The notes under the pieces: model-generated
Told to the model about the DNA's origin: nothing
The model's input: only the letters and a program-made list of their open reading frames with translations
Databases searched by the model: none
Source of the DNA: Nitrospirota bacterium
Lineage (GTDB): Bacteria > Nitrospirota > UBA9217
Assembly (NCBI GenBank): GCA_035625205.1
Contig: DASPQB010000296.1
Coordinates: 3,041 to 67,040, forward strand
Direction of reading: 5' to 3'
Length of the DNA stretch: 64,000 nucleotides
Translations under genes and position numbers: made by a program
In this document: piece by piece, positions 1-64,000 of the stretch
How the letters are laid out: the number at the start of each line of letters is the position of its first letter
Numbering within the stretch: the stretch's first letter is position 1

Positions 1-456
1 CTGCTGCTCCCCGCCGGATAGCGTGGCAGGGTAGCAAGCCGCCTTCTTCTCGAGATTGATCCTCCGGAGCAGCGCCATGGCCTCTTCCTGGGCGGTCCTC
101 GGGGCGGCTCCCAGCACCTGCACGGGCGCTTCAATGATGTTTTCCAGCACGGTCATATGCGGGAAGAGATTGAACTGCTGGAACACCATGCCTGCCTTGA
201 GCCGGACCTGCCTGATTGCTTCCCAATCGTCCCGCGAAGGCCTCAAGCGGTTGATCGAGTGCAGCGCGATGTCGTCCACGACGATCTCGCCCTCTTCGAA
301 TGTCTCAAGACCATTGATGCACCGGAGGAAGGTGCTCTTACCGCTGCCCGACGGCCCGATGATGACCACGGCCTCGCCCCGCGCCACTTCGAGATCAAGT
401 CCCTTGAACACTTTGTGGTCGCCGAAAGACTTATGAAGGTTCTTGACTTGAATCAT
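1..456 (-). CDS. polar amino-acid ABC transporter ATP-binding protein (GlnQ-like); C-terminus runs off the window
   Basis: Own translation of the minus strand from the ATG at 456 gives MIQVKNLHKSFGDHKVFKGLDLEVARGEAVVIIGPSGSGKSTFLRCINGLE... It has Walker A GPSGSGKST, Q-loop MVFQQFNLFPH and the ABC signature LSGGEQQ at the window edge. It is absent from the ORF track because the frame is open at position 1. The + strand ORFs 56..436 and 157..462 are antisense shadows. Confidence 0.85.
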   Translation of the reverse strand, partial: MIQVKNLHKSFGDHKVFKGLDLEVARGEAVVIIGPSGSGKSTFLRCINGLETFEEGEIVVDDIALHSINRLRPSRDDWEAIRQVRLKAGMVFQQFNLFPHMTVLENIIEAPVQVLGAAPRTAQEEAMALLRRINLEKKAACYPATLSGGEQQ

Positions 457-590
457 ACCTGATTTTTAGACTAAACGGACCTTCGCCCCGATAATTACAG
501 CTTCAAACCTTCCGATCTTTTCTGTGCGTGCAACGAGGCCGCACCTGCGCATCCCTGCACTATGGCGGCAAAGGTTATTTTCACCGCTGA

Positions 591-2081
591 TCACCTGTTT
601 CCGTTGAGTTTCCGCTCTAATCTCTTTGCCAGGATTGAAAGCGGATAGCTCATGCCGAAGTATAAAATCGCTACCACAACACCCAGCTCAAAGTATCTGA
701 GCGTCGTTGCAGCCAAGATGCCGTACGTTTTCGTTAGCTCCACCATGGCGATCACGGAAACAATCGAGGAATCCTTGAAGAGTGCAATGAAATCATTCGT
801 CACCGCGGGCAGGCTGATTTTAACAGCCTGCGGGAAAATTACCCTCCTGAGCGCCAGCGCCCTCGGCATGCCAAGCGAAATGGCCGCCTCCATCTGGCCG
901 AGGGGAACAGCCTCCATTCCCGCCCGGTATACCTCAGCCTCGTAGGCCGCGTAATTCATACCCAGCCCGATGATGGCCGCAGCAAGGGGCGAGAGCGTAA
1001 TGCCTGCATTCGGCAGGCCATAATACAGGATAAAGAGCTGGATCAAAAGCGGCGTACCCCGGTAGATCTCGACATAGGCATTGGCAACGTTGCCTAACAC
1101 GGGAGGTCCGTAAAGCCTCGTCAATGCGAGGAAGAGGCCGAAGGTAATCGCAAGCGCCATGGACGCGACGGAAAGGAGGACCGTGACGATTGCGCCTTTC
1201 AAGAGCATGGGCAGGAACGAATAGAGCGGCGCGGCTTTACTCGCGGCGCGAAGCTTGTCGGCCTCGTCGTCGGCAGCCCCGAAGGAAAACAATTTTGTTT
1301 GGGCCCGGTCCCAGAGCCCCCACTTGTCATAGATTTGTTTCAGCTCGCCGGTTCGCAGTAATTTGCCTATCACCGCATTGACGGCATTCTTGAGGTCGCG
1401 GTCCGTCTGACGGAATGCAATTCCGTAAAATCCTTCACCTTCTGGAGGTCCGGCATATTTGAGGCGGGGATCAGGCTTGGCATAGTAGGCAGCGATTGGT
1501 GTATCTATGAACGCAGCATCGATCCTGCCCAATGCAACGTCATCGAACGGCCAAACTTCCGAATAATTTCTGATGTCCGCAACGCCGGTTTTTTTTAGCA
1601 ACGCATACGAGGTGGTACCGGCAAGCGTGCCGACGGTCTTCCCTCGCAAGTCTGCAAGATTCCTGATGCGCTCTTCGTCTTTTCTAACAACAACCTGGAG
1701 GGTATATACATAATACGGTCTGGACATGACCACTCGCATCTTGCGCTCGGGGATGATTTCTAACCCGTTCATGGCCATGTCATAGTCGCCCCGCTCGAGG
1801 GCCGGGACCAGGCTCCCCCACTCCGTCTGAACAACCCGGGCCTTAACACCAAGTTCCTTCGCAATTGCATCGGCTATGTCAGCCTCGAAACCAAGCAGTT
1901 TCGAAGGGTCTTTCGGATCAGGAAAAGCCATCGGTGCCCCGCCTGCAATGTCGCAGCCCCAGCGAAGAACTCCGCGAGCCTTGATCGTCTCAATGGTTGA
2001 AGGGGCTGCGGAAGCAGGTTGCGTGGAAAAGCAGAGATAGAGAATGATCGCGAGAGCAATGGACTCTACACGGTGCAACAT
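591..2081 (-). CDS. fused periplasmic amino-acid-binding domain plus ABC permease (GlnH-GlnP type fusion)
   Basis: The 496-aa ORF has an N-terminal signal peptide (LYLCFSTQPASA). It then has a family-3 solute-binding-like half (GVLRWGCD...APMAF, FIDTPIAAYY). A multi-TM half follows with a permease EAA-type loop (MEAAISLGMPRALALRRVIFPQA). It lies directly upstream of the ATPase at 1..456. Confidence 0.85.
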   Translation of the reverse strand: MLHRVESIALAIILYLCFSTQPASAAPSTIETIKARGVLRWGCDIAGGAPMAFPDPKDPSKLLGFEADIADAIAKELGVKARVVQTEWGSLVPALERGDYDMAMNGLEIIPERKMRVVMSRPYYVYTLQVVVRKDEERIRNLADLRGKTVGTLAGTTSYALLKKTGVADIRNYSEVWPFDDVALGRIDAAFIDTPIAAYYAKPDPRLKYAGPPEGEGFYGIAFRQTDRDLKNAVNAVIGKLLRTGELKQIYDKWGLWDRAQTKLFSFGAADDEADKLRAASKAAPLYSFLPMLLKGAIVTVLLSVASMALAITFGLFLALTRLYGPPVLGNVANAYVEIYRGTPLLIQLFILYYGLPNAGITLSPLAAAIIGLGMNYAAYEAEVYRAGMEAVPLGQMEAAISLGMPRALALRRVIFPQAVKISLPAVTNDFIALFKDSSIVSVIAMVELTKTYGILAATTLRYFELGVVVAILYFGMSYPLSILAKRLERKLNGNR

Positions 2082-2290
2082 GAAGGAACATTATCATTGA
2101 AAAAACATCCTGTCAATGAAGTTTTAGAATTCGCTTAAAATATACGTTCCTCTTAGGCTCAGAGCTGTCAACTCACTCATCAGAAATTACGTGCAGGTCC
2201 AAAGAACGAATTGCGGGTGATCGAACGATTTAAAGGACATGGGCGCCTTTTGTCCCTGGCGGTTCCAGGATTTTATTCCACTCTTGGAAA

Positions 2291-2782
2291 TCAAGATTTC
2301 AACTTGATGAGCAATTCATCCACCAGTGCAACCTGTGCGGGATTCAACTTCTGCTTTGCTTCATCAACCGTAAACCATCCCGCCCGGTCCACTTCCGGGA
2401 ACTCCTCCATCCTGCCGGAACGTATCGGCCACTCAAGCATAAAAGAATTGCTTCTGATAGTATCTGCGTCACAATTGCCCTCCGCAGCCCAGGCTATGAC
2501 GGTCTTGCCTCCCTTTTGCTTCACGGGCGAAAGAGGGATGAAGGCTCCGGCAGGCGTATACCCGGTTTCTTCTGTGAACTCCCTGAGCGCGGCTGAAAGA
2601 GGACCCTCGCCCTTGTCGATCTCACCTTTTGGAATGGACCAAATACCCGCATCCTTTTTTGCGAAGAAGGGCCCGCCAGGGTGAATGAGAAACACGCGGA
2701 GCACGTTATTCTCTTTTCTGTAAAGCAATATGCCTGCACTGGTCTTGGGCGTGCTCATGGAAGGAAACGGATGAATTCTCAA
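2291..2782 (-). CDS. NUDIX hydrolase
   Basis: A Nudix box is visible: GEIDKGEGPLSAALREFTEETG (G-x5-E-x7-REUxEExGU pattern). The start is uncertain: TTG at 2782, or ATG at 2758 (MSTPKTSAGILLY). Confidence 0.8.
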   Translation of the reverse strand: MRIHPFPSMSTPKTSAGILLYRKENNVLRVFLIHPGGPFFAKKDAGIWSIPKGEIDKGEGPLSAALREFTEETGYTPAGAFIPLSPVKQKGGKTVIAWAAEGNCDADTIRSNSFMLEWPIRSGRMEEFPEVDRAGWFTVDEAKQKLNPAQVALVDELLIKLKS

Positions 2783-3027
2783 GAACGATTGATTTTACAA
2801 CAGCGTCGCTTATGGCTTGGAGGAAGGGAATTAATGTCATTTCTTCCTTCCTCCGGGTCCCCGTCGTAGATTTTATCAGATGAGCGCCTCACGGCTGGTT
2901 GGCCCTCAAAGTAAATAAGCGTTCCTCAAATCTAGCATTATTGTACCATACAAATCGGATGAGGGGCTTTACAGATCACACTGGTACGACTATAATTTGT
3001 TCATCAACCAAGCGGGAGGCACATTTC

Positions 3028-5289
3028 GTGATCCGGAGACATGTTCATGGTCATCTACAGCCCCAAGATATACACGCTTTTCTTTTTGCAATCACAATTG
3101 TTTTCACCGCGATAGGCGCCCCCTCTTCCCTCCTTGCCCAGGAGGGCTTCATCCACCACGACCTCAAGGTAACACTCGCCCCTGACGAACGGCACATCAC
3201 TGTTATCGATGAGGTCAGTTTGCCCAAAGACTTTCCACAGGAGTTTGCCTTTGTTCTCCACAGCGGGCTCCATCCGACTCCCATGTCTTCCCTCGTGCGA
3301 ATCGTAAGACTGGGGCGGAAGGACGGTGCAGTGCCACTTGAATCGTTCGATGTTATCCTTCCTTCCGGTCTTCGCACGTTCACGGTCTCCTACGAAGGGA
3401 GCATTTACGAGGCTGTAGAACAGCCCGGCAAGGGACAAGGAAGCGGGGTCGTAGAAACGACGGGCATCGTCTTCGAAAACGGTGTTTTTCTTTCCGGCTC
3501 CTCATCGTGGTATCCGGATCTCGGGCCAAGTCTGGTGACTTTCACCATGGAGGTTACCTTGCCTCCGGGCTGGGACGCGGTCAGCCAGGGAGAGCGCACT
3601 CTCCACGACCGGGGCGAAAACAGGAACCTCGTCCGCTGGAAATCGCCGGAACCGCAGGAAGAGATATATCTCATAGCGAACAAGTTCTCCGAATATGTTA
3701 CAGCCACCAGTCTCGCAACTGCCATGATATTCCTCCGCACGCCCGACCAGGCACTTGCGGAACGGTATCTCAATGCCACGTCGCGGTACCTCGGCCTCTA
3801 TAGCAGGCTCATCGGACCCTACCCCTATAAAAAGTTCGCACTTGTCGAGAATTTCTGGGAAACAGGCTACGGCATGCCGTCATTCACGCTCCTGGGGCCG
3901 ACGGTCATTCGCCTCCCCTTCATCATCAACACTTCCTACCCTCACGAGATCCTGCACAACTGGTGGGGCAATAGCGTCTATCCAGACTACAAGCAGGGCA
4001 ACTGGTCGGAGGGGCTGACCGCTTATCTCGCGGACCATCTCATGAAGGAACAGCAGGGTGAAGGCAGGGAGTACCGCCTGACGACGCTCCAAAAGTACGC
4101 CGACTATGTGCTCGGCGGGAAGGACTTTCCGCTTACGCAGTTCCGATCGCGCCACAACCCGTCAACGGAAGCCATCGGTTACGGTAAGGGGCTTATGTTC
4201 TTTCACATGCTTCGGCTGCAGCTCGGCGACTCAGCGTTCAAGCAGGGTCTGCGGAATTTTTACAGAGACTACCGGTTTCGGTTCGCGTCGTTTAATGATC
4301 TCCGTACCAGTTTCGAGGCTGCGTCCGGTCAAGACTTAAAGCATGCATTTGAGCAGTGGGTCACGCGCGTCGGAGCACCCCGGTTGAAGATCGACCCGCC
4401 GAAAGTGTCGTCTGTGGATAAAACGTATATTTTGACTGCGCGGCTCGAGCAGACCCAATCCGGAGATGCCTACCATCTGCGCGTTCCTGTTGCCGTGACG
4501 CTGGCCGGACAGAAGCAGGCATTTCAAACCATGGTTGAGATGAAGGACATGAAGTCCGATTTCACGATCACCATTCCGTCACGGCCGCTTAGGCTCGATG
4601 TAGACCCGGAATTCGACATCTTCCGCAGACTCGACCGAGGCGAGACGCCGCCGTCCATCTCCCAAGCGCTCGGCGCGCGAAAGATGCTTATTATACTGCC
4701 TGATGCCGTCGATAAGGAGCGTTTGAGCGCCTACCGCGTGTTCGCCGAGACCCTGGGAGGGTCTGGTCCCGATGAGGCCGCGATAAAGCTCGATTCGGAT
4801 ATAGAAAACCTCCCGCAGGACCGCGCAGTCGCCATCATCGGTTGGGAAAACCGCTTTGCAGGCAGCATGGCAGGTTCGCTGTCCCGTTATGGTGTTGCCT
4901 TCAATCGGAGTACGGTAAGGATCGGCAAGGTTGACATCCGGCGGAAAAACCATGCAGTCGTGCTGTCCACGCGTCCATCGCAAGATAGCGATTTTGCCAT
5001 GCTCTTTATTGACTCCGATCTGGCTGAAGCCCTGCCGGGTCTGGCGCGAAAGCTGCCTCACTATCACAAGTACAGCTACCTCGTTTTTGAGGGAAAGGAA
5101 CCTGCGAACGTCGCAAAGGGTACCTGGCCGGTCTACAAATCTCCCTTGACCGTTTTCATCTCCGATAAAAAAAATGCGCCTGGGAAAAACGCAATGCTCA
5201 AGCTTGCGCCACGCAAGCCGCTTGCCGGCCCTGAGCCGAATCCATTCAGCGGAGAGCGTGGCGAAGACCAGTCGCTTCCTGCAAAATGA
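3028..5289 (+). CDS. secreted M1-family zinc metallopeptidase (aminopeptidase N-like)
   Basis: The gluzincin motif HEILHNWWGN-x-WSEG (HExxH-x18-E) sits near 3943, with an upstream GYGMPSF exopeptidase-like motif. I place the start at GTG 3028, 8 nt after the SD GGGAGG (3014-3019). This leaves a signal-like segment AFLFAITIVFTAIGAPSSLLAQE. The track ORF begins earlier, at 2899. Confidence 0.8.
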   Translation: MIRRHVHGHLQPQDIHAFLFAITIVFTAIGAPSSLLAQEGFIHHDLKVTLAPDERHITVIDEVSLPKDFPQEFAFVLHSGLHPTPMSSLVRIVRLGRKDGAVPLESFDVILPSGLRTFTVSYEGSIYEAVEQPGKGQGSGVVETTGIVFENGVFLSGSSSWYPDLGPSLVTFTMEVTLPPGWDAVSQGERTLHDRGENRNLVRWKSPEPQEEIYLIANKFSEYVTATSLATAMIFLRTPDQALAERYLNATSRYLGLYSRLIGPYPYKKFALVENFWETGYGMPSFTLLGPTVIRLPFIINTSYPHEILHNWWGNSVYPDYKQGNWSEGLTAYLADHLMKEQQGEGREYRLTTLQKYADYVLGGKDFPLTQFRSRHNPSTEAIGYGKGLMFFHMLRLQLGDSAFKQGLRNFYRDYRFRFASFNDLRTSFEAASGQDLKHAFEQWVTRVGAPRLKIDPPKVSSVDKTYILTARLEQTQSGDAYHLRVPVAVTLAGQKQAFQTMVEMKDMKSDFTITIPSRPLRLDVDPEFDIFRRLDRGETPPSISQALGARKMLIILPDAVDKERLSAYRVFAETLGGSGPDEAAIKLDSDIENLPQDRAVAIIGWENRFAGSMAGSLSRYGVAFNRSTVRIGKVDIRRKNHAVVLSTRPSQDSDFAMLFIDSDLAEALPGLARKLPHYHKYSYLVFEGKEPANVAKGTWPVYKSPLTVFISDKKNAPGKNAMLKLAPRKPLAGPEPNPFSGERGEDQSLPAK

Positions 5290-5681
5290 GTAGCAGGTAA
5301 ATCCAAAATTCGGCTCTCAGGTGCTTGACCAGGCGAAGATCTTTCCTCTGCAGGAAAAGGGCAGCATACCGATGTGAATGAATGCTATCTTATTAAAATC
5401 ATGAATCATTTATCAGATTTCTTGTGAACACTGAGGCCCGCGAAAAAATATCGATAATGGTCAGGGGCTCGGGGGATAAAACAATCATAAAAATCGTGGC
5501 AACGAACAATAAATATAACATTACAGTTTACATTTTACCCAAGCTTGTCATCTAAACTCTATCGGCACGTCTTATTTGCTTCTGGTATATTCCCGGCATT
5601 GAGTAGGCAGCATCTTTATTCAAACACTCTCATTAAATTCCCTTTATTTTTTTCTTTTGAGTTATAATAATAAGCAACAAA

Positions 5682-8393
5682 GTGTTTCTTATCAGATTCC
5701 TGATGTCATACAAAGGTTGCATTTTTGTAAAGGATTTTCTTGGCCAGATAATGCGTGCAAAAATGGCGAAAAGGGCTGACAGTCAAAAAACTTTCATTGA
5801 ATCTCATTTGAAACTTACTCCGCTCAGAATCACAATTCTCTACGCCGTCCTTGGCGGTCTGTGGGTATTCCAATCCGATTCGTTTCTTAATGCAATAGTC
5901 CACAATCCTAATACGCTCACTCAAATCTCAATCATAAAAGGCTGGGTCTACGTGGCCGTCACCGCCTACATTCTCTTTCTACTGATTCGTCATTTCGAAA
6001 AAACACATCTTACCAGTGAAAATCAATACCGGGAGCTTTTGGAACAGGCCTCGGATGGTATCATCATTTTCAATAAGCAGGGTAACCTCCTTACGGTTAA
6101 TGAGCAGGAATGCAAGATGCTGGGTTACACAGAAAAAGAATTCCTGAAGATGAATCTTCGTGAATTTTTTCCACCCGAAGATCTTATCGTTACGCCCCTT
6201 CGTTTCGAAGAAGTGCTCGCCGGCAAGACGATTCTGAGCGAGCGGAGGATTCGACGCAAGGATGGGACACTTTTCCCGGCCGAGATCAGCGGCAAAATGC
6301 TGAAGAACGGCTTGTTTCTTGCGATCACGCGCGACGTGAGCGAACACCGGCAAAAGGATGAAATCCTCGCCAGGCGCAGCCGTCAGCTCGAACTTCTTCT
6401 AAGCAGCATCAGGCAGATCAACACGGTCCTCGAGATACCGGTCGTGATGCGGGCCATTATAGAAACTGCTCTCGCATTGACGGGCGCTACATCGGGAGTT
6501 GCTGGCATCATGCAAAACGGCAAAATGGTATTCCGGGAATACAACCAGCGGGGCAAACTAATATCTTTCGAACACGTTTACGAATCCGGCTTGGGTATTC
6601 CCGGCTGGATCATGAGGACAGGGAAACCCTATATATCAAACGACGCGCAAAGCGACGTGGTCGTTACGCCTGAGGTTCGTGAGAAACTGGGTTTTTATAA
6701 CTTCGCCGGGGTCCCAATCTTCAGCCGGAACGGTAATCTCCTCGGTTGTTTCATTATCCATGATATGGCTGACCGGACGCCCTTCACCGACCACCATATA
6801 GAGATACTGGAGGGGCTGGCAGCAGGCGCTGCCGTAGCCATGGAGAATGCACAGCTTCTGGCCAAACACAAGCGCGTGGAGGCATCGTTGCGCGAGGGAG
6901 CGAAAAAGTTCAGGATGCTGACGGAGACCGTGGCTGCAGCCATCATTATTTACCAGGGTAAGTCGTTACGCTACTTTAACGCTACAACCGAAAAAATGAC
7001 AGGCTATTCTCCGAATGAACTTTTGCACATGAACATCATGAGCCTGGTGCACCCCGACTATCGTCAGATGGTGAACGAGCGCAGCAGTGCGTTGTGGCGG
7101 TCTAAAAAGCACTCCTCGCGGTACGAATGCAAAATTGTCACGAAAGCCGGGGACGAACGCTGGGTGGACTTCACTTCGGCCACCATAGAATTCGAGGGGA
7201 GGCCAGCGGCGCTGGGAACAGCCTACGACATCACGGAACGTAAAAAACTCGAAGAGCAATTCCGCCAGTCCCACAAGATGGAGGCTGTAGGTCTGCTGGC
7301 GGGAGGCGTTGCTCACGACTTCAACAACATCCTCACTGCGATCATCGGTTACGGTAACCTCGTAAAGATGAAACTCGCTGCCAATGATCTAGTCCACAAC
7401 TATGTCGACCAGATTCTTTCCTCATCGGAACGGGCTGCCAATCTTACCCATAGCCTCCTCGCATTTAGCAGGAAACAGATAATTAATCCCCAACCAGTGA
7501 ACGTGAATGATATCATCGTTGGTATCGGCAAGCTTCTTGACCGGCTCATCGGTGAAGATATCGAATTCAAAATTGATCTCGAAGGCCGTGCCTTAGTGGT
7601 TCTGGCGGATGCCGGCCAACTCGAACAAGTATTCATGAACCTCGCCACGAACGCACGAGACGCAATGATCGAAGGCGGGACGTTGACCATAAAAACTAAG
7701 CGGGTCGCGCTCGACCAGAACTTCATCACGAGGCACGGCTACGGCAGCGTCGGGAACTTCGCGCTGATCACCGTTACGGACAGCGGGTCCGGTATGGATG
7801 GAATGACCCAAGCGCGAATATTCGAGCCTTTTTTTACGACAAAGGAAATGGGAAAGGGGACGGGGCTCGGTCTTTCCATGGTATATGGAATTGTTAAACA
7901 ACACGATGGTTATATTGCTGTATCGAGCGCACCAGGGATCGGGACGACCTTCGAGATATATTTTCCTTTGGTTCAGTCTTCCGTAAATGAAACCGCGTCA
8001 GCGAAGACTGCTGATACCCTCGGCGGCACTGAAACAGTGCTGGTTGCCGAGGACGATGAAGCGGTCAGAAATTTGACAATGACCGTACTTGCGGAATCCG
8101 GATACACCGTCATAGGCGTATCAGACGGTGAACTTGCATTGGCAAAATTTATTGAGAATAAAAGCCGGATTCGTCTGCTCATATTTGATGTAATCATGCC
8201 GAAAATGAATGGGAAGGACGCATATGAAGAAATTCGAAAATTCCGTCCGAATATCAAGGTCCTTTTCATGAGCGGATATGCAGCAGATATTTTCGAGGAA
8301 AAGAACATCTCCGGAAAGGATTTAAAAATTATAGCAAAACCGATTGCGCCGACGGAATTTTTAAAAAAGGTTCGGGAAACGCTAGATAGTTAA
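5682..8393 (+). CDS. hybrid sensor histidine kinase (TM, PAS, GAF, PAS, HisKA, HATPase_c, receiver)
   Basis: It has the H-box GGVAHDFNNILTAIIGY, N/G boxes (NLATNARDAM, DSGSGM, GKGTGLGLS) and a C-terminal receiver (VLVAEDDEAV...DVIMPKMNG...MSGY). PAS-like segments (QYRELLEQASDGIIIF; FRMLTETVAAAIIIYQ) flank a GAF-like block. The start is ambiguous (5682 GTG, or ATGs near 5751/5763). Confidence 0.85.
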   Translation: MFLIRFLMSYKGCIFVKDFLGQIMRAKMAKRADSQKTFIESHLKLTPLRITILYAVLGGLWVFQSDSFLNAIVHNPNTLTQISIIKGWVYVAVTAYILFLLIRHFEKTHLTSENQYRELLEQASDGIIIFNKQGNLLTVNEQECKMLGYTEKEFLKMNLREFFPPEDLIVTPLRFEEVLAGKTILSERRIRRKDGTLFPAEISGKMLKNGLFLAITRDVSEHRQKDEILARRSRQLELLLSSIRQINTVLEIPVVMRAIIETALALTGATSGVAGIMQNGKMVFREYNQRGKLISFEHVYESGLGIPGWIMRTGKPYISNDAQSDVVVTPEVREKLGFYNFAGVPIFSRNGNLLGCFIIHDMADRTPFTDHHIEILEGLAAGAAVAMENAQLLAKHKRVEASLREGAKKFRMLTETVAAAIIIYQGKSLRYFNATTEKMTGYSPNELLHMNIMSLVHPDYRQMVNERSSALWRSKKHSSRYECKIVTKAGDERWVDFTSATIEFEGRPAALGTAYDITERKKLEEQFRQSHKMEAVGLLAGGVAHDFNNILTAIIGYGNLVKMKLAANDLVHNYVDQILSSSERAANLTHSLLAFSRKQIINPQPVNVNDIIVGIGKLLDRLIGEDIEFKIDLEGRALVVLADAGQLEQVFMNLATNARDAMIEGGTLTIKTKRVALDQNFITRHGYGSVGNFALITVTDSGSGMDGMTQARIFEPFFTTKEMGKGTGLGLSMVYGIVKQHDGYIAVSSAPGIGTTFEIYFPLVQSSVNETASAKTADTLGGTETVLVAEDDEAVRNLTMTVLAESGYTVIGVSDGELALAKFIENKSRIRLLIFDVIMPKMNGKDAYEEIRKFRPNIKVLFMSGYAADIFEEKNISGKDLKIIAKPIAPTEFLKKVRETLDS

Positions 8394-8472
8394 TCCGAAT
8401 CGCCCACTTCCCGTTTCCCCTATTCGATAAGCCTGAGGGCATTCGCTTCTTTTATGTGAAGGCACCCTGCTT

Positions 8473-9690
8473 CTAGAACGGCAAATGCATTCTTAATCGC
8501 TGGACAAAACCTGCTCCCGGGAGCCAAGCCTGTATGGAAGAAGTAAGGGGCCGGGTCAGGCAACTCATAATATGCTTCCGCTCCACAGCTTTTTTTAATA
8601 CTACAACCCACGCACCGGTAAGAACGCTATCCCCCTGCGAAAAGATCCCCATGTCCTTGCCGATCGAAATGAGCTGCGGCCTGCTTTTCGGTGTATACAC
8701 GACCATGTCCCGGCCACGCATTCGATTCGCGATATTCAGCGCAGCGATACTTGCCTGATTCTGAGCATGGTAAGCGAGCCGCTGAAGTAGCAGCGGTCCA
8801 TCTTGGTTGTAGACACTGACAGCGTCCCCGATACCAAAGATCCGATCATCATCGGGAGAATGAAGACGGTCCGTGACCCTGAGCCATCCACGCGGATCCT
8901 TCTGGAGGGGGAGGTCTCGGATCATTTTCGCCGGCTGGATGCCGCCTGTCCAGACGAGGACTGACGACGCACGGGGTCCTTCTCCTTCGAGCACCACACA
9001 GTCGTTCCGGACCTCGATGATTGGATGCCCAGTCACAACGTTGGCTCCATGCTCTCGCAGATAGTTCTCGGCGTACTCCTGTGCTTGAGGCGGAAAACCG
9101 GTCAGCAGGCGCTCCTTCCCTTCGATAAGATCGATCGAGATCGTTTCCTTTTTCAAATCGTCTTCCCTGCCCAGCCTTTTGACCAGATCAAGCAGCTCCC
9201 CGGCTGCTTCAACACCTTCCGTGCCCCCTCCAGCGAGGACAATGCGGCAGGTGGCGGTTGGATCTTCGAGCAGACGCTCAGCTTCCGTCCTGATGCGCTC
9301 CGCATCAACGGGCTTTCGAAAACAGAAGGAAAACTCCTCCGCACCCGGAATCCCGAAATAGTTATTTTCCGCACCCGTACTGACGATCAGATAATCATAC
9401 GGCAGTGTCCTGTCTCGGCAGATGACCTCCTTGTCCGCCTTACTCAGGGAAAGCACTTCATCCTGGATGAACCGGATGCCTGCCGGGACGAGCATGGCGG
9501 CAAAAGGGATCCGGATGCTCTCGACACTGGACTTGCCTGACACGATTTCGTGGATAGACGGAATGAAGTAATGAAAGGCGTTTCTATCCACGAGCGTTAA
9601 CGAGCCCGACTGTCCCAAAAGTTCCTTCAGCAAAAAAGCCGCCTCAAGCCCGCCAAAGCCGCCACCGATAATCACTACCCGCTGTCCCAT
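8473..9690 (-). CDS. FAD-dependent pyridine-nucleotide-disulfide oxidoreductase, type II NADH dehydrogenase (NDH-2)-like
   Basis: It has two dinucleotide-binding motifs, VVIIGGGFGGLEAA and IVLAGGGTEGVEAAGE. The start was moved to the ATG at 9690, preceded by the SD AAGGAG plus 5 nt. Confidence 0.75.
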   Translation of the reverse strand: MGQRVVIIGGGFGGLEAAFLLKELLGQSGSLTLVDRNAFHYFIPSIHEIVSGKSSVESIRIPFAAMLVPAGIRFIQDEVLSLSKADKEVICRDRTLPYDYLIVSTGAENNYFGIPGAEEFSFCFRKPVDAERIRTEAERLLEDPTATCRIVLAGGGTEGVEAAGELLDLVKRLGREDDLKKETISIDLIEGKERLLTGFPPQAQEYAENYLREHGANVVTGHPIIEVRNDCVVLEGEGPRASSVLVWTGGIQPAKMIRDLPLQKDPRGWLRVTDRLHSPDDDRIFGIGDAVSVYNQDGPLLLQRLAYHAQNQASIAALNIANRMRGRDMVVYTPKSRPQLISIGKDMGIFSQGDSVLTGAWVVVLKKAVERKHIMSCLTRPLTSSIQAWLPGAGFVQRLRMHLPF

Positions 9691-9757
9691 CTGCGCTCCT
9701 TTTCCAGAACGGGTCTTTCCCATGCACGTTGGAAACGTATGAGAAGAACCTCATTGA

Positions 9758-10807
9758 CTAATAAAATTCCCGAAGCTTGCCAGCGAGTTCCTCCGGCTGT
9801 GTGATAATCAACTCCGTCTGGAGCATTTTTTGAAGAAAGTAATCGTCGTTCCGGTAATTCGGATAGAGGTTTTGCCGGTTGACTATTTTCAGGACACACC
9901 GATGACCTTCGCCTGCCTGCGGCTGCCGGACACTATAGAGCGAGTAATTATAGCTAAGGAGGCCGAGGCTTTCATAGAATGCCAGCGCCTTCGAGATTCC
10001 CGTTGCCAGTGCCCGTATGTCTGCATCGGCGAGGGATTCGAAATCGCTTGCGGTCTCATGAACGGCAGTCACTTCGTTGCTCCCGAGGGGAGAGAACGCG
10101 GTCATCCAATGCCACTTCCCGAGGTGCGCGACATACCGTATACCGCGGTTCTTTTCTTCTTCGATCAAATCTACATGGAAGGTAGTCAAATTCTGTTTGT
10201 GATAAACCCTGCAAGCCTCGATCATCCGAGCATGGTAGGAATAGGCTACCGGTGTCAGCAAGACCTGCAAATGCGGGTGGACCAGGCTGGCGCCCCCGGG
10301 GAAAAGATAATTGGCGTTAATCGTTGCAAACTGCACTGATTCATCGTTGTGATATACCGCCTTGATGAAGTCACGCACCACGGTCAGACCGTCCTCGATG
10401 ATCTCGGTCGTAAACTCTGAAAGTTTCAGGAAATGAGATGCGCTGAGCGCCACAACGGCATGGTATTTCCCTATCGCAAAAAGGTTCGGAAATAAAACCG
10501 CTTCACCCCGTCTGATGCGTCCTTCCGGTACGATTGCAGGCGGATATTTCGGCGTTGTTTTCTCGATCCGGTCGCCGCAAAAGATGCAGGCCTTGGAGCT
10601 CTCATCCACGAGCCGTCGTACCAGCTCAGGATCATTGTCTCCGAAGAATGCCTTTGCTTTGTCCCGGAGAAAGGGATTATACGCGCTCGCGTCCCCGAGG
10701 AGCGGGTCCTTTCGTACTTCCACTCTGTGGGTTTCCTCGGTAAAATTTTGCTGTGGGTTCAGGATCGTGAAGCAGGATGCAACAGACTCGAACGGGATCT
10801 TCCCCAT
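9758..10807 (-). CDS. galactose-1-phosphate uridylyltransferase-family (HIT superfamily) nucleotidyltransferase
   Basis: It has a Cys pair (CIFCGD) followed later by the histidine-triad-like GGASLVHPHLQVL. The start is at ATG 10807, after the SD AAGGAGG plus 4 nt. Confidence 0.65.
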   Translation of the reverse strand: MGKIPFESVASCFTILNPQQNFTEETHRVEVRKDPLLGDASAYNPFLRDKAKAFFGDNDPELVRRLVDESSKACIFCGDRIEKTTPKYPPAIVPEGRIRRGEAVLFPNLFAIGKYHAVVALSASHFLKLSEFTTEIIEDGLTVVRDFIKAVYHNDESVQFATINANYLFPGGASLVHPHLQVLLTPVAYSYHARMIEACRVYHKQNLTTFHVDLIEEEKNRGIRYVAHLGKWHWMTAFSPLGSNEVTAVHETASDFESLADADIRALATGISKALAFYESLGLLSYNYSLYSVRQPQAGEGHRCVLKIVNRQNLYPNYRNDDYFLQKMLQTELIITQPEELAGKLREFY

Positions 10808-11015
10808 AGTTCCTCCTTGGCCGTCCATCGTAGTTTACGATTCCCCCACAAGCCGTTCGGCAAGCTGTAGCAGCGGACCTGTCTGATGATCTTGTTCTGA
10901 CACGCATGGATATCGCGCGCTACCCGTGGTAGACAACCTAGCAGCCGTGGTCATCGTAGGCCAGGAACGGAGAGGCAGACGCCTCAAGTTGTCTGGCTTA
11001 ATTGTATCAAATTTT

Positions 11016-11219
11016 TTAAGGAGGAGAGTCGTGAAGAATGATCACGGACTGCTGCTGCCGCTTCCTGATTACGTTGTCCCTACAGGGCAGACTCTTGTGC
11101 ACGAGCTTCTTCCTGAGCATGCAGCGAAGAGCAACGAATGCCCTGCAGCTTCTCGACCCATCAACGGCATCAGACTTGGGAAATGTGGCATATTTGCATG
11201 CAAGGTCGCAGAATTCCAT
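11016..11219 (-). CDS. small cysteine-rich hypothetical protein (67 aa)
   Basis: The sequence is MEFCDLACKYATFPKSDAVDGSRSCRAFVALRCMLRKKLVHKSLPCRDNV... with six Cys. The ATG at 11219 is preceded by GGGAGAG. It is co-directional with its flanking genes. No family could be assigned from memory. Confidence 0.4.
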   Translation of the reverse strand: MEFCDLACKYATFPKSDAVDGSRSCRAFVALRCMLRKKLVHKSLPCRDNVIRKRQQQSVIILHDSPP

Positions 11220-11448
11220 CGCACTCTCCCGCAGGCTGCAGCAACAGGGCACCTAGTTCCTCTCTTTCACTGTTCATGTCTTTTATCATCCCATCCCTGA
11301 CGTTCATCTTCAATGGCCACCCTGTGGGGAAGGGTGATGCTCTGAGCGGCATGGCAATTGTTATATCGCGTATCCCGGAATGAGTAGGTGAACAATGAAA
11401 GACCTGACGACTAGTCGATTAACCGGTTCCGCGGCCGCTGTCATGCTC

Positions 11449-12000
11449 TCAGTCACTGGTAACGAGCATCGAGTTTTTGATCTTTAGGGCGACATCCTTG
11501 CTGATGAGCTGTTCGACAATGGCGAGGCCGAAGGCAAGCGCTGTTCCCGCCCCCCTGCTGGTCAGCACGTTCCCGTCGACTACGACCGGCTTTTCCTCAT
11601 ACTGCACATTGCCCAGCTTGTCCTTGTACGACGGATAGGAGGTAGCGCGCTTTCCCGCGAGCACACCCGCATTCGCAAGGACATAGGACGCGGCACAGAT
11701 GGCGCCCGTGAACTTGCCTCTCTCTGAAAAGCTTCCGATCAACGCTTTCACCCGAGGGTCTGCGTTCAGATTGTCCGAGCCTGGCTGTCCGCCCGGCAGG
11801 ACGATCATGTCGAAGTCATCTGCCTTGACGGTATCAATAACCGTGTCAGGGATGACTTTCACGTTCCGTGCGCTTGTAACATGGCCATCATGCAACCCTG
11901 CAATGACGGTATCAATCTGCGCCCGCCGCAGTACGTCGATAACGGCAATGGCTTCAACCTCTTCAAAACCATCCGCAAGAATGACCGCTACTCTCGGCAT
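11449..12000 (-). CDS. DJ-1/PfpI family protein
   Basis: MPRVAVILADGFEEVEA..., the nucleophile-elbow context GAICAAS and the overall length are typical of DJ-1/ThiJ/YajL. The SD GAGGAGG lies upstream. Confidence 0.85.
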   Translation of the reverse strand: MPRVAVILADGFEEVEAIAVIDVLRRAQIDTVIAGLHDGHVTSARNVKVIPDTVIDTVKADDFDMIVLPGGQPGSDNLNADPRVKALIGSFSERGKFTGAICAASYVLANAGVLAGKRATSYPSYKDKLGNVQYEEKPVVVDGNVLTSRGAGTALAFGLAIVEQLISKDVALKIKNSMLVTSD

Positions 12001-12157
12001 CATGACCTCCTCTTGATGCTGAATGGTACTGGCACGACGAACCTATTATAGTCTCTTCCCTGCAATCCAGCAACTCGCCGTAAAAGAATTTGACATTTCC
12101 TGGCCGTTTCATTATATAGAGGGTGCGCCGAATTCATGTCTGCTCAAGGAGGAACAA

Positions 12158-12520
12158 ATGCCGATACACATAAAAATTCCAACCGCGATCGCGGCTTCAG
12201 GGAACAAACCCAAGATCATCGAGGAATTCGTCGGACGGGTCAACTCGGGCACCCCAGACCTGAGCATCGCACGCATGAAAAGCCCTGCCGGATGGAGTGA
12301 GCCTGGACAGACGCCCGATTTCGATGAGTACACCGTTGTACTCCATGGCGTGCTCAAAGTGACATCGAGGAATGCTTCGTTTGACGTTCGCAAGAACGAA
12401 GCAATCATCTGCCGCAAAGGAGAATGGGTTCAGTATAGTACTCCGGAATCCGAGGGCGCGGAGTACATCGCAATCTGCGTGCCTGCATTTTCTCCCCCTA
12501 CTGTACATCGCGATTCATGA
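12158..12520 (+). CDS. cupin-fold protein
   Basis: The start is taken at ATG 12158, after AAGGAGGA. The sequence DEYTVVLHGVLKV...GEWVQYSTPESEGAEYIAICVPAF resembles a small single-domain cupin. The track ORF begins at 12023. Confidence 0.6.
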   Translation: MPIHIKIPTAIAASGNKPKIIEEFVGRVNSGTPDLSIARMKSPAGWSEPGQTPDFDEYTVVLHGVLKVTSRNASFDVRKNEAIICRKGEWVQYSTPESEGAEYIAICVPAFSPPTVHRDS

Positions 12521-12670
12521 ATTTGGACGATGAAGTTCTGTTCTACTCCGCCACGTGCCATGCAGTAAAAAAGGTGAGTTAATTTGAATAATTCTCCCGC
12601 CTTTCTTCGAACCTTAAATTTCAAATTAGTTAGACCGGTACCTGGAACTCGATCCTCCGTCTGACTCGGG

Positions 12671-13102
12671 TTATTTCCCCATATGTTTCGCACCCATGTG
12701 TTTCTCTAACATTGTAACCAATTTATCGCGCTGCTCTGGTGTAAGCATATCATGGATTTCCGTGAACTTCGCGCTAAAGAAGCGGATCATATCATCAGCC
12801 TGAGCCCGGTTTTTCGCCTTCAAGGCTTCCAGTTTCCCCTTGTCGATCTCTGAGCTTCTCATAAGTTCACTGGCTTCCCTCACCGTCTCTTCCCTCATGC
12901 CGGCCATCCAGGGCCGCAAGGCAAGGAATTCATCCTTGATTTGTTCCAGCCTTGCCTTCTGGGCATCGTCCAACTTAAGCTCTTTCGCCATGTGCTGCAC
13001 ATAATGTTCAGCCCGTTGTTCCGGCGTCCGATAGCATCCGGTAACGACCAGTGCCGAGAATGCAATGAGTACAGGCAGGATGGTAATCCTATTTTTTAAC
13101 AT
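12671..13102 (-). CDS. periplasmic CpxP/Spy/ZraP-like (LTxxQ-motif) protein, probable lipoprotein
   Basis: The signal/lipobox is MLKNRITILPVLIAFSALVVTGC. The body is all-helical with LDDAQKARLEQ and LTPEQRDKL motifs. The SD AAAGGAGAAG lies before the ATG at 13102. Confidence 0.65.
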   Translation of the reverse strand: MLKNRITILPVLIAFSALVVTGCYRTPEQRAEHYVQHMAKELKLDDAQKARLEQIKDEFLALRPWMAGMREETVREASELMRSSEIDKGKLEALKAKNRAQADDMIRFFSAKFTEIHDMLTPEQRDKLVTMLEKHMGAKHMGK

Positions 13103-13891
13103 GTCAGCACTTCTCCTTTCCGAATCTGCATGCGTTGACACACCTCCATGTCCTTTTGGATGAAAACATATTTACATTTTAGCACTTTTTTGATTCATGA
13201 GATCAATAGCTTATGGTGATACAAACTCTCAGGAAAGCATTCTCCCTGATGCCCTCGCGAAGTCGCCTGGTCACGATATATGCCTAAGCCTCGTCACAGA
13301 GGGGAAGGAGCGCGGCAAAATCTACACCGCTGAATCGGGCTTCGATATCGACCTTTTTGGATGTCGGTTTTCTTCAATATGGAGAACTCCTGGTGATATG
13401 AATCCCCCCGACCCATAGCTGTGGACATCGTTCAGAAAAGCCTCGTGATAGTGTATCTTTAGGGCACCGAAACGTGAACACATCTTTTTCATTGCGGTAC
13501 CAACCATTCAGTTTTAAAATAGCATTGCCCTTTATGATCCCATGGAAAGAAGGTCAGCGATGACGATGCAGTCCGAGGAAATCCGGCTACGGTATTTGTA
13601 CCGGCGGCTTATCATAGATGGGAAAGCAAGGATTTCCTTCGAAGCAGCGAGGAGGCTTGTCGGCCCGGACTGTGCGTATCACCTCTACGCGGTCGCCGGG
13701 AAAACGAAGCCAAAAAGCAATCCGCGGGCATCACGATCGCGCAAGAAATAAGAGACCTTACCCCCAGATTATCCTGCTATTAACCGTCGTCATCCCGTAC
13801 GCAGATAGTTTACCCACTGTCTTCAAAGCGTCGCTGGGCGTTTTCCGCTGCCCTGCAATGCCTGGAACCGTAATTTCTTGCTCGATCTGGC

Positions 13892-14272
13892 TCAGTACAT
13901 AAATTTTCGAATTGTTTCCCTGAGTGATCGGGCATCAACGGGTTTGGTAATGTATCCATTTGCACCCAAATCCATCCAACGCCCTCGGTCTCGTTGCTCG
14001 CCTTTTGTTGTAATGATGATGATCGGTGTATCCAGTTTCAGATCATGACGCACAGCGTGGATCAGACCAGCCCCATCAAGTTCCGGCATGTTCATGTCCG
14101 TGAGGATGAGATCGACATTCTGTTGTTTTAATTTTGCCAGTGCATGAACGCCATTTACAGCCTCGACGATCCTGACCCCCGGCATCATTTTTATCACGTG
14201 GAACAAAAGTAACATGCGCATCGTCTGTGAGTCGTCGACCACCAGGACCCGTTTGTTCGCCCATGGCATCAT
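13892..14272 (-). CDS. single-domain response regulator (CheY-like receiver)
   Basis: VLVVDDSQTMR...DLILTDMNMPELDG...IIIITTKGE...GANGYITKP are the canonical receiver residues. There is no output domain. Confidence 0.85.
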   Translation of the reverse strand: MMPWANKRVLVVDDSQTMRMLLLFHVIKMMPGVRIVEAVNGVHALAKLKQQNVDLILTDMNMPELDGAGLIHAVRHDLKLDTPIIIITTKGEQRDRGRWMDLGANGYITKPVDARSLRETIRKFMY

Positions 14273-14541
14273 AAAGTCTTAGAATCCTCCATCAAGCAAA
14301 ATGGTTACCGTGGCGCAACAGACGAGCCGAGTACCAGCCGCGGCAGATCATCCCGACAAAAGTTACTTACCATCATACCGCGTCAGGGTCTAAAGTCAAC
14401 GGGACGTTACGATTTTATGGGCAGCGGGTCAACGCAGCAGGCATTCTTCCTGGACGGGTCCATGCCGGTGTGCATGAAATTTAAAAAAGTCTTATACTAT
14501 ATATTAGAAGTCGTATCAATTAAAAACGAACACTGTTTAGG

Positions 14542-15108
14542 ATGAAAGAAAGGAGAATGGTTCGCATGACATGCAGCAAAAAAGTATTCAGTACTGCGGC
14601 ATACTTAGTCCTTGTCACTGCGCTTGTGAGTTGCATGGCCGGCAAACACCTCACAACGTCAGCAGCAGATCCGACAGCGCTTACGGGAACCTATACACTG
14701 CTGCTCTATGGATGCCACTATTCCGATGATGCACAAAACGTCGCCTTCCTCGTGAGCGAGTCAAGCAAGTATCCGCTGGAGATATTTGATCTCGACACAT
14801 CTTACAAGGTAAAGACGGGTGTTCCGGCCCAGCAGGCGCTCAGCGAAGCCAACTCATTCCTCCGGTGCACTACTTTTCGGCTCTGGAAGACACAGCTAGA
14901 AAGGATACCCGACGATGGCGGCGGGACCATCGGCTACGAATTGCGGCCCCTCTATCTTCCCTGGGAATTCGGCAAATCCGATATCATGTTGATCACCTAC
15001 TCGCTGCGGCACGACAAGGTTAGAGTCTATATCAAACTGGACCCTGACGCAGAGCGGGCGCTCGAAGCCTCTGGTGGCTCAGGCAGATCATCTGGTGACA
15101 ACAGATAA
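14542..15108 (+). CDS. hypothetical lipoprotein
   Basis: It has a signal with lipobox (AAYLVLVTALVSC) and no recognisable family. The likely start is the ATG at 14566, 10 nt after AAAGGAG. Confidence 0.5.
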   Translation: MKERRMVRMTCSKKVFSTAAYLVLVTALVSCMAGKHLTTSAADPTALTGTYTLLLYGCHYSDDAQNVAFLVSESSKYPLEIFDLDTSYKVKTGVPAQQALSEANSFLRCTTFRLWKTQLERIPDDGGGTIGYELRPLYLPWEFGKSDIMLITYSLRHDKVRVYIKLDPDAERALEASGGSGRSSGDNR

Positions 15109-15341
15109 GAGATGGTAATCTTGTGGGAGACACAGTTGAGGGGTACTCCCGGAAAATGGTTATTTTGGCTAAAGCAAATACGAGAGCATTGCCATAAGCG
15201 TATTCACGTCAACGTGTGGCACTTTGTCGTGAAAGTGACGTTTGTCTCACCTTGAGGAGTGAATTGCCTCAGTTTCCAGATCATTGCCTGTTATATGAGA
15301 GTTTCTCTCGATCCATAGCATGCCTGACTGCATGCTGGTAA

Positions 15342-16292
15342 TCAGGCAGCGCGCTTGGCACTTATTGGAGGTGAAGGAGCGGAATCGTCATTCCCCCGCT
15401 TGCATCGACGCACCCACTCGGTGATCAGAATTGCAATCTTCTCCGGATCGTCTTCCTGGAGATAATGAATACCGGGCCCGAAATCTTTGATCATGAGCTG
15501 CGGCAGCATCTTTTGGAGGAGGTGCAGATGGTATTCCGTTTCCTTCGAAACAATGGCCCCTGGCGTTGCCTTGATCCATAGCAGAGGGAACTTCACGCCT
15601 TGCAGCTTTTTCCGAACTTCTTCGATAAAAGCATCGCTCTCCGCCGGTCGGCCTGCAATCGGCAGGAGCTTCGGAAAGGCCCTTATCGCTTTCCGTGAAC
15701 TGTTGGTTGGGAATGGTTCACGGTAATGGCGCATCACTTCATCTGACATGTTCTCCTTGTGGATCACGGACCCGGGAAGAATTTTATTCACGAAGACGTT
15801 CATCACCTGGAGCAGGATATAGCCAAGCGGAGAGCGGAACATCCGGAACACCGGTGCAAATCTCCCGAAATCCTTCCAGGTAAAGGGCCAGACAAAAGTT
15901 TCCATAAACGCGACTCCCCAGACATTGTCAGCATGATTGACCGCATAGACGGTTCCAAGCGGTCCGCCCCAGTCATGTAGTACAAGAATAAGGTTCTTGA
16001 GCTCAAGCTTCTCAATGAAGGCCTCGACAATGTCTGCATGCAGACGAACTGTGTACTCTACGTCACTACGTTTGTCAGACTTGCCGAAACCCAGCAGGTC
16101 GAGAGCAATCCCTCTTCTGCCCAGGTCGCCCGCTACCTTCGGCAATACATTCCTCCACACGTAGGATGAAGTTGGATTGCCATGTATAAAAAGCACCGGC
16201 TCTCCCCTTCCAGCCTCCACATAGTGGATCCGGTACCCGCCGATCAAAGTGTATTGGCTTTCAAATTGAAAATCAGCAGACGGTCTCGACAT
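15342..16292 (-). CDS. alpha/beta hydrolase of the haloalkane dehalogenase (HLD-II, DhaA/LinB-like) family
   Basis: Visible motifs are HGNPTSSYVWRNV, the nucleophile motif VLHDWGG and the C-terminal catalytic-His context GIHYLQEDDPE. These are hallmark motifs as I recall them for HLD-II enzymes. Confidence 0.8.
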   Translation of the reverse strand: MSRPSADFQFESQYTLIGGYRIHYVEAGRGEPVLFIHGNPTSSYVWRNVLPKVAGDLGRRGIALDLLGFGKSDKRSDVEYTVRLHADIVEAFIEKLELKNLILVLHDWGGPLGTVYAVNHADNVWGVAFMETFVWPFTWKDFGRFAPVFRMFRSPLGYILLQVMNVFVNKILPGSVIHKENMSDEVMRHYREPFPTNSSRKAIRAFPKLLPIAGRPAESDAFIEEVRKKLQGVKFPLLWIKATPGAIVSKETEYHLHLLQKMLPQLMIKDFGPGIHYLQEDDPEKIAILITEWVRRCKRGNDDSAPSPPISAKRAA

Positions 16293-16496
16293 TTCTCCTC
16301 TTCTCTGCGGGTTTGCAGTGCGGACTCCCGCTCAGGACACCTTTTGTTGCAACAGATCAAACCACTTCTTTAAAACTGCTTCAATATTTTCGATCCAGCA
16401 ATTCCCTATTTCTTCTAGACAGTATTCTACGGAACGGTCGTGCCTATCGGAAAAGCTTAAATTCATGTTTAAGCCTAACACCGCATGGGGAACATG

Positions 16497-16936
16497 TCAA
16501 GAAATGGACTTGAACGAAGATGACAGCCATCGCTGCAGGCTACGGGTACTGCTGGATAGAACTGATGATTGTCGAACGAGGGTGCAGACGACGCCAAAAA
16601 TTTCGTCTATGGCACAGGCAGGGTATCTTCCTATCGGGACCGCAATCAATCCTGTCTCACGACATGAATGGTCGCTGACTATTACTTTGGTGGTATGAAG
16701 CGACTTGAGCACTTCGGGAGTGAATATGCCTGCCTCAACAATCCATGCCGTGTCTGGCAGGTACGCGGGTACAAGGTTGCGCGCCTTTTCATCATTTTTC
16801 TCTTCGCGAGAGCATATGAAGTGTGTTCACCTGATATGCAGCTGCATTTGAACTTCTTGAATGGCAGCGACCCTTTTGCGAACTGCTCATACAGCGCGCT
16901 CAGATAAGCATTCTCGATGTAAGGTGATTTAATCAT
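16497..16936 (-). pseudogene. possible frameshifted gene relic (two overlapping minus-strand frames)
   Basis: Frame A starts at ATG 16936: MIKSPYIENAYLSALYEQFAKGSLPFKKFKCSCISGEH... A second frame stays open from about 16810: EEKNDEKARNLVPAYLPDTAWIVEAGIFTPEVLKSLHTTKVIVSDHSCRETGLIAVPIG... The switch point lies at an A/T-rich run (plus strand ccttttcatcatttttctc, about 16786-16804). No intact ORF over 100 aa exists in the 750-nt gap. Confidence 0.3.
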
Positions 16937-17040
16937 GAATTTCACACCTGAACTCCATTGTTTCACGCTCACGCAGAAATTATACTTTATACTGATGATA
17001 CAATCTATACCGTTAAGAGGCCATCATCATGGCGCTTCTG

Positions 17041-17454
17041 CTACACCAACAACACTATTGAAATCAACGCAAGGACTATGCCAATACCTTGTTTCAGCGT
17101 TATCGTTTCATGCAAAAGGATGAAGGAGACGGTGATAGAGACGAGCGGATAGAGTCCTGTGAAGGTGATTACGATCGCAGCGCCGCCCCTACTTATGGCC
17201 TGTAGAAACAACAGGCCGCCAAGCGAACTGCAAATGCCTGCAAGAATACCAAAAAAAGCGCCTTTGACGCTGATAGGTTTCGGAAATTTGGTCGTTGCCA
17301 GTACGGCGAATACGACTGATACAGCGCCGAGGGCAGAAATAAAATAGACATTCCGCGGTGGCATCTGCCTCGTGGCCAGCTTCTGAAACACCCCCCATAC
17401 ACCCCACAGGACCATTGCAAGTACTGCAGGCGCCACCCAAGGATGCGTTCTCAT
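17041..17454 (-). CDS. half-size EamA/DMT-family membrane protein
   Basis: This 137-aa protein has about 4 TM segments. Its sequence (WGVWGVFQKLA...GLYPLVSITVSFILLHE) resembles a single EamA domain. Confidence 0.6.
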   Translation of the reverse strand: MRTHPWVAPAVLAMVLWGVWGVFQKLATRQMPPRNVYFISALGAVSVVFAVLATTKFPKPISVKGAFFGILAGICSSLGGLLFLQAISRGGAAIVITFTGLYPLVSITVSFILLHETITLKQGIGIVLALISIVLLV

Positions 17455-17689
17455 GAGATTTTTCCCTTCCCGCTATGGGCTGCTGTTCATCGAGTCTGTA
17501 CATGGTAAACGGAACATGATTTTATCTCACGATAGTCTCTGTATGAGCAATCCCCGGTCATCGAGAGCACGCAGCAGTTCCCGGTCATTTCCGAATTCTA
17601 ACGTGGATGATGTAGACGTGCATATGACCGGCCAACTAAGATACAACCATAACGTACTCCCTGCACTGTGACTCGAGCGATAGGTGTTC

Positions 17690-18028
17690 TTACTTCACTT
17701 CCTTGATGCTCACGACATTCTCATATTGGGAGAGCATAGGTATTCTCCAGCCGTATTTTTTGATCTTTACCGGTTTCCCTTTTAACCGTATCGCATCGTT
17801 CTGTATGGTGCCGGAATCAAATTTTAGACGGTACCAGACATCCTCGTTAATAAACGGCCGGTCTTCCGTTGCAATCATAAACTTTCCATCCACCTTCGTC
17901 ATTTGTGCATCAGTTATTCTCGTCTGTATCGTGTCCGCTATAAAATAACTATACAGTAATGCCAGAACACAAACTGCGATAAAAAACAGGACCGCCCTAA
18001 ACTTGAAACTGGTGAAAAATCTGGCCAT
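17690..18028 (-). CDS. membrane-anchored hypothetical protein, DUF1523-like
   Basis: It has an N-terminal TM (AVLFFIAVCVLALLY) and a C-terminal KKYGWRIPMLSQYENV. The latter resembles the YGWRIP motif I recall for DUF1523; the assignment is from memory only. Confidence 0.45.
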   Translation of the reverse strand: MARFFTSFKFRAVLFFIAVCVLALLYSYFIADTIQTRITDAQMTKVDGKFMIATEDRPFINEDVWYRLKFDSGTIQNDAIRLKGKPVKIKKYGWRIPMLSQYENVVSIKEVK

Positions 18029-18208
18029 AACAATCGCCTCCTCCTGTTAAGGGATTCATTGATCAGCAGATCTCCGAAGCCGGCTAAACCTGTTCCTTCA
18101 GCCGGCACTTACTTGAAAAGACCAAGTCTCGTCATGATTGTTGTCGCCGTCCCGCAACCCACGAGAAGGATTCCACTACCATGAAAATCATCAATTTATT
18201 ATGTCTGC

Positions 18209-18922
18209 TCATTGTTGCGTTTTATGGAGTCCATGGCCAAGAAGGTCAGGTTTTACTCTCGAAATGAACTGAATTACTGCGCCGGTAATGGCACCCTCGA
18301 TGATCCAGCCGATGCTGCCAAGGGAAAGCACAATCACCGCGAATGCCCGAAGAGATGATCTCTCCTGTCCGTCGTCATTTACATGGGTTTGATCGGTAAC
18401 GCCACCCGCATGTTCATAATGGTGTCCGAAAAAATCCGCGCGTACATGTGAAACCCCGACGATACCTATCAAGAGCAGTGTCGCGAGAAAGAGCGATAAG
18501 ACCGTGGATAATGCAGCGCTCCAGAAAATGGATAATCCCTTTCTCAACAGATGAAATATCGTATGTCCCAGCAGAGCCTCTGCACCAAGGAGCAGCGTAT
18601 TGAGACCGACGACGGTAATGCCGCCGTGGCCGACAAACGCGAGCATTAGATTTACGATGAACGCCGCCATAAATCCCAGGGACGGCCCGAGCAGTATGCC
18701 GGCCGCGACCGACATGTTGAGGTGATAAGCGATAGGCAGAATCTCCAGGCTCATGACAACGAGCATTACGGCGGACAGCGCACCCAACAACGGGACCTTT
18801 TTCTTCATATCTGTGGTCCGCAAGCGGTAGAGGCTCAGTGCGAGAAACACCGACATAAGCAGGAATCCCGAGACCCACAGCCAAACAGGGAGAATGCCAT
18901 CAGGAATATGTATGTGCGTCAT
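18209..18922 (-). CDS. CbiM/NikM-like metal-transport membrane protein (orphan ECF-type S component)
   Basis: The N-terminus MTHIHIPDGILPVWLWV resembles the MHIPDG signature of CbiM/NikM. It has multiple TM helices and a His-rich loop, FFGHHYEHAGGVTDQTHVNDD. The start is at ATG 18922, after AAAGGGGA plus 7 nt; the track ORF starts at 19054 and would overlap the permease gene. Confidence 0.7.
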   Translation of the reverse strand: MTHIHIPDGILPVWLWVSGFLLMSVFLALSLYRLRTTDMKKKVPLLGALSAVMLVVMSLEILPIAYHLNMSVAAGILLGPSLGFMAAFIVNLMLAFVGHGGITVVGLNTLLLGAEALLGHTIFHLLRKGLSIFWSAALSTVLSLFLATLLLIGIVGVSHVRADFFGHHYEHAGGVTDQTHVNDDGQERSSLRAFAVIVLSLGSIGWIIEGAITGAVIQFISRVKPDLLGHGLHKTQQ

Positions 18923-18960
18923 GCCGCGTTCCCCTTTCCTGTGATACGAAATGTATGCCG

Positions 18961-19830
18961 TTAATCTCCCTGGAGAAGTTTGGCGGTTAACCAGCCTATC
19001 GCATAGAGCACACCAAGGAGAACAACATCCGTCGGGCCGACCGGCAAATCCCATCGATAGGCGATCAAGAATCCTAAAAACGCGGTCGCGCCGCCAATCA
19101 AAGAGGCCAGCAGTGTAAACTGGCGCATGTTGCGCGCATATTGGTGCGCAGCCAGAGCGGGAATCAGCAAAAATCCGAATGCGATGAGCGGACCGACGCT
19201 GAGTACCGCCATCGAGACAGTTAACCCAATCAGTAAATAGAGCAAACTGTCCCAGAACACGACGTTTTTTCGAAGAATAATCGCCATCTCGCGGTCGAAC
19301 GAAACAAGGAGCAGTTCTTTGTGGAACAGTCCCAGTGCCGCAAGAACAAGAGTAAGCGTTGCCGCGGTCAGCACGAGATCAAAATTGGAGATGGTGATGA
19401 CTTCCCCTTTCAGCATATCAAGCCAGCCGATTTCTCCGTAGGGGTTTTTTGAAAGCACTAAGATGCTCAACGCGGCAGCAACGACGTAAGCGCTGCCGAG
19501 CCGGCCTTCAGGCTGTCCGCGCCCGCGTCGTTCCATGAATGCCAGCACCAGGATTGCGGTCAGGGAGAATGTTATTGAGCCGACAAAGGCGAGCGCATGC
19601 GCGCTGTGTGAGCCATGCTCCGTCAGTTTGAATCCAAGCCACAGAGGGAGCGAGAGAGCGATAGCAACGCCGGTCGAGGAAATCTGGGGCAATGCCACAC
19701 CCATGAACACCAGCCGTCGCATGACGAGAAATACGCCAACGAGCGGGCAAGCGAAGCCGACGAGCACGCTGGTGTAAAGTGAGTTCCGCAGAAGAAAATC
19801 AATAGAGAGAATCTGTTGAAGTGTCTCCAT
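18961..19830 (-). CDS. metal (Zn/Mn/Fe) ABC transporter permease, ZnuB/TroCD family
   Basis: This 289-aa polytopic protein is typical of ABC-3 permeases. It is flanked by the cognate ATPase, with a 1-nt gap. Confidence 0.85.
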   Translation of the reverse strand: METLQQILSIDFLLRNSLYTSVLVGFACPLVGVFLVMRRLVFMGVALPQISSTGVAIALSLPLWLGFKLTEHGSHSAHALAFVGSITFSLTAILVLAFMERRGRGQPEGRLGSAYVVAAALSILVLSKNPYGEIGWLDMLKGEVITISNFDLVLTAATLTLVLAALGLFHKELLLVSFDREMAIILRKNVVFWDSLLYLLIGLTVSMAVLSVGPLIAFGFLLIPALAAHQYARNMRQFTLLASLIGGATAFLGFLIAYRWDLPVGPTDVVLLGVLYAIGWLTAKLLQGD

Positions 19831-19831
19831 G

Positions 19832-20545
19832 TCATCCCATCCCTATTTCAAATATTTCCGCCATCCGTTCGGTTGTGAGCAGTTCGTCAACGGCCCCTTG
19901 GTAAACCTTTCCCTCATGAAGCCAGATGACTTTCTCAGCGTGGTGACGGACGGCCGAAAAGTCGTGAGTAACAAGCAGAACCGTGATTTTCTTTTCTTTG
20001 CATATCTCCGTAATGAACTCCAGCACGGCGGTCGTTGCTTCACGGTCTACCCCCGCCGTGGGTTCGTCCAGTACGAGGACGTCGGGACGTGTCGTCAAGG
20101 CGCGGGCGATGAGCACACGCTGTTGCTGACCACCGGACAGTTCGGCAAAGCGCTTGTGGGAAAAATCCTCTGCGCCCACTGCACGCAGACATTCGCGCGT
20201 GAAGGCGCGTTCGGCCGGGGGAATAAGGTGCCCCACGCGTATGCGACCATACGCCCCCATGAGTGCCACCTCGAACGCCGTGAGCAGGTAAACCGGGTCG
20301 AACTGATTGGATTGGGGGACATAGCCGAACGTGAGCGGGACCCCTGCCGACGCGATATCGATACGGCCGGCGACCGGAGGCAGCAGCCCAAGCAGCGTTT
20401 TGAGCAACGTCGATTTGCCCGAGCCATTAGCGCCGAGAATAGCGGTAAAGCTTGCACGGGTAATGGAGAGCGAAAGTCCGGTCAGCACGGGCTGGCCGTT
20501 GTAGCCTATGCTCAGGTTATCGAGCGTAATCAGTAATTCGGTCAT
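19832..20545 (-). CDS. metal ABC transporter ATP-binding protein, ZnuC/TroB family
   Basis: It has Walker A GANGSGKST, the signature LSGGQQQRVLIARAL and Walker B VLVLDEP. Confidence 0.9.
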   Translation of the reverse strand: MTELLITLDNLSIGYNGQPVLTGLSLSITRASFTAILGANGSGKSTLLKTLLGLLPPVAGRIDIASAGVPLTFGYVPQSNQFDPVYLLTAFEVALMGAYGRIRVGHLIPPAERAFTRECLRAVGAEDFSHKRFAELSGGQQQRVLIARALTTRPDVLVLDEPTAGVDREATTAVLEFITEICKEKKITVLLVTHDFSAVRHHAEKVIWLHEGKVYQGAVDELLTTERMAEIFEIGMG

Positions 20546-20592
20546 CGTCTGTTATGAATGTCCGCCCGCGTTCTTGGGCGGACACCTTCTCC

Positions 20593-21531
20593 TTATCGTT
20601 CTTGCCTTGCATGCATGGCAGTTACCATCGTGTGAATGATGTAATCCATCATTTTAATATACGTCTCCGTCATGGGCACGCCGCCGGGCATAATAGGTAA
20701 TGTTATCATAGTTGCGCCCGTCTGTTCGGCGATGGTTTTTGGCACCTTTTCGGGAAACTGCGGCTCGCGTACGACGAGGGGAACATGTTCAGCCTTCATT
20801 GATTTAATTAATTCCTCGATGTGACGCGGGGTCGGATCTATGCCCGGCTTCAGTTCGATCGTGCCGAAATAATCCAAGCCGAAACGCTCCGCAAAATACG
20901 GCCAGTGTTCGTGGTAGGACACAAACTTCACCCCTTTGAGCTGTTTGGCCTCCGTCGTCCACTCTGCAATTTTGGCATTAAGCCTGGCGATATACATGTC
21001 GCGATTGTGTGTAAACTCCGCCTCATGCCGTGGGGCGAAGGCTACAAGCGCGTTGTAGATATTCTCGATGGCGGTCTTTGCCAAGACAGGATCAAGCATG
21101 TAATGGGGGTTGCCATAGGGATGGACGTCTCCCTGATAGTGGTCGGTCGACCTGGGCACATCGAGCGGGAAGATGTTCCTTGAGCAGTCCACATAGCCGG
21201 GTGTGCCTTTCTGGATATTGGGATTCTTGCTCGCTTCCAGGAGCGCGGGCAGGAATGCGTGCTCGCAATCGAGTCCGATAAGAATCAGCAGGTCCGCCCG
21301 GTTCATCAGCGGTACAAAGCTTGGCTTCATCGGCACCCCGTGCGTGTCTTCGACGCCCGTGGCCAGGCTGTGGACGTCGACGAGGTCCCCTCCCACTGCG
21401 CGAGAAAAATCAGCGAGGTCGGTAAGCGTCGTAACAATTCGGATTTTGGCAGCATGAGCGGGCGTCGCCCAGCCGCACAGTGTCCCGGTGAGGGCTATTA
21501 TCGCCATTACGTTGAATAATTTGGATTTCAA
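20593..21531 (-). CDS. cluster A-I metal-binding lipoprotein/SBP (ZnuA/TroA/MntC family)
   Basis: It has the metal-ligand context DVHPYGNPHYMLDP and HEHWPYF. I place the start at TTG 21531, after GGGAGGA plus 6 nt, giving the signal LKSKLFNVMAIIALTGTLCGWATPAHA. There is no long His-rich loop. The track ORF (to 21645) would overlap the upstream gene by 92 nt. Confidence 0.8.
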   Translation of the reverse strand: MKSKLFNVMAIIALTGTLCGWATPAHAAKIRIVTTLTDLADFSRAVGGDLVDVHSLATGVEDTHGVPMKPSFVPLMNRADLLILIGLDCEHAFLPALLEASKNPNIQKGTPGYVDCSRNIFPLDVPRSTDHYQGDVHPYGNPHYMLDPVLAKTAIENIYNALVAFAPRHEAEFTHNRDMYIARLNAKIAEWTTEAKQLKGVKFVSYHEHWPYFAERFGLDYFGTIELKPGIDPTPRHIEELIKSMKAEHVPLVVREPQFPEKVPKTIAEQTGATMITLPIMPGGVPMTETYIKMMDYIIHTMVTAMHARQER

Positions 21532-21553
21532 AGTATATTCCTCCCTTCCAGAT

Positions 21554-22969
21554 TTACCGTTGCTGCCACCCATGCGCATGTGAGCCGATAATCCAAGCCC
21601 ATTGCACATAGACGGCATCATAAGGGCGCAGGCCGGTCGCGGCATTGTTGTCGGTATGTGTGTATTGCAGGCGCAGCTGGTTCCAGTGGCTCAAGGCCCA
21701 GGTTATGTTCGCGGATTCCGCGGAGGTTTTTCCCTGGTTGTTCAACTCGTTTTCCAGCCATTCGTATTGGATTCCGGTTGTCCACTGCCGATGGAACTTG
21801 TACGTGAGGTATGAGTAAAGGCCAACGGAGCCGACGGACTGGCTGGGCAGTGCATTGCCCGAGGGATCCGTCACGTCATACCGGTTATCACTGTACAGCA
21901 CTTCCGTGCCCCACGTGACGGTCTGAAACTGGTTATTGCGGAGAGGCTTCCAGCTCAGCACCAAGTCCACCCCTACGAGGCGCCGCTCACGTTCGGTAAA
22001 CGTGTTGCCATCTACGGTTGGAAATGACGGATTCGCAGGGTTGGGCGCCCACTGCGCAGTGGTACTCGGATTCCAAAGGCCTGAGATTCCCGGTTCGAGT
22101 GAGATATCGGGTGTTAGGTCATAATATGTGGAGAGGCGTCCCCAATAGTTCAAGCCACTGCCCTGGCGGAAATCGCCGACAAAGTTTGGGGGGTTGTCTC
22201 CGCCAAACTGATCGCCTGCGCCGACCGTCAAGCTGACGTAGTGCTCGACGGGAACCAGCCAATTAATCTGCAACCCGTCCGTTCTGGACTCTCCGCCGAT
22301 GTACTGTGCAAGTACGAGTGGCCGGTTTACAAAGGGTAGCTCATGATCGTGGATGTAGCCCAAGCGTCCGAATTCGCCGAAGAACCGCCCTGCCTTCACC
22401 TCCAAGTTCCCTGGAAATGATGTCGTCTGAATCGCAGCCTCTTCGACCCCCAATGTCGATTCTCCGGTTACCGGGTCGGCTGACGCGTTAACTACCACAT
22501 AGCCCTTTGTGAACGGATCCACTGACGCGGCTGCGTTCAGTTCCACCGAACGCTGAAATATATCATACCCGCCAGGCCTGTCGCTGCCCGTTTCTGCTGA
22601 CCCTTTGCTGCTATAGGAGAATATAGTCTCACCAACGAGCCCGATGGCCGGGTTGAATTCACTGGGAATTTCCTTTTTTTGCGTTTCAACCACTTCATCC
22701 ACCTTCTCGTTCAATTCTTGGACCTTCTGCTGGAGCTCCTGGTTTGACTTCTGCGGTTCGTGGCCATTCTGTTCGTGCAGTTGGTTTTTTTGCTTTGAGA
22801 AATTTTCCTTCAATGAATCTATAGTGCTTTGTTGCTCTTCAATGGTCTTTGACTGTTTTTGCACCGTGTCTTCGAGGTTCTTGAGCCGCTCAGCCGTGTC
22901 GTCGGCAAAAACCGCCGGACCGAACGAGCAGCAAGTAAGAACGACGAGGATGCACAATACTCGTCTCAT
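21554..22969 (-). CDS. putative outer-membrane beta-barrel/porin with N-terminal coiled coil
   Basis: It has the signal MRRVLCILVVLTCCSFGPAVFA, then a heptad-like charged segment (AERLKNLEDTVQKQSKTIEEQQSTIDSLKE...). This is followed by about 380 aa of alternating aromatic/Gly-rich strands (YDVTD, LYSYLTYKF, LRLQYTHTD). The SD GGAGGG lies before the ATG at 22969. Confidence 0.5.
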   Translation of the reverse strand: MRRVLCILVVLTCCSFGPAVFADDTAERLKNLEDTVQKQSKTIEEQQSTIDSLKENFSKQKNQLHEQNGHEPQKSNQELQQKVQELNEKVDEVVETQKKEIPSEFNPAIGLVGETIFSYSSKGSAETGSDRPGGYDIFQRSVELNAAASVDPFTKGYVVVNASADPVTGESTLGVEEAAIQTTSFPGNLEVKAGRFFGEFGRLGYIHDHELPFVNRPLVLAQYIGGESRTDGLQINWLVPVEHYVSLTVGAGDQFGGDNPPNFVGDFRQGSGLNYWGRLSTYYDLTPDISLEPGISGLWNPSTTAQWAPNPANPSFPTVDGNTFTERERRLVGVDLVLSWKPLRNNQFQTVTWGTEVLYSDNRYDVTDPSGNALPSQSVGSVGLYSYLTYKFHRQWTTGIQYEWLENELNNQGKTSAESANITWALSHWNQLRLQYTHTDNNAATGLRPYDAVYVQWAWIIGSHAHGWQQR

Positions 22970-23162
22970 AAGGCCCTCCGTGGATGCGTTGATTATGCAC
23001 GTAAATGGATCGAGCACGCCCTTTCTATGTCCGTCGCAATTTTCCCAAAGCGGTTGTCCCTTACGGAAATATCAAGTTGGCTGTTTCCCTTCCGGTCCAA
23101 GCAACGTCCGAATGGGTAGCCCCGCTCTTACCATTAGTTCATACGATCAAATTGACGGATAT

Positions 23163-23432
23163 TCACACAGGAGGCGCGCGATTGCGCAGGGAATATGAAA
23201 AGAGAGTATCGATAAAAACAGGGGAGGGAGTGGCAACTGTCGTTTCTGTGAAATAGGGGGCGCTGTCAAAGGCAACCACACACTGGCTGGTTCCGGAGAG
23301 ATGATTACTCGCAATACAGACGGGGCATTGGTGATCGTCAGCCGTATTTTCATGGTGGTGCGAAGCGGCCACGACTGTGGCAACTAGGAAAAGGAGAATG
23401 AGAAAAACAGTAATTCGTTTGTTCCAGAGCAT
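23163..23432 (-). CDS. small membrane-anchored His/Cys protein (P1, 89 aa)
   Basis: The sequence is MLWNKRITVFLILLFLVATVVAASHHHENTADDHQCPVCIASNH...TLFSYSLRNRAPPV. It has an SD-like AAGGGG upstream and a sigma70-like promoter just 5-prime. It is a paralogue of the ORF at 25533..25817. Confidence 0.5.
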   Translation of the reverse strand: MLWNKRITVFLILLFLVATVVAASHHHENTADDHQCPVCIASNHLSGTSQCVVAFDSAPYFTETTVATPSPVFIDTLFSYSLRNRAPPV

Positions 23433-23454
23433 GGAGCCCCTTTCAATAATGGTC

Positions 23455-23483
23455 AAGATAAACTTTGCTGGCAAATTTGTCAA
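23455..23483 (-). promoter_or_regulatory. sigma70-like promoter upstream of P1/porin/znu genes
   Basis: The minus strand reads TTGACA (23483-23478), a 17-nt spacer, then TATCTT (23460-23455), about 22 nt before the P1 ATG. The spacer holds an imperfect inverted repeat, AAATTTGCcaGCAAAgTTT. Confidence 0.35.
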
Positions 23484-23830
23484 GCTATTGTGTCACAGAC
23501 CACTCCGCATGGTTGAAACCAGCGGCTTCTCGGGAATTCGGTACATTTATGTCAATCGTCTTTCTCATGCCGTTCGAATGTGCGTTCGAACCAATTCCGG
23601 TGAAGAGACGATGAAATTTCATGACAGTTCCTCAAAACGAATCGGTCGTCATGGCCCGTCATGTCAATGGTGCATATGCTCATGGAGGGGCGCTCCGGCA
23701 TGGTCACCGTACATGGCATAGCGCGCAGGAATCCCATGCCGCAATAGGGCTGCGCAGCATAATAAACCAGGGAACAGAAACGCTTCAAAACGCGCTGCGC
23801 GTTTAAAAGATTAGAGGACGTCGGCTCCTG

Positions 23831-23852
23831 TCCTATTCATTTCCTATTCATT
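23831..23852. repeat. perfect tandem 11-bp direct repeat (TCCTATTCATT x2)
   Basis: Read directly: copies at 23831-23841 and 23842-23852, inside an ORF-poor spacer. Confidence 0.9.
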
Positions 23853-24210
23853 AAAAAGCTTGATGAAAACTTTTTTACGAGACGAGAGAAATAGCCGATC
23901 CCAGCCGCCTCGAGACCCGCAAGTTATCCGCGGTCCGGTACGCTTACGTATCGGTTATAGGCAGCGAGCAACAGAAACAATAAGGCAATCTTTGTTGAAA
24001 TGCTTGGCCAATCGCCCTCATTGTCATCGATGATAAGAATTCTTGGTTGCGTGATAATCACCAAGGAGTGAGAATTGCGCAACGAGGACTATTAGTAGCT
24101 GACTAAGATATTGGCATTGTACCTTCGTCGTTTTGGTTGTTGGAACGTTCAGACCGACATAAAAGTCCTCTGGATAGAGAGAATCAGATAACCACAGTCT
24201 GACAAGCGTC

Positions 24211-24245
24211 CCGGCCTTGTCCCAAACATATAAGGACAAGGCCGG
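24211..24245 (-). terminator. strong GC-rich hairpin downstream of the Met/His-rich gene
   Basis: A 12-bp perfect stem, ccggccttgtcc (24211-24222) with ggacaaggccgg (24234-24245), encloses an 11-nt loop. It lies about 40 nt after the stop at 24287. There is no clear U-tract, so it may be a terminator or a stability element. Confidence 0.4.
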
Positions 24246-24286
24246 CTTGGCCATTGTCAAATCGATCTTAACGAATTCTCCATTCT

Positions 24287-25039
24287 CTACTTCATCTTCA
24301 TCGGTTCTGCGGATGCCATCTTATTTAGGAGATCAATGACGTTCTTTGCCGCATCGCCGATCTTATGCGTGTCCCCCATCATCGGGCTGCCGCCAGTGGT
24401 AACGCCTTTTTCATGCATTCCGGTCATCGCCTTGCCTGTCATGACTTCCGTAAGTAAGGCGCTGGCGTCGGACAGCATCATTTTCCCATGATCAATGGTA
24501 TATTTGTCGACATCCTTCGACATTCCCATTTGTCCGAGCATCACCATGTTGGACCCTTCAGCTGCCATCTCCAGGGCATGGTCTATCATGATATGCATAT
24601 GGTGCATGGCCATCATGTCGTCCGTCATCGGACCTTCCATGTTCATCTTGTCGAGCAGGTCAGCGACAGTCATGATCGCATTGCCCAATTCATGCGTGTA
24701 TTTCATCATGGGATCGTCGGCATGACCGCCCTTGTGCATGGCCTGCATTTCCGGGCCTTTCAGGGCGCGGTCGACGACCTCTTTGCCCTCCTTCATCATT
24801 TGACGGCCGTGTTCAAGGGTCGTTGGATCGACCGCAGGGGTCATCTTCATATCAGCAAGCATGACCAGGTTCGAGCCTTGGGCAACCATTTCAAGTCCGT
24901 GGTTCATCAGCATGTGCAGATGGTGCATGTCCATGGCGGCATCGCCTCCATGCTTGGCATAAGCCGCACCGAAGAAGCCCATGGACAGCATGAACGCCAC
25001 AGCCATTACAGCCCCTAAAAGTCTCTTCTTGCTTTTCAT
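24287..25039 (-). CDS. secreted Met/His-rich protein with internal tandem duplication (putative periplasmic metal-binding protein)
   Basis: The signal is MKSKKRLLGAVMAVAFMLSMGFFGAAYA. Two repeats of about 105 aa follow: (AMDMHHLHMLMNHGLEMVAQGSNLVMLADM...THELGNAIMTVADLLDKM) and (MMAMHHMHIMIDHALEMAAEGSNMVMLGQM...THKIGDAAKNVIDLLNKM). The SD AAAGGAG lies before the ATG at 25039. Confidence 0.7.
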   Translation of the reverse strand: MKSKKRLLGAVMAVAFMLSMGFFGAAYAKHGGDAAMDMHHLHMLMNHGLEMVAQGSNLVMLADMKMTPAVDPTTLEHGRQMMKEGKEVVDRALKGPEMQAMHKGGHADDPMMKYTHELGNAIMTVADLLDKMNMEGPMTDDMMAMHHMHIMIDHALEMAAEGSNMVMLGQMGMSKDVDKYTIDHGKMMLSDASALLTEVMTGKAMTGMHEKGVTTGGSPMMGDTHKIGDAAKNVIDLLNKMASAEPMKMK

Positions 25040-25532
25040 TTCTTCTGCTCCTTTCGCCATTCTTGGATTTTGCAACAGCCTGCGTGATGTCTATAACGCT
25101 AATTTTTTCAAAATATGGCAAGAGATATCACCTTTGGCCGATTTTCCTCCTGTCTTTGCTTTAACGATCCTCGACTGTAGTATCAAACCTACCCTCATAA
25201 GTGTAGCACGCTGTATTCATAAATGCTGCACCTCTCTGTAAACTATCATCGCTCGCAGCATCAGTGCGCGAACAACGGTTGAAATTTACCTTTCGGTGTC
25301 CGTACCTATTGGAAAAATCCCGGTTCCTCCTCGGAGGCCAAAAAATGACTCCGCTTCGAACACATCATCATGTGCGAGCATGAGACCGCGGATATATCGA
25401 TGCGGAGCCGAGCTTAAAGGGGAGGATTGCCCTCAACGGGCAGTCCATGCGCACGCATACGCACGCACCGATGCTGCGCAGTTGTGAATTCAAAGCCCTT
25501 GACTTCGTTCTTGATAAGCGGAGTGTTGTAGA

Positions 25533-25817
25533 TCAGACCTTCGGGGGGCGTTCGTCTTGATAGGATATTGCAAAAGGTTTAATAAGGGGATTTGGTATTG
25601 CAACGTTGTTGTAAAGCTCGGGAGGTAAGGGACCACAAAGGCACTCGTGCATGCACGGCATGTCTCCATTTCCGGACACGGCAGGCATTGCTGAATGACA
25701 AACGTCAATGGTCCCAATCGCCACCATCGCTCTGTGGCCGGGCAGAAAGGGCAATGAGGGTGGAATAACGATGCTAAGTGCGATTGCCACGAGAACGATT
25801 AATGCCTGCCATTTCAT
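25533..25817 (-). CDS. small membrane-anchored Cys/His protein (P2, about 94 aa)
   Basis: The sequence is MKWQALIVLVAIALSIVIPPSL...DVCHSAMPAVSGNGDMPCMHECLCGP...VAIPNPLIKPFAISYQDERPPKV. Its C-terminus is alignable with P1. The start is uncertain because there is no clear SD; the track ORF extends to 26018. Confidence 0.4.
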   Translation of the reverse strand: MKWQALIVLVAIALSIVIPPSLPFLPGHRAMVAIGTIDVCHSAMPAVSGNGDMPCMHECLCGPLPPELYNNVAIPNPLIKPFAISYQDERPPKV

Positions 25818-26133
25818 GGTAAGAGCATACATACTACGGAGGGCGAAGTCAAACTCTATTTCTAAGTTTAGGCCAAGCGATGCCCCAAGACTTGACAGAT
25901 CGTCTTGAAAACTTGACATCGTCCTGCGAAGAGAAGAAGGCATGGTTGTTGGTTTCAGCCGAATTTTCCTCGGACTCTTAGAGTTAGGCTCTCCTGCCCA
26001 TCTCCTCCGGAGGTGCACTTTCGGATAATCGAAACTTTGGGAGGTCAGAGCGAAACCGGGCTGACATCGACAGCCGGCCTATCGTTCACGAGATCTACGA
26101 CATGATCTATCCGAATCACCTGAGCTATCCTCT

Positions 26134-28596
26134 TCAAGGTTCTACTCCCGGCGCAGGAGGCTTCTTTGGGGCGGTTTCGTTGTTCTCTTCTTTCTTCTCT
26201 TTTTTCTCTTCCCCTTTGTCTTCGGTTTTCAGTTGTTTCGACATCTCCTTGAGCCGCTTGTCTATGAAAAAATTCACCGAACCTTCCGGGTACGATCCAT
26301 CTTCCTTGCGCTCGCCTGCAGGAAGACCGGTCATTAATTCGATCGCCTCACTCACGTTCCTGACCGTATAGACGTGAAATTTTCCTTCCCTCACGGCATC
26401 GATCACTTCTTTCTTCAACATCAGGTTCTTCACGTTGCGCTCCGGGATGATGACGCCCTGATCACCCGTGAGACCGAGGTTCTTACATACGCTGAAAAAC
26501 CCTTCGATCTTTTCGTTCACGCCTCCGATGGGCTGGATTTCTCCCTTCTGGTTGATCGAGCCGGTAATGGCAAAGTTCTGTTTGATCGGCACTTCGGCAA
26601 TGCCGGAGAGGAGCGCTATGAGCTCTGCTGCCGATGCACTGTCGCCTTCGACCTCGCCATAGCTCTGTTCAAAAGCAAGCGTCGCAGTCAAGGACAGCGG
26701 TTTGTCCCTGGCGTAGGTGCCGCCGAGATAGCCCGACAGAATGAGCACGCCCTTGTTGTAGATGCGGCCGGACAGCTTGGCCTCGCGCTCGATGTCGGTC
26801 ACTCCCGATTTACCAAGAAAAACCCTGCTCGTGATGCGGGACGGTTTGCCGAAATAGAAGTCGCCGATGTCGTAGACAGACAAGCCGTTCACCTGCGCGA
26901 CCACTGATCCCGACACGTCGACCATGATCGTACCTTCGGCAATCATTTCCTGAATGCGCTCGTCAACCAGGTTGGCACGGTAGATTTTTTCATTCAGGGC
27001 CTTGTCTACGTCCTCGCTCATCACGGTCTTCTTCCCCTCCTGCACGGCCCAGTACGACGACTCGCGCACCAGGTCCGTAAGGTCGCTGAAGCGGAGCGAG
27101 AGCTTGTTCTTCTTCTCCGCAAGCCGCGAGGCATGCTCTACGATGGCGCCCACCGCGCTCCGGTCGAACGGAAGAAGGCCGTCATTCTGCGTCATGTTCG
27201 CGATGAACACGGCATACCGCATCTTCTCATCCTTAGAATTCGCGGTCTGGGTGTCAAAGTCCGACTTGACCTTGAAGATGTCCTTGAAGTCCTCGTCGTA
27301 GTTATAGAGAAGGTAGTAGAGCCAGGGGCTTCCAAGCATGATGATCTTGAGCGAGACGGGAATAGGCTCCGGCTTGATGCCGCCGGTCCCGTAGCCGTAG
27401 AGTTCCATGAGGTCCTCGATCTTCACCTCGTTCTTCTTGATGATGCGCTTGAGCGCGTCCCATGAGAACGGGCTCCGGAGCACGTCGATGGCATTCAGGA
27501 GGAGATAGCCACCGTTGGCCTGGAGCACTGATCCCGACCGGATCATGGAAAAGTTGGTGTAGAACGCGCCGAAGCGCGCTTTGCGTTCGATGCGGCCCAC
27601 GAGATTATTGTACGTGGGGTTTACCTCATCAATCACCGGGCCTCCCTTGGTCTCGGAGTTGTCGACAATGAGGTTTACCTTGTAGCGTTCGAGGAAGCTC
27701 CCCTTGTCCATGCCCTCAATGGGGAATGGCATCTCCTGCGTCTGCCCCAGGAACTCCCGCAGATTGCCGAGAATATCTTCTTCCATTTCACGCAGGAAAT
27801 CGGGGATGCGGGGATTCATCCGGAATTTTTCCCGGAGGTCATCGAGCTGGTGGCCCATGGCGAAATGCGCGACGTGCCGGTTCAGCTCATGGACTTTCTC
27901 GTGAGCTTCCTTGTCGAGTTGGCGTGCCTTGGCAAGAAAATCACGTATTTCGGAATCAACTTTTTTCTCGTGCTCTTCCAGTTCTCGCTTCTGTTCCGCG
28001 GACAACTCCTCGAGTTCCTGCGGCTGGAGCGGTTTGCCTTTCCACAAGGGGACCTTGACGATGCCGGTACGGGTGATCGTAAGCTGGAATCCCAATTCCT
28101 GTGCACGCTTTCCGGCGTCGCTAAACAGGACTTCTTTGGCCCTCTCGGCCCCTTCTACGATACTCGACTTCTGCTCCTCGTACTCCTTTGATTCGAAGAC
28201 CTTGGGAAGCTCGCTCTGGGTGAACTCGATAAATTTCTCAATGTCCTGCCGGAACTCTCTGCCCTTGCTAGGGGGAAGCTTGATGGCACGCGGCCGATCA
28301 GTGTCCTTGAAGTTATTAATGAAGCACCAGTCGTCCGGTACCGGCATGTTCTGCGAAAGACGCTTGACGATCGACCGGGTAATGGAGTTTCTGCCCGTGC
28401 CCGGGTTGCCGGAGACAAAGATGTTGTAGCCGTGGTTCTTGATCGAGAGGCCGAACTCGATTGCCCTCACGGCCCGCGCCTGGCCGATCACTTCTTCTTT
28501 TCGTACCAGTTCGTTAGTGTTTTGAAACGCAAATTCCGCAGTGTCACAGACATGACGAAGTTCTCTCAGCCCTACTTCACGTTCCTGGATGTTCAT
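26134..28596 (-). CDS. Lon-like protease with degenerate AAA+ motifs (LonC-type)
   Basis: The C-terminal S16 protease domain has the Ser-Lys dyad context GDSASAAELIALLSG ... GGVNEKIEGFF. The P-loop position reads GNPGTGRNS (Arg in place of the Walker Lys). The Walker-B position reads GGYLLLNAIDVL (no DE). A Lys/Glu-rich tail is present (KTEDKGEEKKEKKEENNETAPKKPP). The start is at ATG 28596, after AAGGAGG plus 4 nt. Confidence 0.85.
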   Translation of the reverse strand: MNIQEREVGLRELRHVCDTAEFAFQNTNELVRKEEVIGQARAVRAIEFGLSIKNHGYNIFVSGNPGTGRNSITRSIVKRLSQNMPVPDDWCFINNFKDTDRPRAIKLPPSKGREFRQDIEKFIEFTQSELPKVFESKEYEEQKSSIVEGAERAKEVLFSDAGKRAQELGFQLTITRTGIVKVPLWKGKPLQPQELEELSAEQKRELEEHEKKVDSEIRDFLAKARQLDKEAHEKVHELNRHVAHFAMGHQLDDLREKFRMNPRIPDFLREMEEDILGNLREFLGQTQEMPFPIEGMDKGSFLERYKVNLIVDNSETKGGPVIDEVNPTYNNLVGRIERKARFGAFYTNFSMIRSGSVLQANGGYLLLNAIDVLRSPFSWDALKRIIKKNEVKIEDLMELYGYGTGGIKPEPIPVSLKIIMLGSPWLYYLLYNYDEDFKDIFKVKSDFDTQTANSKDEKMRYAVFIANMTQNDGLLPFDRSAVGAIVEHASRLAEKKNKLSLRFSDLTDLVRESSYWAVQEGKKTVMSEDVDKALNEKIYRANLVDERIQEMIAEGTIMVDVSGSVVAQVNGLSVYDIGDFYFGKPSRITSRVFLGKSGVTDIEREAKLSGRIYNKGVLILSGYLGGTYARDKPLSLTATLAFEQSYGEVEGDSASAAELIALLSGIAEVPIKQNFAITGSINQKGEIQPIGGVNEKIEGFFSVCKNLGLTGDQGVIIPERNVKNLMLKKEVIDAVREGKFHVYTVRNVSEAIELMTGLPAGERKEDGSYPEGSVNFFIDKRLKEMSKQLKTEDKGEEKKEKKEENNETAPKKPPAPGVEP

Positions 28597-28808
28597 GCGG
28601 CCTCCTTCATGAGACACTCTAGCTTTAAGTGTAGGCACTGTATTGCTGGTTGTCAAGGGAGATACCTGCCTCACAGCAGGACCAAACGGCGCTACGGGCC
28701 ATTTCGATGAGGCGCGCCTTCGGGCCCGGAATATTCGCGCGCGCTCAATGCTGCTCCTGCTGAATCATCGGCGGTTCACCGCGCGGCGCTGATCTGCGAA
28801 CGACGCCT

Positions 28809-28842
28809 GCCCGCTGGTCACTGCAACGAGAAGCCCGCTGGT
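28809..28842. repeat. 10-nt direct repeat GCCCGCTGGT x2 with 24-nt period
   Basis: Read directly at 28809-28818 and 28833-28842, in the 415-nt region 5-prime of the Lon-like gene. Confidence 0.85.
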
Positions 28843-29088
28843 TGCTCATGACGAGCTGCAAGACTGCTGGCATGAGGAATGATATGGTCAGGCATTACAA
28901 ACGCCGTGAACTGCGGTGCAGAGGAACCTCGAGCTCGAGGGGGAACAGGAGAGAGGTAGTTTCATTTTCATATGGTATCATCCGACAGTGCGTAAGCCAA
29001 ACTTAGGGTAAAGACAACGGGGAGATTTGCAGAAGGCTGGAACGTACAGGCCTTCCCCATGGATCTCCCACCTCCCCCTTTTGAGCGT

Positions 29089-30285
29089 TTACGGTCTTTT
29101 CCTCAGCAGGAAATACAGTTCCCCTTCATGCTGCTGGTGCCCGGCAGCAAGTTCTGCCTCGGGCCCCTGGCCGAAGAAGACATCGACCCTGGCCGGTCCC
29201 TTGATCGCCCCGCCTGTGTCCTGGTTCATGACGAAACGCGTGAACGGCACCCATGCCTTGATCGCGCCATTCTCGATCACCGGCTTCTGCGTTGCGATGA
29301 ATCCGAGAGCCCCTTTCGGGAAGAGTTTGCTGTCCGTGGCGATCGACCGTCCCGGCGTGAGCGGTACGCCGATGTTCCCGACCGACGGCCCGGTGCCGAG
29401 ACGGAAAAAGACATAACTCTGATTCTGGCTCAGAACAGTATTCAGTTTGTCCGGGTGAGAGCGTAAATACTCCCGTATCGTTTGCAGGGACATGTTCTCC
29501 TTCGGAACCGCTCCTGTGTCAACGAGGTATTTCCCGATGCTCTTGTACGGCCTGCCGTTCTGACCATCGTAAAGCACGGAAAGGACGTTCCCCTCACCGA
29601 GGTCCACCTTGCCCGAGCCCTGCACCTGCAGAACGTAGATATCAACGAGGTCGGAACACCACAGGATCTCGAGATCCTTGCCGGCAAGGATTTTTTTCTG
29701 GTCGATCTCTTCGCGTGAATAGTAGGGAATGATTTTTTTGGCGTCAAGCCGGCCGAATATCTTATGTTGGGGGAACCCGCTCCCAAACTGCGTCAGGTCA
29801 ATTTCGATGATGTCGTCGGGCTTGCGGTAAAGGGGGTAGCGGAAGGTTTCGTCCGCTGCGAGGCGGCATGAGATCACCGGTTCGTAGTAGCCGGTGAACA
29901 GCATCTTGCCGTTGCCGTCCGAACCGATTGACCGATAGAGAATAAAGTCATTTTTAATGCGATTGAGCTTCTGGTCCGGCGTAAGTGTATCGTTCTCTAC
30001 GATCGACAAAAAATTTTGGAGTGTGACGGCCATGTCGACTGCAGTCACTTTATCGGTTCCCAGAAAGAAGGCCGTGTCCTGCGGAAGCTTCCTATAGTAT
30101 TCCAGGCTCTGGCGCGCTGCTGCTGCTGCGTTCTTGAACGACAGGTCATCCGCAGGTGTTGTTGCTCTCCACCACGATATCGGCGCAATCGCATCCTCCG
30201 GTTTCGTTACGGCTTTCGGCGGCGGTACGCAGGCTAGAAGGGAAAAAAGAAGTAAGAGGACAGCTAGACGGTTGCTGCTGAGCAC
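29089..30285 (-). CDS. mltA: membrane-bound lytic murein transglycosylase A
   Basis: The MltA-type and 3D-domain sequence (FTGYYEP...; GRPYKSIGKYL; ATDSKLFPKGALGFI; RFVMNQDTGGAIKGPARVDVFFG) matches my memory of MltA. The lipoprotein signal is LAVLLLLFSLLAC. The start is at GTG 30285, after GGGAAGGA plus 7 nt. Confidence 0.8.
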   Translation of the reverse strand: MLSSNRLAVLLLLFSLLACVPPPKAVTKPEDAIAPISWWRATTPADDLSFKNAAAAARQSLEYYRKLPQDTAFFLGTDKVTAVDMAVTLQNFLSIVENDTLTPDQKLNRIKNDFILYRSIGSDGNGKMLFTGYYEPVISCRLAADETFRYPLYRKPDDIIEIDLTQFGSGFPQHKIFGRLDAKKIIPYYSREEIDQKKILAGKDLEILWCSDLVDIYVLQVQGSGKVDLGEGNVLSVLYDGQNGRPYKSIGKYLVDTGAVPKENMSLQTIREYLRSHPDKLNTVLSQNQSYVFFRLGTGPSVGNIGVPLTPGRSIATDSKLFPKGALGFIATQKPVIENGAIKAWVPFTRFVMNQDTGGAIKGPARVDVFFGQGPEAELAAGHQQHEGELYFLLRKRP

Positions 30286-30641
30286 GGCGGCATCCTTCCC
30301 TTTTTTAGCGCGGTGGGGCTTCAACGATACCTGATGAGGCCACCCCACCCGGAACGAGCATGAAAAAGGATAACGCCTGCCGCCGCAAAAATCAAGAAAA
30401 AGATTGTTCTATCCGGCGTTCGCTCATGACTGTTGTGGCGACAATACTCTTTCCCTTCTGGTCAGACATCGTCTTTTCAGCAGTCATTGGTTCCGTCATG
30501 ACCATGCACGCTGTTCTGAAACGACCGCGAGGGAATGAATGTTTTCGTACAGGTTTCCTGCGCCGTCATCGCACATCATAGCATCGGAAGGACGAGCTGA
30601 AACTGAGTGCAGAATGCAGATCAAGGGTTGCTGTTTACGCG

Positions 30642-31565
30642 CTACTGAAGAAAAGCTTGCTGCGCTTTCTGCGGATCACCGTGCAGCTCGGGAACCTGCT
30701 CCCCCAGAGCACTCCACGTGGGCTCGTGCCTCATAAGGGCAGCCCGCGCCCGGGCCTGATCCGAATTGGCGTAGCAATACAGGCAGCCGTGTGCGCACGT
30801 ATCATATGCTCCGATATCGAGGCTCTTCGTGCAGGCGCATTCCTCCCTTGTCGCGGCCAATCTTGAATCGAGCGGAGTTTGATAGAGCCCGGACAGATAG
30901 TGCCCGTCGATGCAGCTTGCTTTTTGTACCGTGTCCGAGAGCAGATAATCGTTGCAGCACGCCAAGAGCCCGATGCCGTAATACTTTGCCCGCGTGGCCA
31001 AACGATGCGCATACGCTCGTTTCTTTTCCCGGGAAAGTTCGATCAGACTGTCGTCGCCATGTTTTTTCATATGCGCGAGCACTTTCTTGTAAGGATGCAC
31101 AAAGCTGATGACGCATCTCCTCGCATCAGCGCTGAGCTTTTCAGCACAACGCGCGAATCGTTCCTCATGGAGTTCGTAGGGCATTTTGTCCGTTATGCAG
31201 AGAGGATCGAAACGCCAGACAATGTGCCCGGCTGAATATCGTCGGCCAAGGTAAAGGTAGTCGCGTATCGCGTCCTTATAGTCGGGGACGCCGGGTTCCA
31301 TTTCCCGGTTCCCGGTGATCGTAAAGTGGAAAAAAAGGTTCCTGGTGGTCCGTTCTATTTGTTCCAGTTTTGAAAGGAGCGGGGCATAATTTTTAGACCA
31401 GAAGACGATCGCCGCAACGTCCTGCGGTTTCAACGATACGGTTGAATATCTGCCTGAATATGGCTGCCGAACGAGCGCGAATCCCGCCCTCAGCCTTCCG
31501 ATGAGCCACTCGGAATAGAATGCCGGGATGTCGGTGCGTCTGCTTGCGGAAATTACGTGAGGCAT
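30642..31565 (-). CDS. DUF1848-family protein with C-terminal Cys cluster
   Basis: The N-terminus MPHVISASRRTDIPAFYSEW is the DUF1848 signature as I recall it. The Cys cluster is CACTKSLDIGAYDTCAHGCLYCYAN. Confidence 0.7.
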   Translation of the reverse strand: MPHVISASRRTDIPAFYSEWLIGRLRAGFALVRQPYSGRYSTVSLKPQDVAAIVFWSKNYAPLLSKLEQIERTTRNLFFHFTITGNREMEPGVPDYKDAIRDYLYLGRRYSAGHIVWRFDPLCITDKMPYELHEERFARCAEKLSADARRCVISFVHPYKKVLAHMKKHGDDSLIELSREKKRAYAHRLATRAKYYGIGLLACCNDYLLSDTVQKASCIDGHYLSGLYQTPLDSRLAATREECACTKSLDIGAYDTCAHGCLYCYANSDQARARAALMRHEPTWSALGEQVPELHGDPQKAQQAFLQ

Positions 31566-31754
31566 GATTCATATACTCCTTCTCATGTTCTTTTAAAAAT
31601 ACTACATATCTTCTGTGAAAACAACAGGGAAAGGATCGCGTGGTATTGAATAGGCTCACACCCTTCATGAAAAAAAACTTTCTTTTTCTGAACCTTTTGT
31701 GTAATATAGCGCTTACTTACATTTGAATTCCCCTGTGGAGGGCAAGGTGACGCC

Positions 31755-33062
31755 ATGAGCAGCAAATACTTTGCAGCGTTATTATCGTTCCTCATGTTCA
31801 ATGTTCCGTTCAGCGGTCACGCATTGACCTTGGCTGAGGGCGTCAAGACCGCCGTGGAAAGCGGTCGAGACGTCAAGATCGCACAAAGCTATGAGGTTGC
31901 GGCTCGGGCAGCTGTTACCCTCGCGCGATCTCCGTGGCTGCCCTATGTTAATCTCTACGGGAGCCAGACGTGGCTTCAGTATCAGCCTACCGGCAAGTTC
32001 ATAGAGCCGGGGGGTGTCCTGACGGCTGCGGAATCACAGGACCACTTCCTCAGCTACGGCATACAGGCAAATCAGCTTCTGTATGACTTCGGAAAAACGT
32101 CGTCTTCTATCAATGCGGCCCAGTACGGAGTGAAAGCACGGCAGATCGAGACGCAGCGCACGAGGAACCAAACAGCGTTGGACTTCATCGTTGCCTACTA
32201 CGACCTTCTTGAGGCGGAGAAACTCCTCCAGGTCGCAAAAGAGGAGGTAAAAAATGTTGAAGCGCATAAGAGTGACGCCGAAGCGAAGTATGGCGCAGGA
32301 GTCATTACGAAGAATGAGGTGCTCCAAGCCGATGCTACGCTCGCGGACTCCCGCCAGCGTTTGGTAACTGCTGAGAATCTTCACTCCTTCCTGGCATCGA
32401 GGGTTAACAGCCTTCTCTTAAGGCCTCTCAATGAGCCGGTCGTGGTTGAAGAGGTCACTACTCACCCCGCCACCGGAATGACGCTCGACGAAGCATGGAC
32501 TTTTGCTGAAGCGGAAAGCCCTGAACTCAAGGACATCGATGCTCAGATTGCAGCAAAGGAGGAAACTGTACGGACAACACAAGCGGAGTACTTTCCCACG
32601 CTTTATCTTTCCGGCGGTTATGAATACACGGAGAACAGGTACATGGTTCAGCCGAGCAACTGGTCGCTGATCGCCGGAGTGAACATTAATCTCTTTTCCG
32701 GGGGAGCGAGCAGTTCAAAAGTGAGCATTGCCATGAGCGAGCTCCGGTCGCTCAGGCTTGCGCGGGATAAAGTGCTGGATAACATCCGCCTCGCAGTCGA
32801 GAATGCATACCTCGATCTGCAAAGCTCCCGGGAAAAAATCGAGGTCACGAAGACCGCGATCGCTTCGGCTACGGAAAATTTGCGTCTCCAGCGGCTCCGC
32901 TACCACGAGGGCGTCGCAACCGCAACCGACGAGCTCGATGCGGTGACGCTCATGACGACTGCGGAAACAAATTCCTGGAAATCGCTTTACGGAGTCGGCC
33001 GTGCAGAGGCTCAGCTGCTCTATTCGATGGGGAGAGACCTTGCTAGCGTGTATGGGGAATAA
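31755..33062 (+). CDS. TolC-family outer-membrane efflux protein
   Basis: It has a signal peptide and two OEP-like repeats (ALDFIVAYYDLLEAEKLL...; AVENAYLDLQSSREKI...). It is followed by HlyD and MFS genes. Confidence 0.85.
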   Translation: MSSKYFAALLSFLMFNVPFSGHALTLAEGVKTAVESGRDVKIAQSYEVAARAAVTLARSPWLPYVNLYGSQTWLQYQPTGKFIEPGGVLTAAESQDHFLSYGIQANQLLYDFGKTSSSINAAQYGVKARQIETQRTRNQTALDFIVAYYDLLEAEKLLQVAKEEVKNVEAHKSDAEAKYGAGVITKNEVLQADATLADSRQRLVTAENLHSFLASRVNSLLLRPLNEPVVVEEVTTHPATGMTLDEAWTFAEAESPELKDIDAQIAAKEETVRTTQAEYFPTLYLSGGYEYTENRYMVQPSNWSLIAGVNINLFSGGASSSKVSIAMSELRSLRLARDKVLDNIRLAVENAYLDLQSSREKIEVTKTAIASATENLRLQRLRYHEGVATATDELDAVTLMTTAETNSWKSLYGVGRAEAQLLYSMGRDLASVYGE

Positions 33063-33130
33063 TGTGTTCATAGGAATCGTTGACGGAACCCTGGCAGTAT
33101 AGTTATACTGTTGCTCAAGGAGAACGACTC

Positions 33131-34135
33131 ATGGCTGAAGAACAAACGAATGCGATCGGGAAAAGAAAGCGTGCCTTTGCAATTGTTGGCGTTATTATCT
33201 GCATCGGGCTCGTTGCAGGTTTTTTCTACAATAACTATCGCAAAACCCATGTATCCACCGATGACGCCTTTGTCGACGGGAATATCCACACGATTGCAGC
33301 CAAGATCAACGGCACAGTGAAGGCTATTTACGTAGACGACAACCAGTCCGTAAAAAAGGGCGACCTCCTGGTGGAGATCGACCCCGTTGATAACGCCGTG
33401 CGGCTGCAGGAGGCCAAATCGGCGCTCAGTGTCGAGAAAGCGAAGCTAGCCGAGGCGGAAACGAAGATCGAGTCCGCGAAGGCAAACCTTGACCTTGCAC
33501 GCGCAAATCTTAAGCTCGCAGAGACGGACAAGGAGCGAGCGGTTAAGCTTTTTGCAGAGCAGGTCATCCCCCAGGAGCAGTACGACCGGACAATGACTGC
33601 CTATGAAGTAAACCTGGCTCAGGTCAAAGCTGCTGAGGAACAGCTCCGGACGGCCGAGTCGGCGAAGGTCACCCAGATTTCAACGATCAGACAGAAGGAT
33701 GCGCAGGCTGCACTCGCAGAGCTCAATTACGAGTACACGAAGCTCTATTCTCCCGTGGATGGATACGTCACGAGAAGATCGGTTCAGATCGGCAACCAGA
33801 TCCAGGCAGATCAACCGCTCATGGCATTGGTTGCGCTCAATGACCTTTGGATTACGGCGAATTACAAGGAAACCCAAATGGAGAACATCCATCCTGGTCA
33901 GTACGTGGAGATCGAAGTGGACACGTACCCCGGCAAGGTTTTTAAAGGTAAAGTCGACAGCATCATGGCCGGCACTGGTGTATCCTTTTCGCTTTTCCCT
34001 CCCGAAAATGCGACGGGAAATTATGTCAAAGTAGTCCAGCGAATACCCGTAAAGATCGTTCTCCAGGAGGGAACGGACAGAAACCATGTCCTGAGAATCG
34101 GTATGTCTGTGGAACCGACGGTATTGATAAAATGA
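33131..34135 (+). CDS. HlyD/EmrA-family membrane fusion protein
   Basis: It has a TM anchor, a biotinyl-lipoyl-like segment (INGTVKAIYVDDNQSVKKGDLLVEID), a coiled coil and a beta-barrel (YSPVDGYVTRR). The start is at ATG 33131, after AAGGAG plus 8 nt. Confidence 0.85.
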   Translation: MAEEQTNAIGKRKRAFAIVGVIICIGLVAGFFYNNYRKTHVSTDDAFVDGNIHTIAAKINGTVKAIYVDDNQSVKKGDLLVEIDPVDNAVRLQEAKSALSVEKAKLAEAETKIESAKANLDLARANLKLAETDKERAVKLFAEQVIPQEQYDRTMTAYEVNLAQVKAAEEQLRTAESAKVTQISTIRQKDAQAALAELNYEYTKLYSPVDGYVTRRSVQIGNQIQADQPLMALVALNDLWITANYKETQMENIHPGQYVEIEVDTYPGKVFKGKVDSIMAGTGVSFSLFPPENATGNYVKVVQRIPVKIVLQEGTDRNHVLRIGMSVEPTVLIK

Positions 34136-35673
34136 GCAGTAAAACTGCGAGCAGGGGATTAATTGCCTTCACGGTAATGCTCCCAACGCTGATCGAGATC
34201 ATCGACACGTCTGTCGTCAATGTATCGCTTGACCACATCCGGGGCTCGCTCTCCGCGGGGATTGATGAGTCCACGTGGACAATCACCGCCTACCTCGTGT
34301 CAAACGCGATAGTCATCCCCATGGCAGGATGGCTTGCGCGACTCATCGGAAGAAAGAACTACCAGATCTCCTCCATCGCCCTGTTTACGTTCAGTTCCTT
34401 TATGTGCGGCTCTGCATGGAGCCTGTCCAGCCTCGTGTTCTTCAGGGTGCTTCAGGGAATTGGCGGCGGAGGCCTGGTGCCCATCAGCCAGTCCATTCTC
34501 CTTGAGTCCTTTCCTCGTGAGAAGCATGGCCAGGCCATGGCCATCTTCGGCCTGGGAGCCATGTTTGGTCCAATCGTCGGTCCAGTCCTGGGCGGCTGGA
34601 TCACCGACTCCCTGTCCTGGCGGTGGATATTCTACATCAACATTCCGATCGGGATCCTCTCGATCATTATGAACATCATCGTCATCAAGGACCCTCCCTA
34701 TATGCAGCGCCAAAAAATGAAGATCGACTACTTTGGACTTCTTTTCCTGAGCGTGGGGCTTGGCGCGCTCCAGTTCGTGCTCGACAAAGGAGAGAGAGAG
34801 GACTGGTTCGGATCAAACCTCATCGTCACGCTGGCCATTCTCTCGGCGGTTTCGCTTACCTTCCTGGTGATCAACGAGTATTATTCCGAGCATCCGATTG
34901 TCAACCTGAAGCTGTTTAAGGACCGGACCTTCACGAGCGGCGCGACGGTGATGTTCTTCGTTTTCCTGAACCTCTTCGGAAGCATCGTTCTGCTCCCGAT
35001 TTTTTTACAAACGCTCATGGGTTACACATCTTTCTATGCTGGGCTCGTACTCGGCCCTGGCGGTATCGCCACCTTGCTCGCGATGCCGGTTGCGGGTAAG
35101 CTGGTGAGTAAGACCAATCCGAAGCGTATCCTCGCCGTTGGCATGTCGTTCTGCGCTATCAGCACCTTCATGATGTCCCGCTTGAACCTTACCGCGGATT
35201 TTTGGACATTTGTCTGGCCGAGAGTTGTGCTGGGCCTTGGCATGGGTCTTACCTTCATTCCTCTGACAACCATGACGCTCTCTCATATCCCGAGGGAGCA
35301 CATGACCGAGGCCAGTTCCGTGTACAACCTGCTGCGGAACCTTGGGGGCAGTGTCGGCATCGCATTTACGACGACGATGCTCTCGCGTCGCGCGCAATTC
35401 CACCAGACCAGGCTTGCGGGGCACCTGTCGTCATTTGATACTGCCTACCATTTCCAGAACAATGCACTGGCGTCGTTTCTCGGCTCAAGGGGAATTCCGC
35501 ACAGCGGCTCAAACGGCTTACTGTACGGAGAATTGATTCGCCAATCAACAACCCTTGCCTTCAACGATGCGTTCCTGACGATCTGCATCCTCATCTTCTG
35601 CGTTCTTCCACTGGTATTCATCATGAAGCGGGCAGCTCCCGCTGCGGGCGGTCCCCCGGCAGACGTGCATTAA
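34132..35673 (+). CDS. DHA2-family MFS drug efflux transporter (EmrB-like, 14 TM)
   Basis: Typical EmrB/QacA motifs are present (LDTSVVNVSL-type start, GWLARLIGRK, LQGIGGGGL). It overlaps the upstream gene by 4 nt. Confidence 0.9.
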   Translation: MSSKTASRGLIAFTVMLPTLIEIIDTSVVNVSLDHIRGSLSAGIDESTWTITAYLVSNAIVIPMAGWLARLIGRKNYQISSIALFTFSSFMCGSAWSLSSLVFFRVLQGIGGGGLVPISQSILLESFPREKHGQAMAIFGLGAMFGPIVGPVLGGWITDSLSWRWIFYINIPIGILSIIMNIIVIKDPPYMQRQKMKIDYFGLLFLSVGLGALQFVLDKGEREDWFGSNLIVTLAILSAVSLTFLVINEYYSEHPIVNLKLFKDRTFTSGATVMFFVFLNLFGSIVLLPIFLQTLMGYTSFYAGLVLGPGGIATLLAMPVAGKLVSKTNPKRILAVGMSFCAISTFMMSRLNLTADFWTFVWPRVVLGLGMGLTFIPLTTMTLSHIPREHMTEASSVYNLLRNLGGSVGIAFTTTMLSRRAQFHQTRLAGHLSSFDTAYHFQNNALASFLGSRGIPHSGSNGLLYGELIRQSTTLAFNDAFLTICILIFCVLPLVFIMKRAAPAAGGPPADVH

Positions 35674-35699
35674 TTAATCCCCTCTTCGAAAAAAATGGC

Positions 35700-35733
35700 C
35701 CAAAAAAAGCCCATCATCAGTTGATGATGGGCT
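35700..35733 (-). terminator. intrinsic terminator at the end of the rrn operon (also faces emrB)
   Basis: A 10-bp stem, gcccatcatc (35709-35718) with gatgatgggc (35723-35732), encloses the loop agtt. On the minus strand it is followed by a run of T (A-run 35702-35708 on plus). Confidence 0.6.
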
Positions 35734-35743
35734 TGAAAAATAT

Positions 35744-35860
35744 TCCGGCAGCGTCCTACTTTCCCATGACCTCTCGATCATAGTATCATCGGCCCTGGAG
35801 GACTTTACTTCCGTGTTCGGGATGGGAACGGGTGTGACCCCTCCGGTATAGCCACCGAAA
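35744..35860 (-). rRNA. rrf: 5S ribosomal RNA
   Basis: The reverse complement reads ...CGGTGGCTATACCGGAGGGGTCACACCCGTTCCCATCCCGAACACGGAAGT...GGGAAAGTAGGACGCTGCCGG, a canonical 5S sequence. The ends are approximate. Confidence 0.9.
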
Positions 35861-35951
35861 ACCTTGTAACGATAATCAATGACACCGAATAAGCAAGAAT
35901 ACTTCGAAAAGCCGAATCTGTCAGAAGCAGATTTGGAGAATAAATAAATAG

Positions 35952-38952
<3,001 letters not shown>

Positions 38953-39117
38953 CCGAACCTGCCTCTGGCAGATTCGGCGTTTCTTGATTGCCTCAGCTTT
39001 TCTTGTACCCTTGCTTATTCAGTTGTCAAAGAACAATCCCGAGCTACGCTCGGGAATTCAAAATTCAAGATTCACCACTCAACTCCTTGAATGTTGAATT
39101 TTAAATTTTGAATTATT

Positions 39118-39193
39118 TGGTGGAGCTGAGCGGGATCGAACCGCCGACCCCCTGCTTGCAAAGCAGGTGCTCTCCCAGCTGAGCTACAGCCCC
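39118..39193 (-). tRNA. tRNA-Ala (anticodon TGC)
   Basis: The reverse complement is GGGGCTGTAGCTCAGCTGGGAGAGCACCTGCTTTGCAAGCAGGGGGTCGGCGGTTCGATCCCGCTCAGCTCCACCA. It has G3:U70 and an encoded CCA. Confidence 0.95.
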
Positions 39194-39271
39194 GATAACA
39201 ATTTTAGATTTCAGATCTTTGATTGGGGATTTTTCAATCAACAATCGGTATTCTGCAATCCGCAATTGACT

Positions 39272-39348
<77 letters not shown>

Positions 39349-39499
39349 GCTCTTTCGCTTCCATCCGGCTCAGGACGTTTCCCGGTGGTAACGCTCCGAG
39401 CTCATGCCTATAGCCCTGAGCATTGCTCATGGTCCTTCAAAACTAAATAGGTGCTGGCAGGAACGACCTAAGATGAGAGATTACGAATAACCTCTATTC

Positions 39500-41066
<1,567 letters not shown>

Positions 41067-41216
41067 AAAAAGCTGATCCTTTTATGCAAAGTTACACAAA
41101 GTAACTTGACAAGTTTTTGTTACCCAAAACCCGCCGTTTCAAAAGCTAAAAAAGCTGTTTGAAACTTAATGCACCTATTTAGTTTTCAAAGACCATGCAT
41201 ACTTCGCAGAATATTA

Positions 41217-41245
41217 ATAATACCTAAAACAATCTATTTTGTCAA
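41217..41245 (-). promoter_or_regulatory. candidate rrn promoter
   Basis: The minus strand reads TTGACA (41245-41240), a 17-nt spacer, then TATTAT (41222-41217). An AT-rich stretch lies upstream, about 150 nt 5-prime of the mature 16S end. Confidence 0.45.
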
Positions 41246-41404
41246 GAACTTTATCAAGTTTATTCGAAAATTTTTTGTGCTTAATGCTCGTTGGGTGGTC
41301 TAATTGAACTTCGAGGTTTTGCCCGAGGTTAACCGACGAACGAGGGCGCAATTTATCAGAATATGCTCCCCATGTCAAGACTTTTTTCGCAGTCGAATAT
41401 TTTT

Positions 41405-42619
41405 TTACTTTTTCGCGGAAATCCGCACAAACCGCTTCTTCCCGATCCTTATAATATAATCCTTCTGTTCCAATTCCCTATCAACATCCTTCTCCGGTTG
41501 CTGGTCAACCTCAACGGCGCCCTGCTGGATCAGCCTGCGCGCCTCGGAGTTGCTCTTTACCATCCCAGACAGAGCCATGATCTTCACAAGCTTCATTTTT
41601 TTCTCTTCCCAAACAATCTCGGCGAGCGGAATGTCGTCAGGAAGCCGGTGTCCGCTGAACACGTTTTCAAACTCTTCACGAGACTTTTTCCCTTCGCCGA
41701 TCCCGCAGAACCGGTCTGCAAGCTCCATGGCAAGCCTTTTTTTTGCTTCCATGGGGTGCAGCATGCCGGATTTTATTTCAGACCTGATCTTTGCCAACTC
41801 ATCCAGGGACACAGAACTCACAAGCTCATAATAACGGTACATGAGGCCGTCACTGATCGACATCACCTTTCCGAATATCTCTTTCGCGGGCTCATTGATG
41901 CCGATATAGTTCCCGAGGCTCTTGCTCATCTTGTTCACGCCGTCGATGCCCTCGAGGAGCGGCATCGTGACAATTGACTGCGGCTCCTGTCCGTATTCCT
42001 TCTGCAGCTCACGGCCGACAAGGAGATTGAATTTCTGGTCCGTCCCCCCGAGTTCCACATCTGCATGCAGCGCCACTGAGTCATATCCCTGAATGAGGGG
42101 ATAGAGAAACTCGTGGATGCTGATTGGCAGACGAGATTCATAGCGCTTCTTGAAGTCCTCGCGCTCCAGCATCCTGGCTACTGTATGCTTTGCAGCAAGT
42201 TGGATCATGTCAGTGGACGACATCTTCGTCATCCACTCACTGTTAAATGCGATCCGCGTTTTGCCGGGACTGAGTATCTTGTAAATCTGCTGCTGATAGG
42301 TTGTGGCATTCTGCAAGACTTCTCCTCGCGTCAAGTGTTTACGCGTTTCTGACTTCCCTGTGGGATCTCCGATCATGCCTGTGAAATCGCCGATCAGGAA
42401 TATGACCTCATGCCCCAGCTCCTGGAACTGGCGCATCTTGTTCAGGAGCACGGTGTGGCCCAGATGGATGTCCGGTGCCGTGGGATCGAAACCGGCTTTC
42501 ACGCGGAGCGGCTGCGCATTCGCAACTGACTTCTCGAGCTTCTTAAGGAGGTCGTCCTCAACGATGATCTCCACGGCGCCGCGCTTAATGATGTCAAGTT
42601 GTCCTTTTGCTGAGAGCAT
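41405..42619 (-). CDS. tyrS: tyrosyl-tRNA synthetase
   Basis: It has the HIGH-type motif [14 protein letters not shown] (NKMSKSLGN) and a C-terminal S4-like domain ([17 protein letters not shown]). Confidence 0.9.
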
Positions 42620-42740
42620 GTATCAAACCCTTCAAGTCCCCTACTTCGAACGCCGAAGTTGTCCGATAATTTATTTTCAAAAAGTAGCGGACGACCTATT
42701 TGTTTCCTCACGTCAGCATTCATTCTGCTGCAGGGTAGAA

Positions 42741-43145
42741 CTACTTCACTATTGCTGCCAGGTCGAGTACGACGTCCACCAAAAGCGGGTGCGAGCCAAC
42801 AGGCTCAGTCAGCGTTATCTCTATTCCGGGATGACCATGTCTTATTTCATCAACTAAAAGGGGGATGTCGGCCGTGACGTGCCCTCCCAACTGAAGGAAG
42901 AAAGGAACAATCATGATCTTTTCTGCGTGCTGCTGGATGCAGAACGCCACGGATTCTCTAAGGCCCGGCGTCGCGTGTTGCAGGAAAGCTTCCGCAACGA
43001 TGCCGAAATGCCCGCGTCGACGAACCTCGGCTATGATTCGATGGACGGTTGCGTCAGAACCCTCGGCCCTGCTGCCATGAAACAAAATGATGACTGCGGT
43101 CTTCACAGAGGCTCCGTTAACAGATACCGGTGCTGTATCTATCAT
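42741..43145 (-). CDS. small CbiX/SirB-type sirohydrochlorin chelatase
   Basis: This 134-aa protein has VIILFHGSRAEGS...IMIVPFFLQLGGHVTADIP, with the His ligands typical of CbiX(S). Confidence 0.7.
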   Translation of the reverse strand: MIDTAPVSVNGASVKTAVIILFHGSRAEGSDATVHRIIAEVRRRGHFGIVAEAFLQHATPGLRESVAFCIQQHAEKIMIVPFFLQLGGHVTADIPLLVDEIRHGHPGIEITLTEPVGSHPLLVDVVLDLAAIVK

Positions 43146-43255
43146 AGCCTACCGCAAAAGTCAATTTAATATTAACGGCGCAGCACGTACAGAGTACAAC
43201 TAAGCAGTCCCATGAACTGCTATGGAGGGATATCTTTTAGAATATCAGGCCCACG

Positions 43256-43283
43256 GAAAAAAGGCGGACCCAATCGTCCGCCT
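43256..43283 (-). terminator. intrinsic terminator after the 27-codon ORF
   Basis: The stem ggcggac/gtccgcc (43263-43269 with 43276-43282) encloses a 6-nt loop. On the minus strand it is followed by TTTTTT. Confidence 0.6.
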
Positions 43284-43297
43284 TTTCTAGTTTCATG

Positions 43298-43381
43298 CTA
43301 TTTTTTCTTCGCTGTTTTCTTATTCACGGCTTTTTTCTTGGCCGTTTTCTTTGCTCCACAAGTCCTGGATCCGCATGCCAT
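43298..43381 (-). CDS. 27-codon Lys-rich mini-ORF (MACGSRTCGAKKTAKKKAVNKKTAKKK)
   Basis: Own translation. The ATG at 43381 is preceded by GGAGGGGAGGTGA plus 6 nt. The stop is at 43298-43300. A terminator hairpin lies about 15 nt downstream. It is below the ORF-track length cutoff. Confidence 0.4.
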   Translation of the reverse strand: MACGSRTCGAKKTAKKKAVNKKTAKKK

Positions 43382-43571
43382 CGCTAGTCACCTCCCCTCC
43401 GGTCATTCATGTCTTCTTCCGCTACACTCGGTTTTGCTCTGTACAGTTCCATGGATAGGATTCAAACAGACCTGACGGCATCCTTTCCCTGCCGAGAAAA
43501 AGGCGTCCACCAGCTTCCCTCAGGGATCTCTCTCCTGCCGGGAAAACAACCGTTGTGAAACACCCTCAAGG

Positions 43572-44501
43572 TCATCTGCTACAAAGGATTTTTTTTGCAT
43601 CTTCAACATCCTTCCGGACTTGTGCTACGAGTGCATCTGCATCAGGAAACTTTTTTTCCCCTCGGAGCCGCTTAATGAACGAAACATCCATTTGCCTGCC
43701 GTACAGGTCATCGGCAAAGTTAAACAAATAAACCTCGATTGATACGGCCCCCGCGTCAAAGGTCGGCCGCACGCCGATGGAGGCGACTCCTTCCAGCGCT
43801 TGCTGGCCATCTACCGATGCCCGCACAGCGTAAACACCGAATCCGGGTAGCAGCTCGTTGGAAGTGCGCAGATTCGCTGTCGGAAATCCGAGTGTGTGCC
43901 CCCGATGGGACCCGTGGATTACTTCTCCTTCAAGCACATAGTCCCTTCCGAGAAGCTTGGCGGCCTCGTCCACGCTGCCGCTTGAGATAAGCTCACGGAT
44001 CGTGGAACTGCTGACTACGATTCCGTTTACCTGAATTGCTTCTACCACGCCCACTTCGAAGCCGTATGTCCGGCCCATTTTTTTCAGTGATTCGATGCTC
44101 CCCTCCCGGCCCTTGCCGAATGCATAATCATAACCTACGAATATCTCTTGAACCCCTAACTGGTCGTGTAAAACGGTGCGTGCGAAATCCTCAGGATGCT
44201 GTTCAGCGAATGCACGCGTGAAATTGGCGCAGATCACGATCTCGATCCCGGAAGCGGCAAGGAGCTTCATTTTCCCATGAAACGTATTGAGCAACTTAGG
44301 GGATCGATCAGGGGCTAGCACTTTAAGCGGATGGGGCTCGAATGTAAAGGCGATGCTCGTTCCGCCGATCATGCGGGCTCGTTCAACGACTTTCTTGAAT
44401 ATTGCCTGGTGACCAAGATGCACGCCATCAAAGTTACCAAGGGTTAGCACAGGCTTTGGAAAACGCTCTGATATATTTTTGAGGCCCCGGATTATTCTCA
44501 T
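43572..44501 (-). CDS. ribF: bifunctional riboflavin kinase / FMN adenylyltransferase
   Basis: Visible motifs are LTLGNFDGVHLGHQ, the FAD-synthetase half, and the C-terminal kinase motifs GFPTANL and VEVYLFNF. The start is uncertain (ATG 44501 preferred; TTG 44555 in the track). Confidence 0.85.
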   Translation of the reverse strand: MRIIRGLKNISERFPKPVLTLGNFDGVHLGHQAIFKKVVERARMIGGTSIAFTFEPHPLKVLAPDRSPKLLNTFHGKMKLLAASGIEIVICANFTRAFAEQHPEDFARTVLHDQLGVQEIFVGYDYAFGKGREGSIESLKKMGRTYGFEVGVVEAIQVNGIVVSSSTIRELISSGSVDEAAKLLGRDYVLEGEVIHGSHRGHTLGFPTANLRTSNELLPGFGVYAVRASVDGQQALEGVASIGVRPTFDAGAVSIEVYLFNFADDLYGRQMDVSFIKRLRGEKKFPDADALVAQVRKDVEDAKKILCSR

Positions 44502-44712
44502 ATGCGCAGGGATAATCTCACACTGACGCGTAATTGTCAACTTCCCGTTTGGCAAAATCTTGGGGAAATCCCAACTTCTGATTGTATATGATTTTTCAGT
44601 ATGGTATAATGAAAACTCTTTTTCACAGCAACACCAGCGTAGTTATTCATTCAATTATGATGCAAAGTGCAAAGAAAGAATGATGTTCACGCTAAAATGA
44701 CAAGGGGGCGAT

Positions 44713-45825
44713 TTGAAAACAGAAGCAAAGCTGAAACCTCTTACCATAAAGGGGAAGAACATTAAATTTCCAATAATTCAAGGAGGTATGGGAGTCGGGG
44801 TATCGCTCCATCCCCTTGCGAAAGCGGTGGCAACGGAAGGTGGACTCGGTATTGTATCAAGCGCCTGCCTGGATAGGCTCGTCTCAAGGAGAATAGGCCG
44901 CAAAGTCAACACCTATGAGGCAGTTAAAGAGGAGATTACTCTTTCAAAAATAGAGAATGGATTCGTTGGTATTAACATCATGGCTGCTCTTGCACGGGAT
45001 TACACGGATTCAGTAAAAGGTGCCCTGGACGCAGGTTCCGATGCAATTATTTCTGGCGCCGGCCTGCCGCTCAACCTACCCGCAATCCAACCACCCAAGG
45101 ACACGGCATTAATTCCAATTGTGTCATCGGCTCGAGCATTGGATATTATTTGTAAGAAGTGGGAAAAACTGGGCTACCGACCCGACGCGGTTGTGCTCGA
45201 AGGGCCTCTTGCAGGCGGTCACCTGGGATTTCGGATTGACCAGATTGACCTGGAATCGAACAGACTTGAAAATTTACTGCCGCCTGTCAAAGACATGGCA
45301 AGAAAATTCGGCGACTTTCCCGTCATTGTCGCCGGCGGGATATATACTCATGATGACATTGTGAGCTTCATGGACAAGGGAGCGGACGGCGTCCAGATGG
45401 GAACCCGCTTCCTCGCCACCGAGGAAAGCAGCGCTACTTCAGCATACAAGGACGCGGTCGTTCAGGCTCGTGAAGAAGATATTGTTGTTGCGCACCGTCC
45501 CGGTTCTCCCTGCGGCCTGCCATTTCGTGTTATGAAACAGTCTCCCATGTATGTGTCCGCTCTGGGCCGGCGCAGGGAACCAAAATGCGATAAAGGTTAT
45601 GTGCTCTTGAAAGACGCCGATGGCAAATATACGATTTGTCCTGCCAAAGAAGACAATAAGGACTATTTCTGCATTTGTAACGGTCTGTTGAGCTCCGGCC
45701 GGTATAATGCGATCGAGGAAGAAGCGCTCTATACTGTCGGTACGAATGCCTCACGGGTCGATAAAATTCTATCGGTTAAGGGCCTTATGAAAGAATTAGC
45801 GGGTCTTGGCGACGATGATAACTAA
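44713..45825 (+). CDS. nitronate monooxygenase / NAD(P)H-dependent flavin oxidoreductase family (FabK-like TIM barrel)
   Basis: Visible motifs are FPIIQGGMGVGVS, GLGIVSS and GPLAGGHLG, with GVQMGTRFLAT typical of the NMO/2-nitropropane dioxygenase fold. It has a TTG start. Confidence 0.7.
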   Translation: MKTEAKLKPLTIKGKNIKFPIIQGGMGVGVSLHPLAKAVATEGGLGIVSSACLDRLVSRRIGRKVNTYEAVKEEITLSKIENGFVGINIMAALARDYTDSVKGALDAGSDAIISGAGLPLNLPAIQPPKDTALIPIVSSARALDIICKKWEKLGYRPDAVVLEGPLAGGHLGFRIDQIDLESNRLENLLPPVKDMARKFGDFPVIVAGGIYTHDDIVSFMDKGADGVQMGTRFLATEESSATSAYKDAVVQAREEDIVVAHRPGSPCGLPFRVMKQSPMYVSALGRRREPKCDKGYVLLKDADGKYTICPAKEDNKDYFCICNGLLSSGRYNAIEEEALYTVGTNASRVDKILSVKGLMKELAGLGDDDN

Positions 45826-46310
45826 CGATGACCTCTATGCACGACTCGTCTGGAAACCCCGTTTTCATGGGATGATCGCTTCACCGTGGAACATCCGGCG
45901 TTTGAATTCCCCGCGCACCATACGTCAAGACGGATGGTTCTAACCAGAATAACCTTTTTTCATCAAATCTGTGTATCCTTCATGAAGAACGCAATCGAAC
46001 GCGGTCGGTTTTTTAAGTTCATAGTTCACTGACTGTTATGAGGACAAAAAACGGATGGGGCAGCTATGCAGGTTTATCGATAGAGTCCAACCAACGCAGG
46101 AACTCCTCCCCGAATCTCAGAAAGAAACCATGATGCGCTCATCGAGTTGCCTTAAAGTCGTGGTGGATCAACAGCTTACCTCGCCCGTATCGTAGTGCTG
46201 GCTGCTGAAATCGCATATGCCGGATAAAAGCGGGGCATCGCGCAAAAAAACCAACAACCTTCAAAGTTTCTTCCGAGACTTGCCAATGCATTTCCCGATG
46301 CAGATAACTT

Positions 46311-47282
46311 ATGCTACTATTAACTGACATGAATTGGAATGTAGAGAGGTATTCAAACATATCTCCAAGACCCGTTCTCCTCGTTGGTGGCAAGGGAGGC
46401 GTTGGTAAAACGACCTGTTCATCAGCGATTGCAGCACACTATGCGGATTCCGGTAGCAAGACACTGATCATTACATCCGACCTTTCACCTTCCTTGTCGG
46501 ACATTTTTGAACAAACGATCGGAGATACTGTCACGAAAGTGAGCAAAAACCTCGATGCCTATGAAATCAGCCAGGAAGCGATCGCGGCATGGTGGAGACA
46601 GCGGTTCGGTCAGGATTTTAACGATATACTTGCTCATCTTATTGACGTTGAGGCGCTTGATAGTGAATCGCGCCACCAGCTCCTCGAATATATCGGCTCT
46701 GCGCCGTCCCTGCGTGAGGAGACTATGCTCGATATCATAAGGGATTTGGCGGAAAACCGTGGCTATGACAGAATCGTGTGGGACACTGCGCCGGCGGGAG
46801 AGACGCTTAATCTCCTGGACATGCCGAGGAACATCAGAAAACATATCCGCGCCGGCGCCAAAGTCTTTGAGGGCTTGGACAGGATCGGCAAACAGCTTCT
46901 GGGGAAGCGGTCCATCGCCGGCATCATGGATGGCTGGATCGAGGCATCGGAACTGATCGCGCGTTTTATCCGCGAAAAGTCGTCATTCTTGATCGTGGCC
47001 AATCCTGAAGCGCTCGTCGTGAAGCAGGTGGGAAGGATGGTCGCTACGCTTGAAGAATATCAGCTTCCCATACGCGGTTTGATCATTAATTGCGTGATCG
47101 AAGATGCCGATTCCCCATCGCTCGTAGCAGTTCAGAAAACGCAGTCACCATATTTGAGAGAATTGAGAAGGATGGGGGGAACGCACCAGGTAGTCACCCT
47201 GCCGCGATCGTATCAGGAAATCAAAGGCATAGAACGGCTTCAGAAGATCGGTTCAATCCTTGCAGCGGGACTTGCGCTGTAG
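46311..47282 (+). CDS. single-domain ArsA/GET3-family P-loop ATPase
   Basis: It has the deviant Walker A VGGKGGVGKTT, a DTAPAGETL switch region and IVANPE. No arsB/arsC/arsD lies nearby. Confidence 0.75.
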   Translation: MLLLTDMNWNVERYSNISPRPVLLVGGKGGVGKTTCSSAIAAHYADSGSKTLIITSDLSPSLSDIFEQTIGDTVTKVSKNLDAYEISQEAIAAWWRQRFGQDFNDILAHLIDVEALDSESRHQLLEYIGSAPSLREETMLDIIRDLAENRGYDRIVWDTAPAGETLNLLDMPRNIRKHIRAGAKVFEGLDRIGKQLLGKRSIAGIMDGWIEASELIARFIREKSSFLIVANPEALVVKQVGRMVATLEEYQLPIRGLIINCVIEDADSPSLVAVQKTQSPYLRELRRMGGTHQVVTLPRSYQEIKGIERLQKIGSILAAGLAL

Positions 47283-47297
47283 CAACGGGCAGCATTG

Positions 47298-48392
47298 CTA
47301 CACATTGAACCTGAACAGCATGATATCTCCATCCTTCACCACGTAATCCTTGCCTTCCGAACGAAGGAGTCCAGCAGCCTTCACTGCCTGTTCTGTCTTC
47401 AGCTTGAGCAAGTCGTCGTAGTGAAACACTTCAGCACGGATAAACCCTTTTTCAAAGTCTGTATGGATCTTGCCCGCAGCCTGCGGCGCTTTCGTCCCCT
47501 TTGTGATGGTCCAAGCGCGGACTTCTTTTTCTCCGGCAGTAAAATAGGTGATGAGTCCCAATAGTTCATAACCAGCCCGGATCATTCGGTCAAGGCCCGA
47601 TTCCTTAAGCCCCATGCCGGCGAGGTATTCTTTACGTTCTTCCTTCGGCAGTTGGGCTATCTCGCCTTCCACTTGCCCTGAGATGACTACAACTTTTGCG
47701 TCCTCTGCTGCGGCGATTTTTTTTACCGCGTCCACGAAGGTATTGGGTTTGTCAACCATGTCTTCTGCGACGTTCGCCACATAGAGGACGGGTTTGGCAG
47801 ACAAAAGAGTGTAGCTCTTGAGCCATGCCAACTCATCCTCGGAATGGGTTGCGCGGCGGATTGGCTCGCCGCGGCTCAGCATGTTCCTGAGCCTCTTCAT
47901 GAATTCCACTTCGTCAGCGGTTTTCTTGTCCCCGGTCTTAACCATTTTTTCACTCTTCAGTAACCGCTTTTCGATTGCATCAAGATCCGCAAGCATGAGT
48001 TCTGCTTCGATAACCTCGATATCGGCCTTCGGGTCCACCGTACCCGCGACGTGAACGACATTCGGGTCTTCGAAGCAGCGAACAACATGGGCAATCGCAT
48101 CCACCTCGCGGATGTTCGCGAGGAACTTGTTTCCGAGCCCCTCGCCCTGTGCCGCGCCCTTTACCAGGCCGGCGATATCTACAAACTCCATGCTCGTAGG
48201 AGTCGTTTTCTTCGGCTGATAGATTTCTGCCAGTTTGTCAAGACGCTCGTCAGGCATATCCACTACGCCGACGTTCGGATCGATGGTCGTGAAGGGATAG
48301 TTCGAAGCTTGCGCGCCTGCAGAGGTGAGAGCATTAAAGATGGTAGATTTGCCAACGTTGGGAAGCCCAACAATGCCGCAGTTAAAACCCAT
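47298..48392 (-). CDS. ychF: ribosome-binding ATPase YchF
   Basis: It has [34 protein letters not shown] and a C-terminal TGS/YchF domain ([31 protein letters not shown]). Confidence 0.9.
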
Positions 48393-48645
48393 GAAAAACA
48401 CCTCTTCCTGAACATAAGGCTCGGTACCGCAGATGAATAAAGGTACAGCAATGCTGAACACACTCAAGGCGCCCCACGAGGTTAAAACCAGGCTGGCAAG
48501 TCAACGGCGCGGCAAACCCCGTGCGATCGAGGCCTCTCCAGTCCCAACTATTCATCCGTTGTGAATGCCCTTCCGGGTATTTCAGCAACAAAAAGCCCGG
48601 AGTCCCCTGTACTTCTTCCAGGTCCGGGCTTCTGAACGCTAACTA

Positions 48646-49203
48646 CTAATTAAAGATATTCATGGCCTTGTTCGGGCCTTCCAAAACAATGATCTTGACT
48701 GCTTCCACCGCCCTAGCCAACACGTCCGGCAGCAGTTGTCTCTCTTCGGCGAGAAACGGACTCAGCACATAATCAGCAGCGTCCATCCCCGGAACAGGCC
48801 TGCCAATCCCCAAGCGTACCCTCATAAAGTCTGAAGACCCAACTTGCTCGATGATCGAGCGCAGTCCATTGTGGCCTCCATGACCGCCGCCGATCTTAAT
48901 GCGGACAGTACCGAAAGGCAGATCAAGCTCATCATGGAGCACAATGAGATTGCTGATGCCTGCATACGTGTCTGTGAGGATCGCGCCTACAGCTCTACCG
49001 CTATCGTTCATGTATGTCTGCGGCTTTGCTAAAACCGTGGCTTCCGCATCGATCCGGGCTTTACCTAAGAGTGCGTTGTGTTTCCCCTGGCTTATATCAA
49101 CGTGCAAACTTCTGGCAAGTTCGTCAAGAGCCATAAAACCTGCGTTGTGTCGTGTGCGTTCGAACTTTTTGCCCGGGTTGCCGAGCCCGACGATGATTAT
49201 CAT
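48646..49203 (-). CDS. pth: peptidyl-tRNA hydrolase
   Basis: It has MIIIVGLGNPG..Y..TRHNAGF and GGHGGHNGLRSI. Confidence 0.9.
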   Translation of the reverse strand: MIIIVGLGNPGKKFERTRHNAGFMALDELARSLHVDISQGKHNALLGKARIDAEATVLAKPQTYMNDSGRAVGAILTDTYAGISNLIVLHDELDLPFGTVRIKIGGGHGGHNGLRSIIEQVGSSDFMRVRLGIGRPVPGMDAADYVLSPFLAEERQLLPDVLARAVEAVKIIVLEGPNKAMNIFN

Positions 49204-49232
49204 TCAATCCCCGGAAAGCAGGCCCGCTTCTG

Positions 49233-49985
49233 TTACTTCTTGGGTGCGGATTCCTTCTTGGGAGCCTCTTTCGGCGCCGCCGCTTCCTTGCCCTTGGCCT
49301 CGGCAGCCGGAGCAGCTGCCGCCACTTCGCCTTCCTTCTTGGGCTTCTTGACGAGTTCGGGCTCGCCGGCCTCAGTTGCGGCAACCGGTGCAGCAGTCAA
49401 CATTGCTTCCAGCTTTGCATCCGAAATCGGAGGCTGGATTGTCACGACCGTTGCGTCACCGTCAGTAAGTATCCTGACACCCTCAGCTACCTGAATGTCC
49501 CTCACGTGGAGCGACTCGTTGACCTTGAGTGCCGAGATGTTGATCTCCAGATGCTCGGGAATCTGGGTCGGGAGACACTCGATCTCCACCTCGCGCAGGC
49601 TGTGCTGAAGGATGCCGCCCTCCTTCACGCCGATGGAGGAACCGGCAAGGTACACGGCCACCGGGATTTTCACCTTCTCGTTCATCGCGACTTCCATAAG
49701 ATCGACATGAATGAGTTCGCCGTTCCTCGGATCTAGCTGGTAGTCTTTAATCAGCGCCAGCTTTTCCGCACCTTCCTTGCCGCCCTCGACCTTCAGGTTG
49801 ATGAGCGCATGCTCGCCGCCCTCGCTGTTGAGGATTTTCGTCACATCCTTGTTATCCATCGAGATGGGCATGGACTTGCCGTGGCTGTAGAGTACCGCCG
49901 GTACTATCTGGTTCCGCCTCAGGCCCCTGGCAACTCCTTTGCCCGCCTTTTCCCTGACCTGTGCTGTCAATGCTATCTTTTCCAT
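49233..49985 (-). CDS. rplY: 50S ribosomal protein L25 / general stress protein Ctc (long form with Ala/Lys-rich tail)
   Basis: RGLRRNQIVPAVLYSHGK and HVDLMEV are typical of L25/Ctc. It is followed by a low-complexity KKPKKEGEVAAAAPAAEAKGKE tail. Confidence 0.85.
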   Translation of the reverse strand: MEKIALTAQVREKAGKGVARGLRRNQIVPAVLYSHGKSMPISMDNKDVTKILNSEGGEHALINLKVEGGKEGAEKLALIKDYQLDPRNGELIHVDLMEVAMNEKVKIPVAVYLAGSSIGVKEGGILQHSLREVEIECLPTQIPEHLEINISALKVNESLHVRDIQVAEGVRILTDGDATVVTIQPPISDAKLEAMLTAAPVAATEAGEPELVKKPKKEGEVAAAAPAAEAKGKEAAAPKEAPKKESAPKK

Positions 49986-50054
49986 TTCTCCTCCATACGT
50001 AAACGCCGTTTAAACGGCTTGACTAGTTTAAACGGTTTAAACTGTCGAATTGCA

Positions 50055-51008
50055 TTACACGAACAATGAACTAAGCGACGTTTCTTCGTGGATACGCGTG
50101 ATTGCTTCCGAAAAAATCAATGCGACGGAGAGTACCATCAGTTTTTTACATTCCTGCTGTTTGCAGTCCAGGGCAATTGTGTTCGTGGTAATGAGCTCGT
50201 CAAGCGCTGACTCATTAATGCGCTTGATCGCGGGACCCGAAAGTACGGCATGGGAACAGGCCGCACTGATCGAGCCTGCCCCATTTGCCTTCAGCGCTGA
50301 TGCGCCTTCGGTTATCGTTCCTGCTGTATCTACCATGTCATCGAGCAACAGGCAATCATGACCCTTGACATCGCCGATGATGTGCATTACTTGCGCTTCG
50401 TTCGGCTTATCCCGCCGCTTATCAATAATGGCGAGCGTTGCATTCAGCCGCTTGGCAAATGCCCTGGCCCTCTCCACGCCGCCGGCGTCAGGTGACACGA
50501 CCGTGAGGTTCCTGAATTTTTTTGATCGGATATATTCCAAGAGCACCGGCGCGGCGAACAGATTGTCCACGGGGATGTTGAAGAAACCCTGGATCTGACC
50601 TGCATGCAGATCCATGGTCAGCACCCGGTTCGCCCCGGCTGTGGTGATCAAGTCAGCAACAAGCTTCGATGTAATTGGGACGCGAGGTTGCACCTTGCGG
50701 TCCTGTCTGCTGTACCCATAGTATGGCAGCACTGCGGTAATCCTGGCTGCCGAAGCTCTCTTAAGCGCATCGATCATGATCAGAAGTTCCATGAGATGCC
50801 TGTTCACCGGACTTGCTGTCGGTTGCACGACGAACACATCCATGCCGCGGACATTGTCGACGATCTGAACGTTGATTTCACCGTCGCTGAACTGGCCGAC
50901 CACGGCGTTCCCCAGAGGAAGATTCATCTGCTGGCAAATCTCCTTCGCCAAGGCAGGATTGGCGTTGCCGCTGAACACCTTTATCTCTTGACCTCTCAGT
51001 TTCACCAT
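50055..51008 (-). CDS. prs: ribose-phosphate pyrophosphokinase
   Basis: It has [20 protein letters not shown] and the PRPP-binding loop [12 protein letters not shown]. Confidence 0.9.
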
Positions 51009-51030
51009 GAAAACCTCATTTCGAGTATTC

Positions 51031-51105
51031 TGGTTCGGGGACAGGGAGTCGAACCCCGATTAAAGGCTTCAAAGGCCTCTGTCCTACCATTAGACGATCC
51101 CCGAA
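51031..51105 (-). tRNA. tRNA-Gln (anticodon TTG)
   Basis: The reverse complement is TTCGGGGATCGTCTAATGGTAGGACAGAGGCCTTTGAAGCCTTTAATCGGGGTTCGACTCCCTGTCCCCGAACCA. It folds as a cloverleaf by eye, with anticodon loop CTTTGAA. Confidence 0.9.
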
Positions 51106-51221
51106 TGGCGGCAGCTAAAGTCAGTTTCCGACGATCAGCCGAATAAACATCAAAAGGATAGGCGGGTGCCTATCCCTTTGCGTAAGACGCAGAATCGGCA
51201 ATTCTCGAACTCGCGATACTA

Positions 51222-51521
51222 CTATGCTGCTGAATCTTTCGGGGTCTGTTCCCTTTTGGTGGGATTCGCCAATTCTCGTTCGTATTCGGCGAGGACTTTC
51301 TTTTCGATCATCTGCCTCGTCTCGCTGTTCAGCGGATGCGCAATATCCTTGAACGTCCCGTCTTTCATCTTACGGCTCGGCATGGCCACGAACAGTCCTG
51401 CATTCCCATTTATTACACGCAGGTCCCGAATTAAGAACACATTATCTATTGTTATGGTCGCATAAGCCTTAAGTCGCTCTTCATTATTGACCGGAAATAC
51501 CCTCACCTCTGTAATTTCCAT
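51222..51521 (-). CDS. spoVG: septation/regulatory protein SpoVG
   Basis: MEITEVRVFPVNNEERLKAYATITIDNVFLIRDLRVINGNAGLFVAMPSRK matches the canonical SpoVG sequence. Confidence 0.9.
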   Translation of the reverse strand: MEITEVRVFPVNNEERLKAYATITIDNVFLIRDLRVINGNAGLFVAMPSRKMKDGTFKDIAHPLNSETRQMIEKKVLAEYERELANPTKREQTPKDSAA

Positions 51522-51597
51522 ATGCTACCCCCCTCATGGTTGACAGGTAGATTTCTGTTCGGAGGTGCACACCATCAGACCGACGGTGTCCTCTTTC

Positions 51598-52461
51598 CTA
51601 GAGATACTCCGCAAACGGCGATTCGGTCAATGTCTCAGTCGGGTATAAACGCCACCCGCTCCCGGAGAGGTTATGTGCGGCAGCCTGGCATGTCGTTTCT
51701 GTCTTAAAAATTCCGAAAACCGTTGGCCCGCTTCCGCTCATGCGAACGCCGAGCGAACCCTGAGCCAATAAGGCCTCTTTGATCCTGCCGATCACCGGAT
51801 GAACGGCTGCAGTCACGGACTCCAGGTCGTTATGAAGCCCTTCGGCGATATTTTGGACCGAAAGCCCTGCAATTTTAGTACAGTCAACTTTCTTTGTCAA
51901 CCTCAAATTTAAGTTATGGTATACCCACGACGTTGACGTTTCAAATCCCGGATTGACCAGCAGAACCCAGAAGTTCGGGCCAGGAGGCAAGGCAGTTATA
52001 TATTCCCCTCTTCCCCGCGCAAATGCTGTGGGCCCGAAGAAAAAAAATGGGACATCCATGCCTACTTTCGACCCAATTTCTGCCAGTTCCTCCCTGCTGC
52101 AACCAGTACCGAGCAGGCTGTTTGCAGCCACAAGGACGGCAGCAGCATTACCACTCCCCCCTGCAAGGCCTGCTGCAACGGGAATGTTCTTTTTTATGAG
52201 GATGGATAGCCCTTCTTTCCTGCCCGCGGCCTTTAGCAACTCTGCGGCAGCCTTCCAGGCAGTATTACTTTCTCCCGACGGAACAACGCCTCCATCGCAG
52301 TCCACGCGGATACCGAAGCCTCCGCGAGTAACTGTGATCTCGTCGTAGAGACCCACCATCTGCATGAGCATTTCTACCTCATGGTATCCGTCGGCTCGTT
52401 TCCCGAGCACAGACAGACACAGGTTTATTTTCGCCGGAGACCGAAGTGTGATCGAATTCAT
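51598..52461 (-). CDS. ispE: 4-diphosphocytidyl-2-C-methyl-D-erythritol kinase
   Basis: It has GHMP-kinase motifs, AKINLCL.V...R.DGYH and PVAAGLAGGSGNAAA. Confidence 0.85.
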   Translation of the reverse strand: MNSITLRSPAKINLCLSVLGKRADGYHEVEMLMQMVGLYDEITVTRGGFGIRVDCDGGVVPSGESNTAWKAAAELLKAAGRKEGLSILIKKNIPVAAGLAGGSGNAAAVLVAANSLLGTGCSREELAEIGSKVGMDVPFFFFGPTAFARGRGEYITALPPGPNFWVLLVNPGFETSTSWVYHNLNLRLTKKVDCTKIAGLSVQNIAEGLHNDLESVTAAVHPVIGRIKEALLAQGSLGVRMSGSGPTVFGIFKTETTCQAAAHNLSGSGWRLYPTETLTESPFAEYL

Positions 52462-52564
52462 CTCACTCCTTCCTCTTTATTATATATATTATCCCTCTTC
52501 TCAACACAAATGGTTACTCCCCCCTCAAAAAAACCTCGCAGCGATCTTTGAAAAACGTTGTTGG

Positions 52565-53353
52565 CTAAGGGTGGTTGCCATCTTTCGTGTCGTCTTCATC
52601 GGTCAGCATGAACGATTCCTCACTCAACGGCGTGTTCACTTCCACATCGGTATAGTGCACGGTCAGTTGTAGGTTCTTATCTGGGGTATCCACTACGATA
52701 TTGAGCGGAAGTCGATAATGTGATATTTCCTGAGTTCGCTCGTACCTGGCCTCATACACAAGTTTGCCTGCCCTGTACAATTCCTGGGAAAGCATGCGGG
52801 GCTCCTGACTCGATCCAGTCGAAGGATTATTTAGGAAAACACGCCGGATGATATCGTCGTGGCGCAATTCCAACGTGCAATCATTGTCTTGTCCACACAG
52901 CAGCAAGGCAGAGGACGGCGAGGCCGTCACGGGAATATTCCCGGAAAGCACAGTGCAGAGTTCCGATGGCTCCAGACCTTTCCCGAAGAGTTTCTCCAGG
53001 CCCGCAGGCCCTGATCGCGTGACCTTTTCCTGCCCTGGCATGCGAAGGAGAACGTCCCGTCCATCCCAGACAATCGCCATCAGTGATTGGCCAAGAGGAC
53101 CATAGGCCTCCATCCTAAGACGTTTATCTCCATCTATGACAATACCGACAGAATCAAGCGTCCTCTTTCGACCTCGTTTGACAACTTCGAGCCGCGCAAC
53201 GGCTTTAAGGCTTTCGAAGGACAGCTGGCGGTGTTCCAGGACCTTAAGCAGCGGTCCCGCCGGCACAGGTGTAAGGGGCGTCTCCGGTTTTTTGGGAAGG
53301 CAGGAACAAAGGAGCAGAATGATACCAAGGATGACAAGTCTGGAGATTTTCAC
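52565..53353 (-). CDS. LolB-like / DUF4292-type outer-membrane lipoprotein
   Basis: It has a signal plus Cys (ILGIILLLCSC) and a size and position between the TPR gene and ispE that match the common lolB-ispE arrangement. Its start overlaps the TPR gene stop by 4 nt. The family call is from context and weak sequence memory. Confidence 0.5.
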   Translation of the reverse strand: MKISRLVILGIILLLCSCLPKKPETPLTPVPAGPLLKVLEHRQLSFESLKAVARLEVVKRGRKRTLDSVGIVIDGDKRLRMEAYGPLGQSLMAIVWDGRDVLLRMPGQEKVTRSGPAGLEKLFGKGLEPSELCTVLSGNIPVTASPSSALLLCGQDNDCTLELRHDDIIRRVFLNNPSTGSSQEPRMLSQELYRAGKLVYEARYERTQEISHYRLPLNIVVDTPDKNLQLTVHYTDVEVNTPLSEESFMLTDEDDTKDGNHP

Positions 53354-55101
53354 TTCTTGTCTTTCTTCCCCGACTTTCCATCTTTCAGCAAATCGTCGGG
53401 ATTCCCGAACCCGGCCGCCTTAAACCTCTCGCGGAGCTTCTGGTTTGTGGGGTCCAGTTCCAAGGACTTGAGCCACTGTTCTCTAGCCTTGTCTTTGTCC
53501 GATAATTTCAGGAAAATATCGCCATAGTGTTCACGCATCACGGGATCGTCCTTGGAGGTCTTCGCAATTGCCTTTTGCATAACTTCGAACGCCTCTTTCA
53601 ACATACCCTTTTGATAATAAGCCCAGGCAAGGCTGTCAAGGATGTATCCATTATCAGGTTTGATCACAAGCGCCTGTTTGATCAACTGTATGGCTTCGTC
53701 GAGGTGTTCTCCCTTCTCGGCATAGACGTAACCGAGATAATTAAGCGCATCGGCATTGTCGGGCTTCAACTCGATCGTTTTCTTGAGCGATGCGATCATT
53801 TCGTCTCGTTTCCCAAGTTTTTCGTAGGCCATGGCAAGGCTGAACAGCAGATCATCCCTGTCTGGGGCCAGGCGGAGTCCCTGGTTCAAAGTATCGACGG
53901 CTTTCTGGTATTTTTCTCCATCCATATAGGCATTGGCCAGGTAAAGGTAGAGCTCAGGCTTTCCGGGTTGTTCCTCCAGCGCCTTTTCCAGGAGCGGGAT
54001 CGCCTCCTCGGTTTTGCCTGTCTGCGCGTAGAGGTAGGAAATTTGAAGAATTGTATCGAGATCATCGGGCGCGGCTGCGAGGAGGGCTTGATATTCTTTG
54101 AGAGCTTCCTCATAGTGATCCGAAGCGACAAGGGTCGAGGCCAAGTACCGCTTTACCTTGAGATCGTTTGGCAACGCCTTCGATACTTTCCTGAATGCTG
54201 TAGCAGCCTGCTCGTAATTCTTCTGTTCGGAGTAAATAAGCCCGATTTTGACATAGGCGTCATAATTGTTCGGATCCAAGGCTACAATCCGCTCGAACTG
54301 TTTCAGCGCTTCAGCAAGCGCGTTCTGCTGGATAAACAGCTGGCCGAGATGCTGCATGATTTCCACGTTATTGGGATTAATGGCCACGGACTTCTTGTAT
54401 GCCGCGATGGCCTCGGGCATCTTGTCCATGAGTTCATAGACGAACCCGATGCTTGTGTAGGCTGGCTCAAAGTCATCCCGGAGTGATATCGCCCGGTTGA
54501 ATTCTCCTAGTGCCTCAGGATACATATGACGCTCCATGTATATCCTCCCAAGGTAATAGGGAGACATGAGCGAAGTGGGATTGACCTTCTCAAGGGACCG
54601 GAGCGTCTCGACCGCTTCATCATACCGTTTCAAAGAGGCCAGGAGCGACCCGAGATCGATGTAGGCATCCTCCAGCTTGGGATCAATTGAGATTATGCGG
54701 TGATACAAATTAATCGCATCATCATACTTTTTCACCCCCGTATAGATGGCGGCGAGCAGCATGAGCGTCTGAGTCCTGTCGGGCTGAAGCTCGGCGGCTT
54801 TCTGTGCATATCGCGTGGCCTGGTCCAGTTGCCCCTTGCGCAACGACAGTGCCGCGAGCGACAGGGCAATCTCCGCCGACCCCGAGTCGAGGCGGTACGC
54901 CTGCTCATATTCTTTGAGCGCTGCATCAAAATCGCCATCCTGCTCGAGGAGGCTGCCGACCATGAAGTGATAATCGGCATCGGCCTTAGTCTGAACATCA
55001 GGACTGACGGTTCCTACTGTTACTTCCTGCGTCCTGGCCGGCAGGGTTGCACAGGCTGTCAATACCATGATAAGCAGTGCTATGAACGCAAATTTATACA
55101 T
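53350..55101 (-). CDS. TPR-repeat lipoprotein
   Basis: It has the lipoprotein signal MYKFAFIALLIMVLTAC, followed by more than 10 consecutive 34-aa TPR-like units (A..Y..A..L.P.....Y..LG periodicity). Confidence 0.8.
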   Translation of the reverse strand: MYKFAFIALLIMVLTACATLPARTQEVTVGTVSPDVQTKADADYHFMVGSLLEQDGDFDAALKEYEQAYRLDSGSAEIALSLAALSLRKGQLDQATRYAQKAAELQPDRTQTLMLLAAIYTGVKKYDDAINLYHRIISIDPKLEDAYIDLGSLLASLKRYDEAVETLRSLEKVNPTSLMSPYYLGRIYMERHMYPEALGEFNRAISLRDDFEPAYTSIGFVYELMDKMPEAIAAYKKSVAINPNNVEIMQHLGQLFIQQNALAEALKQFERIVALDPNNYDAYVKIGLIYSEQKNYEQAATAFRKVSKALPNDLKVKRYLASTLVASDHYEEALKEYQALLAAAPDDLDTILQISYLYAQTGKTEEAIPLLEKALEEQPGKPELYLYLANAYMDGEKYQKAVDTLNQGLRLAPDRDDLLFSLAMAYEKLGKRDEMIASLKKTIELKPDNADALNYLGYVYAEKGEHLDEAIQLIKQALVIKPDNGYILDSLAWAYYQKGMLKEAFEVMQKAIAKTSKDDPVMREHYGDIFLKLSDKDKAREQWLKSLELDPTNQKLRERFKAAGFGNPDDLLKDGKSGKKDKK

Positions 55102-55238
55102 GGCTTCCAGTCTAGGTGAACGGTTCATAAGTGTCAAGATAAACATCCCTCAGCAGAGCGTCTGAAGCCTCACCCCCACGTACGCCAGATCGATAGCAAA
55201 CGTACACGGCCAGTGAGACCTCTTACGGCACTGTATTG

Positions 55239-56012
55239 TTACTGCGAGTTCATAAGCGTTTTTACGTGTTCCAGACTCGTTTCGATATCGTCTTTGTCAT
55301 GCGCTTCAATCGTAAAAACCGGCATGGGCGCATGAGCCTTCATCAATCCAAAAAACTTCTTGAAATCAATGTTCCCATTGCCTATTGCCCAATGCGAGTC
55401 GGCCTTCCCGTCGTTATCGTGAAGATGCACTTCAACGAGATGACGGCCGAGGGCCTTGAACCATTGCTCTAGCGGAACCTTCGAAAAGAGGTTGAAGTGG
55501 CCTGTGTCAAAACAGAACCCAAAGTCACGATTGTCGATCTTCTCAATCAGCATCCGGAGCGCATCGGGGTCGTCGTCGAACACGTTCTCGATGGCCACGC
55601 GGCAGCCTATCCTGGCCGCCTTGTCCATGACTTTCTGCCAAGCGTCGATGCTGTTTTCAAGCCAAACATCCTTTCGGCCGCTGTAGCGCCATTTGTCGTA
55701 GGCAGCGTGAAACACGGCGGCACGCGGCTTAAGGATCGCAGCAACGTTCAGGAGCTGGCGGAAACGGACCTGAGTGACCGAACGAACCATGGGATCCACC
55801 GCGCCGGGATTCAGGTCCATAAACGGTGCGTGGAGAGATAGCGCGGGGTTCCAATCAAGCCGTTCCAGCAGGTTCTCCAGATCCGGCTTCTCGATCTGAT
55901 CAAGCACTGCGGACGAAAAGTAGATCTCAAGATCATAGCGGCGGCGCCGAATCAGTTCAAAGAAATCCTGCAGTGCAGGAAACGGGACATGAACGTGCAG
56001 TGGTTCCATCAA
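55239..56012 (-). CDS. sugar-phosphate isomerase/epimerase (xylose-isomerase-like TIM barrel)
   Basis: Visible motifs are VAIENV, FCFDTGHFNLF and VHLHDNDGKADSHWAIGNGNIDF, the metal ligands typical of the AP_endonuc_2 fold. Confidence 0.7.
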   Translation of the reverse strand: MMEPLHVHVPFPALQDFFELIRRRRYDLEIYFSSAVLDQIEKPDLENLLERLDWNPALSLHAPFMDLNPGAVDPMVRSVTQVRFRQLLNVAAILKPRAAVFHAAYDKWRYSGRKDVWLENSIDAWQKVMDKAARIGCRVAIENVFDDDPDALRMLIEKIDNRDFGFCFDTGHFNLFSKVPLEQWFKALGRHLVEVHLHDNDGKADSHWAIGNGNIDFKKFFGLMKAHAPMPVFTIEAHDKDDIETSLEHVKTLMNSQ

Positions 56013-56015
56013 AGC

Positions 56016-56309
56016 TCAGCCTTTGGAGGGACAAACGCCCGAACAGTTGCCTCCGGGGCATCCAGCCGGCTGCTTTGCTTCTTCTTTTGGTTTTTCAGCA
56101 ACACCAGCATCTGCAGATTTGCGGTCCTGCGAAGCGTAATCCGTTGCGTACCACCCGTTTCCCTTCAGCACAAATGACGTTGGTGAAAGAACCTTTCGCA
56201 GGTTTTTGGCGTTGCAAATCTTGCACATCGTTAACACAGGATCACTAAATTTCTGGAGAACCTCGAAACGGCCTCCACAGCTTCCGCATTCATACTCGTA
56301 ATTCGGCAT
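56016..56309 (-). CDS. FmdB-family zinc-ribbon protein
   Basis: MPNYEYECGSCGGRFEVLQKFSD...CKICNAKNLRKV is the CxxC...CxxC FmdB signature. It has a Cys-rich tail, GCPGGNCSGVCPSKG. Confidence 0.75.
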   Translation of the reverse strand: MPNYEYECGSCGGRFEVLQKFSDPVLTMCKICNAKNLRKVLSPTSFVLKGNGWYATDYASQDRKSADAGVAEKPKEEAKQPAGCPGGNCSGVCPSKG

Positions 56310-56637
56310 AGCAAAACCTCCACATCTCGTTAAAATTATCTAAGCTGGAACTATTATTATAAACAATGGACTGTAAGAAAACAAGTAGTTTCATGGAGTT
56401 TGGTTTTCCCCCATGATGCATAGCGGATCGGTCCATGCAAAATACCTATCCGATACCTTTTAAGGTAAGAGAAGGCGGACAATGCATTTCTGGCAAAAAT
56501 ATCATGGAATAAGAGATAGTGGGGCAACTCGACTCGCAACAGACATGAACTGTGGATGGGAAATTGGTACCACACCGTATAATGTTTCGGGCAGGAAGCA
56601 TGAGGTTCGTATAGGCAACACTGACGAATGCCAAGAC

Positions 56638-58008
56638 TTAACCTACCACATTGTATTCGCGTACACGGAACCGTGCACCAAGTTCTTCAGCGATGGCACG
56701 ACAGGCATCGACATCGACTTCCGGCGCTGAGACAACGGTGGCTGTTACCGCGGAGATGTATTTCCTGGCTTCACGGATGAAATCTTTAACCGCTTCATAA
56801 GTTTCGATACCGAATTTCGGTTGGCTGATCTTAAAATAGGCTTCCGCATTGTGGGCGTTTAAACTTACGCTCACAGCGTCCACAAGCCCGGCAAGTTCGG
56901 GCAAGATGTTCCGCTTATGGATCAGGTTGCCATGTCCGTTCGTGTCGACACGAACTCTCCCCCCCCTCCGCTTCACTGCTGCGGCAACGGTCTTGACAGT
57001 ATCGAGTCGGAGCAGCGGTTCACCATACCCGCAGAACACGATTTCCCCATACCGCGTCGGGTCGCCGATTTCCGTGATCAGCTCATCGGCGGTAGGCTCT
57101 GCTCCAAGCCGGAGGTTATGCCCCTTCACAAAATCGGTGTGATAGCGTATGCAGAACACGCAGGCAGCCGTGCACCGATTCGTGATATTAAGATAGAGGG
57201 AATTACGTATAGGATAGGTTATCTGGCCGCGCTCGGGGAGCGTGCCAATGCCGAAGAGTTGCATGGCATTAAAGCTCGTGATCCGAGCAACATCGTCCAC
57301 AGAGAGCCCTTTGAGGGCGGCGATCGCCTCTGCCGTATAGCGGAGGAAGGCCGGTTCGTTCCGCTTGCCCCGCACAGGCTGCGGCGCAAGGTAAGGAGCG
57401 TCCGTTTCAATCAACAGGTGCTCGATCGGGATCTGTTTGACAATGTCACGCAATGATTCAGCTTTTGGGAAGGTGACCGGCCCGGCTATGGAAATGGAAA
57501 ATCCCATCTCGATCACGCTCTTTGCCATGGCCGCGTCGCCGGAGAAGCAATGCAAAACCCCTCCGAGGTCCGGTGACCATTCTTCCGAGATGATCTGGAG
57601 AGTATCTTCATGGGCGTCTCGGTCGTGCACAATGACGGGCATGTCGAGTTCCCTAGCTTCGCGCAGCATCGCGCGAAAATTTCTCTTCTGGTCCGGGCGC
57701 GGCGAATGTTCGTAATGATAGTCGAGGCCGATCTCGCCATATGCTACGACCTTTTTATGCTGTGCAAGGTGCCTGAGAATATCGTAGGCCGGGTGAAGAA
57801 TATCCTTCACTTCATGTGGATGGATTCCGATCGCCGCGTAGATAAAGTCATACTTGTCCGCCAGGACCACCGCATCACGGCTCGACTCGAGTGTGGTCCC
57901 TATCGAGATGATGTATTCGACGCCCGCTTCCCGCGCCCGTTTGATCACTTCCTCGCGGTCTTCATTAAACTCGCGCATTTCTAAATGCGCGTGAGTGTCA
58001 ATTAACAT
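56638..58008 (-). CDS. fusion of TatD-family metal-dependent hydrolase with a radical-SAM domain
   Basis: The N-terminal half has MLIDTHAHLEM, GEIGLDYHY, VIVHDRDA, GVLHCFSG and ETDAPYL (TatD motifs). The C-terminal half has LYLNITNRCTAACVFC (CxxxCxxC, about 57151-57175), FCGYGEPLL and VRVDTNGHGN. The start is at ATG 58008. Confidence 0.8.
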   Translation of the reverse strand: MLIDTHAHLEMREFNEDREEVIKRAREAGVEYIISIGTTLESSRDAVVLADKYDFIYAAIGIHPHEVKDILHPAYDILRHLAQHKKVVAYGEIGLDYHYEHSPRPDQKRNFRAMLREARELDMPVIVHDRDAHEDTLQIISEEWSPDLGGVLHCFSGDAAMAKSVIEMGFSISIAGPVTFPKAESLRDIVKQIPIEHLLIETDAPYLAPQPVRGKRNEPAFLRYTAEAIAALKGLSVDDVARITSFNAMQLFGIGTLPERGQITYPIRNSLYLNITNRCTAACVFCIRYHTDFVKGHNLRLGAEPTADELITEIGDPTRYGEIVFCGYGEPLLRLDTVKTVAAAVKRRGGRVRVDTNGHGNLIHKRNILPELAGLVDAVSVSLNAHNAEAYFKISQPKFGIETYEAVKDFIREARKYISAVTATVVSAPEVDVDACRAIAEELGARFRVREYNVVG

Positions 58009-58144
58009 AGTGTTACTCAACCCCGGAGAAAAATCTAAAATGGCAGGATAAACACGACCAGCGGCAAAATGCACGATCCCAATTCAAAATAAGAGCGGCA
58101 TCATGTAACCTGCGCCCGCTATCATCCCCCATCCCGCAATCGGC

Positions 58145-60106
58145 TTATTTTACCCTGCTCCCCTGCTTGGTTTCCCGATCAAAGGTGGCCACGGCCAGAA
58201 CGTCCCCGTTACTCGCGGCCAGAAGCATGCCCTGAGATTCAATCCCCATGAGCTTAGCCGGCTTCAAGTTTGCTACGATTACAACGGATTTCCCGAGGAG
58301 ATCGTCGGGCGAATAGCTTTTGCCGATGCCCGCAACGATCTGGCGTGTTTCCGTGCCAATGTCAACTTTGAGCTTGATAAGCTTCTCGGACTTCTCAACG
58401 CGTTCGGCTGATTCAATCTTGCCAACGCGAAGGTCGACTTTCATAAAATCTTCTATCCCCATGAGATCGGGTCCGGCAACCTCCGGTTTTGGTACGGGTT
58501 TCTTCGATTCTTCCGTCTTTTCCATCTTTTTCTCCAATGCTCTTTTTTGATCAATCCGAGGGAATAGTTGGACACCCGGCTGAATGAAGTTCCCCACTGC
58601 TAATTTCCCCCACTGGTGTTCTTCGTGCATACGGCAGGTGCTCACCTGCTTGTTTACTCCGAGAGCATTCCATATCTTCTGCGATGTCGACGGCATGACC
58701 GGGAAGAGGTAGAGGCCAATCAACCGGAGCGATTCTGAGAGGTTGTAGAGCACGCTGCCGAGCCGGGCCAGGTCGTTCTTCTTCGCGAGTGTCCAGGGCG
58801 CATTCTCCTCCACATAGCGGTTTGCTCGCGCAACGATGCTCCAAATATCCTGAAGATATTTCGTAAAGGCTAGCGAGGCAAGATTCTCCTCGATCTTCAT
58901 GGGTGTCGATGCGGTTATTTCGCGCAGCTCGATATCGCTCGGTTGTTCAATTCGTGCGGGCGGGACCTTGCCGTTAAAATACTTATTGATCATCGTGACG
59001 ACCCTCGATAGAAGATTCCCGAGATCATTCGCGAGTTCAGTATTAAACCGAGTGGTGAACGTCATGATTGAGAAATCACCGTCGAGACCAAAGGGCACTT
59101 CCCGCAGTACGAAGTAGCGGAACGAGTCTGCTCCATATGCATCGGCAATTTCATTCGGATCGATTACGTTTCCGAGCGATTTGGACATTTTTTTCCCGTC
59201 CTGCGTCCACCAGCCGTGGGCGAAAATGTTGCCGGGCAACGGAAGATCAAGGGCCATAAGCATCGTGGACCAGTAGACACTGTGCGTGGTCAGGATGTCC
59301 TTACCCACGAGGTGATGGTCGGCAGGCCACCAAAATTGTTCCCGCTCTTCGGACGTGCGGAAATCTCCGGTCGACGGGCTCAGGTAACGCGTCGCGGAGT
59401 AATAGTTTACGAGCGCGTCAAACCAGACGTACGCAACAAAGTCTCTGTCAAAGGGCAGCTCGATTCCCCAGGAAAGCCGTGCCTTCGGCCGTGAGATACA
59501 AAGGTCACCAAGTTGCTGCGTTTTGAGGAAGCCTAGCACCTCGTTCCGCCGACTCTCAGGCCTGATGTAGTGAGGGTTCTCTTCGATATGGGCAACGAGC
59601 CGCTCCTGATACTTGCTCATGAGGAAGAAATAGTTGTCCTCGGTGATGCGTTCTACAGGCCTACCGCAGTCGGGGCATTTTCCCTCGACGATCTCCTTCG
59701 CTGTCCAAAAGCGCTCATCCGGCGTGCAGTACCATCCCTCGTAGGTCCGCCGTTCGATCTCGCCCTTCTCAAAGAGTTTCTGCAACAACTCCTGTACAAC
59801 GGCAATGTGATCTTTGTCCGTCGTGCGGATGAAAGCATCGTTCGAGATCTCCAGCTTCTTCCAGAGACTCTTAAAGTTTACCGTCATAAGGTCCGCGTGC
59901 GCCTTCGGCGTCAGACCGCGAACGATGGCCGCTTTTTCGACCTTCTGTCCGTGCTCGTCGGTACCTGTGAGGAAAAATACCAGATCCCCCCTGAGGCGGT
60001 GGTAGCGAGCCAGCGTGTCCGCGGCGATCGTGGTGTAGGCGTGTCCGATGTGCGGCACGTCGTTTACATAGTAGATCGGTGTTGTTATATAAAATTTCTT
60101 TGGCAT
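58145..60106 (-). CDS. metG: methionyl-tRNA synthetase with C-terminal tRNA-binding (Trbp111/EMAP-like) domain
   Basis: It has the HIGH-type motif PHIGHAYT, the zinc knuckle CPDCGRP, KMSKS (KMSKSLGN) and a C-terminal DLRVGKIESAERVEKSEKLIKLKVDIG. Confidence 0.9.
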   Translation of the reverse strand: MPKKFYITTPIYYVNDVPHIGHAYTTIAADTLARYHRLRGDLVFFLTGTDEHGQKVEKAAIVRGLTPKAHADLMTVNFKSLWKKLEISNDAFIRTTDKDHIAVVQELLQKLFEKGEIERRTYEGWYCTPDERFWTAKEIVEGKCPDCGRPVERITEDNYFFLMSKYQERLVAHIEENPHYIRPESRRNEVLGFLKTQQLGDLCISRPKARLSWGIELPFDRDFVAYVWFDALVNYYSATRYLSPSTGDFRTSEEREQFWWPADHHLVGKDILTTHSVYWSTMLMALDLPLPGNIFAHGWWTQDGKKMSKSLGNVIDPNEIADAYGADSFRYFVLREVPFGLDGDFSIMTFTTRFNTELANDLGNLLSRVVTMINKYFNGKVPPARIEQPSDIELREITASTPMKIEENLASLAFTKYLQDIWSIVARANRYVEENAPWTLAKKNDLARLGSVLYNLSESLRLIGLYLFPVMPSTSQKIWNALGVNKQVSTCRMHEEHQWGKLAVGNFIQPGVQLFPRIDQKRALEKKMEKTEESKKPVPKPEVAGPDLMGIEDFMKVDLRVGKIESAERVEKSEKLIKLKVDIGTETRQIVAGIGKSYSPDDLLGKSVVIVANLKPAKLMGIESQGMLLAASNGDVLAVATFDRETKQGSRVK

Positions 60107-60230
60107 AGTCCCTGCGTTGATTCGGAAAACCTCCACAGTACACCGTAATTTCCCAGCGATCCCCAATCGCAACATCTACCCGTTCAAAATGTTTCTCCCC
60201 TCATAGCGATTTCCGACCTCCGGAAGGCCC

Positions 60231-61427
60231 TTAGCTCTTTTCCGGTCCTTGTGGTGGCTTGATATCGCTCTGTTGACCCATCCCCTTCTTCTTTTTTCGC
60301 CAGAACCGGCGCCTTTTCCTTTTACCGGCCTTCTCGCCTTCCTGCGGTTGCTTCTCGGCTTTCTGTTCCTGCAGTTGAGGCTTTTCCATTTTTTGCTTTG
60401 GTTGTTGCTGGCGCTCCCGGGGAGGGCCACCCGGCGGCTGTTGCGGTTTCCTCTCCTGTTGTAAATCTCGTCTTTTCTCGGGCCTTCCGTCGGACTTCTG
60501 GCCGCCTTCTATCTGTTTATCCTTCCGGAGATTCTGCTGTTTACGATCCTCCTGGCGTCGCTTTTCTTCAGCAAGCTGACGCTCCTCGGCCTCTCTCCGC
60601 TCCTCTGAAATCCGGCGTTCTTCTTCCACTTTCTTTTCCTTGACAATGGCCTCTCGCATGCCTGCAACATCTTTTTTAATCTCGTCGTACATTTCATATT
60701 CATAGGACAGACAGCAGAGTAAACGGCCACAGACACCGGAGATTTTAGCCGGGTTGAGCACCATCTCCTGTTTTTTGGCCATCCGTATCGATACGGGTTC
60801 GAAATTTTTCAGAAACGACGCGCAGCAGAGTTCCCTGCCGCACGGTCCAAACCCTCCGATGAGACGCGCCACGTCTCTGACGCCGATCTGGCGCATCTCG
60901 ATTCTGCTATGGAGCTTATAAGCAAGATCCTTGACCAATTCGCGGAAGTCAATTCTTGACTCGGAGAAGAAATAAAACGTAGCACGCGAAATATCGAAGG
61001 AGTATTCCACACGGATCAGCTTCATCGGTAGTTCCCGTTCAGCGATCATGTCCTGTGCGATCTTAAAGGCCTCTGCCTCGAGCTCTTTGTTCTTCTCATC
61101 CCGTGCGAGATCCTCCTCTGTTGCCTCGCGCAGCACTTTTCTCAGTAGCTTCGGCGCCTGCCTGCTTGCATGGGCGGATGCATCGGGCGCCGGTTCACGA
61201 GCTGACTCTTCTTCGATCTGAAGCCCGTGCTCCAGCTGAACAGGTTCCGGGATCGGTGGGGCAACTTGTTTTTTGAGGCGTATAACGATGGCAAGCCCCT
61301 GCCCCCGTTCGGAATCGACTATGACCTTGTCGCCGATGGCGATCTCCAGATCGGTTGCGTCAAAATCATAGACTTTCCAGTTATCTCGAAAACGCACGCC
61401 TGCTATTTTTATCATCGTATCTGTCAT
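60231..61427 (-). CDS. ricT: PSP1-domain protein (RicT/YaaT-like) with long charged low-complexity tail
   Basis: It has a PSP1 core with the Cys pattern GPCGRELCCASFL...SGVCGRLLCCLSYE. The last roughly 140 aa are E/R/K/Q-rich. The symbol is assigned by homology to B. subtilis YaaT, from memory. Confidence 0.75.
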   Translation of the reverse strand: MTDTMIKIAGVRFRDNWKVYDFDATDLEIAIGDKVIVDSERGQGLAIVIRLKKQVAPPIPEPVQLEHGLQIEEESAREPAPDASAHASRQAPKLLRKVLREATEEDLARDEKNKELEAEAFKIAQDMIAERELPMKLIRVEYSFDISRATFYFFSESRIDFRELVKDLAYKLHSRIEMRQIGVRDVARLIGGFGPCGRELCCASFLKNFEPVSIRMAKKQEMVLNPAKISGVCGRLLCCLSYEYEMYDEIKKDVAGMREAIVKEKKVEEERRISEERREAEERQLAEEKRRQEDRKQQNLRKDKQIEGGQKSDGRPEKRRDLQQERKPQQPPGGPPRERQQQPKQKMEKPQLQEQKAEKQPQEGEKAGKRKRRRFWRKKKKGMGQQSDIKPPQGPEKS

Positions 61428-61530
61428 TGTGTATCGGTTTTTTTATTCTCTGTTTTCGTAAAGATTCAGGACTGCGCCTACGAGCAAAAAACTCGCCGTG
61501 ATCCGCTGAATTCTAAAATCCTGATGCGCT

Positions 61531-62520
61531 TCATCCTTTCCCGAGCTTGAAAAACAGGTTCTCAGCCACCAACTGCGCGCTTATGCGGCGTTCGAGCAAG
61601 CTCTGGCTGGCTGCAAACAAATCTAGGTCCGCGAGCATCTGTGTCAGGGGGACCCGTTCTCCCCATTTCCGGTACTGCTCTCCTGCCTGTGCAAACACGA
61701 GCAGTCGCTCGTCTTTCGTCTCACGATAGACAATTGCATCACGCAAGCACTCGATGCCGATCATGAGGAGGCGATCGAAGCGGTCACGGTCCTTGGCAAA
61801 CGCTTCAGCCAGGGCCAGTGTCTCGCCGGGGCCCATCTGCGGGAGCCCGGACCAGAGGTCCATCACACGGTTCCGCTCCACCTTTTCCTGCTCCGCGTCC
61901 ATATCAAGGCCCCGCCCCATGCTCCCCTGTGCAAGTGCCGCAACAAACCAAGCATCTGCATCCGAAAGACCCCGTTTTCGCGTTAGTGCCTGCGCGAGCG
62001 TCAGTCGCGACAGTGGTTGAAACCTTACCTCTTGGCACCGTGATCGTATCGTGGGAAGCAGGCTCTGCGGCAAAGAGGTGATCAAAATAATCAGCGTGTC
62101 CCCCGGAGGTTCCTCCAGCGTTTTCAAAAAAGCATTGGATGATGCCGCGTTCATACGGTCAACGCCATCAACGATCAAGGTCTTTTTCGTACCCTCAAAG
62201 GGCTTGAGTGCCAGGTCCGACTGCACCAGCCTGACCTGGTCAATTTTAATCTCTTCACCGTCAGGGACGAGAAGGTGAACGTCAGGATGTCCACCGGCCG
62301 CTACCTTGCGGCACGACGGGCATACATCGCAGCCCCCCGCTTCCCCGGCGTTTTGGCAGTTAACCGCAGCTGCAAGCGCGAGTGCTGTCATTTTCTTTCC
62401 GATCCCTGCTTCGCCGGAAAAAAGATAGGCATGGGCGAGTGTCTTGTTCGCCAGTGCCCGTTTCAAGATTTTAACGGGTTTTTCGTGTCCCTCTATGGCA
62501 GCAAACGACATGAAGACCAA
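61531..62520 (-). CDS. holB: DNA polymerase III delta-prime subunit
   Basis: It has LAHAYLFSGEAGIGK, the zinc module CQNAGEAGGCDVCPSCRKV and SRCQEVRF (sensor/SRC motif). Confidence 0.8.
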   Translation of the reverse strand: MVFMSFAAIEGHEKPVKILKRALANKTLAHAYLFSGEAGIGKKMTALALAAAVNCQNAGEAGGCDVCPSCRKVAAGGHPDVHLLVPDGEEIKIDQVRLVQSDLALKPFEGTKKTLIVDGVDRMNAASSNAFLKTLEEPPGDTLIILITSLPQSLLPTIRSRCQEVRFQPLSRLTLAQALTRKRGLSDADAWFVAALAQGSMGRGLDMDAEQEKVERNRVMDLWSGLPQMGPGETLALAEAFAKDRDRFDRLLMIGIECLRDAIVYRETKDERLLVFAQAGEQYRKWGERVPLTQMLADLDLFAASQSLLERRISAQLVAENLFFKLGKG

Positions 62521-62536
62521 CTCCCGTGAACATTTT

Positions 62537-63184
62537 TCAATTCGGCATCACGACGATACCGCTCACGATCTTCCGTATCTCCGTTTGGATATCTTCCCTC
62601 GACCGTGATGCTTCAACGATCCTAAATCGCTCCGGTTCCTGGCGTGCCAAGGCGAGGTACCCTTGCCTGACGCGTTCGTGGAAGGCAATCGACTCATTCT
62701 CGAACCGTCCTTCCGTCTCAAGGCCGCGGATATTATTCCTGCCCCGCGCGCGTGCGACACCGGCCGCAGCATCGATGTCGAGCAGAATGGTGATATCGGG
62801 ACTGAGTCCCGCGCACACGATCCCGTCGAGCGTACGGATCAAATCGATATCCAGCCTTCTCCCGTATCCCTGGTAGGCTAGTGTTGCATCTGCAAACCGA
62901 TCGCAGAGCACCACTCCCGGCCCCTCAAGGTGTGGCAGAATGACTTCCTTCAGGTGCTGTGCCCGGCTCGCGGCATAGAGAAGGAGTTCTGCCTTCGGAT
63001 CGAGTGCGGTATTTGCGGGATCGAGCAGGATCTTCCTTACCTGGTCGCCGATCAGTGTTCCACCTGGCTCCCGCGTAAGGACCAAACGTATACCGAGGGA
63101 CTTCAGATAATTCGCAAGCAGGACGATCTGCGTGGATTTGCCGGAACCCTCGATGCCTTCGAGGGTGATGAACTTCCCCTCCAT
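62537..63184 (-). CDS. tmk: thymidylate kinase
   Basis: It has FITLEGIEGSGKSTQ, REPGGT and DRFADATLAYQGYGR. Confidence 0.9.
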   Translation of the reverse strand: MEGKFITLEGIEGSGKSTQIVLLANYLKSLGIRLVLTREPGGTLIGDQVRKILLDPANTALDPKAELLLYAASRAQHLKEVILPHLEGPGVVLCDRFADATLAYQGYGRRLDIDLIRTLDGIVCAGLSPDITILLDIDAAAGVARARGRNNIRGLETEGRFENESIAFHERVRQGYLALARQEPERFRIVEASRSREDIQTEIRKIVSGIVVMPN

Positions 63185-64000
63185 TTATTTAAGCTCCGCG
63201 ACTGCATCGCCGGCCGCTTTGAGCGCGGGATTCGATGTGAAGAGGATTACCTGGGTTTTCTTTCCGAGGGCTCGGAGAACCTGGCATGCCGACTGCTGCC
63301 GGACGAAATCAAAACCTGCTAGTGCGTCGTCAAGAATGAACGGCAGACGCCGTTTGTCCACGATCACCTCGACCAGCCCGGTTCTGAGGCAGAAGGTGAA
63401 CAGCGCCTTTGTACCATGGCTCAATTCTCGGTAGGTCAAATGCGAACCGTCACTACCGTGGAGAATGGGTTCGCCTTCCCTTCCCACCTCGATCCGAACA
63501 TACTTGCCGCCACTGATCGCGGCAAGGTTCCTCTGCGCGGTGGCCTCGACGGCAGGGATGAGCGTTTCCATCTCGATGCCGCCCATCCTGCTGGCAGCGG
63601 CCAATTTGGCAAGATATCCACCCTGCTCGATAGCGGGCTCTCCGAAATCTCCCGGCAAATCGTGCCCCACGGTGCCGAAATTCCAGGAAGCACCAGCGGA
63701 TGAAACCTCCCCTTCCAATCGCTCGATGTCTTGCCTGATACTGTATGAATCGATATTATGCGGCTCAAGTGCACGCGCCGCCTTTTCCAGTTCCATGATC
63801 TCCGCCTGTTGATGGTCGTACTGCTGGTGAAGGATTTCCGGCGTCACGTCCCCGAGAATTCGTAATCGCTGTTCATCAAGGTCCGTCCGCAGCGCGACGA
63901 AGTAGCGGAAATTATCGGCACGTTCTTTAAGATCAGCCGCACTTTCTGCTCCCGCGGTGCGCAGACAGTCAGTAATAGCCGCGCTCTCTTGCGTGAATTT
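63185..64000 (-). CDS. C-terminal part of an SMC/SbcC/YhaN-like AAA ATPase (N-terminus beyond window)
   Basis: The frame is open to the window end, past the GTG that the track uses as start at 63847. It has a coiled-coil-like segment, then a signature-like LSHGTKALFTFCLR and a Walker-B-like LPFILDDALAGFD. Its stop abuts the tmk start. Confidence 0.55.
   Translation of the reverse strand, partial: KFTQESAAITDCLRTAGAESAADLKERADNFRYFVALRTDLDEQRLRILGDVTPEILHQQYDHQQAEIMELEKAARALEPHNIDSYSIRQDIERLEGEVSSAGASWNFGTVGHDLPGDFGEPAIEQGGYLAKLAAASRMGGIEMETLIPAVEATAQRNLAAISGGKYVRIEVGREGEPILHGSDGSHLTYRELSHGTKALFTFCLRTGLVEVIVDKRRLPFILDDALAGFDFVRQQSACQVLRALGKKTQVILFTSNPALKAAGDAVAELK

Follow-up and report, generated by a model that had tools for sequence, protein, structure and literature searches.

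A tandem-duplicated, Met/His-rich secreted protein of a Nitrospirota bacterium and its possible role in periplasmic copper handling

The Met/His-rich gene and its flanks

The stretch of DNA analysed here (the window, 64,000 nucleotides) comes from a Nitrospirota bacterium of peat. Its minus strand carries a gene for a secreted protein rich in methionine and histidine, preceded by a conserved leader and followed by a stem-loop:

24287..25039 (stop codon included), minus strand: Met/His-rich secreted protein gene, 250 aa, from the ORF translation
24956..25039, minus strand: signal peptide, residues 1-28 (MKSKKR..., a hydrophobic core, then AYA before KH), by inspection of the translation
24635..24943, minus strand: repeat unit 1, residues 33-135, envelope of the unit profile; three long helices and one short helix predicted
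24308..24622, minus strand: repeat unit 2, residues 140-244, from the unit profile; same architecture as unit 1
24488..25018, plus strand: shadow ORF, not a gene, judged by relatives' substitutions and stops in the same antisense frame
25048..25052, minus strand: Shine-Dalgarno sequence AGGAG, 8 nt 5' of the ATG, invariant in relatives
25040..25215, minus strand: conserved leader of ~155-176 nt, from alignment with relatives
24211..24245, minus strand: stem-loop of 12 Watson-Crick pairs and one G-U pair with a 9-nt loop

The reading frame extends from an ATG at 25039 to a TAG stop at 24287-24289. Judged by the substitutions of relatives, which fall mostly at codon position 3 (15, 13 and 62 changes at positions 1, 2 and 3 in comparison with the homologue at locus L007), the gene is intact and real, and conservation covers its full length across 187 homologues. 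An earlier note on this DNA had left room for the ORF on the opposite strand being the expressed one. The substitution pattern excludes this (7 synonymous versus 70 non-synonymous changed codons in that frame against L007), and the frame is broken by one to seven stops in each of the nine relatives compared (9/9); it exists because ATG read backwards is CAT, a His codon.

The translation reproduces exactly the 42 Met (16.8%) and 16 His (6.4%) counted by hand in the earlier note, in 250 residues instead of 251, and Cys, which had been found lacking in the mature part, is absent from the whole protein. The mature protein has 222 residues, 38 of them Met; among the 34 other ORFs in the window with 200 aa or more, Met averages 2.4% and reaches 5.4% at most. 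Secretion, likewise proposed before, agrees with the N-terminus MKSKKRLLGAVMAVAFMLSMGFFGAAYA, followed by KH, which by inspection has the features of a Sec signal cleaved at an AXA site. This stretch is of low confidence in the structure model, and in some relatives a lipobox takes the place of such a signal peptide.

The leader opens with an extended -10-like box, TGCTACACT at ~25200-25208 (TGCTATACT in relatives), and its matches are limited to a close clade (nhmmer, E 1e-35 to 1e-43). An RNA contig of a related strain extends into it; the metatranscriptome contigs covering the gene are unstranded, assembled and from related strains only. A riboswitch was rejected for this leader, which has no Rfam match and an unstable consensus fold (-4.5 kcal/mol) lacking covariation, and is confined to the close clade. 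At the other end of the gene, the GC hairpin already remarked upon is real: it begins 41 nt 3' of the stop codon with no T-run directly behind it, is kept at the same position in six relatives, and in L001 lies between the Met/His-rich gene and copC. It is not a dispersed repeat.

Tandem units, predicted fold and conserved residues

The mature protein consists of two units of ~105 aa that are identical at 43 of 103 aligned positions (42%). Their local BLOSUM62 score is 228, while shuffling one half 300 times produced scores of 38 +/- 8 with a maximum of 74; the tandem duplication noticed earlier is thus borne out, and both example alignments offered for it recur in the half-versus-half alignment. 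AlphaFold models are all-helical and confident (pLDDT 86.9 for the whole protein, 91.4 for unit 2 alone), which suggests that the protein has a definite fold, in contrast to a disordered sponge. The structure prediction recommended in the earlier note gives each unit as a plain three-helix bundle; unit 2 modelled alone takes this form, and the helices of unit 1 span residues 34-63, 71-94, 96-106 and 110-130. The best fold matches of the whole model are PhoU-like (e.g. PDB 3L39, 1T72; TM 0.46-0.52, E 0.04), weak and below significance, with designed bundles also among the weak matches, and a single unit retrieves generic three-helix bundles only (PTS EIIA, syntaxin Habc, designed coils).

The protein belongs to a small, separate, unnamed family of ~170 clusters at 50% identity, mostly from Nitrospirota. 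Pfam and NCBIfam scans of the window protein returned only noise (DUF3231, E 1.1; SigB, E 0.07), as did a Pfam scan of 35 diverse members (the window protein and 34 relatives); the family profile matched none of the PDB sequences at E up to 10, and no description of the Met/His-rich family was found in literature searches.

Conservation within the units is position-specific. Across 375 aligned units, conservation reaches 80% or more at seven His and about nine Met positions of each unit; of the 15 His and 35 Met in the units of the window protein, 14 and 18, respectively, fall in columns conserved to this degree. A further 13 Met swap with Leu, Ile or Val among relatives, an alternation that marks them as hydrophobic core positions; His, where it is replaced, gives way to Gln, Arg or Asn. 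Conserved His, Gly, Asn, Asp and Thr in the alignment speak for the existence of defined sites. This substitution-pattern argument was used in place of a helical wheel, which was uninformative about Met/His faces, the first helix of each unit presenting Met, His or hydrophobic residues on every side. Distant single-unit members found near siderophore receptors contain less Met (median 9.8%, down to 4.3%), and for this reason their ligand may differ.

Copper-linked neighbourhoods and leader peptides

Several features on the same strand accompany the gene:

25533..25817, minus strand: small exported peptide of 94 aa ('F3') with D-V-C-H, DMPC and C-terminal Q-x-E-R-P-P-K-V-stop
23655..24121, minus strand: copD remnant (C-terminal ~135 residues, in-frame stops and a frameshift), by tblastn
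23163..23432, minus strand: CruR/CutF-type (DUF2946-like) leader peptide, from sequence motifs and spacing
18961..23017, minus strand: operon behind the CruR-like peptide, by Pfam, with the following four genes
21554-23017, minus strand: outer-membrane protein, unannotated
20593-21645, minus strand: ZnuA-like binding protein, by Pfam
19832-20545, minus strand: ABC ATPase, by Pfam
18961-19830, minus strand: ABC-3 permease, by Pfam

We surveyed the neighbours within 5 kb of the gene in 43 non-redundant loci. CopC occurs in five and CopD in four of these loci, a TlpA/AhpC-like thioredoxin in eight, a MauG-like di-haem peroxidase and a tandem YtkA-like protein in six each, and ExbB, ExbD and TonB in five each. 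TonB-dependent receptors recurrently adjoin the gene in relatives, and a NosL fusion is present at L020. The order gene-(F11)-copC-copD-cruR-like-OMP-znuA-like survives at L021 as the ancestral one, while at L017 gene-F11-copD remains and the cruR-like/OMP/ZnuA-like module is found upstream; the order of the outer-membrane protein/ZnuA-like operon after the CruR-like peptide is repeated in L017, L021 and L027. In the window organism copC is gone and copD is only a decayed stub directly downstream of the gene, which tblastn with the CopD of L021, L009 and L005 picks up in two stop-containing frames (E 2e-23 and 4e-9), so that the proposed partners are partly missing there, which counts against a copper role. 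Other observations point the same way: about half of the loci, many of them on short contigs, lack any copper-linked family, and NCBIfam typing gave no OprC-type copper receptor signal among the adjoining TonB-dependent receptors. The same typing assigned no specific metal to the ZnuA-like protein. RND efflux genes lie near two relatives, and uptake and detoxification are therefore inseparable from context.

CruR is defined by a CXXC motif and a C-terminal RAPP ~45 residues apart (PMC9426467), and CruR and CutF are copper sensors by experiment (PMC9426467; bioRxiv 10.1101/2025.02.05.636593); their operons typically contain genes for TonB receptors, MbnPH-like, AhpC_TSA and CopC proteins. The peptide at 23163-23432, located 0.8 kb downstream of the Met/His-rich gene, carries HHH and CPVC, then exactly 45 residues and RAPPV-stop, and its N-terminus MLWNKRITVFLILLFLVATVVAAS... 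is predicted by inspection to be an export signal or membrane anchor. It heads the outer-membrane protein/ZnuA-like operon; the outer-membrane protein is encoded in the same orientation after a gap of 145-193 nt. Against Pfam PF11162 (DUF2946) it scores 14.4 bits, under the threshold of 23.7, and its relatives score 15.9-22.7 bits. Peptides of this type (CXXC, 44-46 residues, RAPP) were found in 11 of 45 loci, in three of them in front of the gene itself (55 nt at L039, 60 nt at L034, 177 nt at L036). No leader peptide lies within reach of the gene in 28 of the 45 loci, again a point against copper. Upstream of the gene, at a distance of 493 nt, F3 has no Pfam match; unlike CruR and CutF it combines CH, 48 residues and [RH]PPK, which is no described motif, and on its sequence it may represent another type of sensing leader peptide.

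Possible copper buffering, rival readings and known systems

Periplasmic copper handling is known from few families (CusF, CopC, PcoE/SilE, CopM, Csp1 and PCuAC), nearly all of them studied in Proteobacteria and cyanobacteria. We consider it somewhat probable that the protein described here buffers or relays Cu(I) in the periplasm as a folded protein with several binding sites, which would make it a new family of a known chemical kind. Copper as the ligand is deduced from composition and gene context, the gene being placed among copper-handling genes. The copper idea of the earlier note gains independent support from CopC/CopD synteny, the copD remnant, CruR-type peptides, NosL and the YtkA-like proteins. 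In such a scheme, a Sec-exported protein of two tandem, predicted three-helix bundles, with a bundle interior and helix interfaces probably made up largely of methionine and with seven conserved His per unit, would most likely hold several Cu(I) ions via His/Met sites. In the direction of flow that we infer, copper entering through outer-membrane transporters would be held by this protein and then handed to partners such as CopC/CopD, NosL or the YtkA-like protein; equally, the protein may keep copper out of harm's way. Its expression is probably tied to periplasmic copper by small, exported, ribosome-stalling leader peptides of the CruR/CutF type. A bolder version, which we hold to be doubtful, would make the protein a Cys-free counterpart of Csp, a Met/His-lined folded periplasmic bundle banking many Cu(I) ions for anaerobic peat Nitrospirota and switched by a new exported leader-peptide class (D-V-C-H, 48 residues, [RH]PPK-stop) together with CruR-type peptides.

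It is unlikely that the protein serves another TonB-imported cargo (Ni/Co, Zn, iron or another metallophore complex) instead of copper. Such a cargo would agree with the seven conserved His per unit, which would suit Ni or Zn, with NikR adjoining copD in L005, with the presence in the window, downstream of the gene, of CbiM and the ZnuA-like binding protein, and with a single-unit homologue of Nitrococcus mobilis Nb-231 that has a FhuA-like siderophore receptor (405 bits, above cut-off) on one side and a FecA/PqqU-like receptor on the other. However, thioethers bind Ni(II), Zn(II) and Fe(III) poorly, although Met is conserved to 80% or more at about nine positions of each unit; single-unit members in such surroundings are far poorer in Met and may differ in ligand, and the specific neighbours are CopC, CopD, NosL and YtkA-like proteins, with CruR-type copper sensors directly preceding the gene at L039, L034 and L036.

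A very divergent member of DUF305, sequestering periplasmic copper for resistance exactly like CopM, is a quite improbable identity for the protein. The earlier note had been reminded of this four-helix-bundle family by the pattern M-x-x-HH-x-x-A-x-x-MA, to which M-x-x-H-A-x-E-M-A of the window protein bears a loose resemblance; CopM also shares the general design of a secreted, Met-rich protein with two tandem units and a helix-start HH motif. The HH pair is present, but the His-to-MA register is off by two residues, and PF03713 gives no match, either for the window protein (E up to 10) or for the 35 diverse members (E up to 0.1). An hhalign comparison with the PDB sequences of CopM, 3BT5 and 2QF9 reached a probability of 0.2% (E 0.26), the DUF305 side being a thin three-sequence alignment; the PDB profile search at E up to 10 yielded nothing, and Foldseek does not place CopM among the 50 best matches of either the whole model or the single unit. 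Moreover, the units are predicted to be three-helix bundles of ~105 aa, not two-helix hairpins of ~70 aa. The suggested DUF305 likeness is not supported, and homology is largely refuted at the level of sequence and fold.

Methionine in such quantity (38 of 222 mature residues) could also serve as a sacrificial antioxidant in an anaerobe's periplasm, consumed by O2-derived species or hypochlorite and recycled by methionine sulfoxide reductases. A scavenger requires exposed Met, however, while most of the variable Met alternate with Leu, Ile or Val as core residues do, 18 are conserved position-specifically, and the conserved His, Gly, Asn, Asp and Thr indicate defined sites. Thioredoxin-like (AhpC/TlpA-type) genes are common among the neighbours and Msr genes do not occur among the recurrent ones; periplasmic Met-rich copper proteins are themselves known to be oxidised and repaired by MsrP (PMC9302797). 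We regard the antioxidant role as highly improbable. A haem-binding bundle with Met/His axial ligands as in cytochrome b562, tied to TonB-dependent haem uptake, has hardly any likelihood: helical bundle, conserved His and Met, nearby TonB receptors and, for some of these, haem-receptor models as top NCBIfam hits (though below cut-off) would suit it, but the conserved His and Met far exceed the needs of haem ligation, neither fold search shows similarity to b562-type folds, and the genes nearby encode copper chaperones instead of haem-utilisation proteins.

Returning to the Cu(I) buffer or relay, this unnamed family, whose Met/His pattern is extreme and position-specific and whose fold is predicted with confidence, comes from uncultured Nitrospirota living in peat and soil, habitats in which copper is in short supply and tightly held. 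Should several Cu(I) ions be bound, the family would represent a structurally new way of storing or relaying copper without thiols, a useful marker of copper acquisition in anoxic soils and a compact Cu(I)/Ag(I)-binding scaffold. The neighbouring leader peptides, as read from their motifs, would carry the CruR/CutF copper-sensing mechanism to a new phylum and also suggest a second motif class.

PhoU repeats possess conserved metal-binding motifs. Like the PhoU-like six-helix bundles, the window protein is predicted to comprise two tandem three-helix repeats, with a weak fold match only (E 0.04); PhoU is cytoplasmic with acidic E/DxxxD motifs, and the window protein shows no sequence similarity to it and no PF01895 match. 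The leader peptide at 23163-23432 resembles CruR of B. pertussis (Bp2923) and CutF of R. capsulatus in its export signal, CXXC, 45-residue spacer and RAPP, and CruR also in heading an operon, with a long intergenic gap behind it; it differs from them in scoring below the Pfam threshold and in belonging to Nitrospirota, a phylum absent from the CruR survey. With the PcoE/SilE sponges, whose chemistry is multi-site Cu(I)/Ag(I) binding, the window protein has in common that it is periplasmic, Met/His-rich and Cys-free. SilE is reported to be intrinsically disordered before metal binding (PMC5008109); by contrast, the window protein has no sequence similarity to it, is predicted to be well folded (pLDDT 87-91) and is conserved position by position. 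Csp1 and Csp3 are helical bundles with a soft-ligand interior for many Cu(I) ions, and Csp1 is exported for copper supply (PMC5171941). They are Cys-lined four-helix bundles, whereas the window protein lacks Cys, has Met and His in its place and is predicted to consist of three-helix units; Csp proteins are not among the fold matches of the whole model or the single unit, and a comparable copper storage capacity is conjecture. Finally, CopM of Synechocystis (sll0788; two DUF305 domains, PDB 5FEJ) has 23 Met and 8 His in 196 aa, a conserved HH and an apparent KD for Cu(I) of ~4e-16 (PMC4335983). Both proteins are secreted, tandem-duplicated, Met/His-rich, all-helical (by prediction for the window protein) and encoded near copper genes, a likeness that is one of design and is not evidence of common descent. 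The window protein lacks detectable sequence or profile similarity to CopM. Where CopM has ~70-aa hairpins that form a four-helix bundle, one HH pair and a copMRS two-component resistance operon, the window protein has ~105-aa units predicted as three-helix bundles, seven conserved His in each, and uptake-type genes with putative leader-peptide control.

The coding frame and its repeats

The analysis centres on a gene on the reverse strand of the window and on the elements that flank it:

25040-25215 (-): leader of about 155-176 nt, starting with an extended -10-like TGnTATACT box
24287-25039 (-): Met-rich gene, ATG at 25039 to stop at 24287-24289, 250 residues
24211-24245 (-): 3' stem-loop

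The protein contains 42 Met (16.8%), 16 His (6.4%) and zero Cys; the mean Met content of other long window ORFs is 2.4% and the highest 5.4%. An AGGAG sits 8 nt 5' of the ATG, and residues 1-28 read, by inspection, as a Sec signal peptide ending in AYA, followed by KH. The two halves align at a score of 228 (shuffles: 38 +/- 8), and the unit profile places the repeats at residues 33-135 and 140-244, 42% identical. Counts, alignment and profile thus bear out, in every detail checked, the earlier note's description of a duplicated, Met/His-rich secreted protein.

That note had also named expression of the opposite-strand ORF (24488-25018, +) as an observation that would speak against it. Judged by its substitutions, the Met-rich frame is genuinely coding, and the antisense ORF is no gene. 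Differences from nine relatives pile up at codon position 3 (15/13/62 at positions 1/2/3 for an 88% identical relative, L007), codon changes are for the most part silent when read in sense and nearly all alter the amino acid when read in the in-phase antisense frame (48/29 vs 7/70), and the antisense frame of relatives holds 1-7 stops; in the window it stays open only because ATG reversed is CAT, which gives a His-rich frame. Unstranded peat/wetland metatranscriptome contigs from related strains cover parts of the gene at ~90-96% identity, one of them extending into the leader.

The leader is conserved only in a close clade (at least 71% identical), carries a second AGGAGG ~100 nt 5' of the true Shine-Dalgarno, and gave no Rfam match and no convincing consensus RNA fold. 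The 3' hairpin noticed earlier is present, gene-specific and conserved among relatives; its placement between the Met-rich gene and copC in locus L001 fits a candidate intercistronic stabiliser, in line with the earlier note, or partial terminator.

Family extent, conserved residues and predicted fold

We found 187 homologues, many of them, among the 120 matches listed, full-length at 49-94% identity, and only 170 clusters emerged when 1.84 billion representatives were searched exhaustively with a profile. Genome matches come mainly from peat and soil MAGs of Nitrospirota (Thermodesulfovibrionia, Dissulfurispiraceae, one Nitrospira), with a few in Burkholderiales, Rhizobiaceae, Desulfuromonadales and Nitrococcus mobilis Nb-231. 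Some MAGs hold two or three copies, and such paralogues have differing neighbourhoods (L015/L016/L028, L019/L025 and L010/L031, each set from one MAG). Single-unit members of about 135-145 aa also exist, with a median of 9.8% Met vs 16.4% in two-unit members. A close relative (81% identical) on a 957-kb contig (L021 10001-10351) is seemingly truncated or frameshifted, with a called 116-aa ORF and a 149-aa C-terminal piece (P0098), which could point to a pseudogene or to a mistake in the assembly.

Pfam and NCBIfam models did not match the protein, nor Pfam models 35 diverse family members, nor PDB sequences the family profile; database names of homologues are 'hypothetical protein' or evident mis-transfers.

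Conservation was computed over 375 aligned units. At a cut-off of at least 80% (unit 1 numbering) the conserved residues are H39, H40, H42, H47, H77, H102 and H116; M36, M51, M60, M64, M66, M81, M98, M112 and M132; and G55, N57, L61, D71, G78, G95, T115 and L129. In the window protein's units, 14 of 15 His lie in conserved columns, replacements being Gln, Arg or Asn. Eighteen of the 35 Met fall in columns conserved at 80% or more; another 13 swap with Leu/Ile/Val, and are therefore assigned to hydrophobic core positions, and only 3 swap with polar residues. It is this substitution pattern, not geometry, that suggests Met and His lining a cavity.

The AlphaFold model is confident and all-helical (pLDDT 86.9, pTM 0.81), and every unit has a short helix besides its three long ones; a unit modelled alone forms an antiparallel three-helix bundle (pLDDT 91.4). 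Foldseek returned no significant match for either. For the whole model the resemblance is a weak one to PhoU-like proteins, with two three-helix repeats in tandem (TM 0.46-0.52, E 0.04); for the single unit it is to three-helix bundles of a generic kind.

Gene neighbourhoods and leader peptides

Neighbour families recurring within 5 kb of the Met-rich gene (clustered ORFs of 43 non-redundant loci)
ABC ATPases: 11/43
F3, a 94-aa small exported peptide: 10/43
TlpA/AhpC-like thioredoxin: 8/43
FtrD-like protein: 8/43
~355-aa outer-membrane barrel with CxxCGC: 8/43
MauG-like di-haem peroxidase: 6/43
Tandem YtkA-like protein: 6/43
CopC: 5/43
ExbB, ExbD, TonB: 5/43 each
CopD: 4/43

A typical order, seen in L005, is F3, thioredoxin, barrel, Met-rich gene, F11 (an unannotated family), CopC, CopD. 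The CxxCGC barrel (e.g. L001 8073-9146) often precedes the Met-rich gene; it shares only a C-terminal strand motif with a very Met-rich outer-membrane barrel fused to a NosL domain (L020 739-2316), which has runs such as MTMDMYMFMAMYG. The window itself contains:

25533-25817 (-): F3 gene, unannotated
23655-24121 (-): decayed copD C-terminus with stops and frameshift, within the 0.8-kb stretch 3' of the Met-rich gene
23163-23432 (-): CruR-type small gene with membrane anchor, HHH, CPVC, exactly 45 residues, then RAPPV-stop
18961-23017 (-): operon headed by the CruR-type gene, encoding an unannotated outer-membrane protein and a ZnuA-like ABC importer

Genes beyond the copD remnant correspond to part of L021, and in this lineage, therefore, F11, copC and the larger part of copD are gone; the Met-rich gene is intact despite this loss. 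Elsewhere in the window lie an 846-aa LonC/LonB-like AAA protease immediately upstream of F3 (26134-28674, -), further genes of envelope-stress and metal type in the form of an LTXXQ/Metal_resist (CpxP/Spy-like) protein (12671-13141, -) and an OEP, CusB/HlyD-like and MFS efflux set (31755-35673, +), and, ~11 kb from the Met-rich gene, a complete rRNA operon (16S, two tRNAs, 23S, 5S; 35743-41068, -).

In Bordetella, ribosomes stall on CruR, a DUF2946 upstream ORF, in a copper-dependent way and so control a TonB-receptor operon (PMC9426467); CutF is the Rhodobacter counterpart of CruR (bioRxiv 10.1101/2025.02.05.636593). The window peptide shows the features that define CruR, at the same spacing. 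Such peptides, scoring slightly under the Pfam threshold, occur in 11/45 loci and lie 55, 60 and 177 nt 5' of the Met-rich gene in L039, L034 and L036, respectively; tandem YtkA-like and MauG-like genes come after it in L034 and L039. These peptides are the most direct tie of the family to copper. The order CruR-type peptide, outer-membrane protein, ZnuA-like importer is repeated in L017, L021 and L027, which suggests a cluster-9 'zinc/manganese-type' importer under copper-type leader control.

F3 (also L001 7434-7718 and 9304-9588, L005 7763-8044, L021 9412-9696, L028 10703-10990) lies 493, 413 and 305 nt 5' of the Met-rich gene in the window, L001 and L021. It is 94 aa long throughout, has C40, H41, P91 and P92 as invariant residues, a DMPC motif, a Q-x-E-[RH]-P-P-K-x-stop C-terminus and a constant 48 residues from CH to [RH]PPK-stop, and looks like a second, new kind of CruR/CutF-like sensing arrest peptide.

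A probable role in copper homeostasis and known analogues

The most economical reading, which we hold to be probable, is that the protein is folded, resides in the periplasm and binds Cu(I) at several sites in the service of copper homeostasis. It would act on the buffer or acquisition side, to which we lean because TonB systems, CopCD, NosL and CruR-type control accompany the gene; an uptake-side buffer specifically is a tentative proposal. Against copper, the TonB-dependent receptors that recurrently adjoin the gene are not OprC-type, and NikR, a ZnuA-like protein and CbiM also occur near family genes. In addition, the single-unit homologue of the cultured nitrite oxidiser N. mobilis Nb-231 (L043 9887-10303), a possible experimental handle, has an FhuA-like siderophore receptor on one side and, on the other, a FecA/PqqU-like receptor that carries an STN signalling domain, a warning that the copper reading may not extend to distant members. 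Two relatives also have RND efflux genes close by, a setting that could mean detoxification as well as uptake.

A resemblance to DUF305, raised earlier, found no support: the aligned PDB sequences of CopM, 3BT5 and 2QF9, compared profile against profile, gave a probability of 0.2%, and neither the Pfam nor the fold searches support membership. In design, CopM is nevertheless the closest analogue, being secreted, with two DUF305 units, an HH motif, 23 Met and 8 His in 196 aa, and an apparent KD for Cu(I) of ~4e-16 (PMC4335983). By these comparisons the Met-rich protein is not detectably a CopM, although it may work like one. In gene content, its loci closely resemble CruR operons, which usually contain TonB receptor, MbnPH-like, AhpC_TSA, CopC and YcnI genes. 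Thiol-free Met/His binding of Cu(I) in the periplasm is chemistry already known; the family, its architecture of tandem three-helix units and the density of its conserved ligands are undescribed in Pfam, NCBIfam, PDB or the literature searched.
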